Shown here in pieces: positions 1 to 40,525 of a DNA stretch of 40,525 nucleotides. The stretch lies in the UHGV virus genome UHGV-0146833. One strand, 5' to 3'. A program made the position numbers and the translations under genes. The notes under the pieces are model-generated. The model was given only the letters and a program-made list of their open reading frames with translations, had not been told where the DNA came from and ran no database searches. Source of the stretch: a virus. Positions within the stretch are counted from its first letter, which is position 1; the number at the start of each line of letters is the position of its first letter.

Positions 1-180
1 TGAATTATGTGCTAATCTTTAGAACAAAGTCAAGGAACAAATTTTAGAGTTCCGATATTGTGTTTTTGTCTATTGTCCGTTATTGTGTTCTGTTAGTTTG
101 TGACTAAGTTAACGCGTTATTAGTTATCTTATTCTCAAATTGTGTTACGATAATCCGAGCGGATAATCAGGAGAGGAAAG
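1..180. promoter_or_regulatory. telN upstream / telomere-proximal regulatory region: ATTGTGTT direct repeats (57-64, 82-89, 139-146; variant 71-78), 10-bp palindrome TAACGCGTTA (110-119), tandem GATAATC (149-155, 162-168) ahead of the telN RBS
   Basis: Repeats read directly from sequence. First 17 nt (TGAATTATGTGCTAATC) loosely resemble the TelN-binding flank of the N15 telRL site as I recall it. No complete telomere palindrome is present in the window. Confidence 0.3.
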
Positions 181-2076
181 ATGAGCAAAGTAAAAATCGG
201 TGAATTAATAAACTCACTTGTTAGCGATGTTGAGTCAATAGATAACTCTGACCGTCCTCAAGGGGAAAAAACAAAAAAAATAAAAGCTGTTGCATTAAAA
301 TTTAAAAATGCATTATTTAATGACAAGCGAAAGTTTAGGGGGAAAGGATTAGAAAAAAGAATTACAGCCAACACATTCAATGCCTATATGAGCAGGGCCA
401 GAAAACGGTTTGATGATAAACTTCATCATAGCTTTGAAAAAAATATACATCGCCTATCTGAAAAGTATCCTTTATATAATGAGGAGCTATTGTCATGGCT
501 TTCTCTACCTGCTGCCGATATTCGCCAGAGAATGTCAGCTTTACAGGCAAAATTAAAATTAATTCTCCCTTTATCAGAAGATTTATCTAATATCAGAATT
601 GGTGATAACAAAAGTCATAATAAGTTATTAAAATTATCAAATAAATATAAAGAGTGGCAATTCGCCATTTCTGATTTAACTAGCGATAACTGGAAAGATA
701 AGCGCGATTATTTATATAAATTACTACAGCAAGGATCTGCCTTACTTGAGGAGTTGAATCAGCTAAAAGTTAACCATGAGATTCTCTATCATCTTCAACT
801 AAGCCCTGCCGAACGCGCATCTATCCAGCAACGATGGGCAGACGTTCTGCACAATAAGAAACGTAACGTGGTGGTCATTGATTACCCTAAATATATGCAA
901 GCTATTTACGATATTATAAATAGCCCTGCTACATTAAATAATCTAAACACTCGTTCAGGTATGGCTCCTTTGGCATTTGCACTTGCTGCATTGTCAGGAA
1001 GACGAATGATTGAGATTATGTATCAAGGTACATTCACTGTTTCTGGTAAGTATACCGTTGATTTTTTAGGCCAAGCTAAAAAAAGAACTTCTGATGATAT
1101 AACCAGAAAAATATATACATTATGCGAAGCGAAAACATTTGTTTATTTAATAAATGTACTTCGCTCATGCCCAGCAGCATCTGATTTTGATGATGTCGTT
1201 AAAGGTTATGGAGATAACGACACACGCTCTGAAAACGGACGTATTAATGCCATATTAGCAAAGGCTTTTAACCCGTGGGTTAAATCATTTTTCAAAGATG
1301 ACCGCCGTGTTTATAAAGATAGTCGTGCTATTTATGCCCGTATTGCGTATGAAATGTTTTTCCGCGTAGATCCTCGTTGGAAAAATGTAGATGAGGATGT
1401 TTTCTTTATGGAAATTTTAGGACATGACGATGAAAACACTCAATTACACTATAAGCAATTCAAGCTGGCCAACTTCTCAAAGACATGGAGGCCAAATACT
1501 GGAAACGAAAATACCAGGCTGGAAGCATTGCAGCAGCTTGATGACGAAATGCCTGGATTCGCCAGAGGAGATGCCGGGGTTCGTCTGCATAACACAGTTA
1601 AGCAGCTGGTAGAGCAGGACCCCTCTATAAAAATCACGAACAGCACTCTAAGAGCATTCAAATTTAGCCCAACAATGATTAGTCGATACCTGGAATTTGC
1701 TGCTGATGCTCTGGGGCAATTTGTTGGCGAAAATGGACAATGGCAGCTGAAAATAGATACTCCAGAAATCGTTATGCCTGACGAAGAAGAGCTGGAAGCA
1801 ATACCTGAACAGGTGGATGAATTATCAGAGGATGACGATCTGGATGACGACGAAATTGAGATAGAGGAAGAGATAGAGGAAGAGAGCATAGAAGAACAGC
1901 AACCGCCCGCGCCTTCTTCACCTGTATCTAAGCCGGTATTTAAGCCTGTGAGAAATATTGGTGATGGCTCATACGTTGTTGAGTTTCATTATAATGGCCA
2001 GAATTATGCTTGGTCCGGCAGTGCAAACAGCCCTATGTCAGCAATGCAGTTAGCATGGCTGACATATTTCGGATAA
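181..2076 (+). CDS. telN: Protelomerase (telomere resolvase) TelN
   Basis: 631 aa, same length as N15 TelN; near-colinear similarity to remembered N15 TelN over the whole protein (MSKVKIGELIN..., RDYLYKL, GRINAILAKAFNPWVKSFF, acidic C-terminal tract). RBS AGGAGAGGAAAG upstream. Confidence 0.92.
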   Translation: MSKVKIGELINSLVSDVESIDNSDRPQGEKTKKIKAVALKFKNALFNDKRKFRGKGLEKRITANTFNAYMSRARKRFDDKLHHSFEKNIHRLSEKYPLYNEELLSWLSLPAADIRQRMSALQAKLKLILPLSEDLSNIRIGDNKSHNKLLKLSNKYKEWQFAISDLTSDNWKDKRDYLYKLLQQGSALLEELNQLKVNHEILYHLQLSPAERASIQQRWADVLHNKKRNVVVIDYPKYMQAIYDIINSPATLNNLNTRSGMAPLAFALAALSGRRMIEIMYQGTFTVSGKYTVDFLGQAKKRTSDDITRKIYTLCEAKTFVYLINVLRSCPAASDFDDVVKGYGDNDTRSENGRINAILAKAFNPWVKSFFKDDRRVYKDSRAIYARIAYEMFFRVDPRWKNVDEDVFFMEILGHDDENTQLHYKQFKLANFSKTWRPNTGNENTRLEALQQLDDEMPGFARGDAGVRLHNTVKQLVEQDPSIKITNSTLRAFKFSPTMISRYLEFAADALGQFVGENGQWQLKIDTPEIVMPDEEELEAIPEQVDELSEDDDLDDDEIEIEEEIEEESIEEQQPPAPSSPVSKPVFKPVRNIGDGSYVVEFHYNGQNYAWSGSANSPMSAMQLAWLTYFG

Positions 2077-2087
2077 ATCATACGGTA

Positions 2088-2119
2088 AAGGCACCGAATT
2101 ATCGGTGCCTTGTTGTGTG
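2088..2119 (+). terminator. Hairpin (AAGGCACCGA-ATTA-TCGGTGCCTT) followed by GTTGTGTG after telN; weak U-tract
   Basis: 10-bp perfect stem 12 nt after the telN stop; convergent with the minus-strand operon ending at 2249. Confidence 0.4.
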
Positions 2120-2248
2120 GCCTACCTCGCCTGCCCCCTGCAAAGGGCAGAAGTAACGGAGGAAACGCGGCTGCAACCACAGACATCACCGCCCCGACTG
2201 CGAGGCTTCCCTTCTCGAAGAAGGGCATAAATTCGGGCTGGCCAACCC

Positions 2249-3031
2249 CTATTTATTGGTGATTTCTGCTGGCTTTAGCTGCGCGGACAACTGCTCAAGT
2301 TTTTGAACTGCCAGTTCAAAATGCGCGGGTAACGCCTTTTCCAGATCAGAGTTGATATCGGTGATGGGCAAATCACCACACGACATACTCCGCCTACCAC
2401 CACGAACAACATCACGCAACAACTCTCGTTCATACGTGCGCATGTTCCCCAATGCCGACTCAGCAGCCGTCAAAATCCGGCGCAGTTCTGCCGTAATTGC
2501 TGGCAAATCATCAACAGTTATGGGGTTCGGGGATGGATTACGACACGCCCGACGCAAAGCCAACCATACACCGCTAATCCAGGCATTTCGGTATTGAAAA
2601 CTTTGTGCAATATCGTTAATCAGCCCTCGCAGATACTCCTTCTGCCTCCAGTTCAACGGCTCCGCTGCTCGCATTGGCTCTGGCTCGACGTAAACGTACT
2701 CTCCATTTTTGCGAATAGAGGGCAAGACTTCGTTCGTTACCCATTTGCGAAACCGCCAAGCTGTTGTGCCTTGCTTCACCGCGTCACGGCAGCGGAGGAT
2801 CAGGGTGTATAGACCTGACTCTGAAATAATATTTAGCTTTTGCTCTCCGCCAGGGGTGTAACTTAAAGTTACACCCTTTTCATCCTCATCCAGAGACATT
2901 AGCGCCTTCCGGGAGTTAACGAGTCTTAAAGCATCACATACATCCTTAGCCACAAACCACGGCTCACCGTTAATCATCACTACACGAATCTGATGCTCTT
3001 CCTGAAACGAAAATACAGCTAACGCGCTCAT
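2249..3031 (-). CDS. Bro-N / KilA-N domain antirepressor-like protein (AntC-like position)
   Basis: N-terminal motif FQEEHQIRVVMINGEPWFVAKDVCDAL is typical of the Bro-N family; last gene of a three-gene coupled operon next to telN. Confidence 0.75.
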   Translation of the reverse strand: MSALAVFSFQEEHQIRVVMINGEPWFVAKDVCDALRLVNSRKALMSLDEDEKGVTLSYTPGGEQKLNIISESGLYTLILRCRDAVKQGTTAWRFRKWVTNEVLPSIRKNGEYVYVEPEPMRAAEPLNWRQKEYLRGLINDIAQSFQYRNAWISGVWLALRRACRNPSPNPITVDDLPAITAELRRILTAAESALGNMRTYERELLRDVVRGGRRSMSCGDLPITDINSDLEKALPAHFELAVQKLEQLSAQLKPAEITNK

Positions 3032-3261
3032 TTAGCCTCCTTATTGTGCTGCAATTGCGACGAGAGAGATGCTGAATACCCCTGTGCTTCGTGTGTTAGC
3101 TCACACGCAATTTGAAGGAGCTTCCCGGCTTCTGATAGATAAATCGACGCCTCACAGCTGGATACTGTCCGATGGGCTGATGACACGAGCGCATAGACCT
3201 GAGCCAGACGTTCATCCAACGACTCCAGCAGGCCAACAGTGTTCATTTTTACCTGATTCAT
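3028..3261 (-). CDS. Hypothetical 77-aa protein, middle gene of the antirepressor operon
   Basis: ORF in track; 4-bp overlaps with the ORFs on both sides (translational coupling). Confidence 0.55.
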   Translation of the reverse strand: MNQVKMNTVGLLESLDERLAQVYALVSSAHRTVSSCEASIYLSEAGKLLQIACELTHEAQGYSASLSSQLQHNKEAK

Positions 3262-3422
3262 GCAGCCACCTCGCGCACCGGAATACGGGCAGACAATACC
3301 AGGACAAACCGGCTGGCGAACTGGCGACGAGCTTCCCGTTCAGATGACGCGATGGTGGAAAGATGATGGATATGTGACTTTTTGTCTGTGCGAACGACTG
3401 CCGCAAATTTGAATTTGAACAT
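3258..3422 (-). CDS. Icd-like small protein (54 aa), first gene of the antirepressor operon
   Basis: Not in ORF track (<60 aa). Hand translation: MFKFKFAAVVRTDKKSHIHHLSTIASSEREARRQFASRFVLVLSARIPVREVAA. GGAG RBS 8 nt upstream; stop overlaps next start (ATGA). The ASSER-AR-FVL-RIPV pattern resembles Icd-like cell-division inhibitors as I recall them. Confidence 0.5.
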   Translation of the reverse strand: MFKFKFAAVVRTDKKSHIHHLSTIASSEREARRQFASRFVLVLSARIPVREVAA

Positions 3423-3423
3423 G

Positions 3424-3719
3424 GTATGCACTCCGTTTAATTGGTCGTGCTACCACCAGAGTTCTCACGCTCTTGAATGGTGGTAGCCCAAGCGGGGGTG
3501 AGAATACCGGCAAACGAAGAAACCGGCCTGACCGAAGTCAGCCCCGCCTGAGCCACCATAAATCGGATATGCGCAGGTATATACACACAAAAAAACACGC
3601 TGGCGCGTGTTGTGCGCTTCGTTTATCCGGGTTCTCACGCCCGGCTGCGGGATTTACCGCAGCGGAGTAACTTTACCGTCAAAACGACGCACACGTCAAT
3701 AATTTGCAAAGACATTTTA
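3424..3719 (-). promoter_or_regulatory. Structured non-coding leader upstream of the antirepressor operon; candidate promoter plus c4/CA-like regulatory RNA
   Basis: ~300 bp without a credible ORF; several inverted repeats (GCTACCACCA...TGGTGGTAGC; CTGCGG...CCGCAG; ACACGC...GCGTGT) and a repeated GTTCTCACGC motif. RNA assignment is by analogy with P1/N15 immunity regions, not shown. Confidence 0.25.
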
Positions 3720-3739
3720 CCCCGTGACCAGTCACGGGG
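3720..3739. repeat. Palindrome CCCCGTGAC-CA-GTCACGGGG (family CGTGAC-YR-GTCACG, copy 1 of 3)
   Basis: Read directly; 9+2+9 inverted repeat followed by a T-run on the plus strand. Confidence 0.7.
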
Positions 3740-3800
3740 ACAGGTGTTTTTATAGTTTGCTTGAACGAGTGATCAGAAGTTGATCGTTAATCAAAGGCCA

Positions 3801-4112
3801 TTACTGATTAAGAGATTGGAAATACCTAACTAACTTACCGGCATCATCACATTTTTCTTTATCTTCGTCCTTAACATAGCCGCGACAAAAGGCTGAATAA
3901 AATTTTGCATTTTCAGAAGCAAAAGCAGCCGTCGAAAGGAGCAACTCTTTGCATGACTCTTTTGATGCAGCATCGGGATTATTTTTACATGCAAGCTCCG
4001 CTGATGAGTTAATAACAGAAATGCTATCTTCCTGGGCATAAACCGCAGCAGAAAAGGCAAAACATAAAACAAAAATAAAACTCTTCACTTTATCTCCTGT
4101 AACAGTCATCAC
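3801..4112 (-). CDS. Small secreted Cys-containing protein (signal peptide, ~80-aa mature part)
   Basis: N-terminal hydrophobic stretch ending ...AVYA-QE typical of a Sec signal peptide; four Cys in mature part; AT-rich codon usage. Confidence 0.6.
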   Translation of the reverse strand: MMTVTGDKVKSFIFVLCFAFSAAVYAQEDSISVINSSAELACKNNPDAASKESCKELLLSTAAFASENAKFYSAFCRGYVKDEDKEKCDDAGKLVRYFQSLNQ

Positions 4113-4115
4113 AAT

Positions 4116-4523
4116 TCAATCAACTTCTTTAGCATCAGCCATACGATTCAACCAGGAATCAACAATCGGTTGCTCATCTACAGAATGTTTACTAGGTATA
4201 ACTCGCCAGCTATCTTGCGAAAATCTGCCGTACTTACGCGGGAATAGGCCTTTCTTTATCTCCCGCCATGTACTAGGAAAACCATCCACAAAAGTACCAA
4301 TTAACAGGAGAGGGACAAAAATCAGAGCTACAAACCATCGTGCAAGAAAGTGTTCAACAACAACATTTTCACCGTTGTAGTAATACGCATACGCATCCAA
4401 TATGCGAATTTTCCTTACCTTAAAAATAGCCTTATGCTGAGAACGACTTAACTTGATACGAATGTATCCCTTATCCAAAGGGGATTCGTATTTGTATGAT
4501 TGAACAGCCATTTTTAACCCCAC
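4116..4523 (-). CDS. Hypothetical single-pass membrane protein (135 aa)
   Basis: Central hydrophobic helix WFVALIFVPLLLIGTFV; stop abuts next start; AT-rich. Confidence 0.6.
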   Translation of the reverse strand: MGLKMAVQSYKYESPLDKGYIRIKLSRSQHKAIFKVRKIRILDAYAYYYNGENVVVEHFLARWFVALIFVPLLLIGTFVDGFPSTWREIKKGLFPRKYGRFSQDSWRVIPSKHSVDEQPIVDSWLNRMADAKEVD

Positions 4524-4843
4524 TCACCATCAGCAAACAAAGCGTTATACTCTGATAATGGTAAATGATGCCCCTCAATTGCCAGATTAAGCCCCAAATG
4601 GGTAGATGGGTGCTCCTTATCTGGCTCCTCCTCCCACAATTCAGAAGCTAAAGAAGCTAAACGCTCAGCCGCTTTCACGTAGTTTTCGGTCCTGAACCAA
4701 CCCAAATTAATCCCACCATCAGTAATCGCCCAGGCTACTTTCTTCTCTTCTTCCTGAATAGCCTTAATGCGTCGATCGCACTCATCCCGGCAGAACTTCA
4801 GCTGACGGTAATCAAGTGTGTCCAAAAATGCAGTAGTAGACAT
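4514..4843 (-). CDS. Hypothetical cytoplasmic protein (109 aa)
   Basis: Strong RBS GGGGAG upstream of ATG; overlaps downstream gene start; AT-rich. Confidence 0.6.
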   Translation of the reverse strand: MSTTAFLDTLDYRQLKFCRDECDRRIKAIQEEEKKVAWAITDGGINLGWFRTENYVKAAERLASLASELWEEEPDKEHPSTHLGLNLAIEGHHLPLSEYNALFADGEWG

Positions 4844-4847
4844 ATTT

Positions 4848-5039
4848 TTACTCCCCGTTCACCGAAAAATCACGATAGAAACGTTTCCACATACGATAAG
4901 TCTGCGCGAGTTGTTCACCACGAAACATCGCCTTCCTGGCCTTCATGTTTTCCTTGTGAGACTTTCGATCTATGAACCAAAACCATTGCTGGAACACACA
5001 AAGCAAGAGACACAAAGATAATATCCACTGATTACCCAT
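4848..5039 (-). CDS. Hypothetical small membrane protein (63 aa), start overlapping the repA stop
   Basis: Internal ATG of track ORF 4848..5156; N-terminal hydrophobic helix (WILSLCLLLCVFQQWFWF); 4 nt before next gene's start. Confidence 0.4.
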   Translation of the reverse strand: MGNQWILSLCLLLCVFQQWFWFIDRKSHKENMKARKAMFRGEQLAQTYRMWKRFYRDFSVNGE

Positions 5040-8000
5040 AGAAAGCGCCCTGCTCTTCGTAGCTGCATGAGCTATTCCCGGTAATGTATTCTCGTAACCG
5101 CCGCAGTTCATTGCTAGACAAGTGATCCATGAACTCTGTGAGGTACAGAGATGCAAACGTCATAGCTATGCTGGCTGATGACCATGATGACATAGTGGCC
5201 AGCTCCTCACCGGAAAGCGCACTCATCGCCCAGGACTCAGGAACAGCCACAGGCAATACAGCCAAAGCCTGTGATATAGCTGAACGAGGGGGATCCTGTT
5301 CCTCCGTGTTTGTGGATCGCGTTTCACCATTCATATATATATTTAATGACAAATCGCGATCCACTTCGGTCGTTGATTTTTCTGCCTTGCGAGCTTTCAA
5401 CGTCATACCGTCCTCCTGACGTTGCGCAAGAATATCAAGCATAAATGCTACAGACTCAGGCTCAACAAAACGCAATGTCGGGCGCTTATCGCCATCTCTG
5501 CCGCGACGTTTTCCTGTTTTTAGGCCGAGAGAGTCGCAGATGTTTTTAAACAGTGCTTCCGGCACTTTAGGCTTCCCTTTTGGTGTCATAAAACCACCAA
5601 TGCGCAGAACGTTATTCAACAGGTCACGGCGTTCTGCTGTCATGAGATTATCTCGAGCGAACTTAAGGCGTTCCTGCGTCGCTTCGCCGGTCATAGTTTC
5701 AGGGTCGATACCGCAGTCGATAAAGTACTGCCGGAGAGTTGCTGATTTAAGCGCATAGAATCCGCGCATGCCGACCTCAACAGCTGGGGTGGCTTTTACC
5801 TTGTAGTCGATTATTCCCGGAAATTTCGCTTTGAATACATCATCAGCCTGCTCGCGTGTCATCGCGGTCACCACAAAATATTGCCACTGTCCGGTCTGGC
5901 GATATGCGTATGTAAAATTGATAGCCGCTTCTTCACGGTCATAACGACGGGCAGTGACTTCATCAAGCAGCATCGTTTCATAACGGCGAATTTTGTCTCG
6001 AGCGCCATCGAAATAGAATTTCAGTGTGCCTTCTTCAACCGGTAATTTCAGTTCGTTCTCAATATCCCAGCGGACCAGTTTTGCCTGTTCTTCAAGCGTT
6101 AGCGCACGTTTTTTTAGTAGTTCTTCACGCTCTGATTCTTCTGGTGTCTCTGTATTGAGGTGCAGATCCAGCGTCTGTTCCCACACAATATCCCGCGCTT
6201 CTTTGCGCAGCTCTTTACCAAAATCGTTCGCGGCATAATCGGTAGCTAATGGTGATACCTTATAACCGTCGCTGTGCATGATGCAGATCATGTTGCTGGC
6301 GTAGTCGTTACGCGCAGACGCTTCAATTGCGGCTGCTTTAATTTTCATCCTGGTAAAGTCGGTATTGGCTACCCCCATTGATATACGGTCGCCATCGAAA
6401 ATGACATCCGTCAGTTCACCGTTCATGCCTGCGGTAGCAAGTAATGCCTGGGCGAATGCACGTTCTATTTTTTGCGGATCAGTCTCGCGTTTTGCACGGG
6501 CTTTATCAAAGCCAATAATAAATTCTTTTGCTGTACGGTCGCGGCGTAGCATTTGCACTGCGTCGCTGGGCACAACTTCACCGCAGAACATGCCGAAATG
6601 ACGGTCAAAATGTTTTTTCTCAAATGACACCCCGGAGGAAATCGACGGGCTGTAGATCAGTCCATCGTATTTCATCACCATTACTTTTGGCTGGCTGGTA
6701 AAGGCATCGACTTCTTCATCCTGTTTGCTTTTCTGGTTTACGCACAGAAATTTCTTGCCAGGGAAATGCATTCTCAGGGTGGCGGTCACATCTTCTGCAA
6801 AGGTGGAGCTGTCGGTGGCCAACATAATTTTTTCGCCATCCGATACAGCTTTCACCACCTCGGTCATGATGCGATCTTTTTCTGTATAAAAAACCCGGAT
6901 TGGCTCACCTGTTTCGCGGTTGCGAACATCAACAGGTAATTCAATTACGTGGATCTGCAGCCATGCCGGTAAACCTAGTTCTTCACGGCGTTTCATAGCC
7001 AGTTCAGCCAGGTCAACCAGCAGATCGTTCGCATCAGCATCCACCATGATTGGGTGTTGTTCCGTTCTGGCCAGCGCGTCAATTAACGTATTGAATACAG
7101 CCACCGGGTTTTCCATAGCCCGACCGGAAAGAACGGCACGTAGCCCTTGTGTTGCCTCGTCAAAGCCAAAATAGTCGTGCTGGCGCATCAACGGTTGCCA
7201 GCAGTTTTTAACAATCGAGTTTATGCAGATGGTCAGTTTACTGGCGTATGGAGCCATTTCCTGATAGCCAGGGTCCTGATAGTGCAGGATATCGGCTTTT
7301 ACACCTTTTCCTTCTGTCATCATTTCCCACAGGCCACCAATAAGGGAGACACGGTGAGCAACAGAGATACCACGTTCTGAGCTATGCATTAACGGTCGTA
7401 ACAATCCAGTAGATTTGCCGGAACCCATACCAGCACGGACGATGACTATCCCCTGTAGTGATTGCACGTACTTCAGGACATCATCGGTCATTACCGAAGT
7501 TTCAAAACGCTTATAGGTGATATGTTGAGGGCGTTTATTGGGATCAGTTATGCGTTCGCTGAAAGAGCGCGGAGCCTGGGCAATACGGCACTTTTTATTC
7601 AGGCGACGGGCAATGTGGTCTTTTACCGTAGCGCGATAGATATTTTCCAGTCCCATTTCACGCAGAACGATGCAGAACATGTTAAATAAATCTGACGGAC
7701 TGTTAGGAACCGGACAGGTTAGCATGCCAATATCCACCGCTCTCAGCAGCTCTTTGGCAAAAGTACGACGGTTATCCCGCTTAATTGTCTTCAGGCGGTT
7801 GAGCGTCAGAGATAGCAAATCAGTGCCGGTTTTCAGGCGGTTTGCTGTTGCGAATAGTTGACGTGCTGTTTCACGAAGTCCACGTAGTTTGTGCAGGTCG
7901 TTGAAGTCACTGCACTCCATTTGCGGATCGTCTTCAAAAGTTGGGTAGACGCAGCGGACATCGTTGAATTTAGATAAGATTTCATAGCCAGTCCGCAGGC

Positions 8001-9027
8001 CGGTATTCCCTTTTCCTTCTGTGGCTGATTTCCGGTCATTATCCAGTGCGCAGGTGATTTTTGCCGCTGGGTACATGTTTACCAGTTGTTCCACAACATG
8101 AACCATGTTGTTAGCGGATACAGCGACAACCACAGCGTCAAAGCGTTTATCTTTTTTCGTGGCAAGCCAGATGGATGCACCAGTAGCAAAACCTTCTGTA
8201 ACAGCGATGTTTTGCGCCCCTTTCAGCTCACCGATAACAAAGCAGGCACCGACGAAATCGCCGCTGGTTACTGCGGTGGTCTGGTATTTCCCACCTTGTT
8301 TGTCGATTCGCTGCCAACCCACAATACGACCATCGTAACGACCGTCCAGATGAGCCAGAGGGATAGCCATATATGTGGTTGGCCCCCGGCTCCATTTCGC
8401 ACTGTCGTGACTGGTCACGCGACGCACATCACACGAATTAAAAACGTCACGAATACCTTTTTTAATCGCATATGGCCATGAGCCGTCTTCTGCAGGAGCA
8501 TGTTCCCACGCGCTGTGGAATGCCAGCCATCCCAGCAAACGTTCATGGTCCATTTGGTTGTTTTTCAGGTCATTAATTCGTTTTTGTTCTTCACGGCGAC
8601 GACGTGCTTCGGCCTGACGTTCTATTCTTGCCCGTTCTTCTTCCGGTTGTGCGACCACGGTCGCATTATTCCGTTGTTGCTCACGGCGATATTCAGAAAA
8701 CAGGAAGGAGAAACCGCTCCATGAGCCAGCATCGCTGCCTTTATGGACGAAGTTAATGAACGGGTAATCAATCCCTTTGCTGTGTTCCAGCCTGGAGTAA
8801 ATTTCTACGCGTCCTTTCAGGCTCTTTTCGAGAGCTTCTGGAGATGTTTTATTGTATGAAGAGTAACGCTCAACCCCCCCACGAGGGTTGAGTTGGATGT
8901 TGTCGGAACAGGCAGGCCAGTTGATACCAGCCATTTGTGCCAGCTCGGTTAGTTCATCCCGTGCTGCTTCAATTAGCGAGAACGGATCGCTGCCAAAGCG
9001 ATCCGCATAGAAATCGTTTAATGTCAT
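5032..9027 (-). CDS. repA: Replication protein RepA (primase-helicase multidomain, N15 RepA-like)
   Basis: 1331 aa (N15 RepA is about 1324 aa by recollection); Walker A-like GMGSGKST in the C-terminal half; position between the telN side and cB as in N15. Confidence 0.85.
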   Translation of the reverse strand: MTLNDFYADRFGSDPFSLIEAARDELTELAQMAGINWPACSDNIQLNPRGGVERYSSYNKTSPEALEKSLKGRVEIYSRLEHSKGIDYPFINFVHKGSDAGSWSGFSFLFSEYRREQQRNNATVVAQPEEERARIERQAEARRRREEQKRINDLKNNQMDHERLLGWLAFHSAWEHAPAEDGSWPYAIKKGIRDVFNSCDVRRVTSHDSAKWSRGPTTYMAIPLAHLDGRYDGRIVGWQRIDKQGGKYQTTAVTSGDFVGACFVIGELKGAQNIAVTEGFATGASIWLATKKDKRFDAVVVAVSANNMVHVVEQLVNMYPAAKITCALDNDRKSATEGKGNTGLRTGYEILSKFNDVRCVYPTFEDDPQMECSDFNDLHKLRGLRETARQLFATANRLKTGTDLLSLTLNRLKTIKRDNRRTFAKELLRAVDIGMLTCPVPNSPSDLFNMFCIVLREMGLENIYRATVKDHIARRLNKKCRIAQAPRSFSERITDPNKRPQHITYKRFETSVMTDDVLKYVQSLQGIVIVRAGMGSGKSTGLLRPLMHSSERGISVAHRVSLIGGLWEMMTEGKGVKADILHYQDPGYQEMAPYASKLTICINSIVKNCWQPLMRQHDYFGFDEATQGLRAVLSGRAMENPVAVFNTLIDALARTEQHPIMVDADANDLLVDLAELAMKRREELGLPAWLQIHVIELPVDVRNRETGEPIRVFYTEKDRIMTEVVKAVSDGEKIMLATDSSTFAEDVTATLRMHFPGKKFLCVNQKSKQDEEVDAFTSQPKVMVMKYDGLIYSPSISSGVSFEKKHFDRHFGMFCGEVVPSDAVQMLRRDRTAKEFIIGFDKARAKRETDPQKIERAFAQALLATAGMNGELTDVIFDGDRISMGVANTDFTRMKIKAAAIEASARNDYASNMICIMHSDGYKVSPLATDYAANDFGKELRKEARDIVWEQTLDLHLNTETPEESEREELLKKRALTLEEQAKLVRWDIENELKLPVEEGTLKFYFDGARDKIRRYETMLLDEVTARRYDREEAAINFTYAYRQTGQWQYFVVTAMTREQADDVFKAKFPGIIDYKVKATPAVEVGMRGFYALKSATLRQYFIDCGIDPETMTGEATQERLKFARDNLMTAERRDLLNNVLRIGGFMTPKGKPKVPEALFKNICDSLGLKTGKRRGRDGDKRPTLRFVEPESVAFMLDILAQRQEDGMTLKARKAEKSTTEVDRDLSLNIYMNGETRSTNTEEQDPPRSAISQALAVLPVAVPESWAMSALSGEELATMSSWSSASIAMTFASLYLTEFMDHLSSNELRRLREYITGNSSCSYEEQGAFYG
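8406..8419. repeat. Palindrome CGTGAC-TG-GTCACG inside repA (copy 2 of 3)
   Basis: Read directly. Confidence 0.7.
8650..8665. repeat. Palindrome TGCGACC-AC-GGTCGCA inside repA (centromere-like family, copy 1 of 6)
   Basis: Read directly; resembles the F-plasmid sopC inverted repeat (TGGGACCACGGTCCCA as I recall). Confidence 0.7.
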
Positions 9028-9078
9028 TTTTTAGCCATTCCATGCGAATTATGTTTTTTCGGGTTGAAAAAATCCGCA

Positions 9079-9140
9079 GGAGCAGCCACAATAAACGCAT
9101 CTTGAATTGACGGAATCCGTCGCGTTGTTGTGGCTGCTTC
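9079..9140. promoter_or_regulatory. Long-range inverted repeat (GGAGCAGCCACAA ... TTGTGGCTGCTTCC) upstream of repA; candidate repA promoter/operator or regulatory RNA structure
   Basis: 13-bp arms separated by ~35 bp containing a nested AACGC...GCGTT repeat; lies 50-110 bp upstream of the repA start. Confidence 0.3.
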
Positions 9141-9150
9141 CTGAAAAGGA

Positions 9151-9178
9151 CCCGAGTTTGCCGACTCGGGTTTTTTTT
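9151..9178 (+). terminator. Rho-independent terminator-like hairpin (CCCGAGT-TTGCC-GACTCGGG) plus T8, between cB and repA
   Basis: 8-bp GC-rich stem followed by TTTTTTTT on the plus strand, antisense to cB/repA; the minus-strand reading has a weaker U-tract. Confidence 0.5.
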
Positions 9179-9272
9179 CGTCTTTTTTCTGCTGCTGTAA
9201 CCTGAGTCAACCCACAGAACATATGCCCTGCATTAAACCAGATTTACAGCAAACAATAAACCCCGTATTAAG

Positions 9273-9869
9273 TCATCTACCCTCAACCATGAATGATTTG
9301 ATCGTTCCGACTATTTGGTGAACAAATTCAAGATCGCTTTTCCTGAAGATGGCGCGTTGTGAATTTGTTCCGTCCAAATAGTAATTTTCATCATCAAAAC
9401 GGGCCAGGCGCTGGATGGTGATATTTCCTGCAGTATCACGAACCAGAACATCCTCGCCGGGAACCAGTTCCAGCGCAGAATCGACCAGGAGAAAATCGCC
9501 TGGCTGATAGTTTCCCTGCGTCAGATTGCTGATAGTTAACGCATAAACAGTATTGCGCTGGCTGATGAATGGCAGGAATCGCTCAGTATTTGGAACCTGT
9601 CCTGGCTTCCACTCTTCATCAGGTCCACTTTCAGTTGTGCCAATAACAGGAATGCGATCAGGGTCATATTCTGTCCCATACAGCACCCAATGCACTGGCT
9701 TTCGTAAGCACTTAGCCAGGGCAATACCTATCTCCAGTGACGGCATTACGTCGCCACGTTCTAAGTTTTGGACGCCTGCAATAGAGATATCGACAGCCTC
9801 AGCAACTTCTCGCAACGTCAGCTTCATCTCTAAACGGCGTGCTTTCAGTCGTTCGCCTCGTGTTTTCAT
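9273..9869 (-). CDS. cB: Prophage repressor CB (CI-like: N-terminal HTH, C-terminal S24 peptidase-like domain)
   Basis: 198 aa; HTH segment LTLREVAEAVDISIAGVQNLERG; C-terminal LexA/CI-like fold; divergent from cro with operators between. Confidence 0.85.
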   Translation of the reverse strand: MKTRGERLKARRLEMKLTLREVAEAVDISIAGVQNLERGDVMPSLEIGIALAKCLRKPVHWVLYGTEYDPDRIPVIGTTESGPDEEWKPGQVPNTERFLPFISQRNTVYALTISNLTQGNYQPGDFLLVDSALELVPGEDVLVRDTAGNITIQRLARFDDENYYLDGTNSQRAIFRKSDLEFVHQIVGTIKSFMVEGR

Positions 9870-9891
9870 AGCTTAATCATAAATGATCTTC

Positions 9892-9933
9892 TTATAGCTG
9901 GCTATAAAATTTATTTATTATAGCTAGCTTTAA
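9892..9933. promoter_or_regulatory. Repressor operators in the cB-cro intergenic region: TTATAGC-TG-GCTATAA (9892-9907) and TTATAGC-TA-GCTTTAA (9918-9933); TATAAT at 9949-9954
   Basis: Two 16-bp palindromic sites read directly between divergent cB and cro. Confidence 0.7.
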
Positions 9934-9960
9934 ATGTGATTTATTGCTTATAATAACCGC

Positions 9961-10182
9961 ATGAAACCAGAAGAACTTATTCGCCACTTTGGCAGTGTAG
10001 AAAAAGCAGCGGCTGGGGTAGGTGTAACACCCGGTGCTGTTTACCAATGGTTAACCGCTGGAGAGATTCCTTCATTGCGGCAAAGTGATATTGAAGTTCG
10101 TACTGCTTACAAGCTGAAGAGTGACTTTACAACTCGGCGGGTAAAGCAGTCGATTAAGGAGAGCCGTAAGCGTGGAGCTTGA
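9961..10182 (+). CDS. cro: Cro-like HTH regulator
   Basis: 73 aa, HTH GVGVTPGAVYQWLTAGEIP; divergent from repressor. Confidence 0.8.
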   Translation: MKPEELIRHFGSVEKAAAGVGVTPGAVYQWLTAGEIPSLRQSDIEVRTAYKLKSDFTTRRVKQSIKESRKRGA

Positions 10183-10882
10183 GTATATACGCAGCTGCGT
10201 CTCTACGGCATTGGCTGATGTTCATTATCGCCAGCGTGGCATTCTGGAGGTCCAGCTTGAGCAGATGCGTCTCGGTAGATCAGGACGGTTTAACAATAAA
10301 CCAGTCCGGTTAATCAGTGTGGGGGATGATAACTCATACGAAGTGTCCGTTCCTGCTGAGCCGGTTAGATTCCACCAGGGGAAAACATTTAAACAATCAT
10401 CAATGTTGCTCACTGATATTGATTTTCAGAGCGCCAGCTGGCGCAGGGCTATTGGTCAGTTGAATAACGAGGAATCAGCCTGGCTTTATTATTGCTACGG
10501 ATGCAAGCCTGATTACAACAATGATGTGATTGTTTGTCAGTGGTTATGGCTTGATTTTCTGGTTGCTCATTCGGGGGGCGGCTTTAAAAAAATGAAGGCC
10601 TCCACGAAAAAAGCCATGCGGAAATTGATTTATTACGCGGCACAGCAGGTTAAATCAGAACTTACGTGTGCTGAGGCAGTTGATGAGAGAGAACAGGACA
10701 GGCATCTGAGTTTTCTACTGAATATATCTATTGATAGCTGGAGACAAGATTATAAAGAACGCTGGCTTTTAATTAAGTCGCGATGTCTGAGCTTAAATCG
10801 AACTGCATTATTAAATGCGGCGGAGAAGCGCAGTGAAATCATCAAACGCCATCGGGCAGGAAGTGCCATTCTGCCTTTGTAA
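10172..10882 (+). CDS. Hypothetical 236-aa protein; candidate late-gene antiterminator (Q-like) by position after cro
   Basis: GTG start with AAGGAG RBS, overlaps cro end; Cys cluster YYCYGC...C. Function inferred from N15 gene order only. Confidence 0.55.
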   Translation: MELEYIRSCVSTALADVHYRQRGILEVQLEQMRLGRSGRFNNKPVRLISVGDDNSYEVSVPAEPVRFHQGKTFKQSSMLLTDIDFQSASWRRAIGQLNNEESAWLYYCYGCKPDYNNDVIVCQWLWLDFLVAHSGGGFKKMKASTKKAMRKLIYYAAQQVKSELTCAEAVDEREQDRHLSFLLNISIDSWRQDYKERWLLIKSRCLSLNRTALLNAAEKRSEIIKRHRAGSAILPL

Positions 10883-10889
10883 ACAAGTT

Positions 10890-11135
10890 ATGTTCAGGAA
10901 ACCGTCGAAGCCAGAATTAAGATATTCGGGGGTAAGAAATGAATATGTTATCTGGTGTCCAACTTGTGGTTACAGGACACGACCAGATAGTAATAAGCAG
11001 TCTGTAATTGCCGATTGGTATTTATCAAATCAGCCAGGTAATAAGCATATAGAAAATCTTTGGATTAAGCGTTACTTGGAAATCAGCGAGGGTGCGACCG
11101 TGGTCGCACAAGAAAATGAAAATAACGCCATTTAA
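10890..11135 (+). CDS. Hypothetical small protein with CPTCG motif (81 aa)
   Basis: Internal ATG of track ORF 10815..11135, chosen because it follows the stop of the upstream gene. Confidence 0.45.
   Translation: MFRKPSKPELRYSGVRNEYVIWCPTCGYRTRPDSNKQSVIADWYLSNQPGNKHIENLWIKRYLEISEGATVVAQENENNAI
11093..11108. repeat. Palindrome TGCGACC-GT-GGTCGCA (centromere-like family, copy 2 of 6)
   Basis: Read directly; sits ~8 bp upstream of the next ATG. Confidence 0.7.
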
Positions 11136-11319
11136 GCAGGGGCCGATGACGCATGATGAAGCAGAGCGTCTTTCAGATACTTATCGGCGGCGTGGTAAGA
11201 AAGTTCTGGTTGTTCGTTCTGATTTTTTAGGTGATGGATATTGCGTTTATGTTCATTTACCTGAATCAGAAAGAGCGCCAAAACCATCCAGAACATATCA
11301 ACAGAAAATTTGGGTATAG
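11116..11319 (+). CDS. Hypothetical protein (67 aa)
   Basis: ATG downstream of palindrome; ORF in track (extended form 11092..11319). Confidence 0.45.
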   Translation: MKITPFKQGPMTHDEAERLSDTYRRRGKKVLVVRSDFLGDGYCVYVHLPESERAPKPSRTYQQKIWV

Positions 11320-11342
11320 ATAAACGTTGAGGAGAATTATTC

Positions 11343-11942
11343 GTGACTAATCAGATTATTTACGACAGGAAACGGTCTGATGTAATGATCGACCTTGAAA
11401 CAATGGGTACTAACACATGTGCTCCAATTGTTTCTATCGGGGCAGTGTTTTTTTCTCCAGAAAGTGAGGAATTAGGTCCTACTTTTTATGTGCCAGTGAA
11501 TCTCAGAAGCTCGATGTTGAATGGTGGTGTCGCCGATGGTGATACCATTTTATGGTGGTTGAAACAGAGCAAGGAAGCCAGTGCCGCAATTTGTACTAAT
11601 GATGCCCTTGATATTAAGGATGCACTTTTTGAATTATCACACTTTATTACTTGCCATGCATGTAATTTAAAAAAATTGAAAGTATGGGGAAATGGAGCAA
11701 CATTCGACAATGTAATTTTACGCGGTGCTTATGAGCGCGTTGGCTTAGCCTGTCCGTGGGAATATTTTAATGATCAGGATGTTCGAACAATCGTTAATCT
11801 TGGTCAGTTTATTGGTTTCAATCCTAAAAAAGATATGCCATTTGATGGCGAACGACACAATGCCCTGGCTGATGCTATTCATCAGGCTAAGTATGTATCC
11901 GCAATTTTCTCCCGTCTCATAAAAGGGAAAGGAGAATCGTAA
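11343..11942 (+). CDS. 3'-5' exonuclease, DEDDh (DnaQ-like) family
   Basis: Exo I motif MIDLETMG near N-terminus and Exo III-like HNALADA near C-terminus; GAGGAG RBS. Confidence 0.7.
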   Translation: MTNQIIYDRKRSDVMIDLETMGTNTCAPIVSIGAVFFSPESEELGPTFYVPVNLRSSMLNGGVADGDTILWWLKQSKEASAAICTNDALDIKDALFELSHFITCHACNLKKLKVWGNGATFDNVILRGAYERVGLACPWEYFNDQDVRTIVNLGQFIGFNPKKDMPFDGERHNALADAIHQAKYVSAIFSRLIKGKGES

Positions 11943-12361
11943 TGGCAAAAGTTTTTACACCAGAACAGCGTGAAGAACTGAAGAAACAAATTGTGGAACT
12001 CGTGCGCCTGAATGGGCGAGGAACGGTTAGGCAACTGGCAGATGAAATTAGTATTAGCCGATGTGCTGTTAATCGTTTATCCAGAGAGCTTGCCACCAGT
12101 GGTGATTTGTATATCTCTGGCTCCGGGATATTTCTGTCTGCACAAGCACGCAAGGACTGGCAAAAAGCCCGTAAAAAACTATCAAGAGTAAAGCCGAAGA
12201 CATCGGTAGTGGTTGATCCAGACCTTATCTGGTCATTACCTGACGGAGAAATACGTCGTTACGACAGGCGCTTGAACATGATTTGTCACGATTGCCGGAA
12301 AAGTGAAGTTATGCAGCGTGTGCTGGCTTTTTATCAGGGAAATTTTCAGGAGGTGGCGTAG
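11942..12361 (+). CDS. Hypothetical protein with winged-helix-like segment (139 aa)
   Basis: ATG overlaps upstream stop; segment TVRQLADEISISRCAVNRLSREL resembles an HTH. Confidence 0.55.
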   Translation: MAKVFTPEQREELKKQIVELVRLNGRGTVRQLADEISISRCAVNRLSRELATSGDLYISGSGIFLSAQARKDWQKARKKLSRVKPKTSVVVDPDLIWSLPDGEIRRYDRRLNMICHDCRKSEVMQRVLAFYQGNFQEVA

Positions 12362-12651
12362 TGAATATCGACACCACGATAACGATCGATACGGCCCTAA
12401 ATATCGGTCTGGCACTTCTCGGTTGGTTTTACATCATGTTCAGTGCGGGGAAGTGGGCGGCCTCTGTTTTTCTAAAGCAGTGGGGAAAGCACCGCAAACA
12501 GGAAAGACGCCAGAAAGTGTTAGAGGCGTTATATGACGCATTTGAACTTAGCCGCATTGAGCCAGGCACAACAGCCAAGATAGCGACAAAAGGTGACATG
12601 ATGATAGTGATGTTCCGACAGGAGAGAGCAGAGAAAGGGGAATCAGCATGA
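12361..12651 (+). CDS. Hypothetical small membrane protein (96 aa)
   Basis: GTG start overlapping upstream stop; N-terminal hydrophobic helix LNIGLALLGWFYIMF. Confidence 0.5.
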   Translation: MNIDTTITIDTALNIGLALLGWFYIMFSAGKWAASVFLKQWGKHRKQERRQKVLEALYDAFELSRIEPGTTAKIATKGDMMIVMFRQERAEKGESA

Positions 12652-13322
12652 AATTTTCCAAATTTTCTGAGTTGGTGAATCGTATTTTGTCCAACAACCA
12701 CAGCCATCGTCGCGATATGGATGTAACAATCGTTATTCATTCGCCTGGCAGCATTGGTTCAACACCTTCAGTTGAGGTTCAGTCAATTCACGCTGGTTTT
12801 GATTGGGATTCCGGGAAAGTGCTTATTTTCCCAGCACAGCCACTGACCACGCTAACACCAGAACAGATTACTGATATTACTGATAGTGTGCGCAAAGGTC
12901 AGTCTTGGCACGCATATCAGGAATACAAGAAGCATCAAGAGCAGTTGGAAAAATTGTCGATTGAACTGGATGCTGCAAAACAGCGCGTAGCAGAACTGGA
13001 GGCCAGTCGCGTGACGCTGGCGGAGGAGAACTCGTGGCTGAAGATGCTCATAGAAGATCATGCTGGTTGTACTGCTGTCTGCCCAAATTGCTCTCATGAA
13101 GAACCCAGTGAAACAGACGACATTGTTTGGTCTTACCGTTCACGGGAAACGCCAGCCACCGATGCTTTCCTGGCTGAAGTCCGGGCGCAGGGATTGGAGA
13201 TGTTTGCACAGAAATGTAACTCAAAATCCGAACAGTCGCTTGCATCTGATATACGCGATAACTGGAAACTACTCGGTGAGCATGCGACTGACTTTGCCGC
13301 AGAGCTTCGCAAAGGAGAGTGA
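12648..13322 (+). CDS. Hypothetical protein with coiled coil and CPNC zinc-ribbon-like motif (224 aa)
   Basis: ATGA overlap with upstream gene; coiled-coil segment QEQLEKLSIELDAAKQRVAELEASR; CxxC. Confidence 0.6.
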   Translation: MKFSKFSELVNRILSNNHSHRRDMDVTIVIHSPGSIGSTPSVEVQSIHAGFDWDSGKVLIFPAQPLTTLTPEQITDITDSVRKGQSWHAYQEYKKHQEQLEKLSIELDAAKQRVAELEASRVTLAEENSWLKMLIEDHAGCTAVCPNCSHEEPSETDDIVWSYRSRETPATDAFLAEVRAQGLEMFAQKCNSKSEQSLASDIRDNWKLLGEHATDFAAELRKGE

Positions 13323-13323
13323 T

Positions 13324-13818
13324 ATGACCACTATTACCAGAGAACAGGCTAAGAAAATTATTGAAGCAGCCGACGATGTTATTAGTGCGCTGGCCGGAAC
13401 TAACGAGGATGTTCACCCAGGTAGCGATAACATGCTACGTCTGTGGGATGACCTGAATGACCGTTACGCGCCGCCGGAAATTGTGCGGGAACTGGCACGA
13501 ATTGCACTGGCATCGCTGGAAGCAGAACCGGTGGCATGGCTGCATTCAGACAATGGCTTAGGTATTCCGGCAATAACCCGGAGTAAAAACATTGCTGACA
13601 GTTGGTTATCAAAGGGCTGGTATGTTCAGTCGCTATATGTAGCCCAGCCACTGCCGGTGGTGCCGGATGATAATCGTATTCAGTTTTCTGTTTCACTTCC
13701 TGCAGCGTTTGGTGGAGATAAATATTTTATTGATGGTGTATTTCAACCTTTGAGATATGAGCGTGACTGTGAAAAAGCGGTTGTGGCCGCTGGCGGTGTA
13801 GTTAATTGGGTTAAGTAA
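13324..13818 (+). CDS. Hypothetical protein (164 aa)
   Basis: ATG 1 nt after upstream stop; internal M of track ORF 13060..13818. Confidence 0.55.
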   Translation: MTTITREQAKKIIEAADDVISALAGTNEDVHPGSDNMLRLWDDLNDRYAPPEIVRELARIALASLEAEPVAWLHSDNGLGIPAITRSKNIADSWLSKGWYVQSLYVAQPLPVVPDDNRIQFSVSLPAAFGGDKYFIDGVFQPLRYERDCEKAVVAAGGVVNWVK

Positions 13819-13833
13819 TTTTCAGGAGGATTT

Positions 13834-14160
13834 ATGGCTCTGACACCGGCAGAACGGCAAAGGAGACGCAGGGAACGGTTGAAGAAGGAAGGCACATCAA
13901 GACGGGACTGGATTTTGGAGCCTGACGAGTTACGTATGTTGGGGGAAATTTGTGTATTGCGTAGACCAGGGCGAGTTCCATATTCGGAGAACGAAGTCAT
14001 CGGCCTTCTGATCAGGAAAAACTATAAGGAGTTGCAGAAGCAGCTATCTACTACTTGTCCGCGATGTGGTCAAAAAATGTCTGTTTCAGAATGCATTTTT
14101 GATGGCGAAGGCTCATGCCACCTTACAACCACGAGGCTGAAACTTGCGCTCAAAGCGTGA
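13834..14160 (+). CDS. Hypothetical Arg-rich protein with CPRCG motif (108 aa)
   Basis: AGGAGG RBS; basic N-terminus RQRRRRERLKK. Confidence 0.55.
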   Translation: MALTPAERQRRRRERLKKEGTSRRDWILEPDELRMLGEICVLRRPGRVPYSENEVIGLLIRKNYKELQKQLSTTCPRCGQKMSVSECIFDGEGSCHLTTTRLKLALKA

Positions 14161-14169
14161 CTGGTCACG
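14156..14169. repeat. Palindrome CGTGAC-TG-GTCACG (copy 3 of 3), overlapping the stop codon of the upstream gene
   Basis: Read directly. Confidence 0.7.
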
Positions 14170-14178
14170 GAGGGATAA

Positions 14179-14421
14179 ATGGATAAAAAGGCATTGCTTT
14201 TTGAAATGATACGAAAACGGAGCGAAAAGAGCTTTTCTGATGGTGGTGATGGGTTTGTTTTCGCTTCTATGCTTGCTTTTGATGTTGGGTTAAATAGCAG
14301 AATTGTTAAAAGGATGCTTGATTCTGCTGTCCGTACTGGACTTCTTGAGAAAGTTGATCGTGGCATAGGGAGAGAGCATAAGTATCGGGCCACACAGCAG
14401 TTTTTGCAGTTAATACATTGA
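14179..14421 (+). CDS. Hypothetical protein (80 aa), possible winged-helix fold
   Basis: ORF in track; GGAGGG RBS. Confidence 0.5.
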   Translation: MDKKALLFEMIRKRSEKSFSDGGDGFVFASMLAFDVGLNSRIVKRMLDSAVRTGLLEKVDRGIGREHKYRATQQFLQLIH

Positions 14422-14503
14422 AAATTGACCGTAAAGTTTGAGTTTTCCCCTGTAATTTTATACAGTATAAATAACCTTTTTTAGTTAAATGGTATGAGAT
14501 TTA

Positions 14504-14707
14504 ATGTCTGAAGCAGCCGTATCAACTCTTGAACAACTCGATTCAAATTTAAGAGATATTGACGCCGTTCTGGATCTGGTTAGCGTCACCCTGGCTTCTC
14601 CAGAAGCCAGCCTACATATTGGTGAGGTTTCACGGCTCATCAACATGTCGCGAGAGATTGCCCAGCATTGTCAGAAAACTATCGCTGTTGAGCGTTCACA
14701 TCATTGA
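14504..14707 (+). CDS. Hypothetical protein (67 aa)
   Basis: ORF in track; preceded by an AT-rich promoter-like gap. Confidence 0.4.
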   Translation: MSEAAVSTLEQLDSNLRDIDAVLDLVSVTLASPEASLHIGEVSRLINMSREIAQHCQKTIAVERSHH

Positions 14708-14749
14708 TGAACACCCCGCCCTTCAGGACGGGGTAGTAAAAGAGTCTAA

Positions 14750-15037
14750 TTAATAAACAGCGCGAATATTGATGGTTGCGCCGCAGGCATGAGCATATTT
14801 AGCCAAAGTTTTCATACTTGCCCCTAAAGGATTGCTTTCCAGGCGGCTGATGGCTGACGGGCGCAACCCCATTCGTTCAGCCAGAGCTGATTTCGTTAAA
14901 CCTGCTCTTTCCCTCATTTCGTATAACATTTCGACCATCTCCAGCTCTTTGTCGGCCTCTTCATATCCTTTGACGGCTTCTGGAGTGTTAAGAAGTTTTT
15001 CTTTTACTTCGTTAAACGGGATGCCTTTCGCTTTCAT
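14750..15037 (-). CDS. HTH (XRE-family) antitoxin, HigA-like
   Basis: 95 aa; HTH LTKSALAERMGLRPSAISRLE; start overlaps toxin stop (ATGA); toxin-first order typical of HigBA. Confidence 0.75.
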   Translation of the reverse strand: MKAKGIPFNEVKEKLLNTPEAVKGYEEADKELEMVEMLYEMRERAGLTKSALAERMGLRPSAISRLESNPLGASMKTLAKYAHACGATINIRAVY

Positions 15038-15348
15038 CAGTTCATCTCCTTCAGGCGAGTTCTGGCGATTTCGATAGCCTTCACCGGTGTTTTCTGTGTC
15101 TTTTTTACAAATGCATGCAATAGATAAATTTCGTTACCAGTCGCGTAGGCGTACAGCGTTCTTGCGATGTTTTTATCCCCTACTCGTAGTTCAAAAAGCC
15201 CTCCACCTATTACACGGCTATGGGGCATCTTCAGTTTGTTGCCTTCTTTCTCCAGTCGCTCAATTAATCTAGTCATGCGACCTCGCAAATCATCTGGTAG
15301 TTCAAGCAGTTCATTCAGTGCTGCAGGGTGGGTTATCACGTTAAACAT
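15037..15348 (-). CDS. RelE/ParE-superfamily toxin, HigB-like
   Basis: 103 aa from internal ATG with GGAGG RBS; fold-family assignment from overall pattern and the adjacent XRE antitoxin. Confidence 0.7.
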   Translation of the reverse strand: MFNVITHPAALNELLELPDDLRGRMTRLIERLEKEGNKLKMPHSRVIGGGLFELRVGDKNIARTLYAYATGNEIYLLHAFVKKTQKTPVKAIEIARTRLKEMN

Positions 15349-15407
15349 ATTATAGCCTCCATATCCATAAAATACACCAAAACAGGAAAACATAGCAAAT
15401 TAAAAAT

Positions 15408-15423
15408 TTCACCAAAAAGTGAA
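15408..15423. promoter_or_regulatory. Inverted repeat TTCAC-CAAAAA-GTGAA in the divergent promoter region between the toxin-antitoxin pair and gene 15496; candidate antitoxin operator
   Basis: Read directly; located ~60 bp upstream of the toxin start. Confidence 0.3.
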
Positions 15424-15495
15424 AAATAACACTGGATGTGTTCGTTTGGCAGAGTTACAGTTCGTGTCATTGAGGGGCAATAACCCACTAACCAT

Positions 15496-15735
15496 ATGAA
15501 TTTGGAGGATATTATGAATTATCAAGGTAACGAAAAAATGCGCGACGACGTTGCGGAGATAGCTAACGAACTGTATGAGTTGTGGCAGAAGGTTGAACGT
15601 TTCGAAAAGGAATATGGTTTCAACAGTACCAACCTAGCAGACCGACTGGCTGGTCGCTTAGTTGGGACTATGGGGCCAAAACTGGCTGAGTTGAACCGCT
15701 TTATGGCTGATGTTGATTTCCAGTTTCAAGATTGA
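15496..15735 (+). CDS. Hypothetical protein (79 aa)
   Basis: GGAGGA RBS; ORF in track. Confidence 0.5.
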   Translation: MNLEDIMNYQGNEKMRDDVAEIANELYELWQKVERFEKEYGFNSTNLADRLAGRLVGTMGPKLAELNRFMADVDFQFQD

Positions 15736-15748
15736 TTAGAGAGGCGTT

Positions 15749-15976
15749 ATGAATATTAATGAAATTCGTGGAAATATGACTGAAGCGGCCCTGAGTGTGG
15801 AATGTGTTATGCGTGGATACCCACGCATTTCCCTGAAAGAGTTAAGCGAAGCCTGTTTTTTGAGTCAAGCTGCCGTTGAATTTATCATCGAACAGATGAT
15901 CTGTTTTGGGGTTGCAAAGCGTAGCGGGTCTGGTCGATATTCTTTGACCGATGAATATAAGCAGGCAACTTTCTAA
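15749..15976 (+). CDS. Hypothetical protein (75 aa)
   Basis: GAGAGG RBS; ORF in track. Confidence 0.5.
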   Translation: MNINEIRGNMTEAALSVECVMRGYPRISLKELSEACFLSQAAVEFIIEQMICFGVAKRSGSGRYSLTDEYKQATF

Positions 15977-15982
15977 AAACTG

Positions 15983-15998
15983 TGCGACCACGGTCGCA
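15983..15998. repeat. Palindrome TGCGACC-AC-GGTCGCA (centromere-like family, copy 3 of 6; extended 22-bp symmetry CTGTGCGACC..GGTCGCACAG)
   Basis: Read directly, immediately after the stop of gene 15749..15976. Confidence 0.7.
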
Positions 15999-16018
15999 CA
16001 GCACAAAAACGAAAAAGC

Positions 16019-16047
16019 TTGGCAAAATGACGGTTTTTAGTTATTGT
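16019..16047 (+). promoter_or_regulatory. Sigma70-like promoter candidate TTGGCA-17-TATTGT, possible late promoter ahead of the methyltransferase-lysis-structural genes
   Basis: Hexamers and 17-bp spacing read directly; followed by hairpins and a terminator within ~80 bp, a layout reminiscent of lambdoid pR'/qut/tR'. Confidence 0.3.
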
Positions 16048-16085
16048 TTTGCTAAGTTGGGTTTTTTGTACCCAACAGCCAACAA

Positions 16086-16108
16086 GCCGCCTTTATGGCG
16101 GTTTTTTT
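16086..16108 (+). terminator. Rho-independent terminator (GCCGCC-TTTAT-GGCGG plus T7)
   Basis: GC stem and TTTTTTT run read directly; a further 10-bp-stem hairpin lies at 16126-16151. Confidence 0.55.
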
Positions 16109-16243
16109 GTGCCTGAAAAGTGGGCGCAGGACAAGTTGCAGCTTGTCCTGCGGTCAACCCATGCCAGAGCTATAGGCTGAACCCAAAGCCCACCCGCGAT
16201 GCGCATCGCCGGGTTAGCTTACCCAGGCAAAAAAATAATAGCT

Positions 16244-17320
16244 ATGTTCAAAACCACTAATATTCATGGCGCACAACTCGTTTGCGCAGATTCTCTGCAA
16301 TTTATCAAAACCATCCCTGATAACTCGGTCAATTTGATTGCAACAGACCCACCATACTTCGGCGTAAAGGCTAACGCATGGGATAACCAGTGGGATAGCG
16401 ATGCTGACTTTTTGGGGTGGATTGACGAATTTTTGGCAGAATTTTGGCGGATATTGGCCCCTAATGGCAGCCTGTATATGTTTACCGGCTCTCGCCTTGC
16501 GTCAAAAATTGAATTATTAACTCGCGATCGTTTCAATGTTCTGAACCATATCATTTGGGCTAAACCCAGTGGTATGTGGCGCGGTTGTCATAAAGAAAGT
16601 TTAAGGGCTTATTTTCCTGCTACTGAAAGAATATTATTTGCAGAGCATTACGGCGCGTCAGGTTATGCTAAAGGTCAGTCAGGTTATGCTTCAAAATGTG
16701 CAGATTTAAGAAAAAATATTTTTTCTCCACTAATTGATGCTTTTTCGCTGGCTCGCCGTCAGTTAGATATATCAGCCGCAGACATTAATTCAGCGACAGG
16801 AAAGCAGATGTGTTCGCACTGGTTTTCTTATTCGCAGTGGCGGCTTCCATCATTAATTGATTTTAATAAACTATGCGAATTATTTCGCAGGAAGGCAGAT
16901 TCACTCGGTGTCCCGTGTCCATATCCTTTTAATGTTGATTATTCAGAACATGAAAAGTGTTATAGCGATCTGAAATTGCATTATGAGGAAGTAAAGAAGC
17001 AGTATGATGATTTGAAGGCTCAGTATGAAAATTTGCGTCGCCCATTTCATGTTACTGCAGATGTGCCTTATACCGATGTATGGGAGTTTCCTCCTGTGCA
17101 ATATTATCCTGGCAAGCACCCATGTGAAAAACCTGCAGCGATGATGGAACATATTATAAAGAGTAGTTCACGCCCCGGGGATATCGTTGCCGATTTCTTT
17201 ATGGGATCAGGCTCAACTATTAAAGCTGCGCTGAAGTTAGGACGTCAGGCAATAGGTATTGAGATTGAGAGCGAACGTTATCTTCAGACAGTTGATGAAG
17301 TGAAAAAGTTATTTGAGTAA
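16244..17320 (+). CDS. DNA N6-adenine/N4-cytosine methyltransferase (beta-class, DPPY catalytic motif)
   Basis: ATDPPYF near the N-terminus and FFMGSGST (AdoMet-binding FxGxG) near the C-terminus, a motif order typical of beta-class amino-methyltransferases; no restriction endonuclease partner adjacent. Confidence 0.8.
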   Translation: MFKTTNIHGAQLVCADSLQFIKTIPDNSVNLIATDPPYFGVKANAWDNQWDSDADFLGWIDEFLAEFWRILAPNGSLYMFTGSRLASKIELLTRDRFNVLNHIIWAKPSGMWRGCHKESLRAYFPATERILFAEHYGASGYAKGQSGYASKCADLRKNIFSPLIDAFSLARRQLDISAADINSATGKQMCSHWFSYSQWRLPSLIDFNKLCELFRRKADSLGVPCPYPFNVDYSEHEKCYSDLKLHYEEVKKQYDDLKAQYENLRRPFHVTADVPYTDVWEFPPVQYYPGKHPCEKPAAMMEHIIKSSSRPGDIVADFFMGSGSTIKAALKLGRQAIGIEIESERYLQTVDEVKKLFE

Positions 17321-17415
17321 CTGGAGAATATATTCCCCTGCCGTTTTTGGTAGGGGTTATTTTCATCATATAGTTTCCAAGCCGAAACCTCAGCAACTAT
17401 TGCGAGGTAAGAGAT

Positions 17416-17688
17416 ATGAAGATGGATGAACGATACAGCAGTGCATCTTATGGTAGCGCTGGTCTTGCTGCGTTCTTTGCCAGCCTGTCATTGCAGGATT
17501 GGGGCTTCATTATCGGTGTCGCGTTCAGCATTATCCTCGGTGTGCTTACATACCGGCTCAATAAACGCGAGCAGATGAAGCGCACGAAGATATTGCAGGA
17601 CTTATTGGATAAAACTAATACCAATAATCTTTCTGCTACAGCGATGGTTATTGGAGAGCTGGGGAAGAGAGCACCGAAGGAAATATGA
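17416..17688 (+). CDS. Holin (class II / pinholin-like, 90 aa)
   Basis: Two adjacent hydrophobic segments; immediately upstream of and overlapping the endolysin. Confidence 0.65.
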
Positions 17689-18185
17689 TGCAGTCATCAT
17701 TACGCAAAGCTGTCACAGCTGCTATTGGTGGCGGGGCTATTGCCATAGCGTCTATGCTCATCACTGGCCCAAGTGGTAACGATGGTCTGGAAGGTGTAAG
17801 ACATAATCCTTACAAAGACATAGTTGGTGTATGGACTGTATGTTACGGGCATACAGGAAAAGACATCATTCCCGGTAAAACGTATACCGAAGCAGAATGC
17901 AAAGCCCTCCTGAATAAAGACCTTGCCACGGTCGCCAGACAAATTAACCCGTACATCAAAGTCGATATACCGGAAACAACGCGCGGCGCTCTTTACTCGT
18001 TCGTTTACAACGTGGGCGCTGGTAATTTCAGAACATCGACGCTTCTTCGCAAAATAAACCAGGGCGATATCAAAGGCGCATGTGATCAGCTACGTCGCTG
18101 GATATCTGCTGGCGGTAAGCAATGGAAAGGCCTGATGACTCGTCGTGAGATTGAGCGTGAAGTCTGTTTGTGGGGTCAACAATGA
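17685..18185 (+). CDS. R: SAR-type endolysin (phage lysozyme, phage 21 R-like)
   Basis: N-terminal Gly/Ala-rich signal-anchor [20 protein letters not shown] followed by the lysozyme catalytic region; close to remembered phage 21 R sequence. Confidence 0.85.
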
Positions 18186-18619
18186 GCAGGGTAACCGCGA
18201 TTATCTCCGCTCTGGTTATTTGCATCATCGTCTGCCTGTCGTGGGCTGTTAATCATTACCGTGATAACGCCATCGCCTACAAAGAGCAGCGCGATAAAGC
18301 CACATCCACAATCGCTGATATGCAGAAGCGTCAACGTGACGTAGCAGAACTCGATGCCAGATATACAAAGGAGCTTGCTGATGCTAACGCGACTATCGAA
18401 AGCCTCCGTGCTGATGTTTCTGCTGGGCGTAAGCGCCTGCAAGTCGCCGCCACCTGTGCAAAGTCAACGACCGGAGCCAGCGGCATGGGCAATGGAGAAA
18501 GCCCAAGACTTACAGCAGATGCTGAACTCAATTATTACCGTCTCCGAAGTGGGATCGACAGGATAACTGCGCAGGTTAACTACTTGCAGGAATACATCAA
18601 GACGCAATGCCTGAATTAA
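18182..18619 (+). CDS. Rz: Inner-membrane spanin Rz
   Basis: ATG overlapping the endolysin stop; N-terminal TM helix then coiled coil; position after endolysin. Confidence 0.8.
18381..18566 (+). CDS. Rz1: Outer-membrane lipoprotein spanin Rz1, embedded in Rz in the +1 frame
   Basis: Signal peptide ending in lipobox-like LLGVSAC followed by a Pro-rich segment [12 protein letters not shown]; fully nested in Rz. Confidence 0.7.
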
Positions 18620-18660
18620 TCCCTCTGTATCAAAAACGAGCTCAATTTGTTGGATAGTGA

Positions 18661-18972
18661 ATGAAAATTTATATTGCCGGGCCAATGACGGGATATGAGA
18701 ACTTTAATCGTGACGCCTTTAATAAAGAGGCAGATCGTTTGTCACGACATGGTCACTCTGTCTTGAATCCAGCCACTTTGCCTAATGGTCTGACACAACG
18801 TGAATACATGGATATTTGCTTTGCAATGCTTCGTTGTGCTGATGCTATTTTGATGCTTCCTGGCTGGAAAGCGTCTGCTGGAGCAACTGCTGAGTATCAT
18901 TACGCATACAAGATGGAGATGCCGGTATTCACTACGCTGAATTACCCGCCAGCTTGTTCCTCTGTAGCATAA
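18661..18972 (+). CDS. DUF4406-like protein (nucleoside 2-deoxyribosyltransferase-like fold), 103 aa
   Basis: N-terminal MKIYIAGPMTGY...N-RD-F pattern as I recall for this family; family assignment from memory. Confidence 0.5.
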   Translation: MKIYIAGPMTGYENFNRDAFNKEADRLSRHGHSVLNPATLPNGLTQREYMDICFAMLRCADAILMLPGWKASAGATAEYHYAYKMEMPVFTTLNYPPACSSVA

Positions 18973-18992
18973 AAATCTCTTTGTTTCTCGTT

Positions 18993-19008
18993 TGCGACCG
19001 TGGTCGCA
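18993..19008. repeat. Palindrome TGCGACC-GT-GGTCGCA (centromere-like family, copy 4 of 6)
   Basis: Read directly, 20 bp after the stop of gene 18661..18972. Confidence 0.7.
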
Positions 19009-19020
19009 CATTAAATACCG

Positions 19021-19288
19021 CGCTGTATCGTCGCTGTATTCCCGCATTAACCATGACCGTAGCCCGACGGGGAACTCATCTGCGCGAGTGTGCGGAAATA
19101 ATCAAAAACGATGCACACCGGGTTTTTACCGCGCTAATGATTCGCGGGTTTGCCCCTAACGCTCGCCAGTCCTGTGCGAGGGTGGAAGAAACAGGGCATG
19201 TATTCAGGAGCGTGCGACCGTGGTCGCACGGTATCTTTGTCAGGAGGTTTTGATGAAAGAGTTGCAAAAAATTAATTCAATAATGGAA
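19021..19288 (+). repeat. Direct repeat copy 1 (~268 bp, ~96% identical to 20804-21071); contains palindrome copy 5 (19213-19228), an RBS and the first 12 codons of gene 19253
   Basis: Base-by-base alignment of the two copies at a constant offset of 1783 bp. Confidence 0.85.
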
Positions 19289-20113
19289 AGGTTAAGTGCT
19301 CTTGAGCGTAAGCAGGACGATTGTGGAAAGCTGTGTGTTGAAAAGCAAAATGAGCTTTACCGGGGATTTTTTACAATCGTAAGTGAGCTGATGCCAATTG
19401 TTAATAACTGCCTAATGACATCCAGATTTTTTAATGTCGGTGCTACTACATCCAGAAAATTTACTGTGAAAATTCAAGAAAGAGTTTCTGGTAGTGTGAC
19501 AAGAGAGATGGCTGAACAGTTTGTGGCAATGAGTAATAAAACAAAAAGAAAAAAGGCATTGCTTGTAACAGTAAATCAGCTTTCAGGGCGCGTTGACTTT
19601 CAGGTCAGACAGGGTGGGCGTGTACTGGTAAACGATGCGTTCGTTGGACGTTGCTTTAGTCCTTACTCGATGAAATATGATGTTGATGCAGATGATCAGG
19701 ATATCAGCATTTCCTGGAAATCTGAGACAGCAGGGATTGTATTAACAGCAGAGTTGTTGAGTGATGATAAAAATGATGGCCAGCATCATTTGGACGAAAA
19801 AAATCATATTTCTGAAATTTGTATGAAGCCACGTAGTGGAATGACTTTATTGTCGCGAACTCTTGCTGCTGGCTTTTCTGCAACGGAGAAACGTGTGCTT
19901 CTGGTAGTGCCTGAAGATGCAGATATTCGTCCACTGAATGGCTGTGATGTTATTAGTGCAAAAACATTGCATACCCGCATCATGCCTGTACCGGATGTGG
20001 TCATCATTGATGATGTTGAGAAATGCAAGTCTGTTTCCTCAACTGCCACAATCAAACGAATTTTACGTTGTAGCTCGTCGGCTGTTGTATTCCGGAAGCA
20101 GTTACATAACTAA
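19253..20113 (+). CDS. Hypothetical soluble protein (286 aa), no recognised domain; AT-rich cassette gene
   Basis: ATG with AGGAGG RBS (internal M of track ORF 19220..20113); AT-rich relative to flanking phage genes. Confidence 0.7.
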   Translation: MKELQKINSIMERLSALERKQDDCGKLCVEKQNELYRGFFTIVSELMPIVNNCLMTSRFFNVGATTSRKFTVKIQERVSGSVTREMAEQFVAMSNKTKRKKALLVTVNQLSGRVDFQVRQGGRVLVNDAFVGRCFSPYSMKYDVDADDQDISISWKSETAGIVLTAELLSDDKNDGQHHLDEKNHISEICMKPRSGMTLLSRTLAAGFSATEKRVLLVVPEDADIRPLNGCDVISAKTLHTRIMPVPDVVIIDDVEKCKSVSSTATIKRILRCSSSAVVFRKQLHN

Positions 20114-20236
20114 CCAGTTTTGTTTTGCAGAACATCCTCAACTAAAAGCTTATAGAAAGAGAGCCTGAGATATTTTTTCTGTCTCTCGTAGTTGTTTATT
20201 TTTCTCGAACAGGCTTACAACTTACAGGATATAAAC

Positions 20237-20686
20237 ATGCAAGAAGAAGCAAATAAAATTCTTGTTGATTTATTGAAGAAGGCCAGCGATGGAATTGATT
20301 CCGCCATTGCATTCAGTCAGGCTCAGATTCCGGATGTTGTTCATCAGTTGCTGGTATGGAATATGGTTGATAGCCTGATTAAAACATTAATAGCCATTTC
20401 AACAATCCCGCTGGTTTTCTGGTTTATGAAAAAACAGTACCAAAAAGTTGAAATTGGTATATTCGATAATGAAGGACGCTCATGTGATAATGGACAGCCT
20501 AAATACAAACCGACTATGATTTGGGAAAGTGACGGTAGGTTAAGTGGTTTTGTCTTGCCATTAGTAGCACTTTTTATTCTATGGTTCAGTTTTATTATTG
20601 CTGTAGTAACCAATATGACATGGTTAAAAATCTGGTTGGCACCTAAGTTATATCTAATCGAATACGCAGCATCACTAATTAAATAG
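20237..20686 (+). CDS. Hypothetical membrane protein with two predicted TM helices (149 aa)
   Basis: Hydrophobic segments LIKTLIAISTIPLVFWFM and FVLPLVALFILWFSFIIAVV; internal ATG of track ORF 20192 (which begins with TTG). Confidence 0.6.
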   Translation: MQEEANKILVDLLKKASDGIDSAIAFSQAQIPDVVHQLLVWNMVDSLIKTLIAISTIPLVFWFMKKQYQKVEIGIFDNEGRSCDNGQPKYKPTMIWESDGRLSGFVLPLVALFILWFSFIIAVVTNMTWLKIWLAPKLYLIEYAASLIK

Positions 20687-20803
20687 TCCATTACAAAAGC
20701 CATTCGCTACTGAGTGGCTTTGATAATGGCTTATACCCTGCACGGGATAACTTAACTGATATCCCTTTTAACGGATAAAGGTATTCAAGCCTGACACATC
20801 ATG

Positions 20804-21071
20804 CGCTGCATCGTCGCCGTATTTCCGCATTAACCATGACCGTAGCCCGACGGGGAACTCCTCTGCGCGAGTGTGCGGAAATAATCAAAAACGATGCACA
20901 CCGGGTTTTTACCGCGCTAATGATTCGCGGGTTTGTCCCTCATGCTCGCCAGTCCTGTGCGAGGGTGGAAGAAACAGGGCATGTATTCAGGAGCGTGCGA
21001 CCGTGGTCACACGGTATCTTTGTCAGGAGGTTGTGATGAAAGAGTCGCAGAAATTTAATTCAATAATGGAA
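20804..21071 (+). repeat. Direct repeat copy 2; contains degenerate palindrome TGCGACC-GT-GGTCACA (20996-21011, copy 6)
   Basis: Aligned to copy 1; ~10 substitutions. Confidence 0.85.
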
Positions 21072-21146
21072 CGATTCTGTTCTCCTGAGCGAGAGGCTTA
21101 CAACATGCATTCATTGAGCGCCTGTTGTAATATCGCCAAACATTAA
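21036..21146 (+). pseudogene. 36-aa ORF whose first 13 codons (MKESQKFNSIMER) are homologous to the N-terminus of gene 19253; probable remnant or short alternative gene headed by repeat copy 2
   Basis: Shared RBS and N-terminal codons within the direct repeat, diverging immediately after the repeat boundary. Confidence 0.3.
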
Positions 21147-21278
21147 TCAGGTGCGCGAGATGTCGGCTAATACTGACCCTGACGAAATGTGACGCTGCTT
21201 TAATCTGAAAGATGGTGCAGACGGCCTATAGTTCGCATCCATTCCTGATTACCCGATTCAAGTTGATGAGACAGAAAC

Positions 21279-21524
21279 ATGACAGCTGCTAAAGAGCAGA
21301 TTGAATATGAGCTAAATGAATTCTTCGCGTCCGCCCTTGGTGATGTGTTTAAAAGTTGCCGACTGGCTGAAAGCGTATCGGATTACCAGATCTCTACTGT
21401 TAGTTTTCCAACGGAAAAAAACGCCTGGTTGGAGCTTGGTGAATTACCCGTGATTATCGAGTTGTCTAACGGACGTCGCTTTGAGATTAGTGCGTCTGAA
21501 TGGTTGCAGATCACACCGCTTTAA
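21279..21524 (+). CDS. Hypothetical protein (81 aa) upstream of cos
   Basis: ORF in track; function unknown. Confidence 0.45.
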   Translation: MTAAKEQIEYELNEFFASALGDVFKSCRLAESVSDYQISTVSFPTEKNAWLELGELPVIIELSNGRRFEISASEWLQITPL

Positions 21525-21596
21525 ATTAAGCCCGCTGCTCACCTTGGCTACAGGCATTCGCTAGTGGCTGGGTCCTTTCCGGCGATCCGACAGACT

Positions 21597-21788
21597 ACGG
21601 GGCGGAAGGCGCGCGGGTTTTCGCTATTTATGAAAATTTTCCGGTTTAAGGCGTTTCCGTTCTTCTTCTCCGTAACTTCATGTTTTTATTTAAAACACCC
21701 CCTGAAAAGAAAGGAAACGACAGATGCTGAAAACGGGCTTTTTGGCCTTTGTCGTTTCCTTTCTCTGTTTTTGTCCGTGGAATGAACA
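21597..21788. other. cos site: cosN around 21600-21611 and lambda-like cosB (terminase binding region) up to the Nu1 start
   Basis: Segment CGCGGGTTTTCGCTATTTATGAAAATTTTCCGGTTTAAGGCGTTTCCG... matches the remembered left end of lambda; the 12 nt corresponding to the cohesive end read GGGCGGAAGGCG here versus GGGCGGCGACCT recalled for lambda. Confidence 0.75.
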
Positions 21789-22308
21789 ATGGAAGTCAAC
21801 AAAAAGCAGCTGGCTGATATTTTCGGTGCGAGTATCCGTACCATTCAGAACTGGCAGGAGCAGGGAATGCCCGTTCTGCGAGGCGGTGGCAAGGGTAATG
21901 AGGTGCTTTATGATTCTGCCGCCGTCATAAAATGGTATGCCGAAAGGGATGCTGAAATTGAGAACGAAAAGCTGCGCCGGGAGGTTGAAGAACTGCGGCT
22001 GGCCAGCGAGGCAGATCTTCACCCCGGAACACTTGAATTTGAGCGCCATCGCCTGACTCGTGCTCAGGCGACGGCGCAGGAACTGAAAAATGCCAAAGAA
22101 TCGGCTGAAGTGGTGGAAACCGCATTCTGTACTTTCGTGCTGTCGCGTATAGCAAGGGAAATATCCAGTATTCTCGACGGTATTCCTCTGTCGGTGCAGC
22201 GACGTTTTCCTGAGCTGGATAACCGGCATATTGATTTCCTGAAACGGGATATCATCAAAGCCATGAACAAAGCAGCCGCGCTGGATGAACTGATACCGGG
22301 GTTGCTGA

Positions 22309-22334
<26 letters not shown>
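21789..22334 (+). CDS. nu1: Terminase small subunit Nu1
   Basis: 181 aa, near-identical to remembered lambda Nu1 (MEVNKKQLADIFGASIRTIQNWQEQGMPVLRGGGKGNEVLYD...). Confidence 0.95.
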
Positions 22335-26015
<3,681 letters not shown>

Positions 26016-26035
<20 letters not shown>

Positions 26036-27335
26036 TCTCCCGCATATTGCCAGCATGGCCTTTAATGAGCCGCTGATGCTTGAACCCGCCTATGCGCGGG
26101 TTTTCTTTTGTGCGCTTGCAGGCCAGCTTGGGATCAGCCGCCTGACGGATGCGGTGTCCGGTGACAGCCTGACTGCCGGAGAGGCACCCGCGACGCTGGC
26201 GTTATCCGTTAATGATGACGGACCACGACAGGCCCGCAGTTATCAGGTCATGAACGGCATCGCCGTGCTGCCGGTGTCCGGCACGCTGGTCAGCCGGACG
26301 CGGGCGCTGCAGCCGTATTCGGGGATGACCGGTTACAACGGCATTATCGCCCGTCTGCAACAGGCTGCCAGCGACCCGATGGTGGACGGCATTCTGCTCG
26401 ATATGGACACGCCAGGCGGGATGGTGGCAGGGGCATTTGACTGCGCTGACATCATCGCCCGTGTGCGTGACATAAAGCCGGTATGGGCGCTGGCCAACGA
26501 CATGAACTGCAGTGCAGGGCAGCTGCTTGCCAGCGCCGCCTCCCGGCGTCTGGTCACGCAGACCGCCCGGACAGGCTCCATCGGCGTCATGATGGCTCAC
26601 AGTAATTACGGTGCTGCGCTGGAGAAACAGGGTGTGGAAATCACGCTGATTTACAGCGGCAGCCATAAGGTGGATGGCAACCCCTACAGCCATCTTCCGG
26701 ATGACGTCCGGGAGACACTGCAGTCCCGGATGGATGCAACCCGCCGGATGTTTGCGCAGAAGGTGTCGGCATATACCGGCCTGTCCGTGCAGGCTGTGCT
26801 GGATACCGAGGCTGCAGTGTACAGCGGTCAGGAGGCCATTGATGCCGGACTGGCTGATGAACTTGTTAACAGTACCGATGCGATCACCGTTATGCGTGAG
26901 GCACTGGATGCACGTAAATCCCGTCTCTCAGGAGGGCGAATGACCAAAGAGACTCAATCAACAACTGTTTCAGCCACTGCTTCGCAGGCTGACGTTACTG
27001 GCGTGGTGCAAGCGACGGAGGGCGAGAACGCCAGCGCTGCGCAGCCGGACGTGAACGCGCAGATCACCGCAGCGGTTGCGGCAGAAAACAGTCGCATTAT
27101 GGGGATCCTCAACTGTGAGGAGGCTCACGGACGCGAAGAACAGGCACGTGTGCTGGCCGAAACCCCCGGTATGACCGTGGAAACGGCCCGCCGCATTCTG
27201 GCCGCAGCACCACAGAGTGCACAGGCGCGCAGTGACACTGCGCTGGATCGTCTGATGCAGGGGGCACCGGCACCGCTGGCTGCAGGTAACCCGGCATCTG
27301 ATGCCGTTAACGATTTGCTGAACACACCAGTGTAA
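26016..27335 (+). CDS. C: Head maturation protease / scaffold C (439 aa from GTG start)
   Basis: VTAALRNLPHIASMAFNEPLML... matches lambda C N-terminus; GTG start overlapping the B end. Confidence 0.9.
26940..27335 (+). CDS. nu3: Scaffolding protein Nu3 (in-frame internal start within C)
   Basis: Internal ATG in the C frame at MTKETQSTT..., as in lambda Nu3; by analogy. Confidence 0.6.
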   Translation: MTKETQSTTVSATASQADVTGVVQATEGENASAAQPDVNAQITAAVAAENSRIMGILNCEEAHGREEQARVLAETPGMTVETARRILAAAPQSAQARSDTALDRLMQGAPAPLAAGNPASDAVNDLLNTPV

Positions 27336-27344
27336 GGGATGTTT

Positions 27345-27677
27345 ATGACGAGCAAAGAAACCTTTACCCATTACCAGCCGCTGGGCAACAGTGACCCGGC
27401 TCATACCGCAACCGCGCCCGGCGGATTGAGTGCGAAAGCGCCTGCAATGACCCCGCTGATGCTGGACACCTCCACCCGTAAGCTGGTTGCGTGGGATGGC
27501 ACCACCGACGGTGCTGCCGTTGGCATTCTTGCGGTTGCTGCTGACCAGACCAGCACCACACTGACGTTCTACAAGTCCGGCACGTTCCGTTATGAGGATG
27601 TGCTCTGGCCGGAGGCTGCCAGCGACGAGACGAAAAAACGGACCGCGTTTGCCGGAACGGCAATCAGCATCGTTTAA
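27345..27677 (+). CDS. D: Head decoration protein D
   Basis: [27 protein letters not shown]... matches lambda D. Confidence 0.93.
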
Positions 27678-27732
27678 CCTGACCCTTCATCACTAAAGGC
27701 CGCCTGTGCGGCTTTTTTTACGGGATTTTTTT

Positions 27733-28758
27733 ATGTCGATGTACACAACCGCCCAGCTGCTGGCGGCAAATGAGCAGAAATTTAAGTTTGATCCGCTGTT
27801 TCTGCGTCTCTTTTTCCGTGAGAGCTATCCCTTCACCACGGAGAAAGTCTATCTCTCACAAATTCCGGGACTGGTAAACATGGCGCTGTACGTTTCGCCG
27901 ATTGTTTCCGGTGAGGTTATCCGCTCCCGTGGCGGCTCCACCTCTGAATTTACACCGGGATATGTCAAGCCGAAGCATGAGGTGAATCCGCAGATGACCC
28001 TGCGTCGCCTGCCGGATGAAGATCCGCAGAATCTGGCGGACCCGGCTTACCGCCGCCGTCGCATCATCATGCAGAACATGCGAGACGAAGAGCTGGCCAT
28101 TGCTCAGGTCGAAGAGATGCAGGCCGTTTCTGCCGTGCTCAGGGGCAAATACACCATGACCGGTGAAGCCTTCGATCCGGTTGAGGTGGATATGGGCCGC
28201 AGTGCGGCGAACAACATCACACAGTCCGGTGGCACGGAGTGGAGCAAGCGTGACAAGTCCACGTATGACCCGACCGACGATATCGAAGCCTACGCGCTGA
28301 ACGCCAGCGGCGTGGTGAATATCATCGTGTTTGACCCGAAAGGCTGGGCGCTGTTCCGTTCCTTCAAAGCCGTCAGGGAGAAGCTGGATACCCGTCGCGG
28401 CTCTCATTCCGAACTGGAGACAGCGGTAAAAGACCTGGGCAAAGCGGTGTCTTATAAGGGAATGTATGGCGATGTGGCCATCGTCGTGTATTCCGGACAG
28501 TACGTGGAAAACGGCGTCAAAAAGAACTTCCTGCCGGACAACACGATGGTGCTGGGTAACACTCAGGCACGCGGTCTGCGCACCTATGGCTGTATTCAGG
28601 ATGCGGATGCATTGAGTGAGGGTATTAATGCGTCTCCCCGTTATCCGAAAAACTGGAAGACATCCGGCGATCCGGCGCGAGAGTTCACCATGATTCAGTC
28701 AGCACCGCTGATGCTGCTGGCTGATCCTGATGAGTTCGTGTCCGTTCAACTGGCGTAA
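27733..28758 (+). CDS. E: Major capsid protein E
   Basis: 341 aa from MSMYTTAQLLAANEQKFKFDP..., lambda E-like. Confidence 0.95.
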   Translation: MSMYTTAQLLAANEQKFKFDPLFLRLFFRESYPFTTEKVYLSQIPGLVNMALYVSPIVSGEVIRSRGGSTSEFTPGYVKPKHEVNPQMTLRRLPDEDPQNLADPAYRRRRIIMQNMRDEELAIAQVEEMQAVSAVLRGKYTMTGEAFDPVEVDMGRSAANNITQSGGTEWSKRDKSTYDPTDDIEAYALNASGVVNIIVFDPKGWALFRSFKAVREKLDTRRGSHSELETAVKDLGKAVSYKGMYGDVAIVVYSGQYVENGVKKNFLPDNTMVLGNTQARGLRTYGCIQDADALSEGINASPRYPKNWKTSGDPAREFTMIQSAPLMLLADPDEFVSVQLA

Positions 28759-28799
28759 TCATGGCCCTTCGGGGCCATTGTTTCTCTGTGGAGGAGTCC

Positions 28800-29198
28800 A
28801 TGACGAAAGATGAACTGATTGCCCGTCTCCGTTCGCTGGGTGAACAACTGAACCGTGATGTCAGCCTGACGGGGACGAAAGAAGAACTGGCGCTACGTGT
28901 GGCAGAGCTGGAAGAGGAGCTTGATGACACGGATGACGCTGCCGGTCAGGATACATCTGTCAACCCGGAAAATGCGCGGACCGGACATGAAAATGAGGTG
29001 GTATCAGCGCAGCCGGATACCGTGATTCAGGATACTGCTGAACTGGTCACGGTCGTGGCACTGGTGACGCTGCATACAGATGCACTTCACGCCACGCGGG
29101 ATGAACCTGTGGCATTTGCGCTGCCGGGAACGGCGTTCCGTGTCTCTGCCGGTGTGGCAGCTGAAATGACAGCGCGCGGCCTGGCCAGAATGCAATAA
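28800..29198 (+). CDS. FI: DNA packaging protein FI
   Basis: MTKDELIARLRSLGEQLNRDVSLTGTKEELALRVAELEEE... lambda FI-like. Confidence 0.9.
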   Translation: MTKDELIARLRSLGEQLNRDVSLTGTKEELALRVAELEEELDDTDDAAGQDTSVNPENARTGHENEVVSAQPDTVIQDTAELVTVVALVTLHTDALHATRDEPVAFALPGTAFRVSAGVAAEMTARGLARMQ

Positions 29199-29209
29199 CG
29201 GGAGGCGCT

Positions 29210-29563
29210 GTGGCTGATTTCGATAACCTGTTCGATGCTGCCATTGCCCGCGCCGATGAAACGATACGCGGGTACATGGGAACGTCAGCCACCATGACAT
29301 CCGGTGAGCAGTCCGGTGCTGTGATACGTGGTGTTTTTGATGACCCTGAAAATATCAGCTATGCCGGACAGGGCGTGCGCGTTGAAGGCTCCAGCCCGTC
29401 CCTGTTTGTCCGGACTGATGATGTGCGGCAGCTGCGGCGTGGAGACACGCTGACCATCGGTGAGGAAAACTTCTGGATAGACCGGATTTCGCCGGATGAT
29501 GGCGGAAGCTGTCATCTCTGGCTTGGGCGTGGCGTGCCGCCTGCCGTTAACCGTCGTCGCTGA
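29210..29563 (+). CDS. FII: Head-tail joining protein FII
   Basis: 117 aa lambda FII-like. Confidence 0.9.
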   Translation: MADFDNLFDAAIARADETIRGYMGTSATMTSGEQSGAVIRGVFDDPENISYAGQGVRVEGSSPSLFVRTDDVRQLRRGDTLTIGEENFWIDRISPDDGGSCHLWLGRGVPPAVNRRR

Positions 29564-29574
29564 AAGGGGGATGT

Positions 29575-30153
29575 ATGGCCATAAAAGGTCTTGAGCAGGC
29601 CGTTGAAAACCTCAGTCGTATCAGCAAAACGGCGGTGCCCGGTGCCGCCGCAATGGCCATTAACCGCGTTGCTTCATCCGCGATATCCCAGTCGGCGTCA
29701 CAGGTTGCCCGTGAGACAAAGGTACGCCGGAAACTGGTAAAGGAAAGGGCCAGGCTGAAAAGGGCCACGGTCAAAAATCCGCAGGCCAGAATCAAGGTTA
29801 ACCGGGGGGATTTGCCCGTAATAAAGCTGGGTAACGCGCGGATTGTCCTGTCCCGACGCAGGCGTCGTAAAAAGGGGCAGCGTTCATCCCTGAAAGGTGG
29901 CGGCAGCGTGCTTGTGGTGGGAAACCGTCGTATTTCCGGCGCGTTTATTCAGCAACTGAAAAATGGCCGGTGGCATGTCATGCAGCGTGTGGCCGGGAAA
30001 AACCGTTACCCCATTGATGTGGTGAAAATCCCGATGGCGGTGCCGCTGACCACGGCGTTTAAACAGAATATTGAGCGGATACGGCGTGAACGTCTTCCGA
30101 AAGAGCTGGGCTATGCGCTGCAGCATCAACTGAGAATGGTAATAAAGCGATGA
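29575..30153 (+). CDS. Z: Tail completion protein Z
   Basis: 192 aa; lambda gene order and sequence. Confidence 0.9.
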   Translation: MAIKGLEQAVENLSRISKTAVPGAAAMAINRVASSAISQSASQVARETKVRRKLVKERARLKRATVKNPQARIKVNRGDLPVIKLGNARIVLSRRRRRKKGQRSSLKGGGSVLVVGNRRISGAFIQQLKNGRWHVMQRVAGKNRYPIDVVKIPMAVPLTTAFKQNIERIRRERLPKELGYALQHQLRMVIKR

Positions 30154-30545
30154 AACATACTGAACTCCGTGCAGCCGTACTGGATGCACTGGAGAAGCAT
30201 GACACCGGGGCGACGCTTTTTGATGGTCGCCCCGCTGTTTTTGATGAGGCGGATTTTCCGGCAGTTGCCGTTTATCTCACCGGCGCTGAATACACGGGCG
30301 AAGAGCTGGACAGCGATACCTGGCAGGCAGAGCTGCATATCGAAGTTTTCCTGCCTGCTCAGGTGCCGGATTCAGAGCTGGATGCGTGGATGGAGTCCCG
30401 GATTTATCCGGTGATGAGCGATATCCCGGCACTGTCAGATTTGATCACCAGTATGGTGGCCAGTGGCTATGACTACCGGCGCGACGATGATGCGGGCCTG
30501 TGGAGTTCAGCCGATCTGACTTATGTCATTACCTATGAAATGTGA
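30150..30545 (+). CDS. U: Tail terminator protein U
   Basis: 131 aa lambda U-like. Confidence 0.9.
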
Positions 30546-30552
30546 GGACGAT

Positions 30553-31293
30553 ATGCCAACACCAAATCCTCTGGCACCGGTGAAAGGGGCCGGAACCACC
30601 CTGTGGGTTTATAAGGGGAACGGTGACCCTTATGCGAACCCGCTTTCAGACGTTGACTGGTCGCGTCTGGCAAAAGTTAAAGACCTGACGCCCGGCGAAC
30701 TGACCGCAGAGTCCTATGACGACAGCTATCTCGATGATGAAGATGCAGACTGGACTGCGACCGGGCAGGGGCAGAAATCCGCCGGAGATACCAGCTTCAC
30801 GCTGGCGTGGATGCCCGGAGAGCAGGGGCAGCAGGCGCTGCTGGCGTGGTTTAATGAAGGTGATACCCGTGCCTATAAAATCCGCTTCCCGAACGGCACG
30901 GTCGATGTGTTCCGCGGCTGGGTCAGCAGCATCGGTAAGGCGGTGACAGCGAAGGAAGTGATCACCCGTACGGTGAAAGTCACCAACGTGGGACGTCCGT
31001 CGATGGCAGAAGATCGCAGCACGGTAACAGCGGCAACCGGCATGACCGTGACGCCTGCCAGCACCTCGGTGGTGAAAGGGAAGAGCACGACGCTGACCGT
31101 GGCATTCCAGCCGGAGGGCGCAACCGACAAGAGCTTCCGTGCGGTGTCAGCGGATAAAACAAAAGCCACCGTGTCGGTCAGTGGTATGACCATCACCGTG
31201 AAAGGCGTTGCTGCAGGCAAGGTCAACATTCCGGTTGTATCCGGTAATGGTGAGTTTGCTGTGGTTGCAGAAATCAACGTCACCGACAGCTAA
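30553..31293 (+). CDS. V: Major tail protein V (with C-terminal Ig-like domain)
   Basis: [22 protein letters not shown]... lambda V-like; internal start of track ORF 30523. Confidence 0.93.
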
Positions 31294-31308
31294 TCCGGAG
31301 AGTCAGCG

Positions 31309-31731
31309 ATGTTCCTGAAAACCGAATCATTTGAACATAACGGTGTGACCGTCACGCTTTCTGAACTGTCAGCCCTGCAGCGTATTGAGCATCTTTTTCT
31401 GATGAAACGACAGGCAGAACAGGCGGACTCCGACAGCAACCAACAGGTTGCTTTGGCAGACCTTATCAGAACCGGTGCTTTTGTGGTGGCGATGTCCCTG
31501 TGGCATAACCATCCGAAGAAGACGCAGATGCCGTCCATGAATGAAGCCGTTAAACAGATTGAGCAGGAAGTGCTTACCACCTGGCCCGCGGAGGCAGTTT
31601 CTCATGCTGAAAACGTGGTGTACCGGCTGTCCGGTATGTATGAGTTTGTGGTGAATGATGCTCCTGAACAGACAGAGGACGCCGGGCCTGCAGAGCCTGT
31701 TTCTGTGGGAAAGTGTTCGACGGTGAGCTGA
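31309..31731 (+). CDS. G: Tail assembly chaperone G
   Basis: 140 aa lambda G-like; ends shortly after slippery heptamer GGGAAAG at 31707-31713. Confidence 0.93.
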   Translation: MFLKTESFEHNGVTVTLSELSALQRIEHLFLMKRQAEQADSDSNQQVALADLIRTGAFVVAMSLWHNHPKKTQMPSMNEAVKQIEQEVLTTWPAEAVSHAENVVYRLSGMYEFVVNDAPEQTEDAGPAEPVSVGKCSTVS

Positions 31732-32147
31732 GTTTTGCCCTGAAACTGGCGCGAGAGATGGGGCGACCTGACTGGCGCGCCATGCTTGCCGGGATGTCAT
31801 CCACGGAGTACGCCGACTGGCACCGCTTTTACAGTACCCATTATTTTCATGATGTTCTGCTGGATATGCACTTTTCCGGGCTGACGTACACCGTACTCAG
31901 CCTGTTTTTCAGCGATCCGGATATGCATCCGCTGGATTTCAGTCTGCTGAACCGGCGCGAGGCTGACGAAGAGCCTGAAGATGATGTGCTGATGCAGAAA
32001 GCGGCAGGGCTTGCCGGAGGCGTCCGCTTTGGCCCGGACGGGAATGAAGTTATCCCCGCTTCCCCGGATGTGGCGGACATGACGGAGGATGACGTAATGC
32101 TGATGACAGTATCAGAAGGGATCGCAGGAGGAGTCCGGTATGGCTGA
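31713..32147 (+). CDS. T: T portion of the G-T tail assembly chaperone, made by programmed -1 frameshift at GGGAAAG (31707-31713); not an independent gene
   Basis: -1 frame ORF begins exactly at the slippery site and encodes FDGELSFALKLAREMGRPDW...; known lambda G-T mechanism. Confidence 0.85.
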   Translation: MFDGELSFALKLAREMGRPDWRAMLAGMSSTEYADWHRFYSTHYFHDVLLDMHFSGLTYTVLSLFFSDPDMHPLDFSLLNRREADEEPEDDVLMQKAAGLAGGVRFGPDGNEVIPASPDVADMTEDDVMLMTVSEGIAGGVRYG

Positions 32148-34689
32148 ACCGGTAGGCGATCTGGTCGTTGATTTAAGTCTGGATGCGGCCAGATTTGACG
32201 AGCAGATGGCCAGAGTCAGGCGTCATTTTTCCGGTACGGAAAGTGATGCGAAAAAAACAGCGGCAGTCGTTGAACAGTCTCTGAGCCGACAGGCGCTGGC
32301 TGCACAGAAAGCGGGGATTTCCGTCGGGCAGTATAAAGCCGCCATGCGTATGCTGCCTGCACAGTTCACCGACGTGGCCACGCAGCTTGCAGGCGGGCAA
32401 AGTCCGTGGCTGATCCTGCTGCAACAGGGTGGTCAGGTTAAGGACTCCTTCGGCGGGATGATCCCCATGTTCAGGGGGCTTGCCGGTGCGATCACCCTGC
32501 CGATGGTGGGGGCCACCTCGCTGGCGGTGGCGACCGGTGCGCTGGCGTATGCCTGGTATCAGGGCAACTCAACCCTGTCCGATTTCAACAAAACGCTGGT
32601 CCTTTCCGGCAATCAGGCGGGACTGACGGCAGATCGTATGCTGGTCCTGTCCAGAGCCGGGCAGGCGGCAGGGCTGACGTTTAACCAGACCAGCGAGTCA
32701 CTCAGCGCACTGGTTAAGGCGGGAGTAAGCGGTGAGGCTCAGATTGCGTCCATCAGCCAGAGTGTGGCACGTTTCTCCTCTGCATCCGGCGTGGAGGTGG
32801 ACAAGGTCGCTGAAGCCTTCGGGAAGCTGACCACAGACCCGACGTCAGGGCTGACAGCGATGGCACGCCAGTTCCATAACGTGACGGCGGAGCAGATTGC
32901 GTATGTTGCTCAGTTGCAGCGTTCCGGCGATGAAGCCGGGGCATTGCAGGCGGCGAACGAGGCCGCGACGAAAGGGTTTGATGACCAGACCCGCCGCCTG
33001 AAAGAGAACATGGGCACGCTGGAGACCTGGGCAGACAGGACAGCACGGGCATTCAAATCCATGTGGGATGCGGTGCTGGATATTGGTCGTCCTGATACCG
33101 CTCAGGAGATGCTGATTAAGGCAGAGGCTGCGTTTAAGAAAGCAGACGACATCTGGAATCTGCGCAAGGATGATTATTTCGTTAACGATGAAGCGCGGGC
33201 GCGTTACTGGGATGATCGTGAAAAGGCCCGTCTTGCGCTTGAAGCCGCCCGAAAGAAGGCTGAGCAGCAGAGTCAACAGGACAAAAATGCGCAGCAGCAG
33301 AGCGATACCGAAGCGTCACGGCTGAAATATACCGAAGAGGCGCAGAAGGCTTACGAACGCCTGCAGACGCCGCTGGAGAAATATATCGCCCGTCAGGAAG
33401 AACTGAACAAGGCACTGAAAGACGGGAAAATCCTGCAGGCAGATTACAACACGCTGATGGCGGCGGCGAAAAAGGACTATGAATCGACGCTGAAAAAGCC
33501 GAAGCAGTCCGGCGTGAAAGTGTCTGCGGGCGATCGTCAGGAAGACAGTGCTCATGCTGCCCTGCTGACGCTTCAGGCTGAACTCCGGACGCTGGAGAAG
33601 CATGCCGGAGCAAATGAGAAAATCAGCCAGCAGCGCCGGGATTTGTGGAAGGCGGAGAGTCAGTTCGCGGTACTGGAGGAGGCGGCTCAACGTCGCCAGC
33701 TGTCTGCACAGGAGAAATCCCTGCTGGCGCATAAAGATGAGACGCTGGAGTACAAACGCCAGCTGGCTGCACTTGGCGACAAGGTTACGTATCAGGAGCA
33801 CCTGAACGCGCTGGCGCAGCAGGCGGATAAATTCGCACAGCAGCAACGGGCAAAACGGGCCAGCATTGAGGCGAAAAGCCGGGGGCTGACTGACCGGCAG
33901 GCAGCGCGGGAAGCCACAGAACAGCGCCTGAAGGAACAGTATGGCGATAATCCTCTGGCGCTGAATAACGTCATGTCAGAGCAGAAAAAGACCTGGGCGG
34001 CTGAAGACCAGCTTCGCGGGAGCTGGATGGCAGGCCTGAAGTCCGGCTGGAGTGAGTGGGAAGAGAGCGCCACGGACAGTATGTCGCAGGTAAAAAGTGC
34101 AGCCACGCAGACCTTTGATGGTATTGCACAGAATATGGCGGCGATGCTGACCGGCAGTGAGCAGAACTGGCGCAGCTTCACCCGTTCCGTGCTGTCCATG
34201 ATGACAGAAATTCTGCTTAAGCAGGCAATGGTGGGGATTGTCGGAAGTATAGGCAGCTCCATTGGCAGCGGCGCATCAGTGTCAGGCGGTACAGCCATTC
34301 AGGCCGCTGCGGCGAAATTCCATTTTGCGACCGGAGGATTTACGGGAACCGGCGGCAAATATGAGCCAGCGGGGATTGTTCACCGTGGTGAATTTGTCTT
34401 CACGAAGGAGGCAACCAGCCGGATTGGCGTGGGGAATCTTTACCGGCTGATGCGCGGCTATGCCACCGGCGGTTATGTCGGTACACCGGGCAGCATGGCA
34501 GACAGCCGGTCGCAGGCGTCCGGGACGTTTGAGCAGAATAACCATGTGGTGATTAACAACGACGGCACGAACGGGCAGATTGGACCACAGGCGCTGAAGG
34601 CAGTGTATGACATGGCCCGCAAGGGTGCCCGTGATGAAATTCAGGCACAGATGCGTGATGGTGGCCTGTTCTCCGGAGGTGGACGATGA
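32140..34689 (+). CDS. H: Tail tape measure protein H
   Basis: 849 aa, lambda H-like. Confidence 0.93.
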   Translation: MAEPVGDLVVDLSLDAARFDEQMARVRRHFSGTESDAKKTAAVVEQSLSRQALAAQKAGISVGQYKAAMRMLPAQFTDVATQLAGGQSPWLILLQQGGQVKDSFGGMIPMFRGLAGAITLPMVGATSLAVATGALAYAWYQGNSTLSDFNKTLVLSGNQAGLTADRMLVLSRAGQAAGLTFNQTSESLSALVKAGVSGEAQIASISQSVARFSSASGVEVDKVAEAFGKLTTDPTSGLTAMARQFHNVTAEQIAYVAQLQRSGDEAGALQAANEAATKGFDDQTRRLKENMGTLETWADRTARAFKSMWDAVLDIGRPDTAQEMLIKAEAAFKKADDIWNLRKDDYFVNDEARARYWDDREKARLALEAARKKAEQQSQQDKNAQQQSDTEASRLKYTEEAQKAYERLQTPLEKYIARQEELNKALKDGKILQADYNTLMAAAKKDYESTLKKPKQSGVKVSAGDRQEDSAHAALLTLQAELRTLEKHAGANEKISQQRRDLWKAESQFAVLEEAAQRRQLSAQEKSLLAHKDETLEYKRQLAALGDKVTYQEHLNALAQQADKFAQQQRAKRASIEAKSRGLTDRQAAREATEQRLKEQYGDNPLALNNVMSEQKKTWAAEDQLRGSWMAGLKSGWSEWEESATDSMSQVKSAATQTFDGIAQNMAAMLTGSEQNWRSFTRSVLSMMTEILLKQAMVGIVGSIGSSIGSGASVSGGTAIQAAAAKFHFATGGFTGTGGKYEPAGIVHRGEFVFTKEATSRIGVGNLYRLMRGYATGGYVGTPGSMADSRSQASGTFEQNNHVVINNDGTNGQIGPQALKAVYDMARKGARDEIQAQMRDGGLFSGGGR

Positions 34690-35015
34690 AAACCTTCCGC
34701 TGGAAAGTGAAACCCGGGATGGATGTGACATCGGCTCCTTCCGTCAGGGAGGTGCGCTTTGGTGATGGCTATTCCCAGCGTGCGCCTGCCGGGCTGAACG
34801 CTGACCTGAAAACGTACAGCGTGACGCTGTCTGTCTCCCGTGAGGAGGCCACGGCGCTGGAGTCGTTTCTGGCTGAGCACGGGGGCTGGAAGGCCTTTCT
34901 GTGGACGCCGCCTTATGGTTACAGGCAGATAAAGGTGACCTGCGCAAAATGGTCGTCGCAGGTCAGTATGCTGCGTGTTGAGTTCAGCGCAGAGTTTAAA
35001 CAGGTGGTGAACTGA
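34686..35015 (+). CDS. M: Tail tip protein M
   Basis: 109 aa lambda M-like. Confidence 0.9.
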   Translation: MKTFRWKVKPGMDVTSAPSVREVRFGDGYSQRAPAGLNADLKTYSVTLSVSREEATALESFLAEHGGWKAFLWTPPYGYRQIKVTCAKWSSQVSMLRVEFSAEFKQVVN

Positions 35016-35713
35016 TGCAGGATATCCGGCAGGAAACACTGAATGAATGCACCCGTGCGGAGCAGTCGGCCAGCGTGGTGCTCTGGGAAATCGATCTGAC
35101 AGAGGTCGGTGGAGAACGTTATTTTTTCTGTAATGAGCAGAACGAAAAAGGTGAACCGGTCACCTGGCAGGGGCGGCAGTATCAGGCCTATCCCATTCAG
35201 GGGAGCGGTTTTGAACAGAATGGCAAAGGCACCAGTACGCGGCCCACGCTGGCAGTCTCTAACCTGTACGGCATGGTCACCGGTATGGTGGAAGATATGC
35301 AGAGTCTGGTCGGCGGAACGGTGGTCCGGCGTAAGGTTTACGCCCGTTTTCTGGATGCGGTGAACTTCGTCAACGGAAACAGCGACGCCGATCCGGAGCA
35401 AGAGGTGATCAGCCGCTGGCGCATCGAGCAGTGCAGCGAACTGAGCGCGGTCAGTGCCTCTTTTGTACTGGCCACACCGACGGAAACGGATGGTGCCGTT
35501 TTTCCGGGGCGCATCATGCTGGCTAATACCTGCACCTGGACCTATCGCGGCGATGAGTGCGGTTATAGCGGTCCGGCTGTCGCGGATGAATATGACCAGC
35601 CAACGTCCGATATCACGAAGGATAAATGCAGCAAATGCCTGAGCGGTTGTAAGTTCCGCAATAACGTCGGCAACTTTGGCGGCTTCCTTTCCATTAACAA
35701 ACTTTCGCAGTAA
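35015..35713 (+). CDS. L: Tail tip protein L
   Basis: 232 aa lambda L-like. Confidence 0.9.
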   Translation: MQDIRQETLNECTRAEQSASVVLWEIDLTEVGGERYFFCNEQNEKGEPVTWQGRQYQAYPIQGSGFEQNGKGTSTRPTLAVSNLYGMVTGMVEDMQSLVGGTVVRRKVYARFLDAVNFVNGNSDADPEQEVISRWRIEQCSELSAVSASFVLATPTETDGAVFPGRIMLANTCTWTYRGDECGYSGPAVADEYDQPTSDITKDKCSKCLSGCKFRNNVGNFGGFLSINKLSQ

Positions 35714-35718
35714 ATCCC

Positions 35719-36462
35719 ATGACACAGACAGAATCAGCGATTCTGGCGCACGCCCGGCGATGTGCGCCAGCGGAGTCGTGCGGCTTCGTGGTAAGCACGC
35801 CGGAGGGGGAAAGATATTTCCCCTGCGTGAATATCTCCGGTGAGCCGGAGGCGTATTTCCGTATGTCGCCGGAAGACTGGCTGCAGGCAGAAATGCAGGG
35901 TGAGATTGTGGCGCTGGTCCACAGCCACCCCGGTGGTCTGCCCTGGCTGAGTGAGGCCGACCGGCGGCTGCAGGTGCAGAGTGATTTGCCGTGGTGGCTG
36001 GTCTGCCGGGGGACGATTCATAAGTTCCGCTGTGTGCCGCATCTCACCGGGCGGCGCTTTGAGCACGGGGTGACGGACTGTTACACACTGTTCCGGGATG
36101 CTTATCATCTGGCGGGGATTGAGATGCCGGACTTTCATCGTGAGGATGACTGGTGGCGTAACGGCCAGAATCTCTATCTGGATAATCTGGAGGCGACGGG
36201 GCTGTATCAGGTGCCGTTGTCAGCGGCACAGCCGGGCGATGTGCTGCTGTGCTGTTTTGGTTCATCAGTGCCGAATCACGCCGCAATTTACTGCGGCGAC
36301 GGCGAGCTGCTGCACCATATTCCTGAACAACTGAGCAAACGAGAGAGGTATACCGACAAATGGCAGCGACGCACACACTCCCTCTGGCGTCACCGGGCAT
36401 GGCGCGCATCTGCCTTTACGGGGATTTGCAACGATTTGGCCGCCGCATCGACCTTCGTGTGA
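35719..36462 (+). CDS. K: Tail tip assembly protein K (JAMM/MPN plus NlpC/P60-like)
   Basis: HSHPGG JAMM-like motif; open from an ATG right after L (247 aa). The true start may be internal. Confidence 0.85.
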   Translation: MTQTESAILAHARRCAPAESCGFVVSTPEGERYFPCVNISGEPEAYFRMSPEDWLQAEMQGEIVALVHSHPGGLPWLSEADRRLQVQSDLPWWLVCRGTIHKFRCVPHLTGRRFEHGVTDCYTLFRDAYHLAGIEMPDFHREDDWWRNGQNLYLDNLEATGLYQVPLSAAQPGDVLLCCFGSSVPNHAAIYCGDGELLHHIPEQLSKRERYTDKWQRRTHSLWRHRAWRASAFTGICNDLAAASTFV

Positions 36463-37001
36463 AAACGGGGGCTGAAGCCATCCGCGCACTGGCCACACAG
36501 CTTCCGGCGTTTCGTCAGAAACTGAGCGACGGCTGGTATCAGGTACGGATTGCCGGGCGTGATGCAGGCGAAACCGAATTATCATCCCGTCTTAATGAGC
36601 CGCTGGCAAATGGTGCCGTGATCCACATCGTGCCGCGTCTTGCGGGAGCAAAAAGTGGCGGTGTGTTTCAGGCGGTGCTGGGTGCGGCGTTGATTGCTAC
36701 GGCAATCTGGATGCCGGGGATCAGTATCGCTTTCAGTGACATTCTCTTTTCAATGGGTGCGGCGATGACGCTTGGCGGTGTTGCACAGATGCTGGCACCG
36801 AAAGCGAGTACCGCAACAACGACCAGCACGGATAACGGTAAGCAGAACACGTATTTCTCATCACTGGATAACATGGTTGCCCAGGGCAATGTTCTGCCTG
36901 TTCTGTACGGTGAAATGCGTGTGGGGTCACGGGTAATTTCGCAGGAAATCAGCACGGCAGACGAAGGGGATGGTGGTGAAATCGTGGTGATTGGTCGCTG
37001 A
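36360..37001 (+). CDS. I: Tail tip assembly protein I
   Basis: MAATHTLPLASPGMARICLYGDLQRF... lambda I-like; overlaps K as in lambda. Confidence 0.9.
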   Translation: MAATHTLPLASPGMARICLYGDLQRFGRRIDLRVKTGAEAIRALATQLPAFRQKLSDGWYQVRIAGRDAGETELSSRLNEPLANGAVIHIVPRLAGAKSGGVFQAVLGAALIATAIWMPGISIAFSDILFSMGAAMTLGGVAQMLAPKASTATTTSTDNGKQNTYFSSLDNMVAQGNVLPVLYGEMRVGSRVISQEISTADEGDGGEIVVIGR

Positions 37002-37061
37002 TGCAGAATGTTTTATGTGAAACCGCCTCCGGGCGGTTTTATCGTTTATGGAGCATGACGA

Positions 37062-40000
37062 ATGGGTAAAGGCAGCAGTAAGGGGCATACCCCGCGCGAA
37101 GCGAAGGACAACCTGAAGTCCACGCAGTTGCTGAGTGTGATTGATGCCATCAGCGAAGGGCCGATTGAAGGGCCGGTGGATGGGTTAAAAAGCGTTCTGC
37201 TGAACAGTACGCCGGTGCTGGACAGTGAGGGGAATACCAATATCTCCGGTGTCACGGTGGTGTTCCGGGCCGGTGAGCAGGAGCAGACACCGCCGGAGGG
37301 CTTTGAATCCTCCGGCTCCGAGACGGTGCTGGGTACGGAAGTGAAATATGACACGCCGATCACCCGGACCATCACGTCGGCAAACATCGACCGTCTGCGC
37401 TTTACCTTCGGTGTGCAGGCACTGGTGGAAACCACCTCAAAGGGGGACAGGAATCCATCGGAAGTCCGCCTGCTGGTTCAGATACAGCGTAACGGTGGCT
37501 GGGTGACGGAAAAAGACATCACCATTAAGGGCAAAACCACCTCGCAGTATCTGGCCTCGGTGGTGGTGGATAACCTGCCGCCGCGCCCGTTTAATATCCG
37601 GATGCGCAGGATGACGCCGGACAGCACCACAGACCAGCTGCAGAATAAAACGCTCTGGTCGTCATACACCGAAATCATCGATGTGAAACAGTGCTACCCG
37701 AACACGGCACTGGTCGGCGTACAGGTGGACTCGGAGCAGTTCGGCAGCCAGCAGGTGGGTCGTAATTATCATCTTCGCGGGCGCATTCTGCAGGTGCCGT
37801 CGAACTATGATCCGGAAAAACGCACTTACAGCGGCATCTGGGACGGAACGTTAAAACCGGCATACAGCAACAACATGGCCTGGTGTCTGTGGGATATGCT
37901 GACCCACCCGCGCTACGGCATGGGGAAACGTCTTGGTGCGGCGGATGTGGACAAATGGGCGCTGTATGTCATCGGCCAGAATTGCGACCAGTCAGTACCG
38001 GACGGCTTTGGCGGCACGGAGCCGCGCATCACCTGTAATGCATACCTGACCACACAGCGCAAGGCGTGGGATGTGCTCAGTGATTTCTGCTCGGCGATGC
38101 GCTGTATGCCGGTATGGAACGGGCAGACGCTGACGTTCGTGCAGGACCGACCGTCGGATAAGGTGTGGACCTATAACCGCAGTAATGTGGTGATGCCGGA
38201 TGATGGTGCGCCGTTCCGCTACAGCTTCAGCGCCCTGAAGGACCGCCATAATGCCGTTGAGGTGAACTGGACTGACCCGGATAACGGCTGGGAAACGGCA
38301 ACAGAGCTTGTGGAGGACCCGCAGGCCATTGCCCGTTACGGTCGTAACGTCACGAAGATGGATGCCTTTGGCTGTACCAGCCGGGGGCAGGCACACCGCG
38401 CCGGGCTGTGGCTGATTAAAACGGAGCTGCTGGAGACGCAGACCGTGGACTTCAGCGTGGGCGCAGAAGGGCTTCGCCATGTACCGGGCGATGTCATTGA
38501 AATCTGTGATGATGACTATGCGGGGATCAGCACCGGTGGGCGTGTGCTGGCGGTGAACAGCCAGACCCGGACGCTGACGCTCGACCGTGAAATCACGCTG
38601 CCATCCTCCGGCACCACGCTGATAAGCCTGGTTGACGGTCAGGGTAATCCGGTCAGCGTGGAGGTCCAGTCCGTCACCGACGGCGTGAAGGTGAAAGTGA
38701 GCCGGGTTCCTGACGGTGTTGCTGAATACAGCGTGTGGGGGCTGAAGCTGCCGACGCTGCGCCAGCGCCTGTTCCGCTGTGTGAGTATCCGTGAGAACGA
38801 CGACGGCACGTATGCCATCACTGCCGTGCAACATGTACCGGAGAAAGAAGCCATCGTGGATAACGGGGCGCACTTTGACGGTGACCAGAGCGGCACGGTG
38901 AATGGTGTCACGCCGCCAGCAGTGCAGCACCTGACCGCAGAAGTCACCGCAGACAGCGGGGAATATCAGGTGCTGGCCCGCTGGGACACGCCGAAGGTGG
39001 TGAAGGGCGTGAGCTTCCTGCTCCGTCTGACCGTAACAGCGGATGACGGCAGTGAGCGGCTGGTCAGCACGGCCCGGACGACGGAAACCACATACCGCTT
39101 CACGCAACTGGCGCTGGGGAACTACAGGCTGACAGTCCGGGCGGTAAATGCGTGGGGACAGCAGGGCGATCCGGCATCGGTATCGTTCCGGATTGCCGCA
39201 CCGGCAGCGCCGTCACAGATTGAGCTGACACCGGGCTATTTTCAGATAACCGCCACGCCGCATCTTGCGGTTTATGATCCGACGGTACAGTTTGAGTTCT
39301 GGTTTTCTGAAACGAAGATTTCAGATGTCTCACAGGTGGACAAATCTGCCCGCTATCTTGGTACGGCACTGTACTGGGTAGCCTCCGGCCAGAATATTAA
39401 GCCGGGCCATGATTATTACTTTTATATCCGCAGTGTGAACACCGTTGGCAAATCGGCATTCGTGGAGGCTGTTGGTCAGCCGGGTAATAATCCTGAAGAG
39501 TATCTCAATTTTTTTGAAGGGAAAATAAACAGCACTCTGCTGGGGCAGGAGCTGAATGATCGTATTAATGCCTCTGCATTGCGCAGTGAAGTTGAGCAAC
39601 TGGAGGATGAGGTCAATCAGCGACTGGAGAGTGATATTGCCGAGGTGACCCAAAAAATCGGGGAAACAGAAAACAGCCTCACGCAGCTGGTTGCTAAAAA
39701 AAATGATGAGCAGTCACTGGCCATATCCCAGGTGAGTCAGAAAGTGGACAACGTCAGTAGCGAACTCACGCAAACGGTCAGTCAGAGTAATGAGGAGAAT
39801 GCACGCCAGATAGCGCAGGTTCGTCAGTATGTGGATGAAAAAAGCAGTGAAATCATCTCGACGACAGACAAAAAACTGGGCGAGCAGGAAGCAACAATCC
39901 AGCAGATACAAAAGGTTCAGACGGACACCAGTAATAACCTGAACAGTATGTGGGCCGTGAAACTGCAGCAGATGCAGGATGGTCGCCTTTACATTGCGGG

Positions 40001-40525
40001 TATCGGTGCCGGCATTGAGAATACCCCTGACGGTATGCAGAGTCAGGTGCTGCTGGCGGCAGACAGGATTGCGTTCATTAATCCGGAGAACGGTAACACC
40101 ACTCCGGCACTGGTCACGCAGGGGGGACAGACGTTTCTCAATGAAGCGCTGATTAAGACCCTTATTGCTCCCACAATTACCAGTGGCGGCAATCCTCCCG
40201 CATTTTCCCTGACATCAGACGGAAAGCTGACCGCTAAAAATGCGGATATCAGTGGCAGTGTGAATGCGAACTCAGGGACGCTCAACAACGTCACGATAAA
40301 TGAGAACTGTCAGATTAAGGGGAAACTGTCCGCCAACCAGATTGAAGGCGATATTGTCAAAACGGTCAGCAAGTCTTTCCCCCGCACGAGCACTTATGCC
40401 AGCGGCACCATTACGGTCACGATTAGTGATGATCAGAAGTTTGACCGACAGGTCATGATACCGCCAGTGTTATTCCGCGGTGGTAAGCATGAGAATTTCA
40501 ACAGTAATAACCAACAGTCATACTG
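37062..40525 (+). CDS. J: Central tail fibre / host specificity protein J, 3'-truncated by the window end
   Basis: [24 protein letters not shown]... matches lambda J; frame stays open to the last base; N-terminal two-thirds lambda-like, C-terminal third divergent. Confidence 0.9.

Follow-up and report, generated by a model that had tools for sequence, protein, structure and literature searches.

The question raised by this locus is whether the sequence begins at, or next to, a telomere of a linear plasmid-prophage and, if so, how far base 1 lies from the core of the hairpin. We refer to the whole stretch of DNA that was analysed, 40,525 nt in length, as the window. An earlier note on this DNA had placed the start of the protelomerase (telomere resolvase) gene telN at 181, and this was borne out: the open reading frame runs from 181 to 2076 on the plus strand and encodes a full-length product of 631 aa. 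Four Pfam domains were detected in this product (TelK_N, TelK_muzzle, ResT-TelK_cat and TelK_stirrup), all far over their gathering scores, and its residues 1-536 align with the crystal-structure chain 2V6E of phiKO2 TelK (E=2.3e-295). Moreover, R275, K300 and the nucleophile Y424 (N15 numbering) are all present. As judged from its sequence, telN encodes the tyrosine-recombinase-like catalytic core that is expected of a protelomerase in N15-like telomere phage-plasmids.

The 180 nt upstream of telN open with two nested features, which were delimited by means of contigs of the identical lineage and alignment to relatives:

1-17, plus strand: what the window retains of the telN-side half (28 nt) of the telRL target, namely its outer 17 nt, made up of the spacer TGA (3 nt) and a 14-nt arm repeat; from identical-lineage contigs and alignment to N15, phiKO2 and E. 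coli relatives.
4-17, plus strand: arm repeat of the R3/L3 type, ATTATGTGCTAATC, matching the N15 arm repeat ATTGTGTGCTGATA at 11 of 14 positions.

The likeness of the first 17 nt to the N15 flank, which had been put forward as a weak one, is real and resides in these 11/14 matches over window bases 4-17. In N15, this 14-nt arm repeat is the outer TelN recognition element of a 56-bp site (PMC12624138). A conservation profile was built from 29 distinct sequences, each covering the interval between telO centre and telN ATG; within the arm repeat, positions 4-6, 8-13 and 15-16 are at least 95% conserved in this profile. At position 14 the window has an A and the family a G; this A14 and the first bases TG are genuine features of the lineage and not errors at the contig end.

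The spacing to telN gives the position of the centre. The annotated 56-bp inverted repeat of N15 spans 24775-24830 and is cut at 24802/3, and the telN ATG at 24995 lies 192 nt from its centre. In the eight relatives whose site is intact (N15, phiKO2, four E. coli elements and two Enterobacter elements), the telO centre and the telN ATG are 190-192 nt apart; in a survey of 71 telN loci taken from IMG/VR and GTDB genomes, most gave a distance of 188-192 nt. Since the window has only 180 nt before telN, against 190-192 nt in the relatives, its start would be expected 12 nt from the centre. A look-up by the exact TelN protein yielded four contigs (L084-L087) that are 100% identical to window bases 1-5076 and extend further. 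These contigs supply the missing inner 11 nt, GCGTATAATGG (half of telO), directly before base 1: they read ...CCATTATACGC|GCGTATAATGG-TGAATTATGTGCTAATC..., so that base 1, a T, is the first base outside the 22-bp perfect palindrome telO. On this evidence, 12 nt separate base 1 from the symmetry centre of the predicted telomere-resolution site, and 11 nt of the half-site are absent. The telO core, centred on TACGCGCGTA, is itself outside the window; it stands directly upstream of the base-1 equivalent in the four identical contigs and at the homologous distance in the relatives. No other tel site was found in the window with up to 3 mismatches allowed. The arm repeat and its degenerate flanking copies (tos) agree with those of the TelN/telRL system.

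The proposal that the hairpin core is missing just upstream can in this way be made exact to the base. The alignment of bases 1-180 to the tel regions of N15 and phiKO2, which had been suggested as a check, agrees in both the centre-to-ATG spacing and the arm repeat, and the search for a full palindromic tel site elsewhere in the window, which would have spoken against the proposal, came back empty. The edge was also said to lie at or within telR. It does fall within a tel site, but the label probably does not hold. Ravin's map of the N15 prophage has telL, telN and repA on the left. In the record PV340565.1, 'telL site' is the annotation of the end next to telN and 'telR site' that of the end next to ParA; by this convention 'telR' is probably a mislabel for the telN-proximal end, without effect on the biology.

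A stop at this point is in keeping with how related assemblies end. The S. sonnei record CP061364.1 likewise has 180 nt upstream of telN, and in the 71-locus survey the assemblies of this family either stop a few to ~150 nt before the centre or continue past it for roughly half a k-mer. The 11-nt shortfall of the window at the palindrome boundary fits this family pattern. Contigs may stop at the palindrome edge because the 22-bp telO is the one stretch common to both telomeres and to both strands, and because molecules with a hairpin tip would amplify and assemble poorly. Exact matches were sought for bases 3-60 in genome_contigs and for bases 5-36 in viral_contigs, with no hit in either, and base 1 is here presumed to be a true contig end.

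We then considered the element as a whole. Bases 1-2100 are 98% identical to the Escherichia phages YDC107_1 and PhiR46_1 and ~73% identical to N15. They match 31 plasmid records, and they were found in 17 of 5,426 complete E. coli genomes, on plasmid records in all 17 and never on the chromosome (23 of 23 matching places). The window is collinear with the prophage-form PhiR46_1 record, window base 3 corresponding to record base 25 and base 40493 to record base 38574, at 95-98% identity. With respect to virion-form N15 it is circularly permuted, the N15 right arm coming first and then the left arm (window 50-17309 equals N15 24864-42453, and window 22107-33728 equals N15 365-11952). A candidate packaging site lies inside the window:

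21598-21612 (approximate), plus strand: lambda-like cos junction GGGCGGAAGGCGCGCGGGTTTTCGCTATTTATGAAAATTTTCCGG, followed by the start of a Nu1-like gene; from reading of the sequence near 21.6 kb.

A strict-pattern search of the window for cosN of the N15 or lambda type gave no match, the junction having come from direct reading. An internal cos together with the permutation relative to N15 implies a prophage (or replicative) arrangement, cut at tel and not at cos. A full-length repA-like open reading frame of 1,331 aa is present at 5032-9027; sopAB lies beyond the right end of the window and adjoins telRL in contig L084. All together these results make it very probable that the window is a single contig derived from an N15-like (Ravinvirus) telomere phage of E. 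coli, arranged as a linear-plasmid prophage and starting 12 nt from the telO centre, with bases 1-180 as the telN-side arm of 'tos'.

Is the end a physical hairpin? Three identical-lineage Logan contigs, each from a different sequencing run, break off exactly 15 nt beyond the centre; these last 15 nt, the fold-back sequence TTCACCATTATACGC, are the reverse complement of the telN-side arm. This sequence differs at -12 and -13 from the sopA-side arm of the junction, TTTCCCATTATACGC (TTTCCC...), so that the fold-back call depends on two discriminating bases only. We take Logan to be built with k = 31, and 15 equals (31-1)/2, as would be expected of a k=31 graph on a self-folding sequence. In YDC107_1, at least 2,987 nt on one side of the centre recur in inverted orientation on the other at 99.9% identity, which has the appearance of a classic long-read read-through of a hairpin. 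Among the 71 telN-locus contigs, 45 end near telN on the telomere side, and at seven loci a long stretch is duplicated in inverted orientation about the telO centre; one 92-kb IMG/VR contig has telN at both ends and so represents the whole genome as an inverted dimer. The centre is overrun by 16 contigs, 13 of which stay perfectly palindromic to their last base, and some overrunning contigs have arms of 34-52 nt, against perfect arms of only 12-27 nt at the intact junctions of the closest (98-99%) relatives. The strand reconstructed for the terminal 90 nt also folds into a perfect hairpin, but this is true by construction, and we gave it no evidential weight.

These contig ends have to be weighed against another explanation, in which the window start is an artefact of assembly or record cutting at the palindrome, the element exists mainly in junction form (circular, in virion or replicative DNA), and base 1 lies away from any physical DNA end. 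Contig L084, an NCBI contig, carries sopB and sopA followed by an intact telRL and telN, several related PLSDB records were deposited as circular with the same sopA-telRL-telN junction, and the start sits at the edge of the 22-bp palindrome, where de Bruijn graphs would presumably break whatever the topology. Circular continuation upstream of base 1 had been named beforehand as an observation that would refute a telomere at this place. Literally, it is what L084 contains; the hairpin end is not refuted by it, however, because virion and replicative DNA of a telomere phage carries an uncut telRL. From what is known of N15, spontaneous induction of the phage would in any case supply DNA that gives junction reads. 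An artefact would also leave the fold-back ends in three same-lineage assemblies, the long inverted duplications about the centre in relatives and the 45 of 71 contigs ending near telN to be accounted for, and telN is intact; we consider this explanation quite unlikely. From the relatives and the same-lineage fold-back contigs we infer a hairpin end for this molecule, the evidence being indirect but strong. Both hairpin and junction-form molecules, or joins made by the assembler, appear to occur in the lineage.

A remnant, defective or integrated into the chromosome, of a telomere phage whose tel region has fallen out of use is hardly credible. The window does end at 40,525, against ~46.3 kb in relatives, and it lacks sopAB, the second telomere and the last part of the J-like tail gene. 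However, neither end is flanked by chromosomal DNA, collinearity with a complete phage record extends over the entire window, telN and repA are full length, every match in the complete E. coli genomes sits on a plasmid record, and the right-hand break, which falls where identity to the relatives drops in the tail-tip gene, would be a typical repeat-induced contig break.

The linear-plasmid prophage form is the reading that we retain. Its biology is that of the known N15/phiKO2 type: near-identical elements have been deposited, one of them with its tel sites annotated, and nothing new is added in this respect. TelN and telRL are already in use as a tool for making closed linear DNA. What follows for the record is that this 40.5-kb contig can be annotated as an extrachromosomal linear phage-plasmid, and not as an integrated prophage or a circular plasmid, with its missing telomere core placed to the base. 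The survey also illustrates the forms that hairpin ends take in assemblies: a stop at the palindrome edge, a fold-back overhang of (k-1)/2, an inverted duplication of a whole arm, and a falsely 'circular' record.

The remainder of the telN leader contains the following features:

51-64, plus strand: degenerate copy of the arm repeat, TCCGATATTGTGTT; repeat family D1, with an exact ATTGTGTT at 57-64 and bases 58-64 conserved across the family.
76-89, plus strand: degenerate copy of the arm repeat, TCCGTTATTGTGTT; exact ATTGTGTT at 82-89, block 82-91 conserved across the family.
110-119, no strand assigned: 10-bp palindrome TAACGCGTTA, centred on CGCG; from direct reading, conserved only in the close E. 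coli clade.
133-152, plus strand: fourth copy of the repeat, TCTCAAATTGTGTT, followed by ACGAT, 29-48 nt upstream of the telN ATG; exact ATTGTGTT at 139-146.
149-168, plus strand: pair of GATAATC elements (149-155 and 162-168) enclosing the inverted repeat ATCCG-AG-CGGAT (153-164), just upstream of the ribosome-binding site; from direct reading.
169-176, plus strand: Shine-Dalgarno sequence of telN, AGGAGAGG; from direct reading, its GG.G core kept across the family in the 29-sequence profile.

The direct repeats, the CGCG-centred palindrome and the tandem GATAATC elements reported in the earlier note are all there. When both strands of the window were searched, ATTGTGTT occurred exactly three times, each time on the plus strand and each time in the leader, whereas 1.87 copies would be expected by chance in the whole window and ~0.004 on one strand of 180 nt. 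The clustering of the TTGTGT motif in the leader is far above chance. Four of the 10 window matches to the looser motif ATTRTGT fall in bases 4-145, and a related ATTATGT is found at 4-10. The three exact copies are part of a family of 14-nt direct repeats (51-64, 76-89 and 133-146), and they are family-conserved copies of the arm repeat. By analogy to the N15 site, the four same-orientation TTGTGT blocks are predicted to be TelN-binding sites.

In the 29-sequence profile, the conserved blocks are the telO half, bases 4-16, a GAAC at ~23-26, bases 58-64, 82-91 and 131-152, and the ribosome-binding site. Apart from the 56-bp site, block 133-152 is the best-conserved non-coding block, and TTGTGTTAYGAT is near-invariant across N15, phiKO2, Enterobacter and the E. 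coli relatives; this block is a candidate TelN-binding or promoter-proximal element. A sigma-70 scan of bases 1-180 gave no convincing plus-strand promoter for telN. Overall, the scan returned 10 sites, with 6.5±2.4 expected in shuffles, and the best match in the leader is on the minus strand (33 to 4), directed toward the telomere.

The palindrome and the GATAATC pair call for more caution. By our estimate ~0.2 palindromes of 10 bp are expected in 180 nt, and the pair of 7-mers is likewise not improbable when taken singly. We rejected TAACGCGTTA as a tel core, or as a degenerate second core, on the grounds that its half-site aligns poorly with telO and that it is clade-specific; moreover, the aligned place in N15 is taken by GTGACG-N17-CGTCAC, an inverted repeat unrelated to it. 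As for the inverted repeat between the GATAATC elements, two relatives have ATCAG-AG-CTGAT at the equivalent of 153-164, a double change that preserves pairing, and another variant weakens it. This variant evidence is anecdotal but suggestive, and the repeat is possibly a small regulatory hairpin or an operator.

How the end would be formed can be proposed from what is known of N15 and phiKO2, from which the mechanism for the window's element is inferred. The 56-bp telRL that TelN requires consists, in N15, of telO and the L3/R3 arm repeats, and degenerate L1, L2, R1 and R2 copies lie in a natural target of ~310 bp (PMC12624138); the 56-bp site is sufficient in vivo and in vitro (PMC3540006). 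By analogy, a TelN dimer would bind the 56-bp site, formed by the 22-bp telO and the flanking 14-nt arm repeats, make staggered cuts around the centre through Tyr424, and reseal each strand to its own complement, giving covalently closed hairpins. Replication from the repA origin would then generate a duplicated telL-telL palindrome that would be resolved in the same way, as duplicated end palindromes are resolved by TelN after replication (PMC2847241). Additional TelN probably assembles on the extra TTGTGT repeats of the same orientation (51-64, 76-89 and 133-146). Hairpin-bound TelN protects against SbcCD independently of catalysis (PMC12624138), and the additional TelN could cap the end against SbcCD. 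The repeat copy adjoining the start of telN perhaps tunes telN expression.

Two further ideas are offered as speculation that we consider unlikely to hold. First, block 133-152 (TTGTGTTACGAT, near-invariant from N15 to phiKO2) and the clade-specific inverted repeats (110-119 and 153-164) could act jointly as an autoregulatory switch, the expression of telN being set by TelN occupancy of the telomere arm. Second, co-evolution of TelN and its target could have left its mark in the asymmetric spacers specific to the lineage and in the G-to-A change of the arm repeat. Neither idea was found described in a limited search of the literature.

Compared with known systems, the closest relatives are PhiR46_1 (PV340565.1), YDC107_1 (CP025712.1) and ~30 plasmid records of E. 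coli, Shigella and E. albertii, which are 95-98.6% identical over telN and its leader. PhiR46_1, collinear over the whole window, is a prophage-form record in which both telL and telR are annotated. The lineage of the window differs from the PhiR46_1/YDC107_1 group by its own spacer TGA and by A14 in the arm repeat. It also has a full Bro-N antirepressor of 260 aa where PhiR46_1 retains a remnant, and a few small modules differ as well.

N15 (NC_001901) is more distant. Its telO core, CCATTATACGCGCGTATAATGG, is identical in the lineage contigs of the window, its centre-to-ATG distance is 192 nt against 191 nt in that lineage, and it shares the 14-nt arm repeat, with additional TTGTGT repeats standing at aligned positions. 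Gene order (telN, antirepressor operon, repA) and prophage permutation are also the same. However, the DNA is only ~73% identical, the arm repeat differs at 3 of 14 positions, and bases 90-130 and the leader at 153-180 are not alignable in detail: the clade of the window has TAACGCGTTA and the GATAATC pair where N15 has GTGACG-N17-CGTCAC. The cos sequence differs too, the packaging module of the window being lambda-like.

The Klebsiella phage phiKO2 (TelK, with a 50-bp telRL) has the same telO core and a centre-to-ATG distance of 190 nt; it differs in the C-terminal tail of TelK and in its host genus, and its leader is partly alignable. In the Yersinia phage PY54 (Tel, pal), the site lies upstream of the resolvase gene and has the same central 10 nt, TACGCGCGTA (PMC3540006), but it is a 42-bp perfect palindrome with different flanks, and its DNA is weakly similar to the telN of the window, ~66% over 287 nt.

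The 14-nt arm repeat (window 4-17), a TelN recognition-type element outside telO, carries A at window position 14 (GCTAATC), where the family majority, at least 80% of the 29 distinct sequences from the telO centre to the telN start codon, has G (GCTGAT). Every contig that is 100% identical to window 1-5076 also has A, and this base is therefore a lineage trait, not an end error. The features that we consider in and beyond this arm are as follows (window coordinates unless stated):

4-9 and 28-33, minus strand (33..4): sigma-70-like match TTGACT-18-CATAAT, 10/12, from a promoter scan
22-45, and 2680-3000 of L084 (an NCBI contig identical to window 1-5076, running sopA-telRL-telN): GAACA-type motifs, on both sides of telO
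153-164: inverted repeat ATCCG-AG-CGGAT, directly upstream of the telN ribosome-binding site
2088-2111: hairpin AAGGCACCGA-ATTA-TCGGTGCCTT, 10-bp stem, where telN and the Bro-N gene converge
2249-3031, minus strand: full-length Bro-N antirepressor ORF, 260 aa
3476-3563, minus strand: C4 antisense RNA, Rfam, 82 bits, above the gathering score
3590-3663, minus strand: isrK, Rfam, 64 bits, above the gathering score
about 21598-21612: lambda-like cos region, GGGCGGAAGGCG then cosB-like sequence
about 21790 onward: start of a Nu1-like terminase small subunit

The sigma-70-like match is directed from the arm repeat to the telomere tip; it would matter solely in DNA of the junction form, in which its direction would be towards sopA, and it may be a chance match. 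The GAACA-type motifs are repeated on either side of telO both in the lineage of the window and in N15 (AGAACA, GGAACA, GAGAACA), and the one near window 23-26 is kept across the family.

In the telN leader, the inverted repeat reads ATCAG-AG-CTGAT in S. sonnei CP061364.1 and in the IMG/VR locus L020, two substitutions that together leave the pairing intact; in two other surveyed telN loci (L024 and L029), GGAC replaces GGAT. At the other end of telN, the hairpin, which the scan reported only in a shorter form on the minus strand, probably acts as a bidirectional terminator. The Bro-N ORF beyond it is also found in L084, whereas PhiR46_1 (PV340565.1), a close relative deposited in prophage form, has no counterpart of window 2137-2936 and retains no more than a 165-nt BRO remnant. 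The C4 and isrK matches lie upstream of the antirepressor/icd-like operon and look like the P1/N15-type immA control RNA.

Packaging and head genes form a lambda-like module, with a cosN unlike that of N15. At the right end (39520-40525), the window stops within a J-like tail-tip gene, and identity to PhiR46_1, about 95% before, falls to 78% over 39870-40493. The sequence lacking beyond this point amounts to some 6-8 kb and comprises the remainder of J, lom, stf, sopBA and the other telomere; a repeat or mosaicism probably broke the contig here.

Finally, the 92,470-bp contig IMGVR_UViG_2791355284_000001 (loci L035 and L036) carries telN 214 nt from each end, in opposite orientations: it is a whole-genome head-to-head dimer, arising from read-through of the other, sopA-side hairpin.

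Follow-up and report, generated by a model that had tools for sequence, protein, structure and literature searches.

Gene content of the locus

The window analysed here, the whole 40,525-nt stretch of the virus genome UHGV-0146833, is an N15-like linear phage-plasmid, and between positions 2249 and 3719 its minus strand carries three genes preceded by a leader of about 300 nt. The genes make up the coupled operon that a first-pass annotation had described at these same coordinates, and both junctions within it are ATGA stop/start overlaps. In the direction of transcription they are:

3258..3422, minus strand: icd, a 54-aa Icd-like inhibitor of cell division and the first gene of the operon to be translated (NCBIfam NF033153, RefSeq)
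3028..3261, minus strand: antA ortholog, 77 aa (N15 gp31 antirepressor), its start overlapping the icd stop (ATGA)
2249..3031, minus strand: antB, 260 aa with a Bro-N domain, ortholog of the auxiliary antirepressor N15 gp30, its start overlapping the antA stop (ATGA)

The Icd-like gene of the operon is the 54-aa ORF. It had been reported as missed by the ORF track; the frame itself is real (ATG at 3422 to 3258), but the ORF list does hold it, as 57 aa from a GTG at 3431. The ATG at 3422 lies 8 nt downstream of a GGAG Shine-Dalgarno and is also the start used in the RefSeq annotation of an identical plasmid. The product matches positions 1–48 of the 48 of the NCBIfam profile NF033153 phage_ICD_like (67 bits vs. 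a cut-off of 25, E 1.1e-18) and shares 94% identity with the N15 copy (locus L018). The conservation in relatives on which the first-pass reading leaned was borne out, with the ORF kept in 48 IMG/VR loci at 56–100% identity.

AntA shares 63% identity with N15 gp31 (E 2e-30) and matches PHROG 10889 'anti-repressor' (2e-18), and the phiKO2 annotation describes Gp28 as 'similar to antirepressor N15 AntA'. AntB, whose gene has its own Shine-Dalgarno (AAGGAGG), is 74% identical to N15 gp30 (E 1e-151), matches Pfam Bro-N (PF02498) with its N-terminal residues 14–104 (78 bits vs. 25.6, 8.5e-22) as well as PHROG Ant families (best 1.7e-50), and its phiKO2 equivalent is annotated as 'auxiliary anti-repressor AntB'. 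Going by the N15 and phiKO2 orthologs, the small 77-aa AntA is likely the primary antirepressor and the Bro-N protein the auxiliary AntB. The terminator scan of the minus strand found no canonical terminator after antB; the phiKO2 annotation places a putative bidirectional terminator at the site equivalent to the 3′ side of antB.

Promoter and RNA elements of the leader

The segment 3423–3719 is strongly structured and contains no conserved ORF, which agrees with the earlier description of a structured leader of ~300 nt without a credible reading frame. The structure is not a product of chance, because the Rfam C4 and isrK matches exceed their curated thresholds and because 34 distinct related leaders conserve it and carry compensatory changes. 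A single regulatory RNA had been suggested for the leader; such an RNA is indeed predicted, but there are two RNA elements, an IsrK/c4-a1b1-type leader preceding a C4-type RNA:

3670..3699, minus strand: predicted sigma-70 promoter, equivalent of N15 Pa (-35 TTGACG at 3699-3694, 18-nt spacer, -10 TAAAGT at 3675-3670)
3588..3663, minus strand: IsrK / c4-a1b1-type leader RNA, ~75 nt (Rfam isrK)
3663-3644, minus strand: leader hairpin 1, with both-side changes in 4 of 7 pairs
3643-3628, minus strand: leader hairpin 2, displaying a1 (GUGAGAA, 3638-3632) in an 8-nt loop
3624-3617, minus strand: b1 (AAACGAAG), single-stranded in the predicted fold
3611-3594, minus strand: predicted intrinsic terminator stem, followed by a U7 run to 3588 (terminator scan)
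3476..3563, minus strand: predicted C4/CA-type antisense RNA, 88 nt (Rfam RF01695)
3519-3512, minus strand: b′ (CUUCGUUU), in the loop of the second C4 hairpin
3504-3498, minus strand: a′ (UUCUCAC), in a single-stranded joint of C4

The promoter was the sole sigma-70-like site found within 2100–3900, with a transcription start predicted near 3663; among the 34 relatives its -35 is invariant, while the -10 keeps T1, A2 and T6 and varies at the middle positions. The leader RNA starting there matches isrK (RF01394) above its gathering score (64.1 vs. 50 bits) and falls just under the gathering score of c4-a1b1 (RF03163; 43.1 vs. 46.7 bits, E 1e-9), a model passed by 9 of the 19 scanned relatives that carry an IsrK-type leader. 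In each of the 19 relatives scanned, N15 included, the C4 and isrK matches are both above gathering.

A covariance-model search with the c4 model gave a full-length match at 3476–3563, inside the interval (3430–3700) in which a small RNA had been anticipated (RF01695: 82.2 bits vs. a gathering score of 45, model positions 1–87 of 87, E 8e-15). The fold has a long closing stem that encloses two internal hairpins, and the segment reaches an MFE of -47.9 kcal/mol (z = -6.6). In 33 distinct sequences its three helices keep 98.5–100% pairing and show compensatory changes; in the first internal hairpin, 4 of the 5 pairs have changed on both sides. The 3′ end reads ...CUACCACCA, and a tRNA-like ...ACCACCA end is visible in the sequence. 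C4-type RNAs are stable, ~77 nt long and trans-acting, and are released from the leader by processing (by RNase P in P1).

The same segment can be read as a protein, since RefSeq places WP_001386897.1, 'ash family protein', at 3559–3437 (minus strand) in the identical plasmid; the conservation described above would then reflect a real 40-aa Ash family protein and not an RNA. The translation matches Pfam PF10554 Phage_ASH above gathering (37.5 bits vs. 26), and the positionally equivalent orf45 of Gifsy-1 has been shown to be translated (PMC4825925). Followed from its conserved ATG through the 34 relatives, however, the frame shifts, and its end varies between 15 aa and a read-through that reaches icd. 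Substitutions in this region are compensatory for the RNA stems, and the ATG sits within the -48 kcal/mol stem without a Shine-Dalgarno. N15 cA was likewise first annotated as a protein, yet the account of the system in PMC4488713 has it controlled by a small processed RNA. We consider a protein origin of the conservation highly improbable, and the coding reading was rejected despite the PF10554 match, as relatives do not keep its frame.

Target sites, pairing and covariation

Downstream of C4, two further elements lie in front of icd:

3458..3473, minus strand: small hairpin AGAG/CUCU, displaying target a2 (GUGAGAA, 3468-3462) in an 8-nt loop
3431..3438, minus strand: target b2 (AAACGGAG), containing the icd Shine-Dalgarno GGAG (3434-3431)

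The a′ element is complementary to the GUGAGAA exposed in hairpin loops both upstream (a1) and downstream (a2), and b′ is complementary to b1 and b2; two exposed elements with target pairs on either side (a1, b1 and a2, b2) are a trait of the C4 family. Complementarity between the leader and the region next to the icd ribosome-binding site, which had been put forward as a check, is therefore present in the form of a′/b′ matching a2/b2, with b2 covering the Shine-Dalgarno in this window and in 34 of 34 relatives. The window contains a single a2...b2 pattern (0.02 expected), and a search across the window for a further a...b target pair of C4 returned nothing beyond this cognate site.

The pairing, which the first-pass annotation could not read off with confidence, is now defined and has covariation support: the a/b sites of the 34 distinct relatives co-vary three ways. 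The 7-bp a′-a2 helix is 100% paired in 33 distinct leaders and a1-a′ is 92% paired, with both-side changes in 5 of 7 pairs in either case, counts that stand for non-independent events because the 34 leaders are linked by descent and recombination, and that fit pairing in trans and in cis alike. When the partner was slid by 1–3 columns, pairing over the tested structure (52 pairs) fell from 99.6% to 34–45%. Mean duplex energies, for which the b sites were taken by alignment columns, were lower for cognate than for non-cognate partners in all four duplex types (a′-a1, -9.1 vs. -1.1; a′-a2, -9.3 vs. -2.3; b′-b1, -12.3 vs. -7.1; b′-b2, -9.9 vs. -6.6 kcal/mol), and 0 of 10000 permutations reached the observed cognate energies for any of them. 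The b′-b2 duplex of the present copy comprises 9 bp at -9.1 kcal/mol. In cofolding of C4 with the mRNA or with the short leader, the monomer folds were not outcompeted by the short a/b helices; since MFE cofolding is uninformative for loop contacts of 7–9 bp, this result was set aside and the covariation relied upon.

Relationship to N15 immA and other known systems

Taken together, gene order and homology indicate that 2249–3719 on the minus strand is very probably (at about 85%, in our estimate) the ortholog of N15 immA, i.e., the secondary-immunity (anti-immunity) operon of an N15-like linear phage-plasmid. The locus shares synteny and orthology with N15 immA and phiKO2. Like N15 immA (Pa - cA/CA RNA - icd - antA - antB), it is positioned between the repA-side genes and telN in the same order and on the same strand (telN / antB-antA-icd-cA leader / repA-side genes, convergent with telN). 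The equivalent spot is labelled cA, 'secondary immunity repressor', in U63086, and the phiKO2 annotation gives the three genes as icd, AntA antirepressor and AntB auxiliary antirepressor. The proposal of a P1/N15-type anti-immunity region is thus upheld by the C4 match, by synteny and orthology with N15 immA and by the phiKO2 annotation. In PMC4488713, which summarises Ravin et al. 1999, N15 immA consists of icd, antA and antB under the control of a small processed RNA. By analogy with the N15 literature as covered there, and with the phiKO2 annotation, AntA (with or without AntB) would inactivate the CB prophage repressor, and Icd would block cell division.

The N15 leader is ~79% identical to the present one, with the promoter, the predicted terminator and the C4 scaffold in common; the N15 sequence scores 78.8 bits for C4 and 62.4 bits for isrK. 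The recognition elements, in contrast, differ at all three places, so that the a/b specificity of the present copy, as read from its sequence, is not that of N15. For the a element, a′ UUCUCAC faces GUGAGAA here, whereas N15 has GUUGAGAA facing UCUCAAC; for the b element, b′ CUUCGUUU faces AAACGAAG / AAACGGAG here, whereas N15 has CUUCUUGU facing ACAAGAAG. Given these differences, no cross-repression is predicted between N15 and the present copy; the mean energy of non-cognate a duplexes is -1 to -2 kcal/mol.

The kind of system is already known, namely from N15 CA, P1/P7 c4, P4 CI and Gifsy-1 IsrK. The immI region of P1/P7 is reportedly arranged as c4 antisense RNA - icd - ant1/ant2. Compared by description, P1/P7 c4 belongs to the same Rfam RNA family as the present C4, uses the same two-element (a′, b′) recognition of a1b1 upstream and a2b2 downstream, and is likewise followed by icd as first ORF, on which antirepressor expression depends. 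P1 and P7 are heteroimmune through altered recognition sequences. Unlike P1/P7 with Ant1/2, the locus described here encodes a small AntA and a Bro-N AntB, and it resides on a linear plasmid prophage. The cI region of satellite phage P4 is 78% identical to the C4 segment over 111 nt, and P4 CI resembles the present C4 as a leader RNA that is processed and that has complementary sites upstream as well as downstream of it (PMC4825925 for P4; processing is predicted here); in P4, however, CI RNA is the primary immunity factor, it terminates transcription of the replication genes, and no icd/ant genes follow. The Salmonella Gifsy-1 locus isrK - STnc1160/orf45 - anrP (Hershko-Shalev et al. 2016, PMC4825925) has an IsrK-family leader with an intrinsic terminator, as predicted here, read-through into a C4-like processed RNA region, and a downstream antirepressor gene expressed via translational coupling, as we propose for the present operon. 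It differs in the translation of orf45 and its direct coupling to anrP, in the absence of icd, and in the stress laid on the short leader RNA as an activator.

Proposed regulation and alternatives

P1 Ant is under the control of C4, an antisense RNA, and of Icd (PMC8201110). In the present locus, the constitutive-looking promoter at 3699–3670 would initiate a transcript whose first 75 nt would form the IsrK/c4-a1b1-type leader, showing the target copies a1 (in a loop) and b1 (single-stranded), and would stop at the intrinsic terminator. Read-through transcripts would continue into the 88-nt C4/CA-type RNA and then into icd-antA-antB, and C4 would presumably be excised from the leader, as in P1 and N15. 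The RNA would contact the mRNA just downstream, single-stranded a′ with the a2 hairpin loop and loop b′ with b2, and this pairing would block icd translation, as b2 contains the icd Shine-Dalgarno. With icd blocked, the antirepressor would not be made, because translation of antA and antB is coupled to that of icd and because, by analogy with P1, the untranslated icd would expose the transcript to Rho; the prophage repressor would thus remain active. The a′/b′ elements can also pair with a1/b1, and this might make transcripts more likely to end at the intrinsic terminator; another option is titration of C4 by the short leader RNA. The CA RNA of N15 may block translation, cause termination, or do both.

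If termination were the main mode, as in P4, C4/CA would pair with a1/b1 (and a2/b2) on nascent transcripts and end them prematurely at 3611–3594 or at downstream Rho-dependent sites, in place of occluding the icd ribosome-binding site. P4 CI RNA terminates transcription in this manner by base-pairing to seqA (upstream) and seqC (downstream) (PMC4825925), and the 78% DNA identity of the C4 segment to the P4 cI region points the same way. Further, just 5 nt separate the end of b1 from the terminator stem, and the covariation with C4 is as tight for a1/b1 as it is for a2/b2. However, termination alone would not explain why b2 lies over the icd Shine-Dalgarno in all 34 relatives, and termination upstream of C4 would stop C4 synthesis too (autoregulation). 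No clear antiterminator was found in the leader, where the alternative hairpin has just 4 bp on the RNA strand. We regard this mode as rather unlikely compared with the translational block.

A different role for the leader RNA is suggested by its isrK match above gathering. In analogy to Gifsy-1, the RNA at 3663–3588 would itself be a trans-acting regulator: with a1/b1 as near-perfect mimics of the mRNA sites, it would bind a′/b′ in free C4 or in the read-through transcript and turn icd-antA-antB translation on. The b′-b1 duplex is on average stronger than b′-b2 (-12.3 vs. -9.9 kcal/mol), which implies that the leader would compete effectively for C4. In the predicted MFE structure of the unprocessed 269-nt leader, a1/b1 pair with a′/b′ in cis, the C4 fold is not formed and the C4 3′ arm pairs with the conserved downstream GGUGGUAGC; the cis pairing resembles the inactive 'structure A' helix b-I of isrK-orf45. 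In Gifsy-1, a 139-fold activation of anrP translation results when short IsrK is supplied in trans, and IsrK is followed downstream by the processed RNA STnc1160 (PMC4825925). The Gifsy-1 layout is nonetheless unlike that of the present locus, with orf45 overlapping the C4-like region, coupled directly to anrP and without icd, and the frame of the orf45 equivalent is not conserved here. Such activation, which we hold to be possible though doubtful, would amount to a switch made of two RNAs, with C4 repressing and the leader RNA lifting the repression; it would add a layer to C4-mediated repression of icd without excluding it.

Specificity diversity and implications

Among the 34 distinct leaders there are at least five a classes and about eight b classes, in 18 combinations. 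Some relatives also have extra 'orphan' C4 genes of foreign a-specificity, the class of the present window included; a search for targets of the orphan b′ loops (L046, L023) in all fetched loci returned their own antisense strands only. As a tentative idea, to which we give less credence than doubt, the two short elements of C4 may serve N15-like phage-plasmids as a combinatorial address code that would define many mutually orthogonal anti-immunity specificities; the leader would then be the cognate decoy that sets the switch threshold, and orphan C4s might silence the antirepressor operons of competitors. If this were true, co-resident or superinfecting relatives could not silence each other's antirepressor.

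The principle known from P1/P7, N15 and P4 is left unchanged by these results, and at the present locus their main value is correct annotation: the regulator is one or two RNAs, displayed in RefSeq as an 'ash family protein' CDS, and the likely primary antirepressor is an unannotated 77-aa protein and not the Bro-N protein. With their natural series of compensatory mutations, the aligned relatives define the pairing between C4 and its targets at nucleotide precision. They indicate that recognition has diversified modularly, which predicts which N15-like phage-plasmids cross-repress each other's induction, bears on the co-existence of phage-plasmids in clinical Enterobacteriaceae and offers orthogonal RNA repressor/target pairs for engineering.

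Genomic setting and operon genes

The icd/ant operon and its leader (2249-3719, minus strand) are situated between the protelomerase and RepA genes, and megablast places the region with the N15-like phages (Ravinvirus), with 91% identity to YDC107_1, 93% to PhiR46_1 and, across icd and the leader, 79.5% to N15. The three-gene coupled operon described in the first-pass annotation was recovered, with ORFs of 54, 77 and 260 aa and ATGA stop/start overlaps at both junctions, by which antA and antB are coupled to icd.

Genes of the operon and its flanks
181-2076 (+), protelomerase, 631 aa; TelK muzzle, stirrup, N-terminal and catalytic domains
3031-2249 (-), antB ortholog, 260 aa; N-terminal Bro-N domain (8.5e-22), many PHROG Ant families
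3261-3028 (-), antA ortholog, 77 aa; PHROG 10889 'anti-repressor'
3422-3258 (-), icd, 54 aa; full-profile match to NCBIfam phage_ICD_like (E 1.1e-18)
5032-9027 (-), RepA, 1331 aa

In the ORF list icd appears as 57 aa from a GTG at 3431; its start was set at ATG 3422 because a GGAG Shine-Dalgarno lies 8 nt upstream and the RefSeq start is there. The 54-aa ORF is conserved in related genomes, as an Icd protein search of IMG/VR gave 48 loci. None of the Pfam and NCBIfam families matched the 77-aa protein. Identity to N15 was 94% for Icd, 74% for the 260-aa protein (gp30) and 63% for the 77-aa protein (gp31), and the phiKO2 record names the orthologs as Icd (cell-division inhibitor), AntA (antirepressor, the small protein) and AntB (auxiliary antirepressor, the Bro-N protein). 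The operon is thus the ortholog of the characterised N15 immA locus, and its RNAs belong to curated families. In phage PhiR46_1 (locus L056, 219-383) the leader, icd and antA are retained while the antB position holds only a 54-aa remnant, which fits an auxiliary or dispensable role for AntB.

Directly upstream of the operon promoter lies the gene of a 103-aa protein (3801-4112, -) that contains several cysteines and whose N-terminus resembles a signal peptide. The PhiR46_1 ortholog is annotated as 'Spackle exclusion protein', and the PHROG family of the 103-aa protein carries no functional assignment; judged from these features, the gene is a possible candidate for superinfection exclusion.

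Leader RNAs and pairing elements

The ~300 nt upstream of icd (3423-3719), earlier noted as lacking a credible ORF, contain no conserved ORF. When the whole window was compared with Rfam at curated thresholds, two matches and no others emerged, both within the leader and on the operon strand; one is the full-length C4 match that the proposed c4 covariance-model search was meant to reveal. Rfam already includes a model for the a1b1 targets (RF03163), which matched slightly below its threshold in a more permissive scan.

Promoter and RNA elements of the leader
3699-3670 (-), sigma-70-like promoter, TTGACG-18-TAAAGT; the sole such site in 2100-3900
3676-3624 (-), RF03163 'a1, b1 targets of C4 antisense RNA'; 43.1 bits (threshold 46.7), E 1e-9
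3663-3590 (-), isrK (RF01394); 64.1 bits (gathering 50)
3611-3594 (-), terminator-like hairpin followed by seven U, at the 3' end of the isrK-type element
3563-3476 (-), C4 antisense RNA (RF01695), full length; 82.2 bits (gathering 45), E 8e-15

Given the promoter position, transcription is predicted to start at ~3663, where the isrK match also begins. The N15 record marks a putative Rho-independent terminator at the position of the terminator-like hairpin. The C4 fold, in which a long closing stem encloses two internal hairpins, has an energy of -47.9 kcal/mol (z = -6.6), a stability equalled by no shuffle. Another hairpin (3719-3738, -; CCCCGTGAC-TG-GTCACGGGG) is conserved ~20 nt upstream of the -35 element. 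Almost all relatives share an unchanged GTGAC-NN-GTCAC core, and the outer pairs are partly compensated; the two most divergent leaders lack the hairpin. It was not picked up in the scan for terminators, and could either terminate transcription of the operon upstream or serve as an operator for a protein.

A search for complementarity near the icd ribosome-binding site, as the first-pass annotation had suggested, identified complements of both C4 recognition elements (a' and b').

Recognition elements and targets
3638-3632 (-), a1, GUGAGAA; 8-nt loop of the second leader hairpin
3624-3617 (-), b1, AAACGAAG; complement of b'
3519-3512 (-), b', CUUCGUUU; second hairpin loop of C4
3504-3498 (-), a', UUCUCAC; single-stranded joint of C4
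3468-3462 (-), a2, GUGAGAA; 8-nt loop of a small AGAG/CUCU hairpin just 3' of C4
3438-3431 (-), b2, AAACGGAG; complement of b', includes the icd Shine-Dalgarno

Both copies of GUGAGAA are exact complements of a'. The targets run 5'-a...b-3' and the C4 elements 5'-b'...a'-3', so antiparallel pairing fits, and the window contains a single a2...b2 pattern where 0.02 would be expected at random. The predicted b'-b2 duplex occludes the icd Shine-Dalgarno.

Covariation among relatives

The 48 IMG/VR loci together with N15, YDC107_1 and pEC12401-3 yielded 34 distinct leaders. The leader was present in 19 of the 20 loci scanned with Rfam (18 IMG/VR and GenBank relatives, plus N15), and in all 19 both C4 and isrK scored above gathering. 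Across the 34 relatives the -35 element is invariant and the -10 retains T1, A2 and T6.

In the alignment of leaders (A2), the a'-a2 helix was 100% paired in 33 distinct sequences and the a1-a' helix 92% paired, each with changes on both sides in 5 of 7 pairs; compensatory changes were also seen in the C4 helices and leader hairpin 1. When the 3' partner was slid by 1-3 columns, pairing of the whole tested structure (52 pairs) fell from 99.6% to 34-45%. The b sites were compared by duplex energies because they contain indels. Cognate against non-cognate energies (kcal/mol) were -12.3 vs -7.1 for b'-b1 and -9.9 vs -6.6 for b'-b2, next to -9.1 vs -1.1 for a'-a1 and -9.3 vs -2.3 for a'-a2; for each duplex, 0 of 10000 permutations reached the observed cognate energy.

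Five a classes (UUCUCAC in the window, UUGAGAA in N15, UUGCGAA, UUCCUAC and GUUCCAA) and about eight b classes were found in 18 combinations among the 34 leaders, which are related by descent and recombination, so that neither covariation nor class counts represent independent events. One class switch at three separate sites would nonetheless be hard to explain without pairing. The N15 recognition code differs from that of the window at all three sites, and therefore no cross-repression is predicted.

Two relatives carry two extra tandem C4 genes each (L046, 1944-2031 and 2043-2130; L023, 1941-2028 and 2040-2127; 64-66 bits), located after a strong terminator and upstream of the resident Pa-isrK-C4-icd unit. 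Their a' elements, UUCUCAC (the class of the window) and UUCCUAC, belong to other classes than that of the cognate C4 in the resident unit, and no b targets matching these extra copies were found in any of the loci retrieved; these orphans may be aimed at antirepressor operons of other phages.

Proposed mechanism

For N15, a small processed RNA is described as controlling the immA operon, which encodes Icd, AntA and AntB (Ravin et al. 1999, cited in PMC4488713); for P1, regulation of Ant by C4 antisense RNA together with Icd is documented (PMC8201110). In APSE phages, the c4 and isrK families occur in tandem beside a Bro-N gene (PMC7313666). Both RNAs are also annotated in one Stx-phage record, and the P4 cI region is 78% identical to the C4 segment of the window. 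In P1, c4 reportedly blocks icd translation, leading to Rho-dependent termination before ant (Biere, Citron and Schuster, 1992).

The proposal that the leader may encode the regulatory RNA of a P1/N15-type anti-immunity region is supported by the Rfam families, the folds, the covarying complementarities and the orthology with N15. We infer that C4 would be excised from the read-through leader and would then pair with a2/b2, blocking icd translation; AntA and AntB would consequently not be synthesized and the prophage repressor would stay active.

The role of a1/b1 is less certain. By analogy with P4, C4 might bind nascent a1/b1 and promote termination at the adjacent intrinsic terminator. Compatible with this, the short terminated leader RNA might serve as a decoy or activator like IsrK of Gifsy-1, where IsrK in trans gives 139-fold activation of the antirepressor downstream and the processed RNA STnc1160 occupies the position corresponding to C4 (PMC4825925). 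In the predicted MFE fold of the unprocessed 269-nt leader, which resembles the translationally inactive 'structure A' of the Gifsy-1 paper (PMC4825925), a1/b1 pair with a'/b' in cis, so that action in cis and in trans cannot be told apart by covariation alone.

In the same fold the 3' arm of the C4 closing stem (GCUACCACC, 3479-3487, -) pairs with its perfect complement, the invariant GGUGGUAGC (3448-3456, -) downstream of a2, which displaces the C4 stem and puts a2 in a loop. This helix is beyond covariation testing because both strands are invariant; as modelled, the pairing may act as a processing or refolding switch.

Distribution and the 'ash family protein' annotation

The leader of plasmid pEC12401-3 (E. 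coli EC12401, NZ_CP135212.1, 45,247 bp) is 100% identical to that of the window. A leader of this type was present in 18 of 5,426 complete E. coli genomes, in each case on a plasmid; just one of the 18 matches the window allele at 99% identity or more. The C4 part matches about 1,700 plasmids at ~76% identity, 1,385 of them conjugative. In the single plasmid inspected (pLKSZ01, E. coli IncI-gamma/K1; L054, 1501-1611), the C4-like segment lies in the transfer-regulation region, directly upstream of traA and a NusG-family gene and away from icd/ant.

Exactly over C4, RefSeq annotates a 40-aa 'ash family protein' in pEC12401-3 (WP_001386897.1; corresponding to window 3559-3437, -), as it does in the majority of the 18 leader-bearing E. 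coli plasmids, and Pfam PF10554 (Phage_ASH) matches the translation with 37.5 bits. Among the 34 relatives, the ORF from the conserved ATG changes frame, with ends ranging from 15 aa to read-through into icd, and substitutions within it keep the RNA stems. This pattern of sequence change indicates that what has been annotated as a CDS is most likely the RNA gene read as protein; N15 cA and P4 cI were likewise annotated as proteins in early records. The ash protein family may therefore largely represent translated C4/CI-type RNA genes.

Follow-up and report, generated by a model that had tools for sequence, protein, structure and literature searches.

What is the role of a short palindrome that occurs three times, spread over 10 kb, in a phage-plasmid related to N15? 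The stretch analysed, referred to here as the window, is the 40,525-bp virus genome UHGV-0146833. N15 serves as the model for linear phage-plasmids. Its circuits for lysis/lysogeny and copy number, comprising CB, Cro, Q, the CA RNA, AntC/LexA and SopAB, are regarded as reasonably well mapped. A first-pass annotation of the window had proposed that the palindromes are a second class of partition site, an operator for a regulator yet to be named, or a replication-related element. The evidence below favours the operator and speaks against the other two. Text searches, whose scope left out key N15, phiKO2 and PY54 papers, returned no published description of the motif or of phage regulators that join a ribbon-helix-helix (RHH) to a zinc ribbon.

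Three palindromes and their conservation

An exact search of the window for CGTGACNNGTCACG (CGTGAC-NN-GTCACG) gives exactly three matches, at the places first described, and none of 100 dinucleotide-preserving shuffles of the window yields any (chance expectation 0). The palindrome is thus far commoner than expected. All three sites are one 14-mer: site 1 (3723–3736; CGTGACCAGTCACG, CA centre) is the reverse complement of site 2 (8406–8419) and site 3 (14156–14169), which both read CGTGACTGGTCACG with a TG centre. At site 1 the palindrome is longer and, as noted earlier, extends over 3720–3739, where it reads CCCCGTGACCAGTCACGGGG. Allowing one mismatch in the GTGACNNGTCAC core adds a single match, which indicates that the window holds no more good copies. 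The whole N15 genome also contains exactly three copies, and in N15, phiKO2 and 44 IMG/VR repA loci the three copies lie at the matching three places (3/3), so that sequence and position are both conserved among relatives; together with the frequency, this decides the refuting conditions set in the first-pass annotation in favour of a function. When sites are compared across phages, the 5-bp arms never change, the centre is unconstrained (TG, GG, AT, CT, GT, AC, GC) and the outer Y/R base of each half varies independently of the other half. This pattern is consistent with recognition by a symmetric DNA-binding dimer.

Site 2 lies inside repA (5032–9027, minus strand in the ORF list; 1331 aa), as the first-pass annotation had it. 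It is 608 nt from the start of the gene, within its first sixth, and covers the codons R-V-T-S-H-D. On the sense strand of repA, 27 nt from site 2, the sequence CGTGAC (8446–8451) may be an additional half-site; the R-D codons it covers do not vary in any lineage shown. The window RepA is 75% identical to that of N15, and all repA relatives have site 2 at identical codons. Among 148 amino-acid-conserved six-codon windows, drawn from 35 distinct repA sequences, the six codons of site 2 have the lowest synonymous-codon entropy (0.031 bits); the runner-up among non-overlapping windows has 0.29 bits. The repA-internal copy is under selection at the nucleotide level, and the three palindromes are real, conserved DNA sites under DNA-level selection.

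Site 1 falls in non-coding leader sequence of the immA/antirepressor operon, which is on the minus strand. In an alignment of 24 distinct related sequences, its 12-bp core is invariant while the flanks vary, and it sits between two conserved promoter-like elements. The upstream one, a conserved, -10-like TATAAA (3749–3754, minus strand), is missed by a simple promoter scan and is for this reason treated as an inferred promoter; the centre of site 1 would be at about +12 of its transcript. The second element (3670–3699, minus strand; TTGACG, 18-nt spacer, TAAAGT) is supported by the scan and by conservation. Transcription predicted from it begins exactly where an isrK-like RNA has its 5′ end, as set by the start of the Rfam model, and site 1 is centred at about -66 relative to it. 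Downstream of site 1 are the leader RNAs of the antirepressor operon, namely this isrK-like RNA (3590–3663; 64.1 bits) and a C4 antisense RNA (3476–3563; 82.2 bits), both on the minus strand and above the Rfam gathering scores. A role for site 1 as a terminator was rejected: no U-run directly follows the stem (the T-run beyond it begins 7 nt away), the scan makes no call and the extension is not conserved. The GC-rich hairpin with a direct U-run that defines an intrinsic terminator is absent, and no terminator-like call was made at any of the three sites.

Site 3 overlaps a stop codon, as had been reported: it holds the TGA of a gene related to N15 gp46 (13834–14160, plus strand). It also adjoins the Shine-Dalgarno sequence of the next gene, the gp47-like ORF at 14179–14421 (plus strand; weak winged-helix hints), and ends 9 nt before the ATG. 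This arrangement is the same in N15 (39268) and phiKO2. Further downstream, in the same orientation, are a perfect LexA box (14450–14465) and a small antC-like antirepressor ORF (14504–14707). At neither site 2 nor site 3 did the promoter scan find a sigma-70 promoter-like element, and a repressor bound there would thus need to work as a roadblock. Operators of other repressors were compared with the three sites and set aside: the sites do not match the LexA box (CTGT-N8-ACAG), and they are unrelated in sequence to the CB/Cro operators (N15 34056–34094 and 34729–34793), which are AT-rich 16-bp palindromes of the TATA type located upstream of repA and in the interval from cB to cro.

A candidate binder and its pairing with the motif

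The gene that ends inside site 3 encodes a 108-aa gp46 homolog (phrog_536) with an N-terminal basic helix, an RHH core and a C-terminal Cys-rich, zinc-ribbon-like region. Its AlphaFold monomer model has the strand-helix-helix fold of Arc/MetJ/CopG-type proteins and matches RHH DNA binders, to which the Cys-rich region is an addition; the N-terminus, PAERQRRRRERLKK, is predicted to be a basic, arginine-rich helix. A word-indexed protein search with the window protein retrieves close relatives only, and the distant homologs were found by tblastn against phage records. The family comprises 234 clusters at 50% identity and has no Pfam model. The window protein reaches no Pfam threshold: PF10723 (RepB/CopB) at E ≤ 5 matches neither it nor seven other members, and a precomputed PF10723 match exists for 3 of 12 Vibrio homologs. 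No informative result came from PDB sequence searches, from a BFVD fold search or from PADLOC.

Homologs of gp46 with 30–40% identity are found in epsilon15-like, ZF40, P2-like, Mu-like and Vibrio phages, and all are accompanied by GTGAC-NN-GTCAC, usually in two or three copies. One copy often coincides with, or lies close to, the 3′ end of the homolog's own gene, and many distant homologs likewise have their stop TGA embedded in GTGAC. Thus, epsilon15 has three sites, one of them on the stop of its gp46 homolog gp49; ZF40 has three, one lying 3 bp past the homolog's stop; and TL-2011b has one, on the stop. Vibrio K233 has three sites and a P2-like Yersinia phage one, while a Mu-like prophage (two sites) and a lambdoid/Mu hybrid (three) each carry one inside the homolog's own gene. 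The motif is present at all 41 IMG/VR loci that encode 36–41%-identical homologs, with 68 sites in 709 kb versus 0.68 expected. PY54 has neither the gp46 gene nor the motif, yet it does have gp47.

Among eight window proteins tested, only gp46 is a consistent companion of the motif beyond the N15 group, at 46 of 47 loci; the protein of ORF 13060–13818 matched three loci, and gp47 matched PY54 alone. As gp47 is present in motif-less PY54 and missing from other motif-bearing phages, it was rejected as the binder. In the reverse direction, at least 120 IMG/VR stretches hold CGTGACATGTCACG, and 24 of these have a gp46 homolog, within 25 bp in 12 cases. A composition-matched control palindrome occurs in 27 stretches, none with a gp46 homolog. 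The pair of gp46-family protein and site recurs in many unrelated temperate phages. Judged from sequence and the structural model, the gp46-like RHH protein is most likely the binder of the three palindromes. Since motif and protein co-occur across phages and are absent together in PY54, the sites are best read as operators of this candidate regulator, which would act by repression or roadblock; we put the probability of this reading at roughly 60%.

The same distribution bears on the proposal that the palindromes form a second class of centromere or belong to the origin of the N15-type replicon. They are dispersed like the SopB sites of N15, are equally short with a 2-bp centre, and share the replicon with them; one member of each family is in repA, where site 2 is 245 bp from a SopB-type site. 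The families are nevertheless distinct, as first recognised, and differ in arm sequence, copy number and proposed binding protein. The SopB-type sequence, GCGACC-NN-GGTCGC, makes up a family apart, complete in itself (8651, 11094, 15984, 18994 and 19214), and a search for GGGACCNNGGTCCC with two mismatches does not recover the CGTGAC sites. Unlike SopB sites, the CGTGAC family is not limited to plasmid-prophages. The suggestion of a partition site is unsupported because epsilon15, ZF40, P2-like and Mu-like phages carry the protein-motif pair without plasmid partition; the integrating and transposing phages among the carriers have neither sop nor repA. A replication element fares no better: motif-bearing phages exist without a RepA-type replicon, and PY54, with sop homologs and a RepA homolog (49% identity), has no site. 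The N15-type origin we take to lie in the 3′ part of repA. Site 2 falls within the opening sixth of repA; the sole repeats annotated in the N15 repA record (GenBank U63085) are near its 3′ end. A partition or origin function is, accordingly, scarcely credible.

Half-sites GTGAC and GTCAC are identical to those of matS, the 13-bp site with the consensus GTGACRNYGTCAC, so the phage-plasmid might instead use the palindromes to recruit MatP, the Ter-macrodomain protein of the host. All hosts seen belong to Enterobacterales or Vibrio, which are MatP-containing groups. The spacer, however, is 3 bp in matS and 2 bp in each of more than 150 phage sites, including all three in the window, and variants with spacers of 3 or 1 bp were each met only once. 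The motif tracks the phage gene rather than the host, and PY54 has no motif although its Yersinia host presumably has MatP. The gp46 family has no sequence similarity to MatP, which has a four-helix bundle and a coiled coil whereas the gp46-like protein has a Cys-rich tail. Recruitment of MatP is therefore highly unlikely. A more speculative thought is that the shared half-site reflects an interplay with host MatP.

Possible modes of action

The sign and mechanism of regulation by the gp46-like protein are what we infer from the placement of gene and sites. The gene is at the end of the rightward early cluster, and for this reason the protein would be expected after infection or induction and not in the lysogen. 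It is absent from the NAR688 lysogen proteome, which is weak evidence on timing because small proteins are often missed. (The "gp46" listed in that proteome is the CB repressor in that paper's numbering.) A dimer would bind each YGTGAC-NN-GTCACR site, one subunit per half-site. The protein would then occupy site 1, at about +12 of the upstream element and -66 of the isrK/C4 RNA promoter; site 2, 608 bp into repA; and site 3, which covers the gene's own stop codon and precedes gp47 and the antC-like gene under LexA control. Transcriptional repression is the likeliest effect: initiation or clearance would be blocked at site 1, and at sites 2 and 3 the bound protein would be a roadblock to elongation. 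In this way, expression of the antirepressor genes and of repA would be lowered after the early programme has run. Two observations sit uneasily with a repressor: an operator at the regulator's own 3′ end is unusual for a classical repressor, and the use of a repA block in lytic growth is not obvious.

Action on RNA is a distinctly improbable alternative, in which the palindrome would form a transcript hairpin, bound by the arginine-rich N-terminal helix, that controls how the next cistron is translated or how well a nearby terminator works. It is kept in view by that predicted basic helix and by the many sites outside the N15 group that lie in intercistronic junctions, transcribed in the sense orientation, immediately 5′ of a Shine-Dalgarno/start codon or an intrinsic terminator. 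At such junctions, SD-ATG follows by 10–28 nt or the ATG is in the palindrome centre; in epsilon15 an intrinsic terminator comes after all three sites; and site 3 of the window abuts the gp47 SD. The predicted fold, however, is that of a double-stranded-DNA-binding RHH protein, and a stem of just 5 bp would close a 4-nt loop. Sites 2 and 3 fold no better than shuffled sequence (z = +1.0 and -0.6), and only site 1 of the window folds better, through a CCCC/GGGG extension missing in N15 and phiKO2. Moreover, the arms are sequence-invariant and never covary, the outermost pair is broken on sense strands (C..A) without compensation, and repA mRNA reads CA at site 2 where sites 1 and 3 read UG. Pairing of the CA/C4 RNA with repA mRNA through the palindrome was also considered, as site 1 and site 2 RNAs are perfectly complementary. 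It was dropped because any palindrome gives such complementarity and the motif tracks the protein in phages that have no C4 RNA.

An architectural role, in which the protein would bridge dispersed sites, possibly via its Cys-rich C-terminus, and so loop or organise phage DNA, is likewise improbable. Higher-order oligomerisation is unsupported, site 1 is placed with respect to a promoter-like element as a classic operator would be, and looping would bring no clear benefit across Mu-like, P2-like and podoviral genomes alike.

Beyond the operator reading, it is possible, although unlikely, that the gp46 family and GTGAC-NN-GTCAC make up a widespread, undescribed temperate-phage module that works away from promoters, on elongating RNA polymerase. 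The last early product would bind a few intragenic or intercistronic sites, always with one at the end of its own gene, and would be either a programmed roadblock/terminator or a DNA-loaded factor that alters read-through of adjacent terminators. The order stop codon, site, terminator in epsilon15 hints at the latter. Such a module would fix the point at which early gives way to late expression, in siphoviral, podoviral, myoviral and Mu-like phages alike.

For N15 itself, the operator reading would mean that three conserved sites, matched by a candidate cognate regulator, bear on the antirepressor operon, on repA and on the gp47-antC region. If correct, it adds a missing regulator to the N15 circuit and makes that circuit open to direct tests with a single small protein and a 14-bp site. 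It also proposes a specific DNA target for an uncharacterised protein family of many enterobacterial and vibrio temperate phages. The N15-derived linear cloning vector pJAZZ carries repA (PMC2847241) and so presumably site 2.

Comparison with CopB, Arc and Mnt

CopB (RepA2) of the IncFII plasmid R1, a PF10723 RepB/CopB RHH protein, resembles gp46 in having a basic N-terminal segment followed by the RHH. Its operator directly follows copB and governs an internal promoter that serves the next gene, and this placement recalls the site at the 3′ end of the gp46-like gene. CopB has a single operator and no Cys-rich C-terminal region; the window protein is below every Pfam threshold, and site 3 has no promoter-like element.

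Arc and Mnt of P22 are RHH repressors of the antirepressor gene ant in immI. Like the proposed gp46-like regulator, they are small phage RHH proteins with short palindromic operators, although no sequence relationship is detectable. The gp46 family differs from them in its extra basic N-terminal helix and Cys-rich C-terminal region and in its presence in phages with no ant gene near the sites. Its sites in the window are also spread over 10 kb, with one intragenic and one on the regulator's own stop. Two of the three window sites closely precede antirepressor genes (immA operon; gp47-antC), and for this reason a shut-off of ant expression comparable to that by Arc and Mnt is proposed.

Three identical palindromes in an N15-type genome

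The window represents an N15-type linear phage-plasmid and starts near the left telomere. Among database records, it is nearest to those of Escherichia phages PhiR46_1 (95.8% over 94% of a 12-kb query) and YDC107_1, and DNA identity to N15 is about 76%. It encodes telN (181–2076, plus strand), repA (5032–9027, minus strand) and a rightward early gene cluster at about 9.9 to 14.7 kb, which includes the gene for a homolog of N15 gp46 (13834–14160, plus strand; hereafter the gp46-like protein).

A search with CGTGACNNGTCACG returned exactly three matches, at 3723, 8406 and 14156 (sites 1, 2 and 3), and none in 100 shuffles, in agreement with the count of three in the first-pass annotation. They are one identical 14-mer, with a plus-strand centre of CA in copy 1 and TG in copies 2 and 3. 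The earlier descriptions of individual copies were also borne out: copy 1 is lengthened to a 20-bp palindrome, copy 2 lies within repA, and copy 3 overlaps a stop codon. This is the TGA of the gp46-like ORF, and the copy ends 9 nt before the following ATG. The family is, as had been proposed, distinct from the centromere-like palindromes of SopB type. These read GCGACC-NN-GGTCGC and are present in 5–6 copies in the window (8651, 11094, 15984, 18994 and 19214, plus 20997 with one arm changed) versus four in N15. Two of them, at 18994 and 19214, are just 220 bp apart.

The positions are conserved among relatives. The whole N15 genome has exactly three copies in the same relative places (between genes 33 and 32, in repA and at the gene 46 stop), and phiKO2 has the same three sites. 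In 44 IMG/VR loci collected through RepA (75–98% protein identity), the sites are found at the expected places wherever the sequence extends that far. Here, the 5-bp arms are intact, and only the centre or the outermost base differs. Where a few contigs show a fourth copy, it is site 1 mirrored across an assembled hairpin telomere. The motif is absent from PY54, a more distant telomere phage whose RepA homolog is 49% identical; PY54 also lacks a homolog of the gp46-like ORF that ends in site 3 and keeps a gp47 homolog.

Site 1 (3723–3736) is part of the leader of the antirepressor (immA) operon, which is on the minus strand. Downstream of the site are an isrK-like RNA (3663 to 3590; Rfam, 64 bits) and, directly 3′, a C4 antisense RNA (3563 to 3476; Rfam, 82 bits), both on the minus strand. 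Together, these form the small-RNA leader of an N15-type antirepressor operon (3476–3663), and the isrK part has a good intrinsic terminator at its end (3594–3611). Alignment of 24 distinct relatives revealed two conserved, promoter-like elements on the minus strand, with site 1 between them. The upstream element has TATAAA at 3754–3749, preceded by a CTGATCAG-GTT-CTGATCAG repeat; the downstream element is TTGACG, an 18-nt spacer and TAAAGT (3699–3670), and transcription from it is predicted to begin at the first base of the isrK model. Relative to the upstream element, the centre of site 1 is at about +12, a placing like that of lac O1; relative to the downstream element, it is at about −66. 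The repeat, a pair of palindromes with GATC in each, covers the −35 region of the upstream element and is conserved; in N15 it is at about 28590–28608, and in the window it is degenerate (about 3769–3786, GTGATCAGAAGTTGATCG). Possible roles for it are a second operator and a Dam-sensitive promoter element. The nearby minus-strand ORF 3801–4112 matches only PHROGs of unknown function (phrog_26765), and its PhiR46_1 homolog is annotated as "Spackle exclusion protein".

Site 2 (8406–8419) is 608 nt into repA, and no promoter-like element was found near it. Its codons, CGC GTG ACC AGT CAC GAC, are the same in all lineages, whereas adjoining codons vary synonymously. In a comparison of 35 distinct repA sequences over 148 six-codon windows with fully conserved amino acids, site 2 had the lowest synonymous-codon entropy (0.031 bits, with 0.29 for the next non-overlapping window), so selection acts on the DNA or RNA sequence itself. 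An isolated half-site, CGTGAC, is present 27 nt from site 2 at 8446–8451 (repA sense strand, codons Arg-Asp), and its synonymous positions are invariant across all repA lineages displayed.

Site 3 (14156–14169) is between the gp46-like stop and the SD of the gp47-like gene (14179–14421). Further downstream are a perfect LexA box, CTGTAATTTTATACAG (14450–14465), and a small antC-like ORF of 67 aa (14504–14707). This ORF and the gp31-like ORF of the immA operon (3028–3261) are paralogs, and both match phrog_6301 and phrog_10889, "anti-repressor". The antC-like ORF shares 56% identity with an ORF at N15 39619–39807, which is unannotated in RefSeq and which we take to be antC. Sites 1 and 3 thus precede antirepressor genes, and site 2 is in the replication gene.

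A candidate partner protein for the palindrome

The palindromes had been proposed to be a second class of partition site, an operator for an unassigned regulator or a replication-related element. The operator reading is supported and has gained a candidate; pairing of the sites with the gp46-like protein is well supported. Using tblastn against phage records, homologs with 30–40% identity were identified in unrelated phages, and GTGAC-NN-GTCAC is present in every one of these that was examined. In epsilon15, GTGACATGTCAC is found three times, once on the stop codon of its homolog, gp49; ZF40 has three sites, one beginning 3 bp past the gp22 stop; and TL-2011b has one, on the gp20 stop. There are three sites in Vibrio phage K233, one in a P2-like Yersinia phage, two in a Mu-like Vibrio prophage and three in a lambdoid/Mu hybrid, with one site of each of the last two being within the homolog's own gene.

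Further support came from searches in both directions. Starting from the protein, the motif was found no more than 10 kb away in all 41 IMG/VR loci whose homologs share 36–41% identity with the window protein (68 sites in 709 kb versus 0.68 expected). A site is on or adjoining the stop codon in 16 of the 41 and in the last ~50 nt of the gene in five more. Starting from the DNA, the exact 14-mer CGTGACATGTCACG matches at least 120 IMG/VR stretches; among the matches listed, a homolog is encoded in the stretch in 24 and is no more than 25 bp away in 12. A control palindrome of the same composition with permuted arms matched 27 stretches, none with a homolog. Outside the N15 group, gp46 is the only one of eight window proteins that consistently co-occurs with the motif (46/47 loci); in the same 47 loci, ORF 13060–13818 matched three and gp47 matched only PY54.

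The other two readings did not survive. The module occurs in integrating, P2-like and Mu-like phages, and PY54 has sop and repA homologs without a site, which argues against a partition site and an origin element alike. Binding by host MatP was suggested by matching half-sites, but the conserved phage sites all have a 2-bp spacer, whereas that of matS is 3 bp, and the distribution of the motif is tied to that of the phage gene. Reading sites 1–3 as terminators, LexA sites or CB operators fails on sequence.

In most phages examined, the gp46-family gene is the last or near-last early gene before middle or late functions, the P2-like Yersinia phage being an exception. In the Mu-like Vibrio prophage and the lambdoid/Mu hybrid (loci L283/L284), it is at the end of the early region, before gemA-mor and before a Mor homolog, respectively; one site of the Mu-like prophage is inside the transposase A gene.

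The gp46-like protein and the nature of its proposed target

The 108-aa protein matches phrog_536, "transcriptional regulator" (1.3e-30), and none of the Pfam and NCBIfam models; a precomputed PF10723 hit exists for three Vibrio homologs, and we take this model to be the RepB/CopB ribbon-helix-helix (RHH) family. In the family alignment, a basic N-terminal segment, PAERKRxQRxR, precedes a strand-like segment, LxLxLD, and a pair of helices, ELEML..C..RRPGR.PY..EYI..LIRQD. In the C-terminal part, Cys75, Cys78 and Cys95 are invariant and Cys87 is less conserved. An AlphaFold model built from a 40-sequence alignment (pLDDT 82.8) has helices at 5–19, 30–42, 52–71 and 96–104 and two knuckles at 74–95. 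A sequence search of solved structures found none related. A full HMMER search yielded 234 representative clusters at 50% identity; among the 150 of these listed, most are 100–135 aa and match the profile over almost its full length, so this is a compact, uncharacterised family.

We favour duplex DNA, bound by a predicted symmetric dimer, as the target. The modelled fold would be that of a duplex-DNA binder, and the arms are invariant across proteins sharing only about 30% identity, whereas covariation would be expected of an RNA stem. In addition, the centre is free (TG, GG, AT, CT, GT, AC, GC) and the outer Y and R bases vary independently in each half: C..G, T..A, T..G and C..A are all found, C..A also on sense strands. 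Finally, RNA folding of sites 2 and 3 is no better than that of shuffles; only site 1 of the window beats them, via an extension absent from N15 and phiKO2.

Other features point the other way and leave action of the protein on RNA at the palindromes as an improbable rival: its N-terminus is an arginine-rich helix and, outside the N15 group, many sites are in sense-transcribed gene junctions. Some of these sites have an SD-ATG 10–28 nt downstream and in others the ATG of the next gene is the palindrome centre. The junction bias could also simply be a matter of space, short intergenic gaps being where a 14-bp palindrome fits in a compact genome. Each of the three epsilon15 sites (2142, 19517 and 39612, one on the minus strand) comes after a gene's stop codon and before an intrinsic terminator in the local direction of transcription, which hints at a link of the protein to termination or read-through in that lineage.

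In one phage group (L099, at 9735 and 17704, and the similar loci L102, L106, L109, L121 and L122), an ORF of 63–113 codons starts at the ATG in the middle of GTGACATGTCAC, or a start codon follows 10–16 nt later; the two translated L099 ORFs begin M-S-R. In the −3 class, the upstream gene ends at the left-arm TGA, and the palindrome therefore doubles as a stop/start junction.

A proposed role and its counterparts

In the lysogen, the rightward early cluster of N15 is repressed by CB, and the gp46-like protein would be made after infection or induction. Faintly in keeping with this timing, nine phage proteins alone were detected in lysogens of the related Klebsiella phage NAR688, the gp46-like protein not being among them (PMC12042878). 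As to the sign and mode of regulation, we infer that a dimer would bind the three operators and lower transcription. Bound at site 1, it would block the upstream immA promoter; a dimer on site 2 or 3 may act as a roadblock to elongation, for distal repA and for read-through into gp47-antC, respectively. That it serves to bridge DNA is unlikely.

The accessible literature, which did not reach older N15 and phiKO2 papers, gave no account of the family, its target or the site arrangement. RHH repressors with palindromic operators are well known as a kind. As far as that literature shows, what is new is an RHH family with a Cys-rich tail and without a Pfam model, its constant 12–14-bp target, and the placing of one site at its own 3′ end and one or two dispersed, in very different phage types. 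The proposed job would be like that of P22 Arc, which shuts off antirepressor synthesis once it is unneeded, and the placing of a putative operator just after its own gene, as at site 3, is reminiscent of that for CopB of plasmid R1.

Follow-up and report, generated by a model that had tools for sequence, protein, structure and literature searches.

The window analysed here is the whole 40,525-nt stretch of the viral genome UHGV-0146833, a telN-bearing, N15-like linear phage-plasmid. The replication gene repA (5032..9027, minus strand, 1331 aa in the ORF list) heads a transcription unit, and its relatives are annotated as a CyRepA1-family plasmid replication protein or as a primase. Four minus-strand ORFs are closely packed behind repA, as the preliminary description had stated, and all are present in the ORF list. 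Two of the lengths given there were changed by start-site correction, from 135 aa to 131 aa and from 103 aa to 95 aa. The four genes are designated w63, w109, w131 and w95. Because of this close packing, coupling of their translation to repA is plausible.

The first gene, w63 (4848..5039, minus strand), encodes a small protein of 63 aa, which is predicted from its hydropathy to be a membrane protein. Its ATG (5039-5037) overlaps the repA stop codon (5034-5032) within ATGGGTAA, and the overlap is 8 nt. The hydropathy and charge profile consists of a hydrophobic segment at residues 5-23 and a basic tail of 40 residues. No match to w63 was found in PHROGs, Pfam, NCBIfam or PADLOC, while 80 plasmids contain a w63-like sequence. 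The PhiR46_1 protein is 100% identical, and the orthologues, which differ by 0-1 substitutions, are too alike to inform on selection. The reality of w63 as a gene rests on a 68-aa homologue from the Klebsiella plasmid pHKP0018.4, which is 39% identical and equally overlaps the repA stop.

The second gene, w109 (4514..4843, minus strand), begins 4 nt past the w63 stop. The strong ribosome-binding site GGGGAG reported earlier was read directly in the sequence (4851..4856, minus strand) and serves this gene. The 109-aa product is acidic, contains a CxxxC motif, has no hydrophobic segment and is predicted to be cytoplasmic. It belongs to the N15 gp35 family; the similarity to N15 gp35 is full-length (63% identity over 108 residues, E = 1e-48), and the gene occupies the gp35-family location downstream of repA. 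It is 67% identical to a 108-aa Klebsiella protein and 76% identical to the PhiR46_1 orthologue, and it matches phrog_10878 over 1-105 of 104 profile positions (E = 1.7e-41). A tblastn search found the gp35 family in 8 phage records and in 115 N15-like plasmids, all typed as non-mobilizable, their N15-like status being that of the records inspected. The family profile is unrelated to N15 gp34 in hhalign.

The third gene, w131 (4116..4511, minus strand), is AT-rich and encodes a predicted single-pass membrane protein of 131 aa with a hydrophobic segment at residues 60-78. The likeliest start is the ATG at 4511, 2 nt past the w109 stop. The 131-aa form is also used in the GenBank records of the orthologues, and the GTG at 4523, which would give 135 aa, is disfavoured. 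The protein matches phrog_15458 (E = 1e-89). Relatives at the same position show 96% identity in YDC107_1 and PhiR46_1, 63% in Citrobacter and 31-36% in Klebsiella. In total, 51 plasmids contain a w131-like sequence, and a distant relative is found in the nin region of a lambdoid prophage of Providencia. The single-sequence AlphaFold2 model is poor (pLDDT 58), and hhalign indicated no relation to N15 gp33 outside the membrane segment.

The last gene, w95 (3801..4088, minus strand), encodes a 95-aa precursor. Its likeliest start is the GTG at 4088, which gives a protein beginning with MKSF and lies 5 nt after AGGAG; the GTG at 4112 (103 aa) is disfavoured. In the alignment with 20 relatives, most proteins begin at an aligned MK or MR, and for six a longer N-terminus is annotated. 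The signal peptide and the four Cys residues attributed to the fourth product in the preliminary description are both found, the former as a prediction. The N-terminus MKSFIFVLCFAFSAAVYA, followed by QE, resembles a signal peptide (predicted residues 1-18), with a basic residue, a hydrophobic core and a predicted cleavage site between VYA and Q. The mature protein of 77 aa is acidic (pI 4.8) and contains Cys34, Cys46, Cys68 and Cys80, which are invariant in the family. A fifth Cys lies within the signal peptide; it has no lipobox and is not conserved, and a lipoprotein was rejected on this basis. The AlphaFold2 model (pLDDT 77) is a three-helix bundle with helices at residues 22-33, 40-71 and 74-93. 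The protein matches phrog_26765 (E = 4e-62), and its pN/pS value against PhiR46_1 is 0.22. Together with the two single-pass membrane proteins, this Sec-exported protein agrees with the earlier claim of envelope-targeted products, as predicted from sequence features.

The scans of all four proteins against Pfam, NCBIfam, PADLOC and PHROGs gave matches only to PHROGs of unknown function, and no family of known function was found when PDB sequences were also considered. PADLOC-DB 2.0 yielded no match to a defence-protein model at E-values up to 1. PDB sequence searches with w95, w131 and w109 as single sequences and with the family profiles A2, A4 and A5 returned chance-level matches only. Literature searches for PhiR46 and for N15 gp33-36 gave no account of a function.

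The GC content of the block is 41.4% versus 50.5% for the window, and 5.3% of equal-sized windows are equally low or lower. The AT-richness claimed before for the block is limited to w131 (40.2%, GC3 35%) and w95 (37.8%, GC3 29%). The values for w109 (46.4%) and w63 (43.2%, GC3 53%) are near those of repA (48.9%, GC3 48%). telN is equally AT-rich, with a GC content of 38.6%.

Downstream of w95, two GATC sites 11 bp apart (3771..3785) lie in a conserved repeated octamer of the CTGATCAG type, recognized in alignment A3. A palindrome at 3720..3739 (minus strand), CCCCGTGA-CTGG-TCACGGGG, was detected by folding and by an inverted-repeat search. It has a G+C-rich stem of 8 bp and a 4-nt loop, lacks a proper U-tract, and was not called by the terminator scan. 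The copy in N15 has two mismatches in the 5' arm with no compensating change in the 3' arm. The hairpin had been described as closing the operon. It is real, but all N15-like elements compared have kept it, irrespective of the content of the neighbouring slot. It is therefore a part of the backbone and separates the repA operon from the promoter of the antirepressor unit. Its assignment to an acquired cassette was rejected for the same reason. It may serve as a terminator or an insulator between the repA unit and that promoter. The promoter scan found a promoter-like site TTGACG-18-TAAAGT at 3670..3699 (minus strand), which begins the neighbouring antirepressor-control unit outside the four-gene block. 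Downstream of it, Rfam matches to c4-a1b1 and isrK (3590-3663) and to C4 antisense RNA (3476-3563) were found.

Comparison with related elements divides the block into two parts. In the Klebsiella N15-like plasmid pHKP0018.4, w63, w109 and w131 follow repA directly in the same order, with 39%, 67% and 36% identity, and the 8-nt start/stop overlap on repA is kept. The last gene lies in a swappable segment (3779..4100) that comprises w95 and its ribosome-binding site and was delimited by homology break points. The homology to pG749_3 ends at 3778 and restarts at 4101, the break points for YDC107_1 are 3785 and 4110, and the homology to N15 ends at 3789; the repeated octamer marks the right-hand junction. 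The slot holds a 270-aa lipoprotein gene, a gene for a 74-aa protein, a pesticin-type muramidase gene with a Pim-like gene, or nothing in relatives. The muramidase of the Klebsiella N15-like plasmids contains a Pesticin domain (E = 4.5e-45), and its partner, predicted to be periplasmic with a signal peptide, shows a weak match to Pim (PF16765; E = 1.3e-4). In pEC12401-3 and pEA26_5, the 74-aa gene is the single gene after repA.

Of the traits that define a moron such as HK97 gene 15, patchy presence in close relatives with sharp junctions was found for w95 only. Another, a composition unlike that of the neighbouring genes such as repA, is seen in w95 (GC 37.8% and GC3 29% versus 48.9% and 48%), the adjoining w131 being also low. 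These features support w95 as a horizontally exchanged accessory gene. The nucleotide identities to PhiR46_1 vary from gene to gene: 88% for the repA 3' end, 99.5% for w63, 77% for w109, 98% for w131 and 97% for w95, so that the w109 allele is flanked by genes at 98-99.5%. Judged from these sequences, the genes are exchanged singly. Small orphan genes and single-gene swaps are usual in such phage genomes and no surprise to a specialist. w95 is ordinary phage mosaic cargo, not a part of a newly acquired four-gene system.

The family of w95 is rare and limited to Enterobacteriaceae. Roughly 20 full-length proteins were assigned to it, and each of them begins with a hydrophobic leader and has the four invariant Cys residues. 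A metagenomic N15-like element with a 73%-identical RepA encodes a relative (45% identity) in the corresponding slot. Other relatives are encoded in siphovirus tail operons, where they either separate the tail chaperone gene from the tape-measure gene or follow gpI; one of these, from Klebsiella, has terminator-like hairpins on both sides. For the relative in L019, a promoter-like site was seen some 330 nt upstream. The Pfam scan of all 21 family members gave nothing consistent, and the Cys region showed a very weak similarity (E about 0.1) to DUF2385/TIGR02301, a family of unknown function.

The block is best read as a composite, with a probability of roughly 55%: a semi-conserved backbone module of w63, w109 and w131, and a separate cassette with w95, which likely encodes a periplasmic protector of the lysogen. 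N15 shares only gp35 with the module, and thus the word backbone is true of a subgroup and not of all N15-like elements. The module would be fused to the 3' end of repA in N15-like phage-plasmids of E. coli, Klebsiella and Citrobacter, and is probably co-transcribed and in part translationally coupled with repA. With expression shared in this way, its products would always appear together with RepA, in the plasmid-prophage state as well as after induction. Two of these products are predicted single-pass proteins of the inner membrane, and the third is the acidic gp35-family protein, predicted to be cytoplasmic. The w95 gene would form a single-gene cassette of 0.32 kb in a recombination slot between the module and the locus of the palindrome and antirepressor control. 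The promoter scan of the window found no promoter-like site upstream of w95, and its expression in lysogens is assumed to rely on read-through from repA. The split between backbone and cargo defines a slot of 0.3 kb behind repA where genes of benefit to the lysogen can be sought.

The w95 protein is predicted to be exported by Sec, to be cut after VYA, and to reside in the periplasm as an acidic three-helix bundle. The model and the invariant Cys residues suggest consecutive disulfides, Cys34-Cys46 and Cys68-Cys80. Since its relatives occupy moron slots, and since the same slot of N15-like elements holds a lipoprotein or a bacteriocin/immunity pair, a protective role is the likeliest, and our best guess is a periplasmic protein that protects the lysogen making it. 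The target could be the entry of related siphoviruses, or a toxin or muramidase that acts in the periplasm. This rare secreted four-Cys family recurs at classic moron positions and can be tested inexpensively for phage exclusion or bacteriocin immunity.

A different role for w95 is possible, although we consider it doubtful. It may be a factor for lysogenic conversion or host fitness with no part in defence against phages or toxins, acting for example in periplasmic stress, metal binding or host interaction, with the module being early-gene filler like the nin ORFs of lambda. Morons have many roles other than exclusion (PMC3594210). The absence of any defence-family match in PADLOC, the distant w131 relative in a nin region, and the very weak DUF2385/TIGR02301 similarity of the Cys region are in line with such a factor. 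Nothing specific speaks against it; the neighbours in the slot and the gp15-type position lean towards competition or exclusion, by association only.

For the module, a service to the plasmid-prophage lifestyle was considered, such as a membrane tether of RepA or the linear DNA, or the tuning of copy number or of the lysis-lysogeny decision. The fixed position and the overlap with the end of repA, seen in elements of E. coli as well as of Klebsiella, the detection of the gp35 family in N15-like elements only, and the prediction that two of the three products are membrane proteins point in this direction. However, repA alone supports replication (PMC10612081), the proteins at the first and third positions are unrelated in N15 and K. 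oxytoca, and pEC12401-3 and pEA26_5 have just the 74-aa gene past repA. We regard this role as rather unlikely. The preliminary description had named homology to N15 backbone genes of known replication function as evidence against an acquired operon; w109 is indeed the gp35 orthologue, but none of the four genes has a known replication function. A broader proposal, also tentative and unlikely to hold as a whole, is that the w95 family represents an undescribed structural class of periplasmic superinfection-exclusion or immunity proteins in temperate lambda-like and N15-like siphoviruses. Their disulfide-stapled three-helix fold would act on the tape-measure or tail-tip proteins of incoming phages or on a muramidase toxin active in the periplasm, and their genes would have moved between the moron slots of tail operons and the repA-distal slot of linear phage-plasmids. 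With it goes the suggestion that w63, the gp35 homologue and w131 form an accessory at the membrane that serves the replication or maintenance of telomere phages.

It is quite improbable that all four genes were acquired together as a single functional system, such as a membrane complex and its secreted partner. The tight packing of coupled genes, an arrangement of four genes common to about 19 to 24 E. coli and Shigella plasmids, and the predicted envelope direction of three of the four products would fit such a system. However, YDC107_1, pG749_3, Klebsiella and Citrobacter have w131 but not w95, relatives of w95 are found apart from the other three genes in tail operons and in a further N15-like element, and N15 has w109 without w63, w131 or w95. 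The gene-by-gene differences in nucleotide identity and the restriction of AT-richness to w131 and w95 also argue against it. The single acquired accessory operon proposed in the preliminary description is thus not upheld: w109 is N15 gp35, the order of w63, w109 and w131 is kept in Klebsiella, and only w95 is swapped.

The least probable proposal, that w95 is genuinely homologous to T4 Spackle (gp61.3), which acts in the periplasm against the tail-spike lysozyme of T-even phages that superinfect, is disfavoured: BLASTP between the two gave an E-value of 41, they belong to separate PHROGs (26765 for w95 and 1586 for Spackle), profile-sequence hhalign aligned only 16 residues of the signal peptide (probability 22%), phmmer and family-profile searches of PDB sequences, which should include the Spackle structures (PMC7677548), found nothing related, and a fold search with the w95 model did not recover Spackle. 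The proposal comes from record PV340565.1, in which a 96%-identical w95 orthologue is labelled "Spackle exclusion protein". The sizes are similar (95 aa versus 97 aa), both proteins have a signal peptide, and the mature forms are alike in being helical and acidic with disulfide-forming Cys residues (PMC7677548). This public label rests on the resemblance of signal peptides alone, and its correction should halt its spread.

w95 shares with Spackle the type of a small, Sec-exported, acidic, helical periplasmic phage protein with disulfide-forming Cys residues, the cleavable signal peptide being a prediction for w95 and the leader being found throughout its family. In Spackle, short helices form a flat bundle that has a single disulfide, Cys29-Cys81 (PMC7677548). 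The w95 model has three long helices and four Cys residues; the helix layout and Cys pattern thus differ, and the similarity is limited to the signal peptide.

The nin region of lambda resembles the module in containing small uncharacterised genes transcribed behind replication genes, and the Providencia relative of w131 lies in such a region. The replication system is a different one, and none of the four proteins matches a nin family in PHROGs or Pfam. Genes 33-36 of N15 are four small uncharacterised genes at the same position and on the same strand, between repA (gene 37) and the cA/antirepressor locus. w109 is the orthologue of gp35 (63%), and the palindrome and the downstream promoter region are conserved. 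N15 differs in that gp36, gp34 and gp33 have no detectable similarity to w63, w131 or w95, and in the lack of a secreted protein of the w95 type.

The exclusion moron gp15 of HK97 occupies a slot upstream of the tape-measure gene (PMC3594210). BLASTP of gp15 against the four proteins found no similarity (best E = 2.3). gp15, a YebO-like superinfection exclusion protein of the inner membrane, is anchored in the membrane, while a soluble periplasmic protein is predicted for w95, and the scan of the window found no promoter of its own for w95. The likeness lies in position and layout: relatives of w95 occupy the place of gene 15, with the tail chaperone gene on one side and the tape-measure gene on the other, one of them is moron-like with flanking terminator-like hairpins, and w63 has a similar layout of about 62 aa with an N-terminal membrane helix and a polar tail. 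The pesticin-type muramidase and Pim-like pair of the Klebsiella N15-like plasmids is the other comparison. w95 is half the size of the Pim-like protein, has no adjoining toxin gene, and matches neither Pesticin nor Pim (PF16765) in Pfam at E-values up to 1. Like w95, the Pim-like partner carries a signal peptide, with a periplasmic location predicted for it, and the pair is encoded in the same cargo slot beside the conserved palindrome.

The window covers most of a linear, N15-like E. coli phage-plasmid. The telN ORF (181-2076) lies on the plus strand. On the minus strand are the BRO-N antirepressor operon (2249-3431), Rfam matches to C4 antisense RNA, isrK and c4-a1b1 ahead of it (3476-3676), a promoter-like site preceding these matches (3699-3670), and repA (5032-9027). 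Beyond repA come a repressor-like gene and then lytic and structural genes. The nearest public records for 3400-5200 are E. coli/Shigella N15-like plasmids and the phage PhiR46_1, with 92-94% nucleotide identity. The RNA locus (3476-3699, minus strand) scored 82 bits for C4 antisense RNA, 64 bits for isrK, and 43 bits, just below threshold, for the c4 a1/b1 target. It is the RNA-based control, of the N15 cA/immA type, that acts on the icd-like, gp31-like and BRO-N antirepressor genes. In relatives, ORFs labelled 'ash family protein' in the equivalent region upstream of icd may overlap this locus.

Gene order, overlaps, ribosome-binding sites, conservation and swap patterns, and product sequence features were observed directly. 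Four minus-strand ORFs are present behind repA, designated by length as w63 (4848-5039), w109 (4514-4843), w131 (4116-4511) and w95 (3801-4088). The ATG of w63 overlaps the repA stop (ATGGGTAA), and w109 starts 4 nt past the w63 stop, preceded by GGGGAG. The third ORF, reported as 135 aa in the preliminary description, most likely starts at ATG 4511, 2 nt past the w109 stop, giving the 131-aa form used by two GenBank records. For the fourth, reported as 103 aa, the likeliest start is GTG 4088, preceded by AGGAG; this gives 95 aa with an MKSF N-terminus, the position at which most aligned relatives begin. Hydropathy and charge backed the protein classes proposed for the products: w63 has a predicted N-terminal membrane helix and a basic tail, w109 is predicted to be acidic and soluble, w131 has one predicted central membrane helix, and w95 has a signal-peptide-like leader, with four Cys in the mature protein. 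The block has a GC content of 41.4%. Its AT-richness relative to repA (48.9%) holds for w95 (37.8%) and w131 (40.2%), which account for the low value, but not for w109 (46.4%) and w63 (43.2%, GC3 53%), which are similar to repA. The telN gene (38.6% GC, GC3 32%) is as AT-rich as the supposed 'foreign' genes; in this element, low GC alone therefore does not indicate that a gene was acquired recently.

The four genes had been interpreted as one acquired operon. This is over-unified, because w109 corresponds to N15 gp35, the order of w63-w109-w131 recurs in Klebsiella, and swapping is limited to the slot holding w95. With high confidence, the block is a composite of phage backbone orphan genes and a moron-type cargo gene.

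With 63% identity and the same PHROG, w109 is the orthologue of N15 gp35. In tblastn, the gp35 family was found in 115 plasmids from Klebsiella, Escherichia, Enterobacter, Salmonella, Citrobacter and Shigella, all typed non-mobilizable, and in eight phage records, all N15-like. Sequences similar to w63 and w131 were found in 80 and 51 plasmids, respectively, many of them from Klebsiella with 31-39% identity. In Klebsiella pHKP0018.4, repA is followed by homologues of w63 (68 aa, with an 8-nt overlap on the repA stop), gp35 (108 aa) and w131 (126 aa), in that order. The module is therefore no recent cargo: fused to repA, it is conserved across a large subgroup of N15-like elements. It is nevertheless mosaic. 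Its first position is occupied by gp36 in N15 and YDC107_1 and by an unrelated 98-aa protein in K. oxytoca, where the second position holds a distant gp35 relative of the DUF5448 family. No relation to w131 was detectable for N15 gp34 and gp33, and some N15-like elements (pEC12401-3 and pEA26_5) retain just one 74-aa gene.

Nucleotide identities to PhiR46_1 of 99.5% for w63, 77% for w109 and 98% for w131 point to single-gene exchange within the E. coli group. The w109 pattern (4514-4843), against flanking genes at 98-99.5%, indicates a gene-sized allele replacement; a 96% identical allele was found in one plasmid, OY754439.1. A conjugative IncC plasmid of Providencia stuartii carries a lambdoid prophage whose nin region encodes a 96-aa distant relative of w131 (L025, 5067-5357), covering the N-terminal part and the membrane segment.

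Searches of family and defence libraries with w63, w109 and w131, and of PDB sequences with w109 and w131, gave no match to a functionally characterised family. The module is unlikely to be essential for replication, because repA on its own is reported to form a functional replicon in phages of this group (PMC10612081). A membrane function linked to lifestyle is conceivable.

Homology with relatives without w95 breaks at ~3778-3789, just past the w95 stop, and at ~4101-4110, just past the w131 stop. Between these points, pG749_3 encodes a 270-aa protein (L009, 1904-2716) that has a lipoprotein-type leader (LLSGC) and matches no family, YDC107_1, pEC12401-3 and pEA26_5 encode a 74-aa protein, and K. 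oxytoca has nothing. In Klebsiella pHKP0018.4 the slot (L022, 4754-6310) encodes a 330-aa Pesticin-domain muramidase (PF16754, E 4.5e-45) and, on the opposite strand, a protein of 141 aa that has a signal peptide and weakly resembles Pim, the pesticin immunity family; the two look like a phage-plasmid-borne bacteriocin and immunity pair. The break points cluster at two short conserved stretches, 3771-3790 and 4101-4110. The right-hand junction, the one at 3771-3790, falls within two octamers that contain GATC (in relatives of the CTGATCAG type). In pEA26_5, 33 nt of the w131 3' end are left over, which suggests repeated recombination at the slot junctions.

The palindrome at 3720-3739, thought to close the operon, does fold (8-bp stem, 4-nt loop), but it lacks a U-tract, and together with two GATC octamers just upstream and the promoter-like site it is kept in all N15-like elements compared, whatever the slot contains. 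The 5' arm of the N15 copy carries two mismatches for which the other arm shows no compensating change; the alignment therefore offers no evidence from covariation that the stem forms in RNA. Possible roles of the hairpin are termination or insulation of the repA unit, or protein binding close to the antirepressor promoter.

The w95 gene itself was found in 19 PLSDB plasmids, all from Escherichia or Shigella, and one phage record. When 1.84 billion representative proteins were scanned exhaustively with HMMER and a profile search was then run, no more than ~20 full-length relatives (29-46% identity) emerged, those with a source name coming from Citrobacter, Klebsiella and Salmonella; many closer 'hits' were the same gene with a frameshift. 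The family is present in just three species-representative genomes. Conserved throughout it are the N-terminal leader, the four Cys (34, 46, 68 and 80) and a DK pair. The AlphaFold2 model built with the family alignment is a three-helix bundle (pLDDT 77), and its natural reading is two putative hairpin-stapling disulfides, because each Cys pair flanks one helix-helix turn.

The w95 orthologue of PhiR46_1 is annotated as 'Spackle exclusion protein' (PV340565.1; L001, 3086-3373), a label that is unsupported and appears to be an annotation artefact: BLASTP of w95 against T4 gp61.3 gave E = 41, the two belong to different PHROGs, PDB sequence searches found nothing related, and in the profile-sequence alignment just 16 signal-peptide residues match. 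In the published structure of T4 Spackle (PMC7677548), short helices form a flat bundle and there is one disulfide, whereas the w95 model is a three-helix bundle with four Cys. It is nevertheless conceivable that w95 works in a Spackle-like manner, as a periplasmic inhibitor.

All four genes would be transcribed from the repA promoter and hence expressed in the lysogen, and w95 would be exported by Sec and cleaved, with its Cys paired in disulfides. A protective periplasmic role of w95 is given a probability of roughly one in three; the main alternative is another role in host fitness. The analysis provides a testable candidate protein family and a corrected public annotation.

In an N15-like element of metagenomic origin, the same slot, there flanked by repA and the icd/BRO-N operon, holds a 45%-identical relative of w95; w63-w109-w131 are absent from this element, and the gene lies behind ~0.9 kb without called genes. 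The remaining relatives with examined surroundings are all in siphovirus tail operons, between the tail-chaperone and tape-measure genes or past a gpI homologue. In one Klebsiella prophage, the relative is bracketed by terminator-like hairpins and adjoins HipA-like and TIR genes. HipA_2-domain and TIR-domain genes occupy neighbouring tail-operon slots in Klebsiella prophages bearing w95 relatives (L005, 6112-7624; L006, 12797-13675), which suggests an accessory or defence cargo cluster. Relatives upstream of the tape-measure gene lie where HK97 has its gene 15, the original 'moron', which encodes a superinfection-exclusion protein (PMC3594210).

Follow-up and report, generated by a model that had tools for sequence, protein, structure and literature searches.

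The partition system of the linear phage-plasmid N15 is reportedly composed of the SopAB proteins and a centromere made of the inverted repeats IR1-IR4. In more general terms, chromosomal parS sites and the KorB operators of RK2 are scattered 16-bp palindromes bound by proteins of the ParB family, some of them lying beside promoters and affecting transcription. Dispersed centromere-like sites have been noted in N15, RK2 and pSM19035 (PMC3235114). In F, sopC consists of tandem 43-bp repeats beside sopB, whose number is given as 12 (PMC3597684) or 10 (PMC7205306). Between F and N15, each half-site differs in a single nucleotide, and the site specificity of SopB has been mapped to its recognition helix (PMC2910045); F SopB is non-functional with N15 sites, and an array of N15 IR1-IR4 supports the formation of N15 SopB foci (PMC7205306). 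There is also the example of phiKO2, from Klebsiella, whose GenBank record uses the label "putative plasmid partitioning site" for these four positions, the fourth directly after gp58, a nucleoside-deoxyribosyltransferase-like homologue of DUF4406 proteins.

An N15-like replicon with six palindromes

The window (i.e., the whole 40.5-kb stretch of DNA analysed here) covers the 40.5 kb next to a telomere of a linear phage-plasmid that resembles N15, starting about 22 nt inside telL and ending in gene J. The preliminary description of this DNA had already proposed such a replicon, and this is borne out by the TelN, RepA, CB-like repressor, Cro and Q that Pfam finds encoded in it and by its near-identity to the Escherichia phage PhiR46_1 (97.6% in positions 8000-22000, across 86% of those 14 kb). 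Its virion module, unlike that of N15, is lambda-like. When positions 18500-22300 were compared by megablast with PLSDB plasmids and E. coli genomes, the best hits covered 84-85% of the query at about 97% identity; a 47-mer taken from the end of the window had no exact match in genome_contigs and matched only generic lambdoid J-gene loci in IMG/VR, where an exact 40-mer across the degenerate sixth site listed below had no match either.

A pattern search of the window with TGCGACCRYGGTCGCA returned five perfect matches, and a mismatch-tolerant search returned one further copy with a single mismatch, so that the repeated palindrome TGCGACC-RY-GGTCGCA of the preliminary description was recovered in full, in five perfect copies and a degenerate one. 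The shuffled expectation proposed there as a check was also obtained, and none of 100 dinucleotide-preserving shuffles of the window contained a perfect match (expected by chance, 0). An additional hit at 9653, with three mismatches, is at chance level and was left out of the site count. The copies and the features that surround them are the following:

5032-9027, minus strand: repA, primase/helicase-type replication protein gene, containing the IR1 orthologue (ORF list)
8650-8665, no strand: IR1 orthologue, predicted SopB-type site in the 5' part of repA, perfect match
10172-10882, plus strand: Q antiterminator gene, partner in the arrangement of IR2, IR3 and late promoter (Pfam PF06323, E 2e-84)
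11093-11108, no strand: IR2 orthologue, 211 bp downstream of the Q gene, perfect match
15983-15998, no strand: IR3 orthologue, 20 nt upstream of the late-promoter -35 hexamer, perfect match
16019-16047, plus strand: late promoter, homologue of N15 p52, TTGGCA-17-TATTGT (promoter scan)
16084-16104, plus strand: intrinsic terminator after the late promoter, presumed Q target region (terminator scan)
18661-18972: DUF4406 gene (Pfam, E 4e-34)
18993-19008, no strand: IR4 orthologue, 20 bp past the stop codon of the DUF4406 gene, perfect match
19020-19308, plus strand: copy 1 of the direct repeat D1, 289 nt (repeat finder)
19213-19228, no strand: extra fifth site at the right end of D1 copy 1, 24 nt before the ATG at 19253 (phrog_2571 gene), perfect match
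20803-21091, plus strand: D1 copy 2, carrying the degenerate site (repeat finder, 94% identical to copy 1)
20996-21011, no strand: sixth, degenerate site in D1 copy 2, TGCGACCGTGGTCACA, one mismatch

All copies are confined to 8.6-21 kb, and the structural-gene half of the window (22-40.5 kb), which was also searched, contains none; by contrast, in contigs matching Klebsiella telomere phages other than phiKO2, sites with the same motif occur in the structural arm, in contexts that adjoin the major capsid gene. The site at 8650 lies within repA, whose relatives are annotated as primase or CyRepA1 replication protein and whose own Pfam hits (Toprim, ori-binding) are weak. Five sites had been called intergenic, which holds for 15983, 18993, 19213 and 20996, whereas for 11093 it depends on the annotation: the site is intergenic according to the N15 and PhiR46_1 records, and small ORFs ("orf QD1") overlap it in some others. 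Similarly, three sites had been placed 8-25 bp before a start codon; two of them are confirmed, at 19213 (ATG 19253) and 20996 (ATG 21037), but no convincing third was found. The 289-nt repeats do contain two of the sites, 19213 and 20996, as had been said.

Could the palindromes act mainly as RNA hairpins, in termination, pausing or stabilisation of the late-operon transcript, instead of as protein-binding DNA? This is highly improbable. A putative rho-independent terminator stem-loop is annotated over IR4 in the N15 record, and a consensus scan of the window finds 19211-19230 terminator-like and gives scores to stretches overlapping 19217-19232 and 21000-21015, but a T-rich tail, even a weak one, is present only at the D1-associated copies. 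These are also the only ones to score, weakly, as intrinsic terminators, the layout of GC-rich hairpin, immediate U-run and unit end being absent, and a terminator would make no sense at IR1, within repA, or at IR3, upstream of a promoter. Furthermore, the stem is invariant and the two central nucleotides are free among genomes about 75% identical, which fits a sequence-specific protein site and not a structure kept by covariation, and the SopB foci seen on an array of N15 sites (PMC7205306) oppose a reading at the RNA level. An Rfam scan of positions 1-23000 gave no match at the palindromes. The sole Rfam matches in that interval are C4/isrK anti-immunity RNAs, at 3476-3676.

Correspondence with N15 and the late control region

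The motif of N15, GTGCGACC-NN-GGTCGCAC, a 16-bp (in practice 18-bp) palindrome, is identical in the window, both with respect to IR2-IR4 as they stand in the N15 genome and with respect to IR1-IR4 as given in Table 4 of PMC7205306. The preliminary description had instead taken F sopC as its point of comparison. The 7-2-7 inverted repeat is indeed common to both, and the two symmetric differences described from the F core TGGGACCACGGTCCCA (sequence from PMC3597684) stand, as all copies in the window differ from it at positions 3 and 14 (TGGGACC vs TGCGACC), but the nearest reference is the N15 IR consensus and not F sopC. A tandem array of the 43-bp type is absent from the window and from the sopAB-proximal 5.3 kb of PhiR46_1. 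As for chromosomal parS and the KorB operators of RK2, they differ from the window sites both in recognition sequence and in protein subfamily.

In N15 and in the window alike, the sites are dispersed along the repA-to-cos arm, far from sopAB in N15 and from its presumed place beyond the window, and they occupy the same kind of places: in repA, after Q, before the late promoter and, close to cos, after the DUF4406 gene. Judging from the alignments, the sites at 8650, 11093, 15983 and 18993 are positional orthologues of IR1-IR4, the last mainly by gene context. The 8650 site aligns column for column with IR1 (33480-33495 in N15) within a repA segment that is 90% identical; in the N15 reference sequence a single mismatch interrupts IR1, whose counterpart in the window is a perfect palindrome. 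The 11093 site aligns with IR2 (35931-35946), sharing a GAGGG left flank, and the 15983 site with IR3 (41125-41140), where the palindrome and the promoter and terminator downstream of it are conserved and the DNA upstream only poorly. That promoter aligns with the -35/-10 signals annotated at 41162-41190 in the N15 record, and the terminator is conserved with the stem-loop annotated there at 41229-41250. The flanks of 18993 and IR4 align only weakly, and it is mainly the gene context, the same cos-proximal interval, that makes them orthologous; in phiKO2 the fourth site likewise follows directly a DUF4406 homologue. Unlike N15, with its four sites, the window has five intact sites and a decayed one, and its two extra copies lie beside cos, each at the right end of one of two copies of a lambdoid non-coding element, a place in which phiKO2, unlike the window, has neither a fifth nor a sixth site.

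By analogy with N15, the sites at 11093 (after Q) and 15983 (before the late promoter) probably have a second role in lytic growth, as an aid to Q-dependent late transcription. The preliminary description had suggested that the sites may modulate transcription of adjacent genes, and this idea agrees with a published result on N15, which reportedly gives its centromere sites a part in transcription. The effect proposed for the window, an aid to late expression, would differ from that of KorB-type sites, which repress a regulon. For annotation purposes, the 15983 site, the 16019 promoter and the 16084 terminator can be taken together as a late-transcription control region.

The cognate SopB and the proposed partition function

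The genes sopA and sopB were not found within the 40.5-kb window, in agreement with the prediction that they would lie outside it. In PhiR46_1 they are encoded about 5 kb beyond the point matching the window end, and the five complete relatives with usable annotation (5/5) all carry both genes at the far telomere. The SopB proteins of the relatives are 72-76% identical to that of N15. In a helix comparison restricted to the relatives' proteins, the recognition helix reads D-R-N-I-x-x-R-C in N15, PhiR46_1, pAH01-1, pEA26_5 and phiKO2 and S-R-K in F, so that D-R-N in the relatives of the window stands against S-R-K, and the arginine equivalent to R219 of F SopB is conserved in the relatives. The F sites, in turn, are bound by the homologous SopB through its helix-turn-helix and this conserved arginine.

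The palindromes are, with a probability of about 0.9, the parS-like centromere sites, scattered along the replicon, of a SopABC partition system of the N15 type. On the basis of the motif identity, the positional orthology and the conservation of the cognate protein in relatives, it is predicted that a dimer of SopB, a ParB-family protein, would bind each 16-bp inverted repeat via its helix-turn-helix, with sopA and sopB presumably encoded at the far end of the linear plasmid prophage, just past the window; the SopA ATPase would move the resulting partition complexes, and the low-copy linear plasmid would therefore be inherited by both daughter cells. The earlier proposal of SopB-type centromere sites is hence upheld by the N15 IR motif, by the four copies at IR1-IR4 positions and by the phiKO2 annotation. 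The finding is correct but ordinary, since the N15 SopB site had already been characterised and appears here in a close relative, and little biology is added beyond what N15 had shown. In practice, the six coordinates can be labelled as predicted centromere sites for the SopB of an N15-type partition system.

A different phage regulator might also be thought of as the binding partner, for instance the CB repressor, TelN or gp51, a small protein encoded just upstream of IR3 whose homologues are annotated as wHTH in phiKO2, given that there are sites near regulatory elements (20 nt upstream of the late-promoter -35 and 24 nt before a start codon). That the palindromes are operators of such a protein and not of SopB is, however, scarcely credible: the N15 CB operators (34056-34094 and 34729-34793) and telRL are other sequences in other places, the difference of one position per half-site from the F SopB site tracks the SopB recognition helix, and the published constructs of the N15 SopB centromere use exactly these sequences (PMC7205306). 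The readings as TelN target and as CB operator were rejected for this mismatch of sequence and place, and that as terminator for lack of a terminator layout.

The partition reading is also consistent with the distribution of the motif, which is invariant among telomere phage-plasmids of Escherichia, Enterobacter and Klebsiella, the number and placement of the sites being what varies. Each of the eight relatives examined (8/8) carries 4-6 sites, all within the repA-to-cos arm: four in N15, phiKO2 and MStein-2023a, and five or six in the Escherichia relatives, as in the window. Among the IMG/VR matches listed, 118 of 120 stretches fall either into contexts like those of N15 and phiKO2 or into one of three conserved contexts that recur; two of these three were mapped to Klebsiella telomere phages, the remaining one being the cos-proximal D1 context. 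The other matches (2/120) are isolated.

Cos-proximal sites and lambdoid prophages

The two sites added near cos, at 19213 and 20996, are specific to the lineage. The former has no counterpart in N15, phiKO2 or MStein-2023a; of the six Escherichia relatives, five have it and the sixth has it fused with IR4. The latter lacks a counterpart in PhiR46_1. The mismatch at 20996 replaces G by A at palindrome position 14, which pairs symmetrically with position 3, the one that separates N15-type from F-type sites; a mutation at the specificity-determining position has probably weakened this copy. D1 copy 2 also contains the 5' end of the 19253 ORF as a truncated duplicate (ATG 21037). The D1 core (19020-19206), bracketed in the window by IR4 and the fifth site, is a lambdoid element that does not code for protein, and 3148 of 5426 E. 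coli genomes contain it. A DLP12-like prophage devoid of sop genes, taken as a negative control, contains this core but not the palindromes beside it. The cassette that separates the fifth site from the sixth has two ORFs, both from PHROG families of unknown function; a match to TelA-ImmA, a toxin-immunity cassette of Klebsiella telomere phages, was considered for it and rejected, because the latter sits between repA and telN. Homology blocks break at the cos-proximal sites.

It could be argued that the cos-proximal copies (18993, 19213 and 20996) are mainly recombination junctions at the borders of exchangeable modules, with a minor part in partition, which would be compatible with IR1-IR3 as working centromeres. 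In a relative from E. fergusonii, precisely the interval from 18993 to 19213 has been lost, with one fused site left, the homology to pAH01-1 stops at 21013, at the edge of the sixth site, that of sop-less lambdoid prophages to the D1 core ends 6-11 nt short of the palindromes, and the D1-side flank is joined to at least two unrelated opposite flanks, one of which has two different partners. Nevertheless, breakpoints at the sites may simply reflect module borders in intergenic DNA, some of the rearrangements could stem from recombination between the D1 copies (190-290 bp) without the palindromes, IR4 is conserved in N15 and phiKO2, and N15 IR4 is part of the published four-site array that supports SopB foci (PMC7205306), all of which leaves this explanation distinctly unlikely.

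Sites with the same motif also occur outside phage-plasmids. No site was found in 1.08 Mb of lambdoid prophage loci searched as a negative control, and two perfect ones lie in integrated lambdoid prophages on E. coli chromosomes; the 43-kb locus examined from these shows no sop genes, and a site can therefore persist without its cognate partition system. A rather unlikely extension is that the extra cos-proximal sites are more than spare centromeres and that the 18-bp palindromes serve as crossover points for swaps of late-region cassettes between N15-like phage-plasmids and integrated lambdoid prophages, leaving on E. coli chromosomes orphan sites that could be bound by SopB and interfere with the partition of an entering phage-plasmid. 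If true, these orphan sites would be a form of centromere-based incompatibility against the incoming element. There is, besides, a turnover of the number and placement of sites inside the N15-like family, which together with the orphan prophage sites could bear on phage-plasmid incompatibility and mosaic evolution.

Dispersed palindromes in a linear plasmid prophage

The palindrome TGCGACC-RY-GGTCGCA occurs in exactly five perfect copies in the window, starting at 8650, 11093, 15983, 18993 and 19213, and a pattern search allowing mismatches adds a sixth at 20996 (TGCGACCGTGGTCACA, one mismatch), so that the five perfect copies and one degenerate copy of the preliminary description were all recovered, with none of 100 dinucleotide-preserving shuffles containing a match to the consensus. 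They are confined to the interval from 8.6 to 21 kb, with no copy in the half of the window that holds the structural genes. The conserved unit extends to 18 bp, GTGCGACC-NN-GGTCGCAC, in five of the six copies. A three-mismatch match at 9653 is at chance level and was disregarded as a site. According to the gene annotation, site 8650 is located within repA and the other five between annotated genes, two of them (19213 and 20996) being carried, as previously described, by a 289-nt direct repeat near cos (D1). The relevant features, including a CB-like repressor and a Cro protein also recognized by Pfam, are the following:

181-2076, TelK/TelN protelomerase (Pfam)
5032-9027, minus strand, large RepA (Pfam)
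10172-10882, Q antiterminator (Pfam)
16019-16047, late promoter TTGGCA-17-TATTGT, conserved with N15
16084-16104, terminator downstream of the late promoter, conserved with N15
16199-17320, DNA methylase (Pfam)
18661-18972, DUF4406 protein (Pfam)
19020-19308 and 20803-21091, D1 direct repeat, copies 94% identical
19020-19206 and 20802-20989, D1 core, a common non-coding element of lambdoid type

Relative to the telL end annotated in the Escherichia phage PhiR46_1, the window begins about 22 nt further in, and it passes through cos into head and tail genes of lambda-like type; to judge from these landmarks, it covers the initial 40.5 kb of a linear plasmid prophage with a total length of roughly 46-47 kb. 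PhiR46_1 is 97.6% identical to positions 8000-22000 across 86% of that stretch, and N15 is approximately 76% identical in the repA-to-methylase region. In PhiR46_1, the genes for ParB and ParA (SopB and SopA) are found at 43.7-45.8 kb, adjoining telR, just past the point at which the window stops.

Correspondence with the N15 centromere sites and their SopB

N15 carries the same palindrome at 33480 (in repA, with one mismatch), 35931 (after Q), 41125 (upstream of the annotated -35 and -10 boxes of the late promoter) and 45562 (between genes 58 and 59), and these four copies are its published centromere sites IR1-IR4. Each of the four natural N15 sites, listed with its flanks in PMC7205306 Table 4, reads GTGCGACC-NN-GGTCGCAC, and an array of them gives normal foci of N15 SopB, but not of an N15/F hybrid SopB bearing the DNA-binding domain of F (PMC7205306). 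N15 SopB is also reported to be relaxed in its specificity (PMC7205306). The core of F sopC is TGGGACCACGGTCCCA (PMC3597684), and the centromeres of F and N15 differ in one nucleotide per half-site (PMC2910045), so the two symmetric differences from sopC noted in the preliminary description are correct. Nevertheless, by sequence the proper reference for the motif is the identical site of N15 itself rather than F sopC. The arrangement differs as well: sopC is a tandem array, whereas the palindromes of the window are dispersed, and no sopC-like tandem array is present in the window or in the sopAB-proximal 5.3 kb of PhiR46_1.

This correspondence extends to position. In flank alignments, 8650 matches IR1, 11093 matches IR2 (with a GAGGG flank common to both) and 15983 matches IR3, a locus at which the upstream DNA is poorly conserved and the palindrome, the promoter and the downstream terminator are all conserved, with 20-21 nt between palindrome and -35 hexamer in the window, N15 and phiKO2. 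IR4 lies in the cos-proximal interval, as 18993 does, and their flanks align weakly. The phiKO2 annotation has four "putative plasmid partitioning sites", one within repA, one following Q, one preceding the late promoter and one immediately behind gp58, whose product is DUF4406-like; the context of this last site matches that of 18993, 20 bp past the DUF4406 stop codon. N15, phiKO2 and Enterobacter phage MStein-2023a, with four sites each, lack equivalents of 19213 and 20996, and five or six sites are found in the Escherichia relatives PhiR46_1, YDC107_1, pAH01-1, E. albertii pEA26_5 and an E. fergusonii plasmid.

The cognate protein is conserved too. Usable annotation is available for five complete relatives (PhiR46_1, pAH01-1, pEA26_5, the E. 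fergusonii plasmid and phiKO2), and in every one of them sopA and sopB are located at the telomere of the far end. The SopB of these relatives has 72-76% identity with N15 SopB and about 43% with the crystallised fragment of the F protein. The specificity determinants are located in residues 177-198 of F SopB and 179-200 of N15 SopB, mapping to residues that flank Arg190 (PMC2910045). In agreement with this map, the recognition helix is D-R-N-I-x-x-R-C in all replicons with a TGCGACC-type site and S-R-K-I-I-T-R-C in F, and the relatives retain the arginine that corresponds to F R219 (GELSAR).

Could the palindromes instead be terminator hairpins, operators for another regulator or pure recombination junctions? 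None of these three accounts at once for arms that do not vary around a free central dinucleotide, for a position within repA that is conserved and for the published data on SopB. The best-supported reading (probability about 0.9) is that they are SopB partition sites, with a plausible additional role of 11093 and 15983 in late transcription, like that of IR2 and IR3, and with 20996 probably weakened. The initial proposal of SopB-type centromere sites is thus supported by motif identity with N15, positional orthology and SopB conservation in relatives; dispersed centromeres of this kind are already known from N15, and what is seen here is a minor variation in copy number. Since the sites are identical to N15 sites with published binding data and the cognate protein is conserved, a SopB dimer would bind each palindrome and nucleate a partition complex, on which SopA would act to segregate the linear plasmid. 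The change in 20996 affects position 14, the symmetric partner of position 3, which discriminates F from N15, so this site is probably weakened.

Regarding late transcription, the order Q, site, 5 kb, site, late promoter and terminator is conserved with N15. In that phage, mutation of IR2 or IR3 reportedly delays lysis, and IR3 is reported to raise expression from the late promoter p52 provided that Q, IR2 and SopAB are all supplied (Ravin, Rech & Lane 2008). Taken with the conserved order, this makes the transcriptional side-role initially proposed plausible, by analogy, for 11093 and 15983.

Occurrence of the motif outside the window

Lambdoid prophage loci totalling 1.08 Mb, chosen by a shared J-gene word, contained no site, and neither did the lysis-to-terminase region of phage PhiR49_1. 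The 18-bp motif is present in at least 120 IMG/VR stretches. Among the matches listed, 63 of 120 have N15-like marker genes, 55 of the other 57 (two weak Q hits included) fall into three conserved contexts, and two of the 120 are isolated. Two of these contexts, among the matches listed, adjoin the major capsid gene in Klebsiella telomere phages; D1 plus palindrome near cos makes up the third. The capsid-adjoining motif lies in the structural arm of IMG/VR contigs that match Klebsiella telomere phages of the phiKO2 type (L142, 3569-3586, and L136, 6382-6399); unlike them, N15, phiKO2 and the window have no such sites.

The cos-proximal interval and other loci of the window

The D1 core, for which neither a convincing ORF nor an Rfam match was found, occurs at 4827 chromosomal places, spread over 3148 of 5426 complete E. 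coli genomes, and lies between iss/bor and ylcI in a DLP12-like prophage. In sop-less prophages, D1 homology begins 11 nt past the 18993 site and ends 6-7 nt short of the 19213 and 20996 sites; therefore, the element exists there without the palindromes.

Blocks of homology shared by the relatives are interrupted at the cos-proximal palindromes (18993-21013 in the window; 27517-27533 and 30695-30712 in the comparison loci L128 and L124, respectively). In the E. fergusonii plasmid, the 204 bp separating sites 18993 and 19213 are precisely deleted, so that a single fused site is left, and the homology of pAH01-1 stops at 21013, the border of the sixth site. In a set of 229 site occurrences, at least two unrelated flanks stand opposite the D1-side flank, one of them having two different partners, and contigs differ in how the flanks left and right of the D1-associated site are combined. 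Furthermore, an integrated lambdoid prophage adjoining dinF/zur in E. coli VTB96815v (NZ_CP178648.1) shares the lysis-to-Nu1 module (approximately 92% identity, 97% over the site-D1-site segment) and contains two perfect N15-type sites (20410-20425 and 20630-20645 of the 43-kb locus examined, L130), with no sop genes in that locus; the full site-D1-site segment is found on at least 11 E. coli chromosomes. From sequence comparison, these breaks, reassorted flanks and chromosomal copies suggest that modules are exchanged at the sites or close by and that chromosomes carry orphan centromeres. That the palindromes themselves act as recombination junctions seeding such orphans seems unlikely.

Between the fifth and sixth sites lies a two-gene cassette (19253-20113 and 20237-20686), encoding proteins of 286 aa (phrog_2571) and 149 aa (phrog_3054) from PHROG families with no assigned function, the latter hydrophobic and, by eye only, apparently membrane-embedded. 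Its identification as the TelA-ImmA pair of Klebsiella telomere phages was ruled out, as that pair sits between repA and telN. Positions 21014-21569 (about 556 bp, lying between the second D1 copy and the Nu1-proximal region) are absent from all Escherichia relatives examined, and a small ORF therein (21279-21524) has no PHROG match.

Elsewhere in the window, Rfam matches on the minus strand at 3476-3676 to the C4 antisense RNA (82 bits) and isrK (64 bits), with a sub-threshold c4-a1b1 target match, together resemble an anti-immunity (antirepressor control) locus of the P1/N15 type. Finally, a 26-bp unit (TGATTTATTATAGCTAGCTATAAAAT) is repeated in 2.3 tandem copies at 9884-9945, between the CB-like repressor gene and cro, and these repeats are probably immunity operators, judging by analogy to the annotated CB operators of N15.

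What the first reader, a model, noticed from the sequence alone, without database searches (positions are those of the whole stretch)
9028..9272. Structured non-coding region between cB and repA: long-range inverted repeat plus a strong plus-strand terminator antisense to both genes
Directly seen: 13-bp arms (9079-9091 and 9127-9140) around a 35-bp spacer with a nested repeat, followed by an 8-bp GC stem and T8 (9151-9178) oriented on the plus strand, where no protein-coding gene exists. No TTATAGC-type repressor operator is present here. Inference: this could specify a short plus-strand countertranscript, or a leader structure that controls repA expression or copy number independently of the repressor.
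Basis: partly seen in the sequence, partly recalled or inferred. Interest (0 to 1): 0.4.

Follow-up and report, generated by a model that had tools for sequence, protein, structure and literature searches.

The report
N15-type repA leader copy-control region
The structured spacer between cB and repA is the counterpart of the replication-control leader already annotated in phage-plasmid N15 (repressor-controlled promoter, two-way terminator, candidate short antisense RNA), so it is a real but known element.

Summary
The described features exist. There is a long inverted repeat (9081-9094 / 9125-9138, extendable to 9079-9143), a nested hairpin (9108-9122), and an 8-bp GC-rich stem followed by T8 (9150-9178) on the plus strand.

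The window is an N15-like linear phage-plasmid. The spacer is homologous to the N15 cB-repA spacer. GenBank U45242.1 already annotates that spacer with 'Pinc, promoter of putative antisense RNA', the antisense terminator, a leader terminator, CB operators OL1/OL2 and the repA promoter PL.

Pinc (TTGAAA-17-CACAAT, 9064-9092) and the terminator lie in the two longest invariant runs (42 and 39 nt) of a 1.5-kb alignment of 30 relatives. The 44 nt between them are hypervariable.

9244-9259 is the fourth-best CB-operator match in the whole window, and PL is conserved.

PY54 shares the architecture without alignable sequence.

Most likely function: an ~80-nt countertranscript plus leader attenuation, acting on repA together with CB.

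Weak points: the 5' hairpin of the predicted RNA is no better than shuffled sequence, no transcript data exist, and the inhibitory step is inferred.

Verdict: already known, modest interest.

The parts
9025..9027 (-). repA start codon (repA ORF 5032-9027)
   Evidence: ORF list. RepA N-terminus is 83% identical to N15 gp37.
9033..9045 (-). repA ribosome-binding region (mRNA GCAUGGAAUGGCU)
   Evidence: Homologous to the RBS annotated at 23-35 of U45242.1.
9055..9096 (.). Invariant block 1: 42 nt identical in all 30 relatives. It holds Pinc, the left arm, and an anti-SD-like stretch in the mRNA sense.
   Evidence: Longest invariant run in the 1.5-kb alignment. Third codon positions are invariant at only 20-28% (alignment A1).
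9064..9069 (+). Pinc -35 hexamer TTGAAA
   Evidence: Promoter scan 9/12 with 17-nt spacer. Identical to N15 'Pinc minus_35' at 56-61.
9087..9092 (+). Pinc -10 hexamer CACAAT, lying inside the left arm of the long repeat
   Evidence: Identical to N15 'Pinc minus_10' at 79-84.
9099..9178 (+). Predicted ~80-nt countertranscript: 5' tail, hairpin SL1, terminator hairpin, U8
   Evidence: Fold -30.8 kcal/mol, z -4.1. Same topology in 28 distinct variants. SL1 alone is not significant. The start site is inferred from the -10 position.
9079..9143 (-). Long imperfect hairpin of the repA leader. The 5' arm is 9143-9122 and the 3' arm is 9098-9079 in mRNA sense.
   Evidence: z -6.8. Forms in 28/28 variants.
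9099..9142 (.). Hypervariable apical segment (8 of 44 columns invariant, with indels). Includes the nested hairpin 9108-9122.
   Evidence: Pairwise identity to N15, phiKO2 and two further relatives is 40-55%, against 75-79% in the flanking genes.
9143..9178 (.). Bidirectional intrinsic terminator: stem 9150-9157 / 9164-9171, T8 on the + strand, only CCUUUUC on the - strand
   Evidence: N15 annotates a terminator on both strands. phiKO2 annotates 'putative bidirectional'.
9180..9189 (+). Second T-run (GTCTTTTTTC), part of invariant block 2 (9151-9189)
   Evidence: Direct repeat D1. Invariant run of 39 nt.
9221..9236 (.). OL1 homologue ATATGCCCTGCATTAA (weak)
   Evidence: Aligned with N15 OL1 at 214-229. 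Keeps T-A-N10-T-A. Matrix rank 23.
9244..9259 (.). OL2 homologue TTACAGCAAACAATAA
   Evidence: Aligned with N15 OL2 at 237-252. Matrix rank 4 of 40,510, directly after OR3, OR2 and OR1.
9232..9260 (-). PL, the repA promoter: -10 TTTAAT (9237-9232) and -35 TTTATT (9260-9255)
   Evidence: Hexamers identical to those annotated in U45242.1 at 225-230 and 248-253.
9273..9869 (-). cB prophage repressor gene
   Evidence: ORF. Homologous to N15 gene 38.
9024..9089 (-). Short ORF (GUG, 21 codons, UGA) whose stop overlaps the repA AUG as AUGA. Probably fortuitous.
   Evidence: It has no SD, its start lies in the stem, and its frame differs between clades.

Best explanation
This is the replication-control leader of an N15-family linear phage-plasmid.

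**Proposed mechanism**
- repA is transcribed leftward from PL (9260-9232), which overlaps two CB-repressor operator homologues.
- The resulting ~200-nt leader first meets a hairpin at 9178-9150. On this strand the hairpin is a weak attenuator.
- The leader then folds into a long hairpin (9143-9079).
- On the opposite strand, promoter Pinc (9064-9092) sits inside the invariant left arm. It is predicted to start an ~80-nt RNA at about 9099, which the same hairpin plus T8 terminates efficiently at 9178.
- This countertranscript is perfectly complementary to the leader. Its amount would follow gene dosage, giving negative feedback on RepA synthesis in addition to CB repression.
- Pairing would open the long leader hairpin and free its invariant 3' arm. 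Folding predicts that this arm (UCCUGCGGAUU) can then sequester the repA Shine-Dalgarno region. Duplex cleavage or enhanced termination are alternative routes to the same outcome.

**Shown**: the sequence features, their homology to the annotated N15 features, the conservation pattern and the folding statistics.

**Inferred**: that Pinc fires, that the RNA acts on the leader, and which step it blocks.
For: - **Homology.** blastn gives 77% identity to N15 over 99% of an 8800-9500 query. The N15 record annotates Pinc, both terminators, OL1/OL2 and PL at the aligned positions. phiKO2 annotates a bidirectional terminator.
- **Conservation.** 9055-9096 (42 nt) and 9151-9189 (39 nt) are the longest invariant runs among 30 relatives. 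Third codon positions in those relatives are only 20-28% invariant.
- **Terminator orientation.** T8 follows the stem on the + strand and U4 follows it on the - strand. There is no + strand gene for about 4 kb upstream.
- **Predicted RNA shape.** It folds into tail + hairpin + terminator in 28 variants.
- **Leader hairpin.** z -6.8, retained in 28/28 variants.
- **PY54 and P840 (RepA 47% identical, spacer sequence not alignable).** They show the same layout: an antisense -35 TTGCGC / 18 nt / -10 TACAAT inside the left arm of a long repeat, followed by an antisense-oriented terminator.
- **phiHAP-1.** It also has an antisense promoter-like site and an antisense hairpin upstream of repA.
- **CB control.** The OL2 homologue ranks 4th in the window. 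CB binding to OL sites lowers repA transcription and copy number in N15 and phiKO2 (PMC4997575, PMC4488713).
- **SD accessibility.** Blocking 9099-9178 lowers the predicted SD accessibility from about 0.5 to about 0.23 in short transcripts.
Against: - No transcript data were available, and the N15 annotation itself says 'putative'.
- Pinc is only a 9/12 consensus match. Promoter-like sites are not enriched in the region (2 found, 2.3 expected).
- The 5' hairpin of the predicted RNA is no more stable than dinucleotide shuffles (mean z -0.35). Its plus/minus asymmetry is therefore compositional.
- An alignment-free test for co-evolution of its two halves was weak: -8.8 kcal/mol for cognate pairs against -7.4 for non-cognate pairs.
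- RNAalifold found covariation only-free pairs in the terminator, which never varies.
- The SD-sequestration switch disappears in longer transcripts, where the SD already pairs with codons 5-9. In PY54 the anti-SD pairing forms in both states.
- The duplex ends about 55 nt upstream of the SD, so direct occlusion is excluded.
- N15 and phiKO2 are incompatible despite different apical segments (PMC4488713). The variable segment is therefore not a proven specificity determinant.
Confidence: 0.6

Rival explanations
1. There is no functional antisense RNA. The hairpin plus T-run is a bidirectional terminator that insulates the cB and repA transcription units and stops stray antisense transcription out of repA. 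The long hairpin and invariant block act only in cis on the leader mRNA, affecting stability, RNase III processing, SD sequestration or binding of a protein.
For: - The Pinc match is modest and not above chance on its own.
- SL1 of the predicted RNA is not significant.
- The only statistically strong structure needs both arms, which only the leader mRNA contains.
- The SD is predicted to pair with codons 5-9 regardless of any antisense.
- phiKO2's depositors annotated only a bidirectional terminator.
Against: - The terminator is much stronger in the plus orientation (T8 against U4), where there is nothing else to terminate.
- The left arm is invariant while the right arm varies. The left arm therefore carries a constraint beyond pairing, such as a promoter.
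- PY54 and P840 independently place a better -10 (TACAAT) in the left arm, upstream of an antisense terminator.
Confidence: 0.22
2. IncFII (R1)-like translational coupling. A short leader ORF (GUG 9089 to UGA 9026-9024, overlapping the repA AUG as AUGA) must be translated to open the repA RBS. The countertranscript duplex, ending at 9099 just upstream of that start codon, would block its initiation.
For: - In every clade an ORF of 19-25 codons ends within 4 nt of the repA AUG, despite frame-shifting indels.
- The SD of repA is predicted to be paired in full-length leaders, as is typical of coupled genes.
- The gene order repressor, repressed promoter, antisense gene, rep parallels R1 copB-PrepA-copA-tap-repA (established knowledge).
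Against: - No Shine-Dalgarno sequence precedes the GUG, and the start lies inside the stable stem.
- The frame and start codon differ between clades.
- Two of the three frames carry a stop next to the AUG simply because of the sequence CUAAAAAAUGA, so such ORFs are expected by chance.
- PY54 was not examined for an equivalent ORF.
Confidence: 0.08
3. Countertranscript-driven transcription attenuation of the pT181 / pIP501 type. Antisense binding to the nascent leader would favour a terminator upstream of repA.
For: - The leader holds a terminator-like hairpin, annotated in N15 as 'terminator of repA leader transcript'.
- It also has a U6 run at 9072-9067, downstream of the long hairpin.
Against: - The annotated leader terminator is transcribed before the rest of the antisense target, so downstream pairing cannot control it.
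- The U6 run lies 4 nt beyond the base of the long hairpin. Antisense pairing would destroy that hairpin, not create it.
- No antisense-dependent terminator appears in constrained folds.
Confidence: 0.06

Closest known systems
Phage-plasmid N15 cB-repA spacer: Pinc / putative antisense RNA, leader terminator, OL1-OL2, PL (GenBank U45242.1, Lobocka et al. 1996)
   Same: - Same position between cB and repA.
- Identical Pinc -35 and -10 hexamers with the same 17-nt spacer.
- Identical terminator stem and T8.
- Identical PL hexamers, and the same 23-bp spacing of the two operator positions.
   Different: - The apical 44 nt are only about 48% identical.
- The operator homologues are degenerate (TTACAG and ATATGC in place of TTATAG and GTATAG).
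- The minus-strand U-run is 4 rather than 5, so the leader attenuator should be weaker here.
phiKO2 'putative bidirectional terminator' and OL region (AY374448; PMC4997575)
   Same: Same terminator and invariant blocks. CB binding to the two OL sites was shown by EMSA in phiKO2 (PMC4997575).
   Different: phiKO2 has canonical TTATAG operators and a different apical segment with a 2-nt bulge. No antisense promoter is annotated there.
IncFII plasmid R1 copy control (CopB repressor plus CopA antisense RNA on the repA leader)
   Same: - Dual control by a repressor gene upstream of rep that represses a promoter between itself and rep.
- A short terminator-ended countertranscript encoded inside the leader.
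- Basal expression possible by read-through from the repressor gene.

This comparison rests on established knowledge of R1.
   Different: - No sequence or Rfam similarity.
- No convincing tap-like leader peptide.
- The repressor is the phage immunity repressor, so replication control is tied to lysogeny.
- The antisense promoter is embedded in one arm of the target hairpin.
PY54 / vB_YenS-P840 cI-repA spacer
   Same: Same architecture: a repA-sense promoter after cI, an antisense-oriented strong terminator, a long inverted repeat whose left arm holds an antisense -10, and an SD paired to an upstream anti-SD.
   Different: No alignable sequence, and a different incompatibility group (PMC4488713). 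The element is not annotated in those records.

Membership tests
N15-type repA leader / Pinc countertranscript region (U45242.1 annotation) | Lies between the prophage repressor gene cB and repA of an N15-like telomere phage, with both genes on the same strand | tested here: met
   ORFs 5032-9027 and 9273-9869 are both on the minus strand. Homology to N15 genes 37 and 38.
N15-type repA leader / Pinc countertranscript region (U45242.1 annotation) | Nucleotide homology to the N15 spacer, including Pinc -35 TTGAAA / 17 nt / -10 CACAAT | tested here: met
   Hexamers and spacer are identical to N15 56-84. Invariant in 30 relatives.
N15-type repA leader / Pinc countertranscript region (U45242.1 annotation) | Hairpin with flanking A-run and T-run that can terminate on both strands | tested here: met
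   Stem and T8 are identical to N15 133-171. The minus-strand U-run is shorter (4) in this clade.
N15-type repA leader / Pinc countertranscript region (U45242.1 annotation) | Two CB operators (OL1, OL2) overlapping the repA promoter PL | tested here: inconclusive
   PL hexamers, the 23-bp spacing and T-A-N10-T-A are conserved. The OL2 homologue ranks 4th in the window, but the OL1 homologue ranks only 23rd. Binding was not tested.
N15-type repA leader / Pinc countertranscript region (U45242.1 annotation) | A plus-strand ~80-nt transcript is made and lowers repA expression or copy number | not testable with these tools
   No expression data. The primary papers (Lobocka 1996; Mardanov and Ravin 2006; Ravin 2011, 2015) are not in the held library.
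Countertranscript copy control of the R1 CopA/CopT type | Short antisense RNA with a stem-loop and intrinsic terminator, encoded inside the rep leader | tested here: inconclusive
   The predicted RNA has this shape in 28 variants. Its 5' hairpin is not better than shuffles.
Countertranscript copy control of the R1 CopA/CopT type | Leader peptide (tap) translationally coupled to rep, with initiation blocked by the duplex | tested here: inconclusive
   An ORF ending at AUGA exists, but it lacks an SD and its frame differs between clades.
Countertranscript copy control of the R1 CopA/CopT type | Sequence or structure match to a curated RNA family (CopA, RNAI and similar) | tested here: not met
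   cmscan against Rfam 15 found nothing above gathering score. The best hit was NsiR1 at 26.4 bits against a threshold of 39, over the terminator only.
Antisense-driven transcription attenuation (pT181 / pIP501 type) | Antisense pairing switches the leader from an antiterminator to a terminator upstream of the rep RBS | tested here: not met
   Constrained folds give no antisense-dependent terminator. The annotated leader terminator precedes the rest of the target.

The most novel reading that the evidence does not exclude
The invariant left arm would be a triple-duty sequence: the promoter of the countertranscript at the DNA level, the 3' arm of the leader hairpin, and an anti-Shine-Dalgarno element once the hairpin is opened. 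The hypervariable apical 44 nt would be a specificity cassette. That cassette would let related N15-like phage-plasmids escape each other's antisense control. PY54, whose sequence is unrelated, would have conserved the same design.
Probability: 0.2. Interest if true: 0.45.

Novelty: already known. Interest (0 to 1): 0.2.

Why it matters
The region sets how much RepA a linear phage-plasmid makes, and so its copy number and its coupling to lysogeny. N15-like elements are common in clinical Klebsiella and occur in E. coli: 214 plasmid records and 18 of 5,426 complete E. coli genomes. Current automated annotation leaves this spacer blank, and no Rfam family matches it.

What this analysis adds to the 1996 annotation is modest:
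- two ultraconserved blocks flank a hypervariable apex;
- the architecture recurs in PY54 without sequence similarity;
- a candidate anti-SD pairing is predicted.

These points give precise targets for mutagenesis and could seed an RNA family. They do not change the picture of how such replicons are controlled.

Tried and rejected
- **Rfam scan** of 8500-10200 at E<=10 gave only sub-threshold hits on the terminator.
- **RNAalifold** on a MAFFT alignment of 27 predicted RNAs recovered only the invariant terminator. The variable hairpin was misaligned, so there is no usable covariation.
- **Chimera test.** The 5' half of SL1 from one variant was combined with the 3' half of another. Cognate pairs were only slightly better (-8.8 against -7.4 kcal/mol) and often not the best. 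This was rejected as evidence of co-evolution.
- **Plus/minus asymmetry of SL1** (28/28) looked like strand-specific selection. Dinucleotide shuffles showed it is compositional, so it was rejected as evidence.
- **Strand asymmetry of the long hairpin**: none found (-33.5 against -33.6).
- **SD-sequestration switch**: it holds only for short transcripts and is not reproduced as a switch in PY54. It is kept only as a low-confidence inference.
- **Conserved leader peptide**: not convincing.
- **Alternative plus-strand promoter** upstream of the left arm, which would put the whole hairpin in the antisense RNA: none was seen by eye or by the scan.
- **Co-residence** of two N15-like elements in E. 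coli genomes, to test the specificity idea: none found; 18 records in 18 genomes.
- **Primary N15 literature** could not be read, and text searches found no paper describing the antisense RNA.
- **Pattern-based collection scans** are biased for conservation of 9064-9096. They were used only for variant diversity, not for the conservation statistics.

Full report
**What the window is**

The window is an N15-like linear phage-plasmid.
- An 8800-9500 query is 98.7-98.9% identical to Escherichia phages YDC107_1 and PhiR46_1, and 77% identical to N15 over 99% of its length.
- The 1331-codon minus-strand ORF 5032-9027 is repA. Its first 300 residues are 83% identical to N15 gp37.
- The minus-strand ORF 9273-9869 is the prophage repressor cB.
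- cro begins at 9961 on the plus strand, downstream of three canonical operators at 9892-9907, 9918-9933 and 9941-9956.

**Check of the observation**

- The inverted repeat has arms at 9081-9094 and 9125-9138: 14 nt, 93% complementary, 30 nt apart.
- A nested hairpin lies at 9108-9122.
- The stem ACCCGAGT / ACTCGGGT (9150-9157 / 9164-9171) is followed by T8 (9171-9178). The scan calls it a terminator on the plus strand only.
- The 72-nt segment holding both arms folds at -35.5 kcal/mol, against -16.3 +/- 2.8 for shuffles (z -6.8). This is not a chance structure.
- The exact heptamer TTATAGC is indeed absent from the spacer.

**What it corresponds to**

N15 record U45242.1 annotates exactly this spacer. 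The window equivalents below were read from the sequence and placed by alignment.

| N15 feature (U45242.1) | N15 position | Window equivalent |
|---|---|---|
| repA ribosome-binding site | 23-35 | 9033-9045 |
| 'Pinc; promoter of putative antisense RNA', -35 / -10 | 56-61 / 79-84 | 9064-9069 / 9087-9092 |
| 'putative terminator of repA leader transcript' (minus strand) | 133-163 | within 9143-9178 |
| 'putative terminator of RNA antisense to repA transcript' (plus strand) | 144-171 | within 9143-9178 |
| CB operator OL1 | 214-229 | 9221-9236 |
| CB operator at 237-252 (annotated 'OR2' in the record, called OL2 here) | 237-252 | 9244-9259 |
| PL -10 / -35 (minus strand) | 225-230 / 248-253 | 9237-9232 / 9260-9255 |

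- Comparing the N15 sequence with the window and the 24-sequence alignment shows that the Pinc hexamers, their 17-nt spacer, the terminator and the PL hexamers are identical in the window.
- phiKO2 annotates the same hairpin as a 'putative bidirectional' terminator.

**The operator question**

- The aligned OL positions in the window read ATATGCCCTGCATTAA (9221-9236) and TTACAGCAAACAATAA (9244-9259).
- Both keep the 23-bp spacing and the T-A-N10-T-A motif. That motif is reported as common to all N15 and phiKO2 operators (PMC4997575).
- A weight matrix built only from the five N15 operators ranks the window's OR3, OR2 and OR1 first to third. It ranks 9244-9259 fourth of 40,510 positions and 9221-9236 only 23rd.
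- In N15 and phiKO2, CB binds the OL sites and lowers repA transcription and copy number (PMC4997575, PMC4488713). Antirepressor expression raises the copy number of N15 vectors about tenfold (PMC2847241).
- The region is therefore not independent of the repressor. In this clade the operators are degenerate, and binding remains to be tested.

**Conservation pattern**

I aligned 1.5 kb around the spacer from 30 distinct relatives. They were found by BLAST or by RepA protein similarity, so they were not selected on the motif.

| Region | Invariant columns |
|---|---|
| Third codon positions, repA | 20% |
| Third codon positions, cB | 28% |
| Second codon positions | about 80% |
| 9055-9098 | 42 of 44 |
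| 9143-9196 | 49 of 54 |
| 9099-9142 | 8 of 44, with indels |

- The two longest invariant runs in the whole alignment are 9055-9096 (42 nt) and 9151-9189 (39 nt).
- Between the window and four compared relatives (N15, phiKO2, L020, L035), the segment 9099-9142 is only 40-55% identical.
- The left arm (with Pinc) and the terminator are under stronger constraint than the flanking proteins. The apex of the hairpin drifts at a neutral-like rate.
- The left arm never changes while the right arm does, accommodating the changes with bulges. The left arm therefore carries a constraint beyond pairing.

**Structures**

- The predicted Pinc RNA runs from about 9099 to 9178, 80-86 nt depending on the variant. 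In all 28 distinct variants collected it folds into a 12-nt tail, a hairpin and the terminator. For the window, z is -4.1.
- Controls weaken the case for the 5' hairpin:
  - alone it has z -1.5 in the window;
  - the mean z over variants is -0.35;
  - its greater stability on the plus strand in 28/28 variants is therefore compositional;
  - a chimera test for co-evolution of its halves was weak;
  - RNAalifold recovered only the invariant terminator.
- The robust structure is the long hairpin, which needs both arms. Given the Pinc position, both arms are present only in the leader mRNA. The hairpin forms in 28/28 variants, equally well on either strand.

**Mechanism**

- The full leader folds into the terminator hairpin, the long hairpin, and a stem that pairs the SD region (9048-9037) with codons 5-9 (9013-9002).
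- If 9099-9178 is made unavailable, as it would be in a duplex with the countertranscript, the invariant 3' arm is freed. It then pairs UCCUGCGGAUU with AAUUCGCAUGGA across the SD.
- Predicted SD accessibility falls from about 0.5 to about 0.23 in transcripts ending at 9020-9010. It does not change in longer transcripts.
- In PY54 an analogous anti-SD pairing forms in both states.
- I therefore treat 'antisense opens the hairpin, the anti-SD closes the RBS' as the most plausible route, held with low confidence. Duplex cleavage and effects on termination remain possible.
- Direct RBS occlusion is excluded, because the duplex ends about 55 nt upstream of the SD.
- An attenuation switch of the pT181 type is not supported by the folds.

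**Distant relatives**

- PY54 and P840 have RepA 47% identical to the window's, and a spacer that blastn does not align.
- They still show a repA-sense promoter after cI and a strong terminator oriented antisense to repA. They also have a long inverted repeat whose left arm contains an antisense -10 (TTGCGC / 18 nt / TACAAT).
- phiHAP-1 has an antisense promoter-like site next to repA and an antisense hairpin upstream. VP882 has only a promoter-like site.
- This recurrence without sequence similarity is the best independent support for a functional antisense unit.

**Other readings**

- A 21-codon ORF runs from GUG 9089 to a UGA that overlaps the repA AUG. An ORF ending within 4 nt of that AUG exists in every clade. 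This recalls tap-repA coupling in plasmid R1.
- However, there is no SD, the frames differ between clades, and two of the three frames carry a stop there anyway. I rate this reading low.
- A purely cis-acting leader plus insulating terminator remains the main rival.

**Distribution and annotation**

- The spacer occurs in 214 PLSDB plasmids, mostly from Klebsiella.
- It occurs in 18 of 5,426 complete E. coli genomes, always on plasmids, with no genome holding two records.
- Most E. coli rows list no annotated feature under the match, and Rfam has no matching family.

**Verdict**

The element is the already described, still formally putative, N15-type repA leader and countertranscript control region. 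Novelty is low and interest is modest.

Noticed in passing
window 9002-9013 and 9037-9048: The repA SD region is predicted to pair with codons 5-9 of repA (UUCGCAUGGAAU / AUUUCUAUGCGGA). Several positions in those first codons are invariant among relatives. This suggests a conserved RBS-sequestering stem that is independent of any antisense RNA.
   Followed up: partly
L037 (K. aerogenes plasmid NZ_CP014747) about 985-1030, aligned to window about 9250-9300: Homology to the window stops inside the OL2 position, and a different XRE-family repressor gene follows. The leader, Pinc and terminator therefore travel with repA across a recombination breakpoint that swaps the immunity repressor.
   Followed up: no
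window 3750-3765 and 16960-16975: These are further good matches to the N15 CB-operator matrix (TTATAGTTTGCTTGAA, rank 5; TTATAGCGATCTGAAA, rank 7). By offset to PhiR46_1, the first lies in the intergenic region upstream of the leftward operon that holds a putative antirepressor. These may be extra repressor sites.
   Followed up: no
L013 and L015 (IMG/VR contig 3300045988_113976); also L081: Single contigs carry two copies of the repA leader, in inverted orientation in the first case. This looks like head-to-head dimers of a hairpin-ended linear plasmid, or an assembly artefact of such ends.
   Followed up: no
L034 (Klebsiella phage Kpn74, OQ790078): Similarity to the window ends at about the repA start. 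Unrelated small ORFs replace the whole control leader, and the record has repeat annotations and three matching places. This is a rearranged or misassembled genome.
   Followed up: no
L124 (phiHAP-1) 940-1112: An antisense promoter-like site (TTGAAC-17-TATACT) lies just upstream of repA. A GC-rich antisense hairpin lies about 140 nt further on. This hints that antisense units in repA leaders may be general among telomere phages.
   Followed up: partly
window about 3804-4091 (by offset to PhiR46_1 record 3086-3373): The near-identical phage PhiR46_1 annotates a 'Spackle exclusion protein' gene downstream of repA. This is an unexpected superinfection-exclusion annotation for an N15-like element.
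   Followed up: no
window 9143-9149, compared with relatives in alignment A1 columns 150-160: The A-run upstream of the terminator is 4 in this clade, 5 in N15 and 6 in the Klebsiella clade. The minus-strand (repA-sense) U-run therefore varies from 4 to 6 while the plus-strand T8 never changes. Leader attenuation strength may differ between clades.
   Followed up: no

Follow-up and report, generated by a model that had tools for sequence, protein, structure and literature searches.

The window, meaning the whole 40,525-nucleotide stretch analysed here (UHGV-0146833), encodes a protelomerase and shares 98% DNA identity with phages PhiR46_1 and YDC107_1 and 76% with N15. The genes and elements that make up its late control region, together with the distant Q gene, are as follows.

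10172–10882, plus strand: Q antiterminator gene of the Q82 family (PF06323, E = 2e-84), 5.1 kb upstream of the late promoter
15749–15976, plus strand: gene for a gp51-like small winged-helix protein (phrog_331, E = 3e-32; weak HTH_24 match)
15982–15999, no strand assigned: Sop-type centromere palindrome GTGCGACC-AC-GGTCGCAC, 20 bp upstream of the late-promoter -35
16019–16047, plus strand: late promoter, -35 TTGGCA, 17-bp spacer, -10 TATTGT
16053–16061, plus strand: sigma-dependent-pause-like element, TAAGTT and GGG, 5 bp after the -10
16056–16076, plus strand: first hairpin of the short late transcript (GTTGGGT / ACCCAAC), part of its MFE fold
16084–16110, plus strand: intrinsic terminator of the late transcript, 8-bp stem with 5 G-C pairs, then a T-run
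16112–16212, minus strand: predicted small structured RNA, antisense to the late leader; a 5' hairpin precedes its three-way junction
16120–16125 / 16188–16193 (plus-strand coordinates), minus strand: helix P1 of this RNA
16126–16135 / 16142–16151 (plus-strand coordinates), minus strand: helix P2
16154–16162 / 16172–16180 (plus-strand coordinates), minus strand: helix P3
16196–16200 / 16205–16209 (plus-strand coordinates), minus strand: helix P4
16216–16221, minus strand: predicted -10 hexamer of the antisense RNA (TAAGCT on minus), an extended -10-like motif before the structure
16244–17320, plus strand: orphan beta-class N6-adenine DNA methyltransferase, M.EcoGII-like, 358 aa (PF01555, E = 7e-47)
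17335–17366, plus strand: terminator between methylase and holin, 9-bp stem with 6 G-C pairs
17416–18619, plus strand: lysis cassette, with holin (17416–17688), lysozyme (17685–18185) and Rz (18170–18619)

N15 and phiKO2 display the same gene order (gp50, gp51, centromere palindrome, -35/-10, terminator, methylase, terminator, holin, lysozyme, Rz), and N15 is 76–84% identical in DNA to the window over the late promoter–terminator–gene 52 region. The promoter/terminator/methylase module is a further copy of this already known unit, annotated in both records, and its methylase belongs to a characterised family; this part is of little import, and the RNA embedded in it matters more. Neither the pause element nor the antisense RNA is marked in either record. 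Downstream of the methylase, Pfam matches support the holin, endolysin and Rz assignments of an earlier note on this DNA (holin, weak match; Phage_lysozyme, E = 2e-47; Phage_lysis, E = 8e-37), and the methylase–holin terminator has homologues annotated in N15, phiKO2 and SfV.

The late promoter described in the earlier note as TTGGCA-17-TATTGT is present as stated, with 9 of 12 consensus matches. Such a match alone is at chance level (9 sites in the window versus 9.2 expected from shuffles); the promoter is credible because its position is kept in 13 diverged N15-like loci and its homologue is annotated in N15 and phiKO2, whose records place a promoter or 'putative late promoter', plus a terminator, 5' of gene 52. 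Alignment of the 13 loci revealed conservation of the -35, the -10 (TATnnT), TAAGTTGG(G/C) and the terminator stem, with divergent spacers. The near-invariant pause-like element, bordered by variable flanks, is the most conserved stretch of the module, the terminator excepted, and had been missed in the earlier note. Its distance from the -10 is almost identical to that in lambda PR', which reads TAAATT-6 nt-AACGAT GGG, suggesting that TAAGTT GGG may act as a lambda PR'-like sigma-dependent pause element. The strong terminator noted shortly after the promoter was also recovered (stem 16084–16104, T-run to about 16110), and all 13 loci share its CCGCC/GGCGG stem and T7 run unchanged; it is annotated in N15 and phiKO2. 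Of the 'hairpins' previously placed near the promoter, the first (15982–15999) is a centromere palindrome and not an RNA hairpin.

This palindrome, also missed previously, is one of six copies in the window versus 0.13 expected; N15 reportedly carries four. Its position is kept in 11 of the 13 N15-like relatives, in three sequence flavours, and the phiKO2 record labels the homologous site 'putative plasmid partitioning site'. F sopC and N15 IR1–IR4 share its inverted-repeat form, in which two arms of 7–8 bp flank a 2-bp centre. Klebsiella-type relatives have TGGGACC-AC-GGTCCCA at the homologous spot, which matches the core of F sopC; the sopC arm sequence is unlike GTGCGACC of the window. The window holds no SopAB genes to which binding at the palindrome could be linked. 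Ravin, Rech & Lane, in a 2008 paper cited in PMC11652158, reportedly tied the N15 partition proteins to late expression, and a Sop centromere site adjoining the promoter could couple partition proteins to late expression here as in N15.

A Q cassette is defined by a promoter, a pause element, a terminator and late genes (PMC9388147), and PF06323 corresponds to the Q82 family, one of three Q families (PMC9388147). The lambdoid-type Q-dependent cassette proposed earlier is supported in that all of its features checkable in silico are present, namely a Q82-family gene, promoter, pause-like element, terminator and late genes, with TTGGCA-17-TATTGT followed at the sequence level by TAAGTT GGG. The window Q is 66.5% identical to N15 Q. 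Its gene does not lie directly upstream of the late promoter, the 5.1-kb gap containing about 15 ORFs; N15 has the same arrangement with a gap of 5.4 kb. The distance of about 6 kb given in the earlier note does not hold. The same parts, promoter, -10-like element plus GGG, terminator and late genes, occur in lambda PR'-qut-tR' and in phages 82 and 21. Unlike in the window, Q of lambda adjoins its target promoter; conversely, a partition site adjoins the promoter in the window. The window Q belongs to the 82 family, yet the pause geometry is lambda-like, and this pairing would offer a handy natural variant for how Q82 loads. No Q-binding motif could be assigned, and the promoter spacer and the A-rich tract upstream differ between E. 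coli-type and Klebsiella-type loci.

From these elements we infer pausing at, and Q dependence of, the late promoter. The constitutive sigma-70 promoter would start transcription at about 16054, and RNA polymerase would pause as soon as the transcript begins, at the -10-like TAAGTT GGG. In the absence of Q, termination at 16084–16110 would yield a two-hairpin RNA of about 55 nt; the terminated late transcript of lambda is the 194-nt 6S RNA. With a Q82-family Q, read-through would extend into the methylase, past the second terminator and on into the lysis and virion genes, so that progeny DNA would be methylated only in lytic growth.

The methyltransferase shows the beta-class motif order anticipated by the earlier note, with an N-terminal DPPY (residues 35–38 of the 358-aa form), a target-recognition region and a C-terminal FxGxG (F-M-G-S-G, residues 319–323); the PF01555 match covers residues 44–362 of a 373-aa form. 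Its start is most likely ATG 16244 rather than 16199: the former is the ORF start conserved in relatives, whereas the latter lies inside the conserved RNA hairpin. The gene has no obvious Shine-Dalgarno sequence. The enzyme is 84% identical to the full-length N15 ORF, which is intact although the N15 record begins gene 52 too far downstream (284 aa, without DPPY). Over its full length (357 aa, E = 6e-149) it is 57% identical to the methylase of phage 1720a-02, an enzyme very similar to M.EcoGII, the prophage-borne, non-specific adenine methylase of E. coli (Murray et al., PMC5778455). Through this intermediate the window enzyme is likened to M.EcoGII, with which it shares beta-class motif order, a length of about 350 aa and prophage-borne placement at the head of a late region; non-specificity is not assumable at 57% identity. 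For M.EcoGII relatives, Murray et al. proposed late synthesis protecting progeny DNA (PMC5778455), which agrees with the earlier note's notion that the window methylase may be made late and shield progeny DNA.

The 130-bp spacer between the late terminator and the methylase is filled by a conserved structured element that had escaped the earlier note. Covariance model R1, built from lambdoid sequences only, matched the window at 16115–16230 (44 bits, E = 2e-9), and the minus-strand model R2 scored 47.8 bits (E = 5e-9); with filters off, the window contained one copy of the motif. When all groups were aligned with plain MAFFT, RNAalifold recovered P1 only, the variable hairpins being misaligned; narrow seeds and covariance models took its place. 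In MAFFT-only seeds, 13 and 11 pairs carried double changes and the observed score was reached by none of 500 shuffles. Model-based alignments, which are biased towards the structure used in building them, showed double changes in 30 of 31 pairs on the plus strand and 28 of 31 on the minus strand, and the minus-strand alignment scored 0.574 versus 0.191 when shuffled. An anchor-word pattern scan of genome contigs returned mainly chance matches (2 of 80 loci real), so that it yielded no taxonomic range, and was kept as a decoy control: 78 loci with both anchor words scored at most 18.7 bits. A 'P1a' helix joining UGGG to the proximal CCCAU, favoured by single-sequence folding of the plus strand, was rejected, covariation placing the proximal CCCAU in helix P3. 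A pseudoknot between (C)GUGA in the plus-strand 5' flank and UCAC in the P3 loop was also discarded, with one compensatory event only and rendered moot by the strand result.

Covariation and the asymmetry between G.U and A.C pairs place the structured RNA on the minus strand. In model-based alignments, 96.7% of cells are paired on the minus strand versus 89.4% on the plus strand, and MAFFT-only seeds give 96.3% for minus; for helix P3 the difference is 97.9% versus 79.7%. The plus strand has 147 A.C/C.A mismatches versus 29 G.U pairs, spread across many pairs and lineages, and because A.C on plus becomes a wobble pair on minus, the minus strand is favoured. The reverse complement is also more stable in 58 of 60 sequences, and minus-strand MFE folding recovers the consensus fold (-50.7 kcal/mol, z -4.0). 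Upstream of the 5' hairpin, TG-n-T-A-n-n-n-T occurs at a fixed distance in nearly all lineages, the window lacking the T of TG. The predicted antisense promoter was not called by a consensus scan in the window or SfV because its -35 is weak. A GGC is conserved inside the predicted -10 hexamer, for which -10 function does not account. At the other end, every lineage has GCCCA-UUU(U)C after the closing helix; the U-run is just 3–5 nt and comes after a branched structure rather than a simple hairpin, and in the window 7 nt separate it from the late terminator taken in reverse.

Could the structure instead be a plus-strand cis-regulatory leader of the methylase/lysis mRNA, such as a 5' UTR that binds a protein or works like a riboswitch, a site of processing, or an element stabilising the mRNA? 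The motif always lies directly 5' of the first late ORF (methylase, C5 methylase, com-like gene or holin), the lack of a Shine-Dalgarno sequence before the methylase counts towards a leader, and the plus strand too beats shuffles in folding (z -4.2), in addition to its high paired fraction and double changes. However, the excess of A.C/C.A over G.U led us to reject a plus-strand 5' UTR or riboswitch as the main model; P3 pairs poorly on this strand, plus-strand MFE folding misses the conserved fold (pairing UGGG with the proximal CCCAU) that minus-strand folding yields, and the conserved plus-strand tail and 5' GAAA are accounted for as the -10 and U-run on minus. We regard a plus-strand leader as quite improbable. 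Formation of the structure in minus-strand single-stranded DNA rather than RNA, perhaps to serve priming or assembly during late rolling-circle replication, would be equally compatible with the strand asymmetry, G.T wobble being tolerated in DNA; P4 is often a perfect loopless palindrome in many lineages, and the promoter scan called no strong antisense promoter. Nevertheless, lambdoid or N15-like replication offers no known reason for strand-specific single-stranded DNA here, the upstream TGnTAnnnT at fixed distance and the downstream U-run suit a transcription unit, and the motif is linked to late-operon leaders, not replication genes, making a DNA signal very improbable.

Two other functions for the neighbouring parts also deserve weighing against a Q-controlled late operon with an orphan methylase. 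The promoter–terminator unit might chiefly be a gene for a StxS-like trans-acting sRNA of about 55 nt, with Q read-through secondary or elsewhere. The transcript (16054–16112) has a stable two-hairpin fold with terminator and U-tail (MFE -25.6 kcal/mol, z -4.5), and the transcribed part is the most conserved of the module and the sole part alignable with PY54; moreover, StxS, made from PR' of an Stx phage, shows that early-terminated PR' transcripts can be regulatory RNAs (PMC7547250). Yet hairpin 1 shows no covariation, with one-sided G.U changes only among relatives, and the Rfam matches to the short transcript (AgrB, 26.8 bits; RNAI, 20.2 bits) are below threshold and mostly driven by the terminator. 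An sRNA is compatible with the Q model rather than exclusive of it, and as the chief function we find it unlikely. It is scarcely credible that the methyltransferase belongs to a restriction-modification pair or another defence system: PF01555 includes many such methylases and the closest solved relative is M.RsrI, but the flanking genes are the small winged-helix gene and the holin, with terminators on both sides, in agreement with the earlier observation of no adjacent endonuclease. The methylase also keeps the order Q ... methylase – lysis in SfV, Stx2 phages, 1720a-02, N15, phiKO2 and PY54, and M.EcoGII, to which the 1720a-02 enzyme is very similar, is itself prophage-borne and non-specific (PMC5778455).

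Building on the observed sequence features, conservation, RNA structure and strand preference, we favour reading region 15982–17415 as controlling the late operon of a linear phage-plasmid of the N15 type, probably with an antisense structured RNA gene inside it. This small gene would lie on the minus strand of the terminator–methylase interval, its product a structured RNA of about 100 nt that is complementary to the leader of the late mRNA. In lysogens this RNA could pair with leaky read-through transcripts and keep the toxic methylase and lysis genes off, while in lytic growth head-on Q-driven transcription would overrun the antisense RNA gene. Transcription of the RNA and its role as a cis-antisense guard of toxic late genes are what we infer here. 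With its predicted end about 34 nt short of the methylase ATG, the RNA is unlikely to occlude the ribosome site directly. In some relatives a LexA-box-like site lies beside or over the predicted antisense promoter, an arrangement that sits awkwardly with an RNA simply 'on in lysogens'.

Small structured RNAs opposite the leader of lysogen-silent genes are likewise represented by P22 sar, lambda OOP, hok/sok-type antitoxin RNAs and BTP1 STnc6030, the last acting in superinfection exclusion (PMC7067206), and the likeness extends to a predicted promoter converging with a strong phage promoter. These RNAs have no sequence or Rfam relationship to the predicted RNA of the window, which differs in its three-way junction with variable stems and conserved junctions and does not overlap the ribosome-binding site there. 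AgvB/AsxR, anti-sRNAs of EHEC prophages, were considered and set aside: they are 51–60 nt and lie 3' of a moron gene, not in a leader (PMC4104026).

Late leaders 3' of each of the three Q families contain the same RNA element: it was found in PY54, SfV and Stx2 phages, and in degenerate form in lambda. In lambdoid phages, SfV orf47 lies directly upstream of the motif and is a weak relative of the gp51-like protein (28% identity, pairwise E = 8e-4). At the motif, no Rfam 15 family reached its gathering score on either strand of the window or in SfV, Stx2a_WGPS2, 1720a-02, PY54, phiKO2 or lambda; the conserved element, common to N15-like and lambda-like phages, is apparently undescribed. We tentatively suggest, with real doubt, that the spacer encodes an undescribed antisense RNA family (about 100 nt; N15-like and lambdoid phages of Enterobacterales, with any Q family) that silences leaky toxic late genes, such as a non-specific methylase and holin, in lysogens and/or blocks related superinfecting phages sequence-specifically. 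If true, the antisense RNA would be an unrecognised extra layer on the classic Q-antitermination switch and would explain how, under a constitutive late promoter, prophages can hold back their lysis genes and a non-specific methylase that inhibits growth. Certain Shiga-toxin phages carry the element upstream of a methylase-tRNA-stx2 block, and in this class its position 5' of stx2 could affect toxin output. Counting only the SfV-type copy, the element occurs in 1057 of 5426 complete E. coli genomes, about one in five.

Gene content and sequence identity indicate that the window is an N15-like linear phage-plasmid: the protelomerase gene is followed by genes encoding a replication protein of 1331 aa, a cI-like repressor, Cro and Q, and positions 15700-17500 share 98% identity with Escherichia phages PhiR46_1 and YDC107_1 and 76% with N15. 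The sopAB genes are absent from the window.

Features of the window
181-2076: protelomerase gene, four TelK/ResT Pfam domains
10172-10882: Q gene, PF06323 (E=2e-84)
15982: palindrome copy, putative centromere site
16019-16047: late promoter, TTGGCA-17-TATTGT
16053-16061: TAAGTT GGG, candidate pause element
16084-16110: terminator, stem 16084-16104 plus T-run
16113-16243: conserved 130-bp element
about 16210 to about 16112 (-): predicted antisense RNA
16244: methylase ATG shared with relatives, giving 358 aa

The earlier note had proposed a Q-dependent late promoter and terminator ahead of a solitary beta-class methyltransferase heading the lysis genes. A consensus scan reports the promoter, a match unremarkable alone (9 sites in 5 kb versus 9.2 in shuffles), and the terminator is present. 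The methylase matches PF01555 (E=7e-47), and its DPPY motif occupies residues 35-38 and its FMGSG motif residues 319-323; it is solitary, being flanked by the gene for a 75-aa winged-helix-like protein and by holin, and holin, lysozyme and Rz genes follow it. Q does lie upstream of the promoter, at 5.1 kb rather than the proposed ~6 kb. This finding is correct but ordinary, a known module in a new relative, because the N15 and phiKO2 records annotate the same module: in N15, gene 52 ('DNA methyltransferase') is preceded by a -35, a -10 and a rho-independent terminator and followed by a second terminator, holin and lysozyme; in phiKO2, a 'putative plasmid partitioning site' comes first, followed by a 'putative late promoter', then a terminator and lastly the Gp52 methyltransferase. 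New beyond it are the candidate pause element, the centromere link, a corrected gene start and, above all, the predicted antisense structured RNA, which offers a cheap and specific experimental target.

A conserved order emerges when 13 diverged N15-like loci are aligned, ten of them IMG/VR contigs with methylases 59-87% identical and the others the window, N15 and phiKO2. A palindrome in three flavours (GTGCGACC-NN-GGTCGCAC, TTGGGACC-NN-GGTCCCAA and GTGGGGCC-AT-GGCCCCAC) precedes a -35 (TTGGCA, TTGCAA or TTGATA) and a -10 (TATnnT); the nearly invariant TAAGTTGG(G/C) lies 5 bases past the -10, followed by a variable hairpin and a terminator in which both the CCGCC/GGCGG stem and the T7 run are invariant. 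Lambda has the same layout (TAAATT, six bases, AACGAT GGG), and its AACGAT GGG is the sigma-dependent pause element where Q loads, in the Q-dependent cassette defined in PMC9388147. Since the lambda PR' region shares this layout, we infer that TAAGTT GGG may act as a pause element. PF06323 is the Q82 family (PMC9388147), so that a Q82-type protein appears to be combined here with lambda-like pause geometry; no Q-binding element was identified. The predicted terminated transcript, about 16054-16110, has a two-hairpin fold (-25.6 kcal/mol, z -4.5), whose hairpin 1 displays one-sided G.U changes only and no covariation.

Of the hairpins mentioned in the earlier note, the first is the palindrome copy at 15982, 20 bp upstream of the -35. 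The window contains six matches to GTGCGACC-NN-GGTCGCAC (8649, 11092, 15982, 18992, 19212, 20995), where 0.13 would be expected, and Klebsiella-type relatives carry TGGGACC-AC-GGTCCCA at the position of copy 15982. By its sequence, this 'first hairpin' appears to be a Sop-type centromere site. The N15 Sop system reportedly facilitates late gene expression, a finding attributed to Ravin, Rech and Lane in 2008. One palindrome copy lies inside the replication gene; those at 18992 and 19212 lie on either side of the point where the lysis cluster ends, and the copy at 19212 was also scored as a terminator-like hairpin.

Between terminator and methylase there is very probably a conserved three-way-junction structure.

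Helices of the conserved structure
P1: closing helix, UGGGC/GCCCA
P2: long variable hairpin
P3: second helix, e.g. TTCGCCCGT/ACGGGCGAA, TTAGCT/AGCTAA or TTTCA(G)CCC/GGGTGAAA
P4: hairpin

The element is conserved far outside N15-like phages and is retained in loci without the N15-type promoter and terminator. With 28 lambdoid copies in a plain MAFFT alignment, 90.4% of cells are paired and 13 pairs carry double changes, a level reached by 0 of 500 shuffles. Trained only on these lambdoid copies, a covariance model recovers the window element at 16115-16230 (44 bits, E=2e-9) and also matches N15, phiKO2, PY54 (61 bits), SfV (119 bits) and Stx2a_WGPS2 (95 bits), while 78 genomic decoys with both anchor words score at most 18.7 bits. 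With filters off, the window contains one copy. An IMG/VR scan with the two conserved words added about 75 further copies, with obvious compensatory changes in their variable stems. No Rfam 15 family matches the motif on either strand, and no description of it was found in the literature searched; an earlier report may exist elsewhere.

The structure probably acts as a minus-strand RNA. Pair types in the plus-strand alignment comprise 147 A.C/C.A versus 29 G.U/U.G, over many pairs and lineages, and A.C/C.A pairs on plus become wobble pairs on minus. For 58 of 60 sequences, the reverse complement folds more stably (mean MFE -48.5 versus -40.2 kcal/mol). Read on minus, the 28 seeds are 96.3% paired. 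Helix P3 is 97.9% paired on minus, compared with 79.7% on plus. The minus-strand model, with 64 copies aligned, gives 96.7% pairing (plus strand, 89.4%; slid controls, 36-49%), double changes in 28 of 31 pairs and a covariation score of 0.574 versus 0.191 shuffled. For the window, the MFE structure on minus reproduces the consensus (-50.7 kcal/mol, z -4.0), whereas the plus-strand one differs from it.

Flanking sequences are consistent with an antisense gene. A conserved 'tail' on the plus strand, GAGCCTAYCA, becomes TGRTAGGCTC on minus and fits an extended -10 pattern, TG-n-T-A-n-n-n-T, with five key positions that vary little or not at all among the seeds. Nearly all lineages have this pattern 5-7 nt upstream of the 5' hairpin, in forms such as TAAGCT, TAGACT, TAGGAT, TAGTAT and TACACT. 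The GAAA(A) conserved ahead of P1 on plus corresponds to a U-run past the closing helix. In the window, the predicted -10 hexamer is TAAGCT (16221-16216), and the putative RNA would start at about 16210; this copy lacks the T of TG. The U-run is short. The predicted promoter has a poor -35 and is not reported by the consensus scan.

The element occurs in late leaders downstream of Q genes from all three families.

Q family upstream of the element
PF03589: SfV, lambda-like contigs
PF06530: Stx2a_WGPS2
PF06323: N15-like and other contigs

Plus-strand gene after the element
Usually: M.EcoGII-like methylase
One group: C5 methylase
Another group: Mu-Com-like zinc-finger ORF, then methylase
Two groups: lambda-S-like holin directly

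BLAST copies come from phages of Escherichia, Shigella, Klebsiella, Citrobacter, Morganella, Providencia, Hafnia, Pantoea and Pectobacterium, and the models add Yersinia phage PY54 and Enterobacter and Citrobacter genomes. Of 5426 complete E. coli genomes, 1057 contain the SfV-type copy, counting that type alone, and it carries no RNA annotation. The lambda copy (L205, NC_001416, 1214-1359 = record 45013-45158), which lies just upstream of S, is degenerate and scores only 17-23 bits; P2 (GGCAGGAGGT...ACCTCCTGCC, then GTTTT) and P3 are retained and the 3' strand of P1 is lost. In Stx2a_WGPS2 (L203 2790-5820) and phage 1720a-02 (L206), Q is followed by a small ORF, then by the motif, the M.EcoGII-like methylase, the ileZ-argN-argO tRNAs and stx2AB; any toxin-making late transcript of these Stx phages must therefore cross the predicted antisense element.

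Of the possible methylase starts, ATG 16199 falls in a conserved hairpin. The N15 gene 52 ORF is intact from the homologous ATG (L001, NC_001901, 3264-4352 = record 41387-42475) and 84% identical to the window protein, indicating that the annotated 284-aa product (start 41621) is truncated, omitting the N-terminal 78 residues including DPPY. Over its full length the window methylase is 57% identical to that of phage 1720a-02. Murray et al. describe the 1720a-02 enzyme as closely resembling M.EcoGII, a non-specific adenine methylase that is silent in lysogens, slows growth on expression and is probably activated during the lytic cycle as a countermeasure to restriction (PMC5778455). By analogy, these relatives support the proposal that a putative late-expressed methylase protects progeny DNA against restriction.

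Most relatives carry a LexA-box-like CTGT-N8-ACAG, e.g. ATACTGTAAAAATAAACAGTG, no more than 30 nt into the methylase ORF (SfV, L204 2637-2670; loci L003 and L028; most lambdoid and Klebsiella-type loci); it is absent there from the window and N15. In the C5-methylase group, a LexA-box-like TACTGTATAAATGACCAGTA overlaps the predicted antisense promoter (locus L083, about 3425-3445). Elsewhere a Mu-Com-like zinc-finger ORF (MTLLKELRCPHCNKLLCRHSGSVEVKCSRCKNIVKR) lies between the RNA motif and a TTG-initiated methylase (L034 2828-2941; also L036, L068, L076, L096), whose Shine-Dalgarno sequence sits within a hairpin loop, an arrangement that suggests Com/mom-style translational control.

In the mechanism we propose, the late promoter would fire constitutively and polymerase would pause at TAAGTT GGG, stopping at 16110 without Q and, with Q, reading through to the methylase, past the second terminator, to lysis and virion genes. 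The predicted antisense RNA is complementary to the leader of any read-through transcript and would pair with it. Because this leader precedes genes that would harm the host if leaked (the growth-inhibiting methylase, holin), we tentatively favour a fail-safe role in the lysogen, type-I-antitoxin-like or sar-like, at rather less than even confidence. Exclusion of related phages, as by the BTP1 antisense RNA STnc6030 (PMC7067206), would fit the fast-evolving stems. In the fail-safe role, the antisense RNA would be overridden by Q-driven head-on transcription.

Elsewhere in the window, Rfam matches above threshold place a C4 antisense RNA (82 bits) at 3476-3563 (-) and isrK (64 bits) at 3590-3663 (-), adjoining a Bro-N protein gene (2249-3031), an arrangement shared with the N15 antirepressor locus. 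Just upstream of gp50/gp51, a toxin-antitoxin pair occupies 14750-15393 (-): the toxin (15037-15393) is Gp49/HigB-like and the antitoxin (14750-15037) is an HTH protein, a pair comparable to N15 genes 48/49. The small wHTH protein gp51 (15749-15976, phrog_331) is a weak relative of SfV orf47 (L204 2293-2487). In lambdoid phages the gp51/orf47-type gene stops a few bases before the RNA motif; in N15-like phages, centromere, promoter and terminator are inserted between the two.
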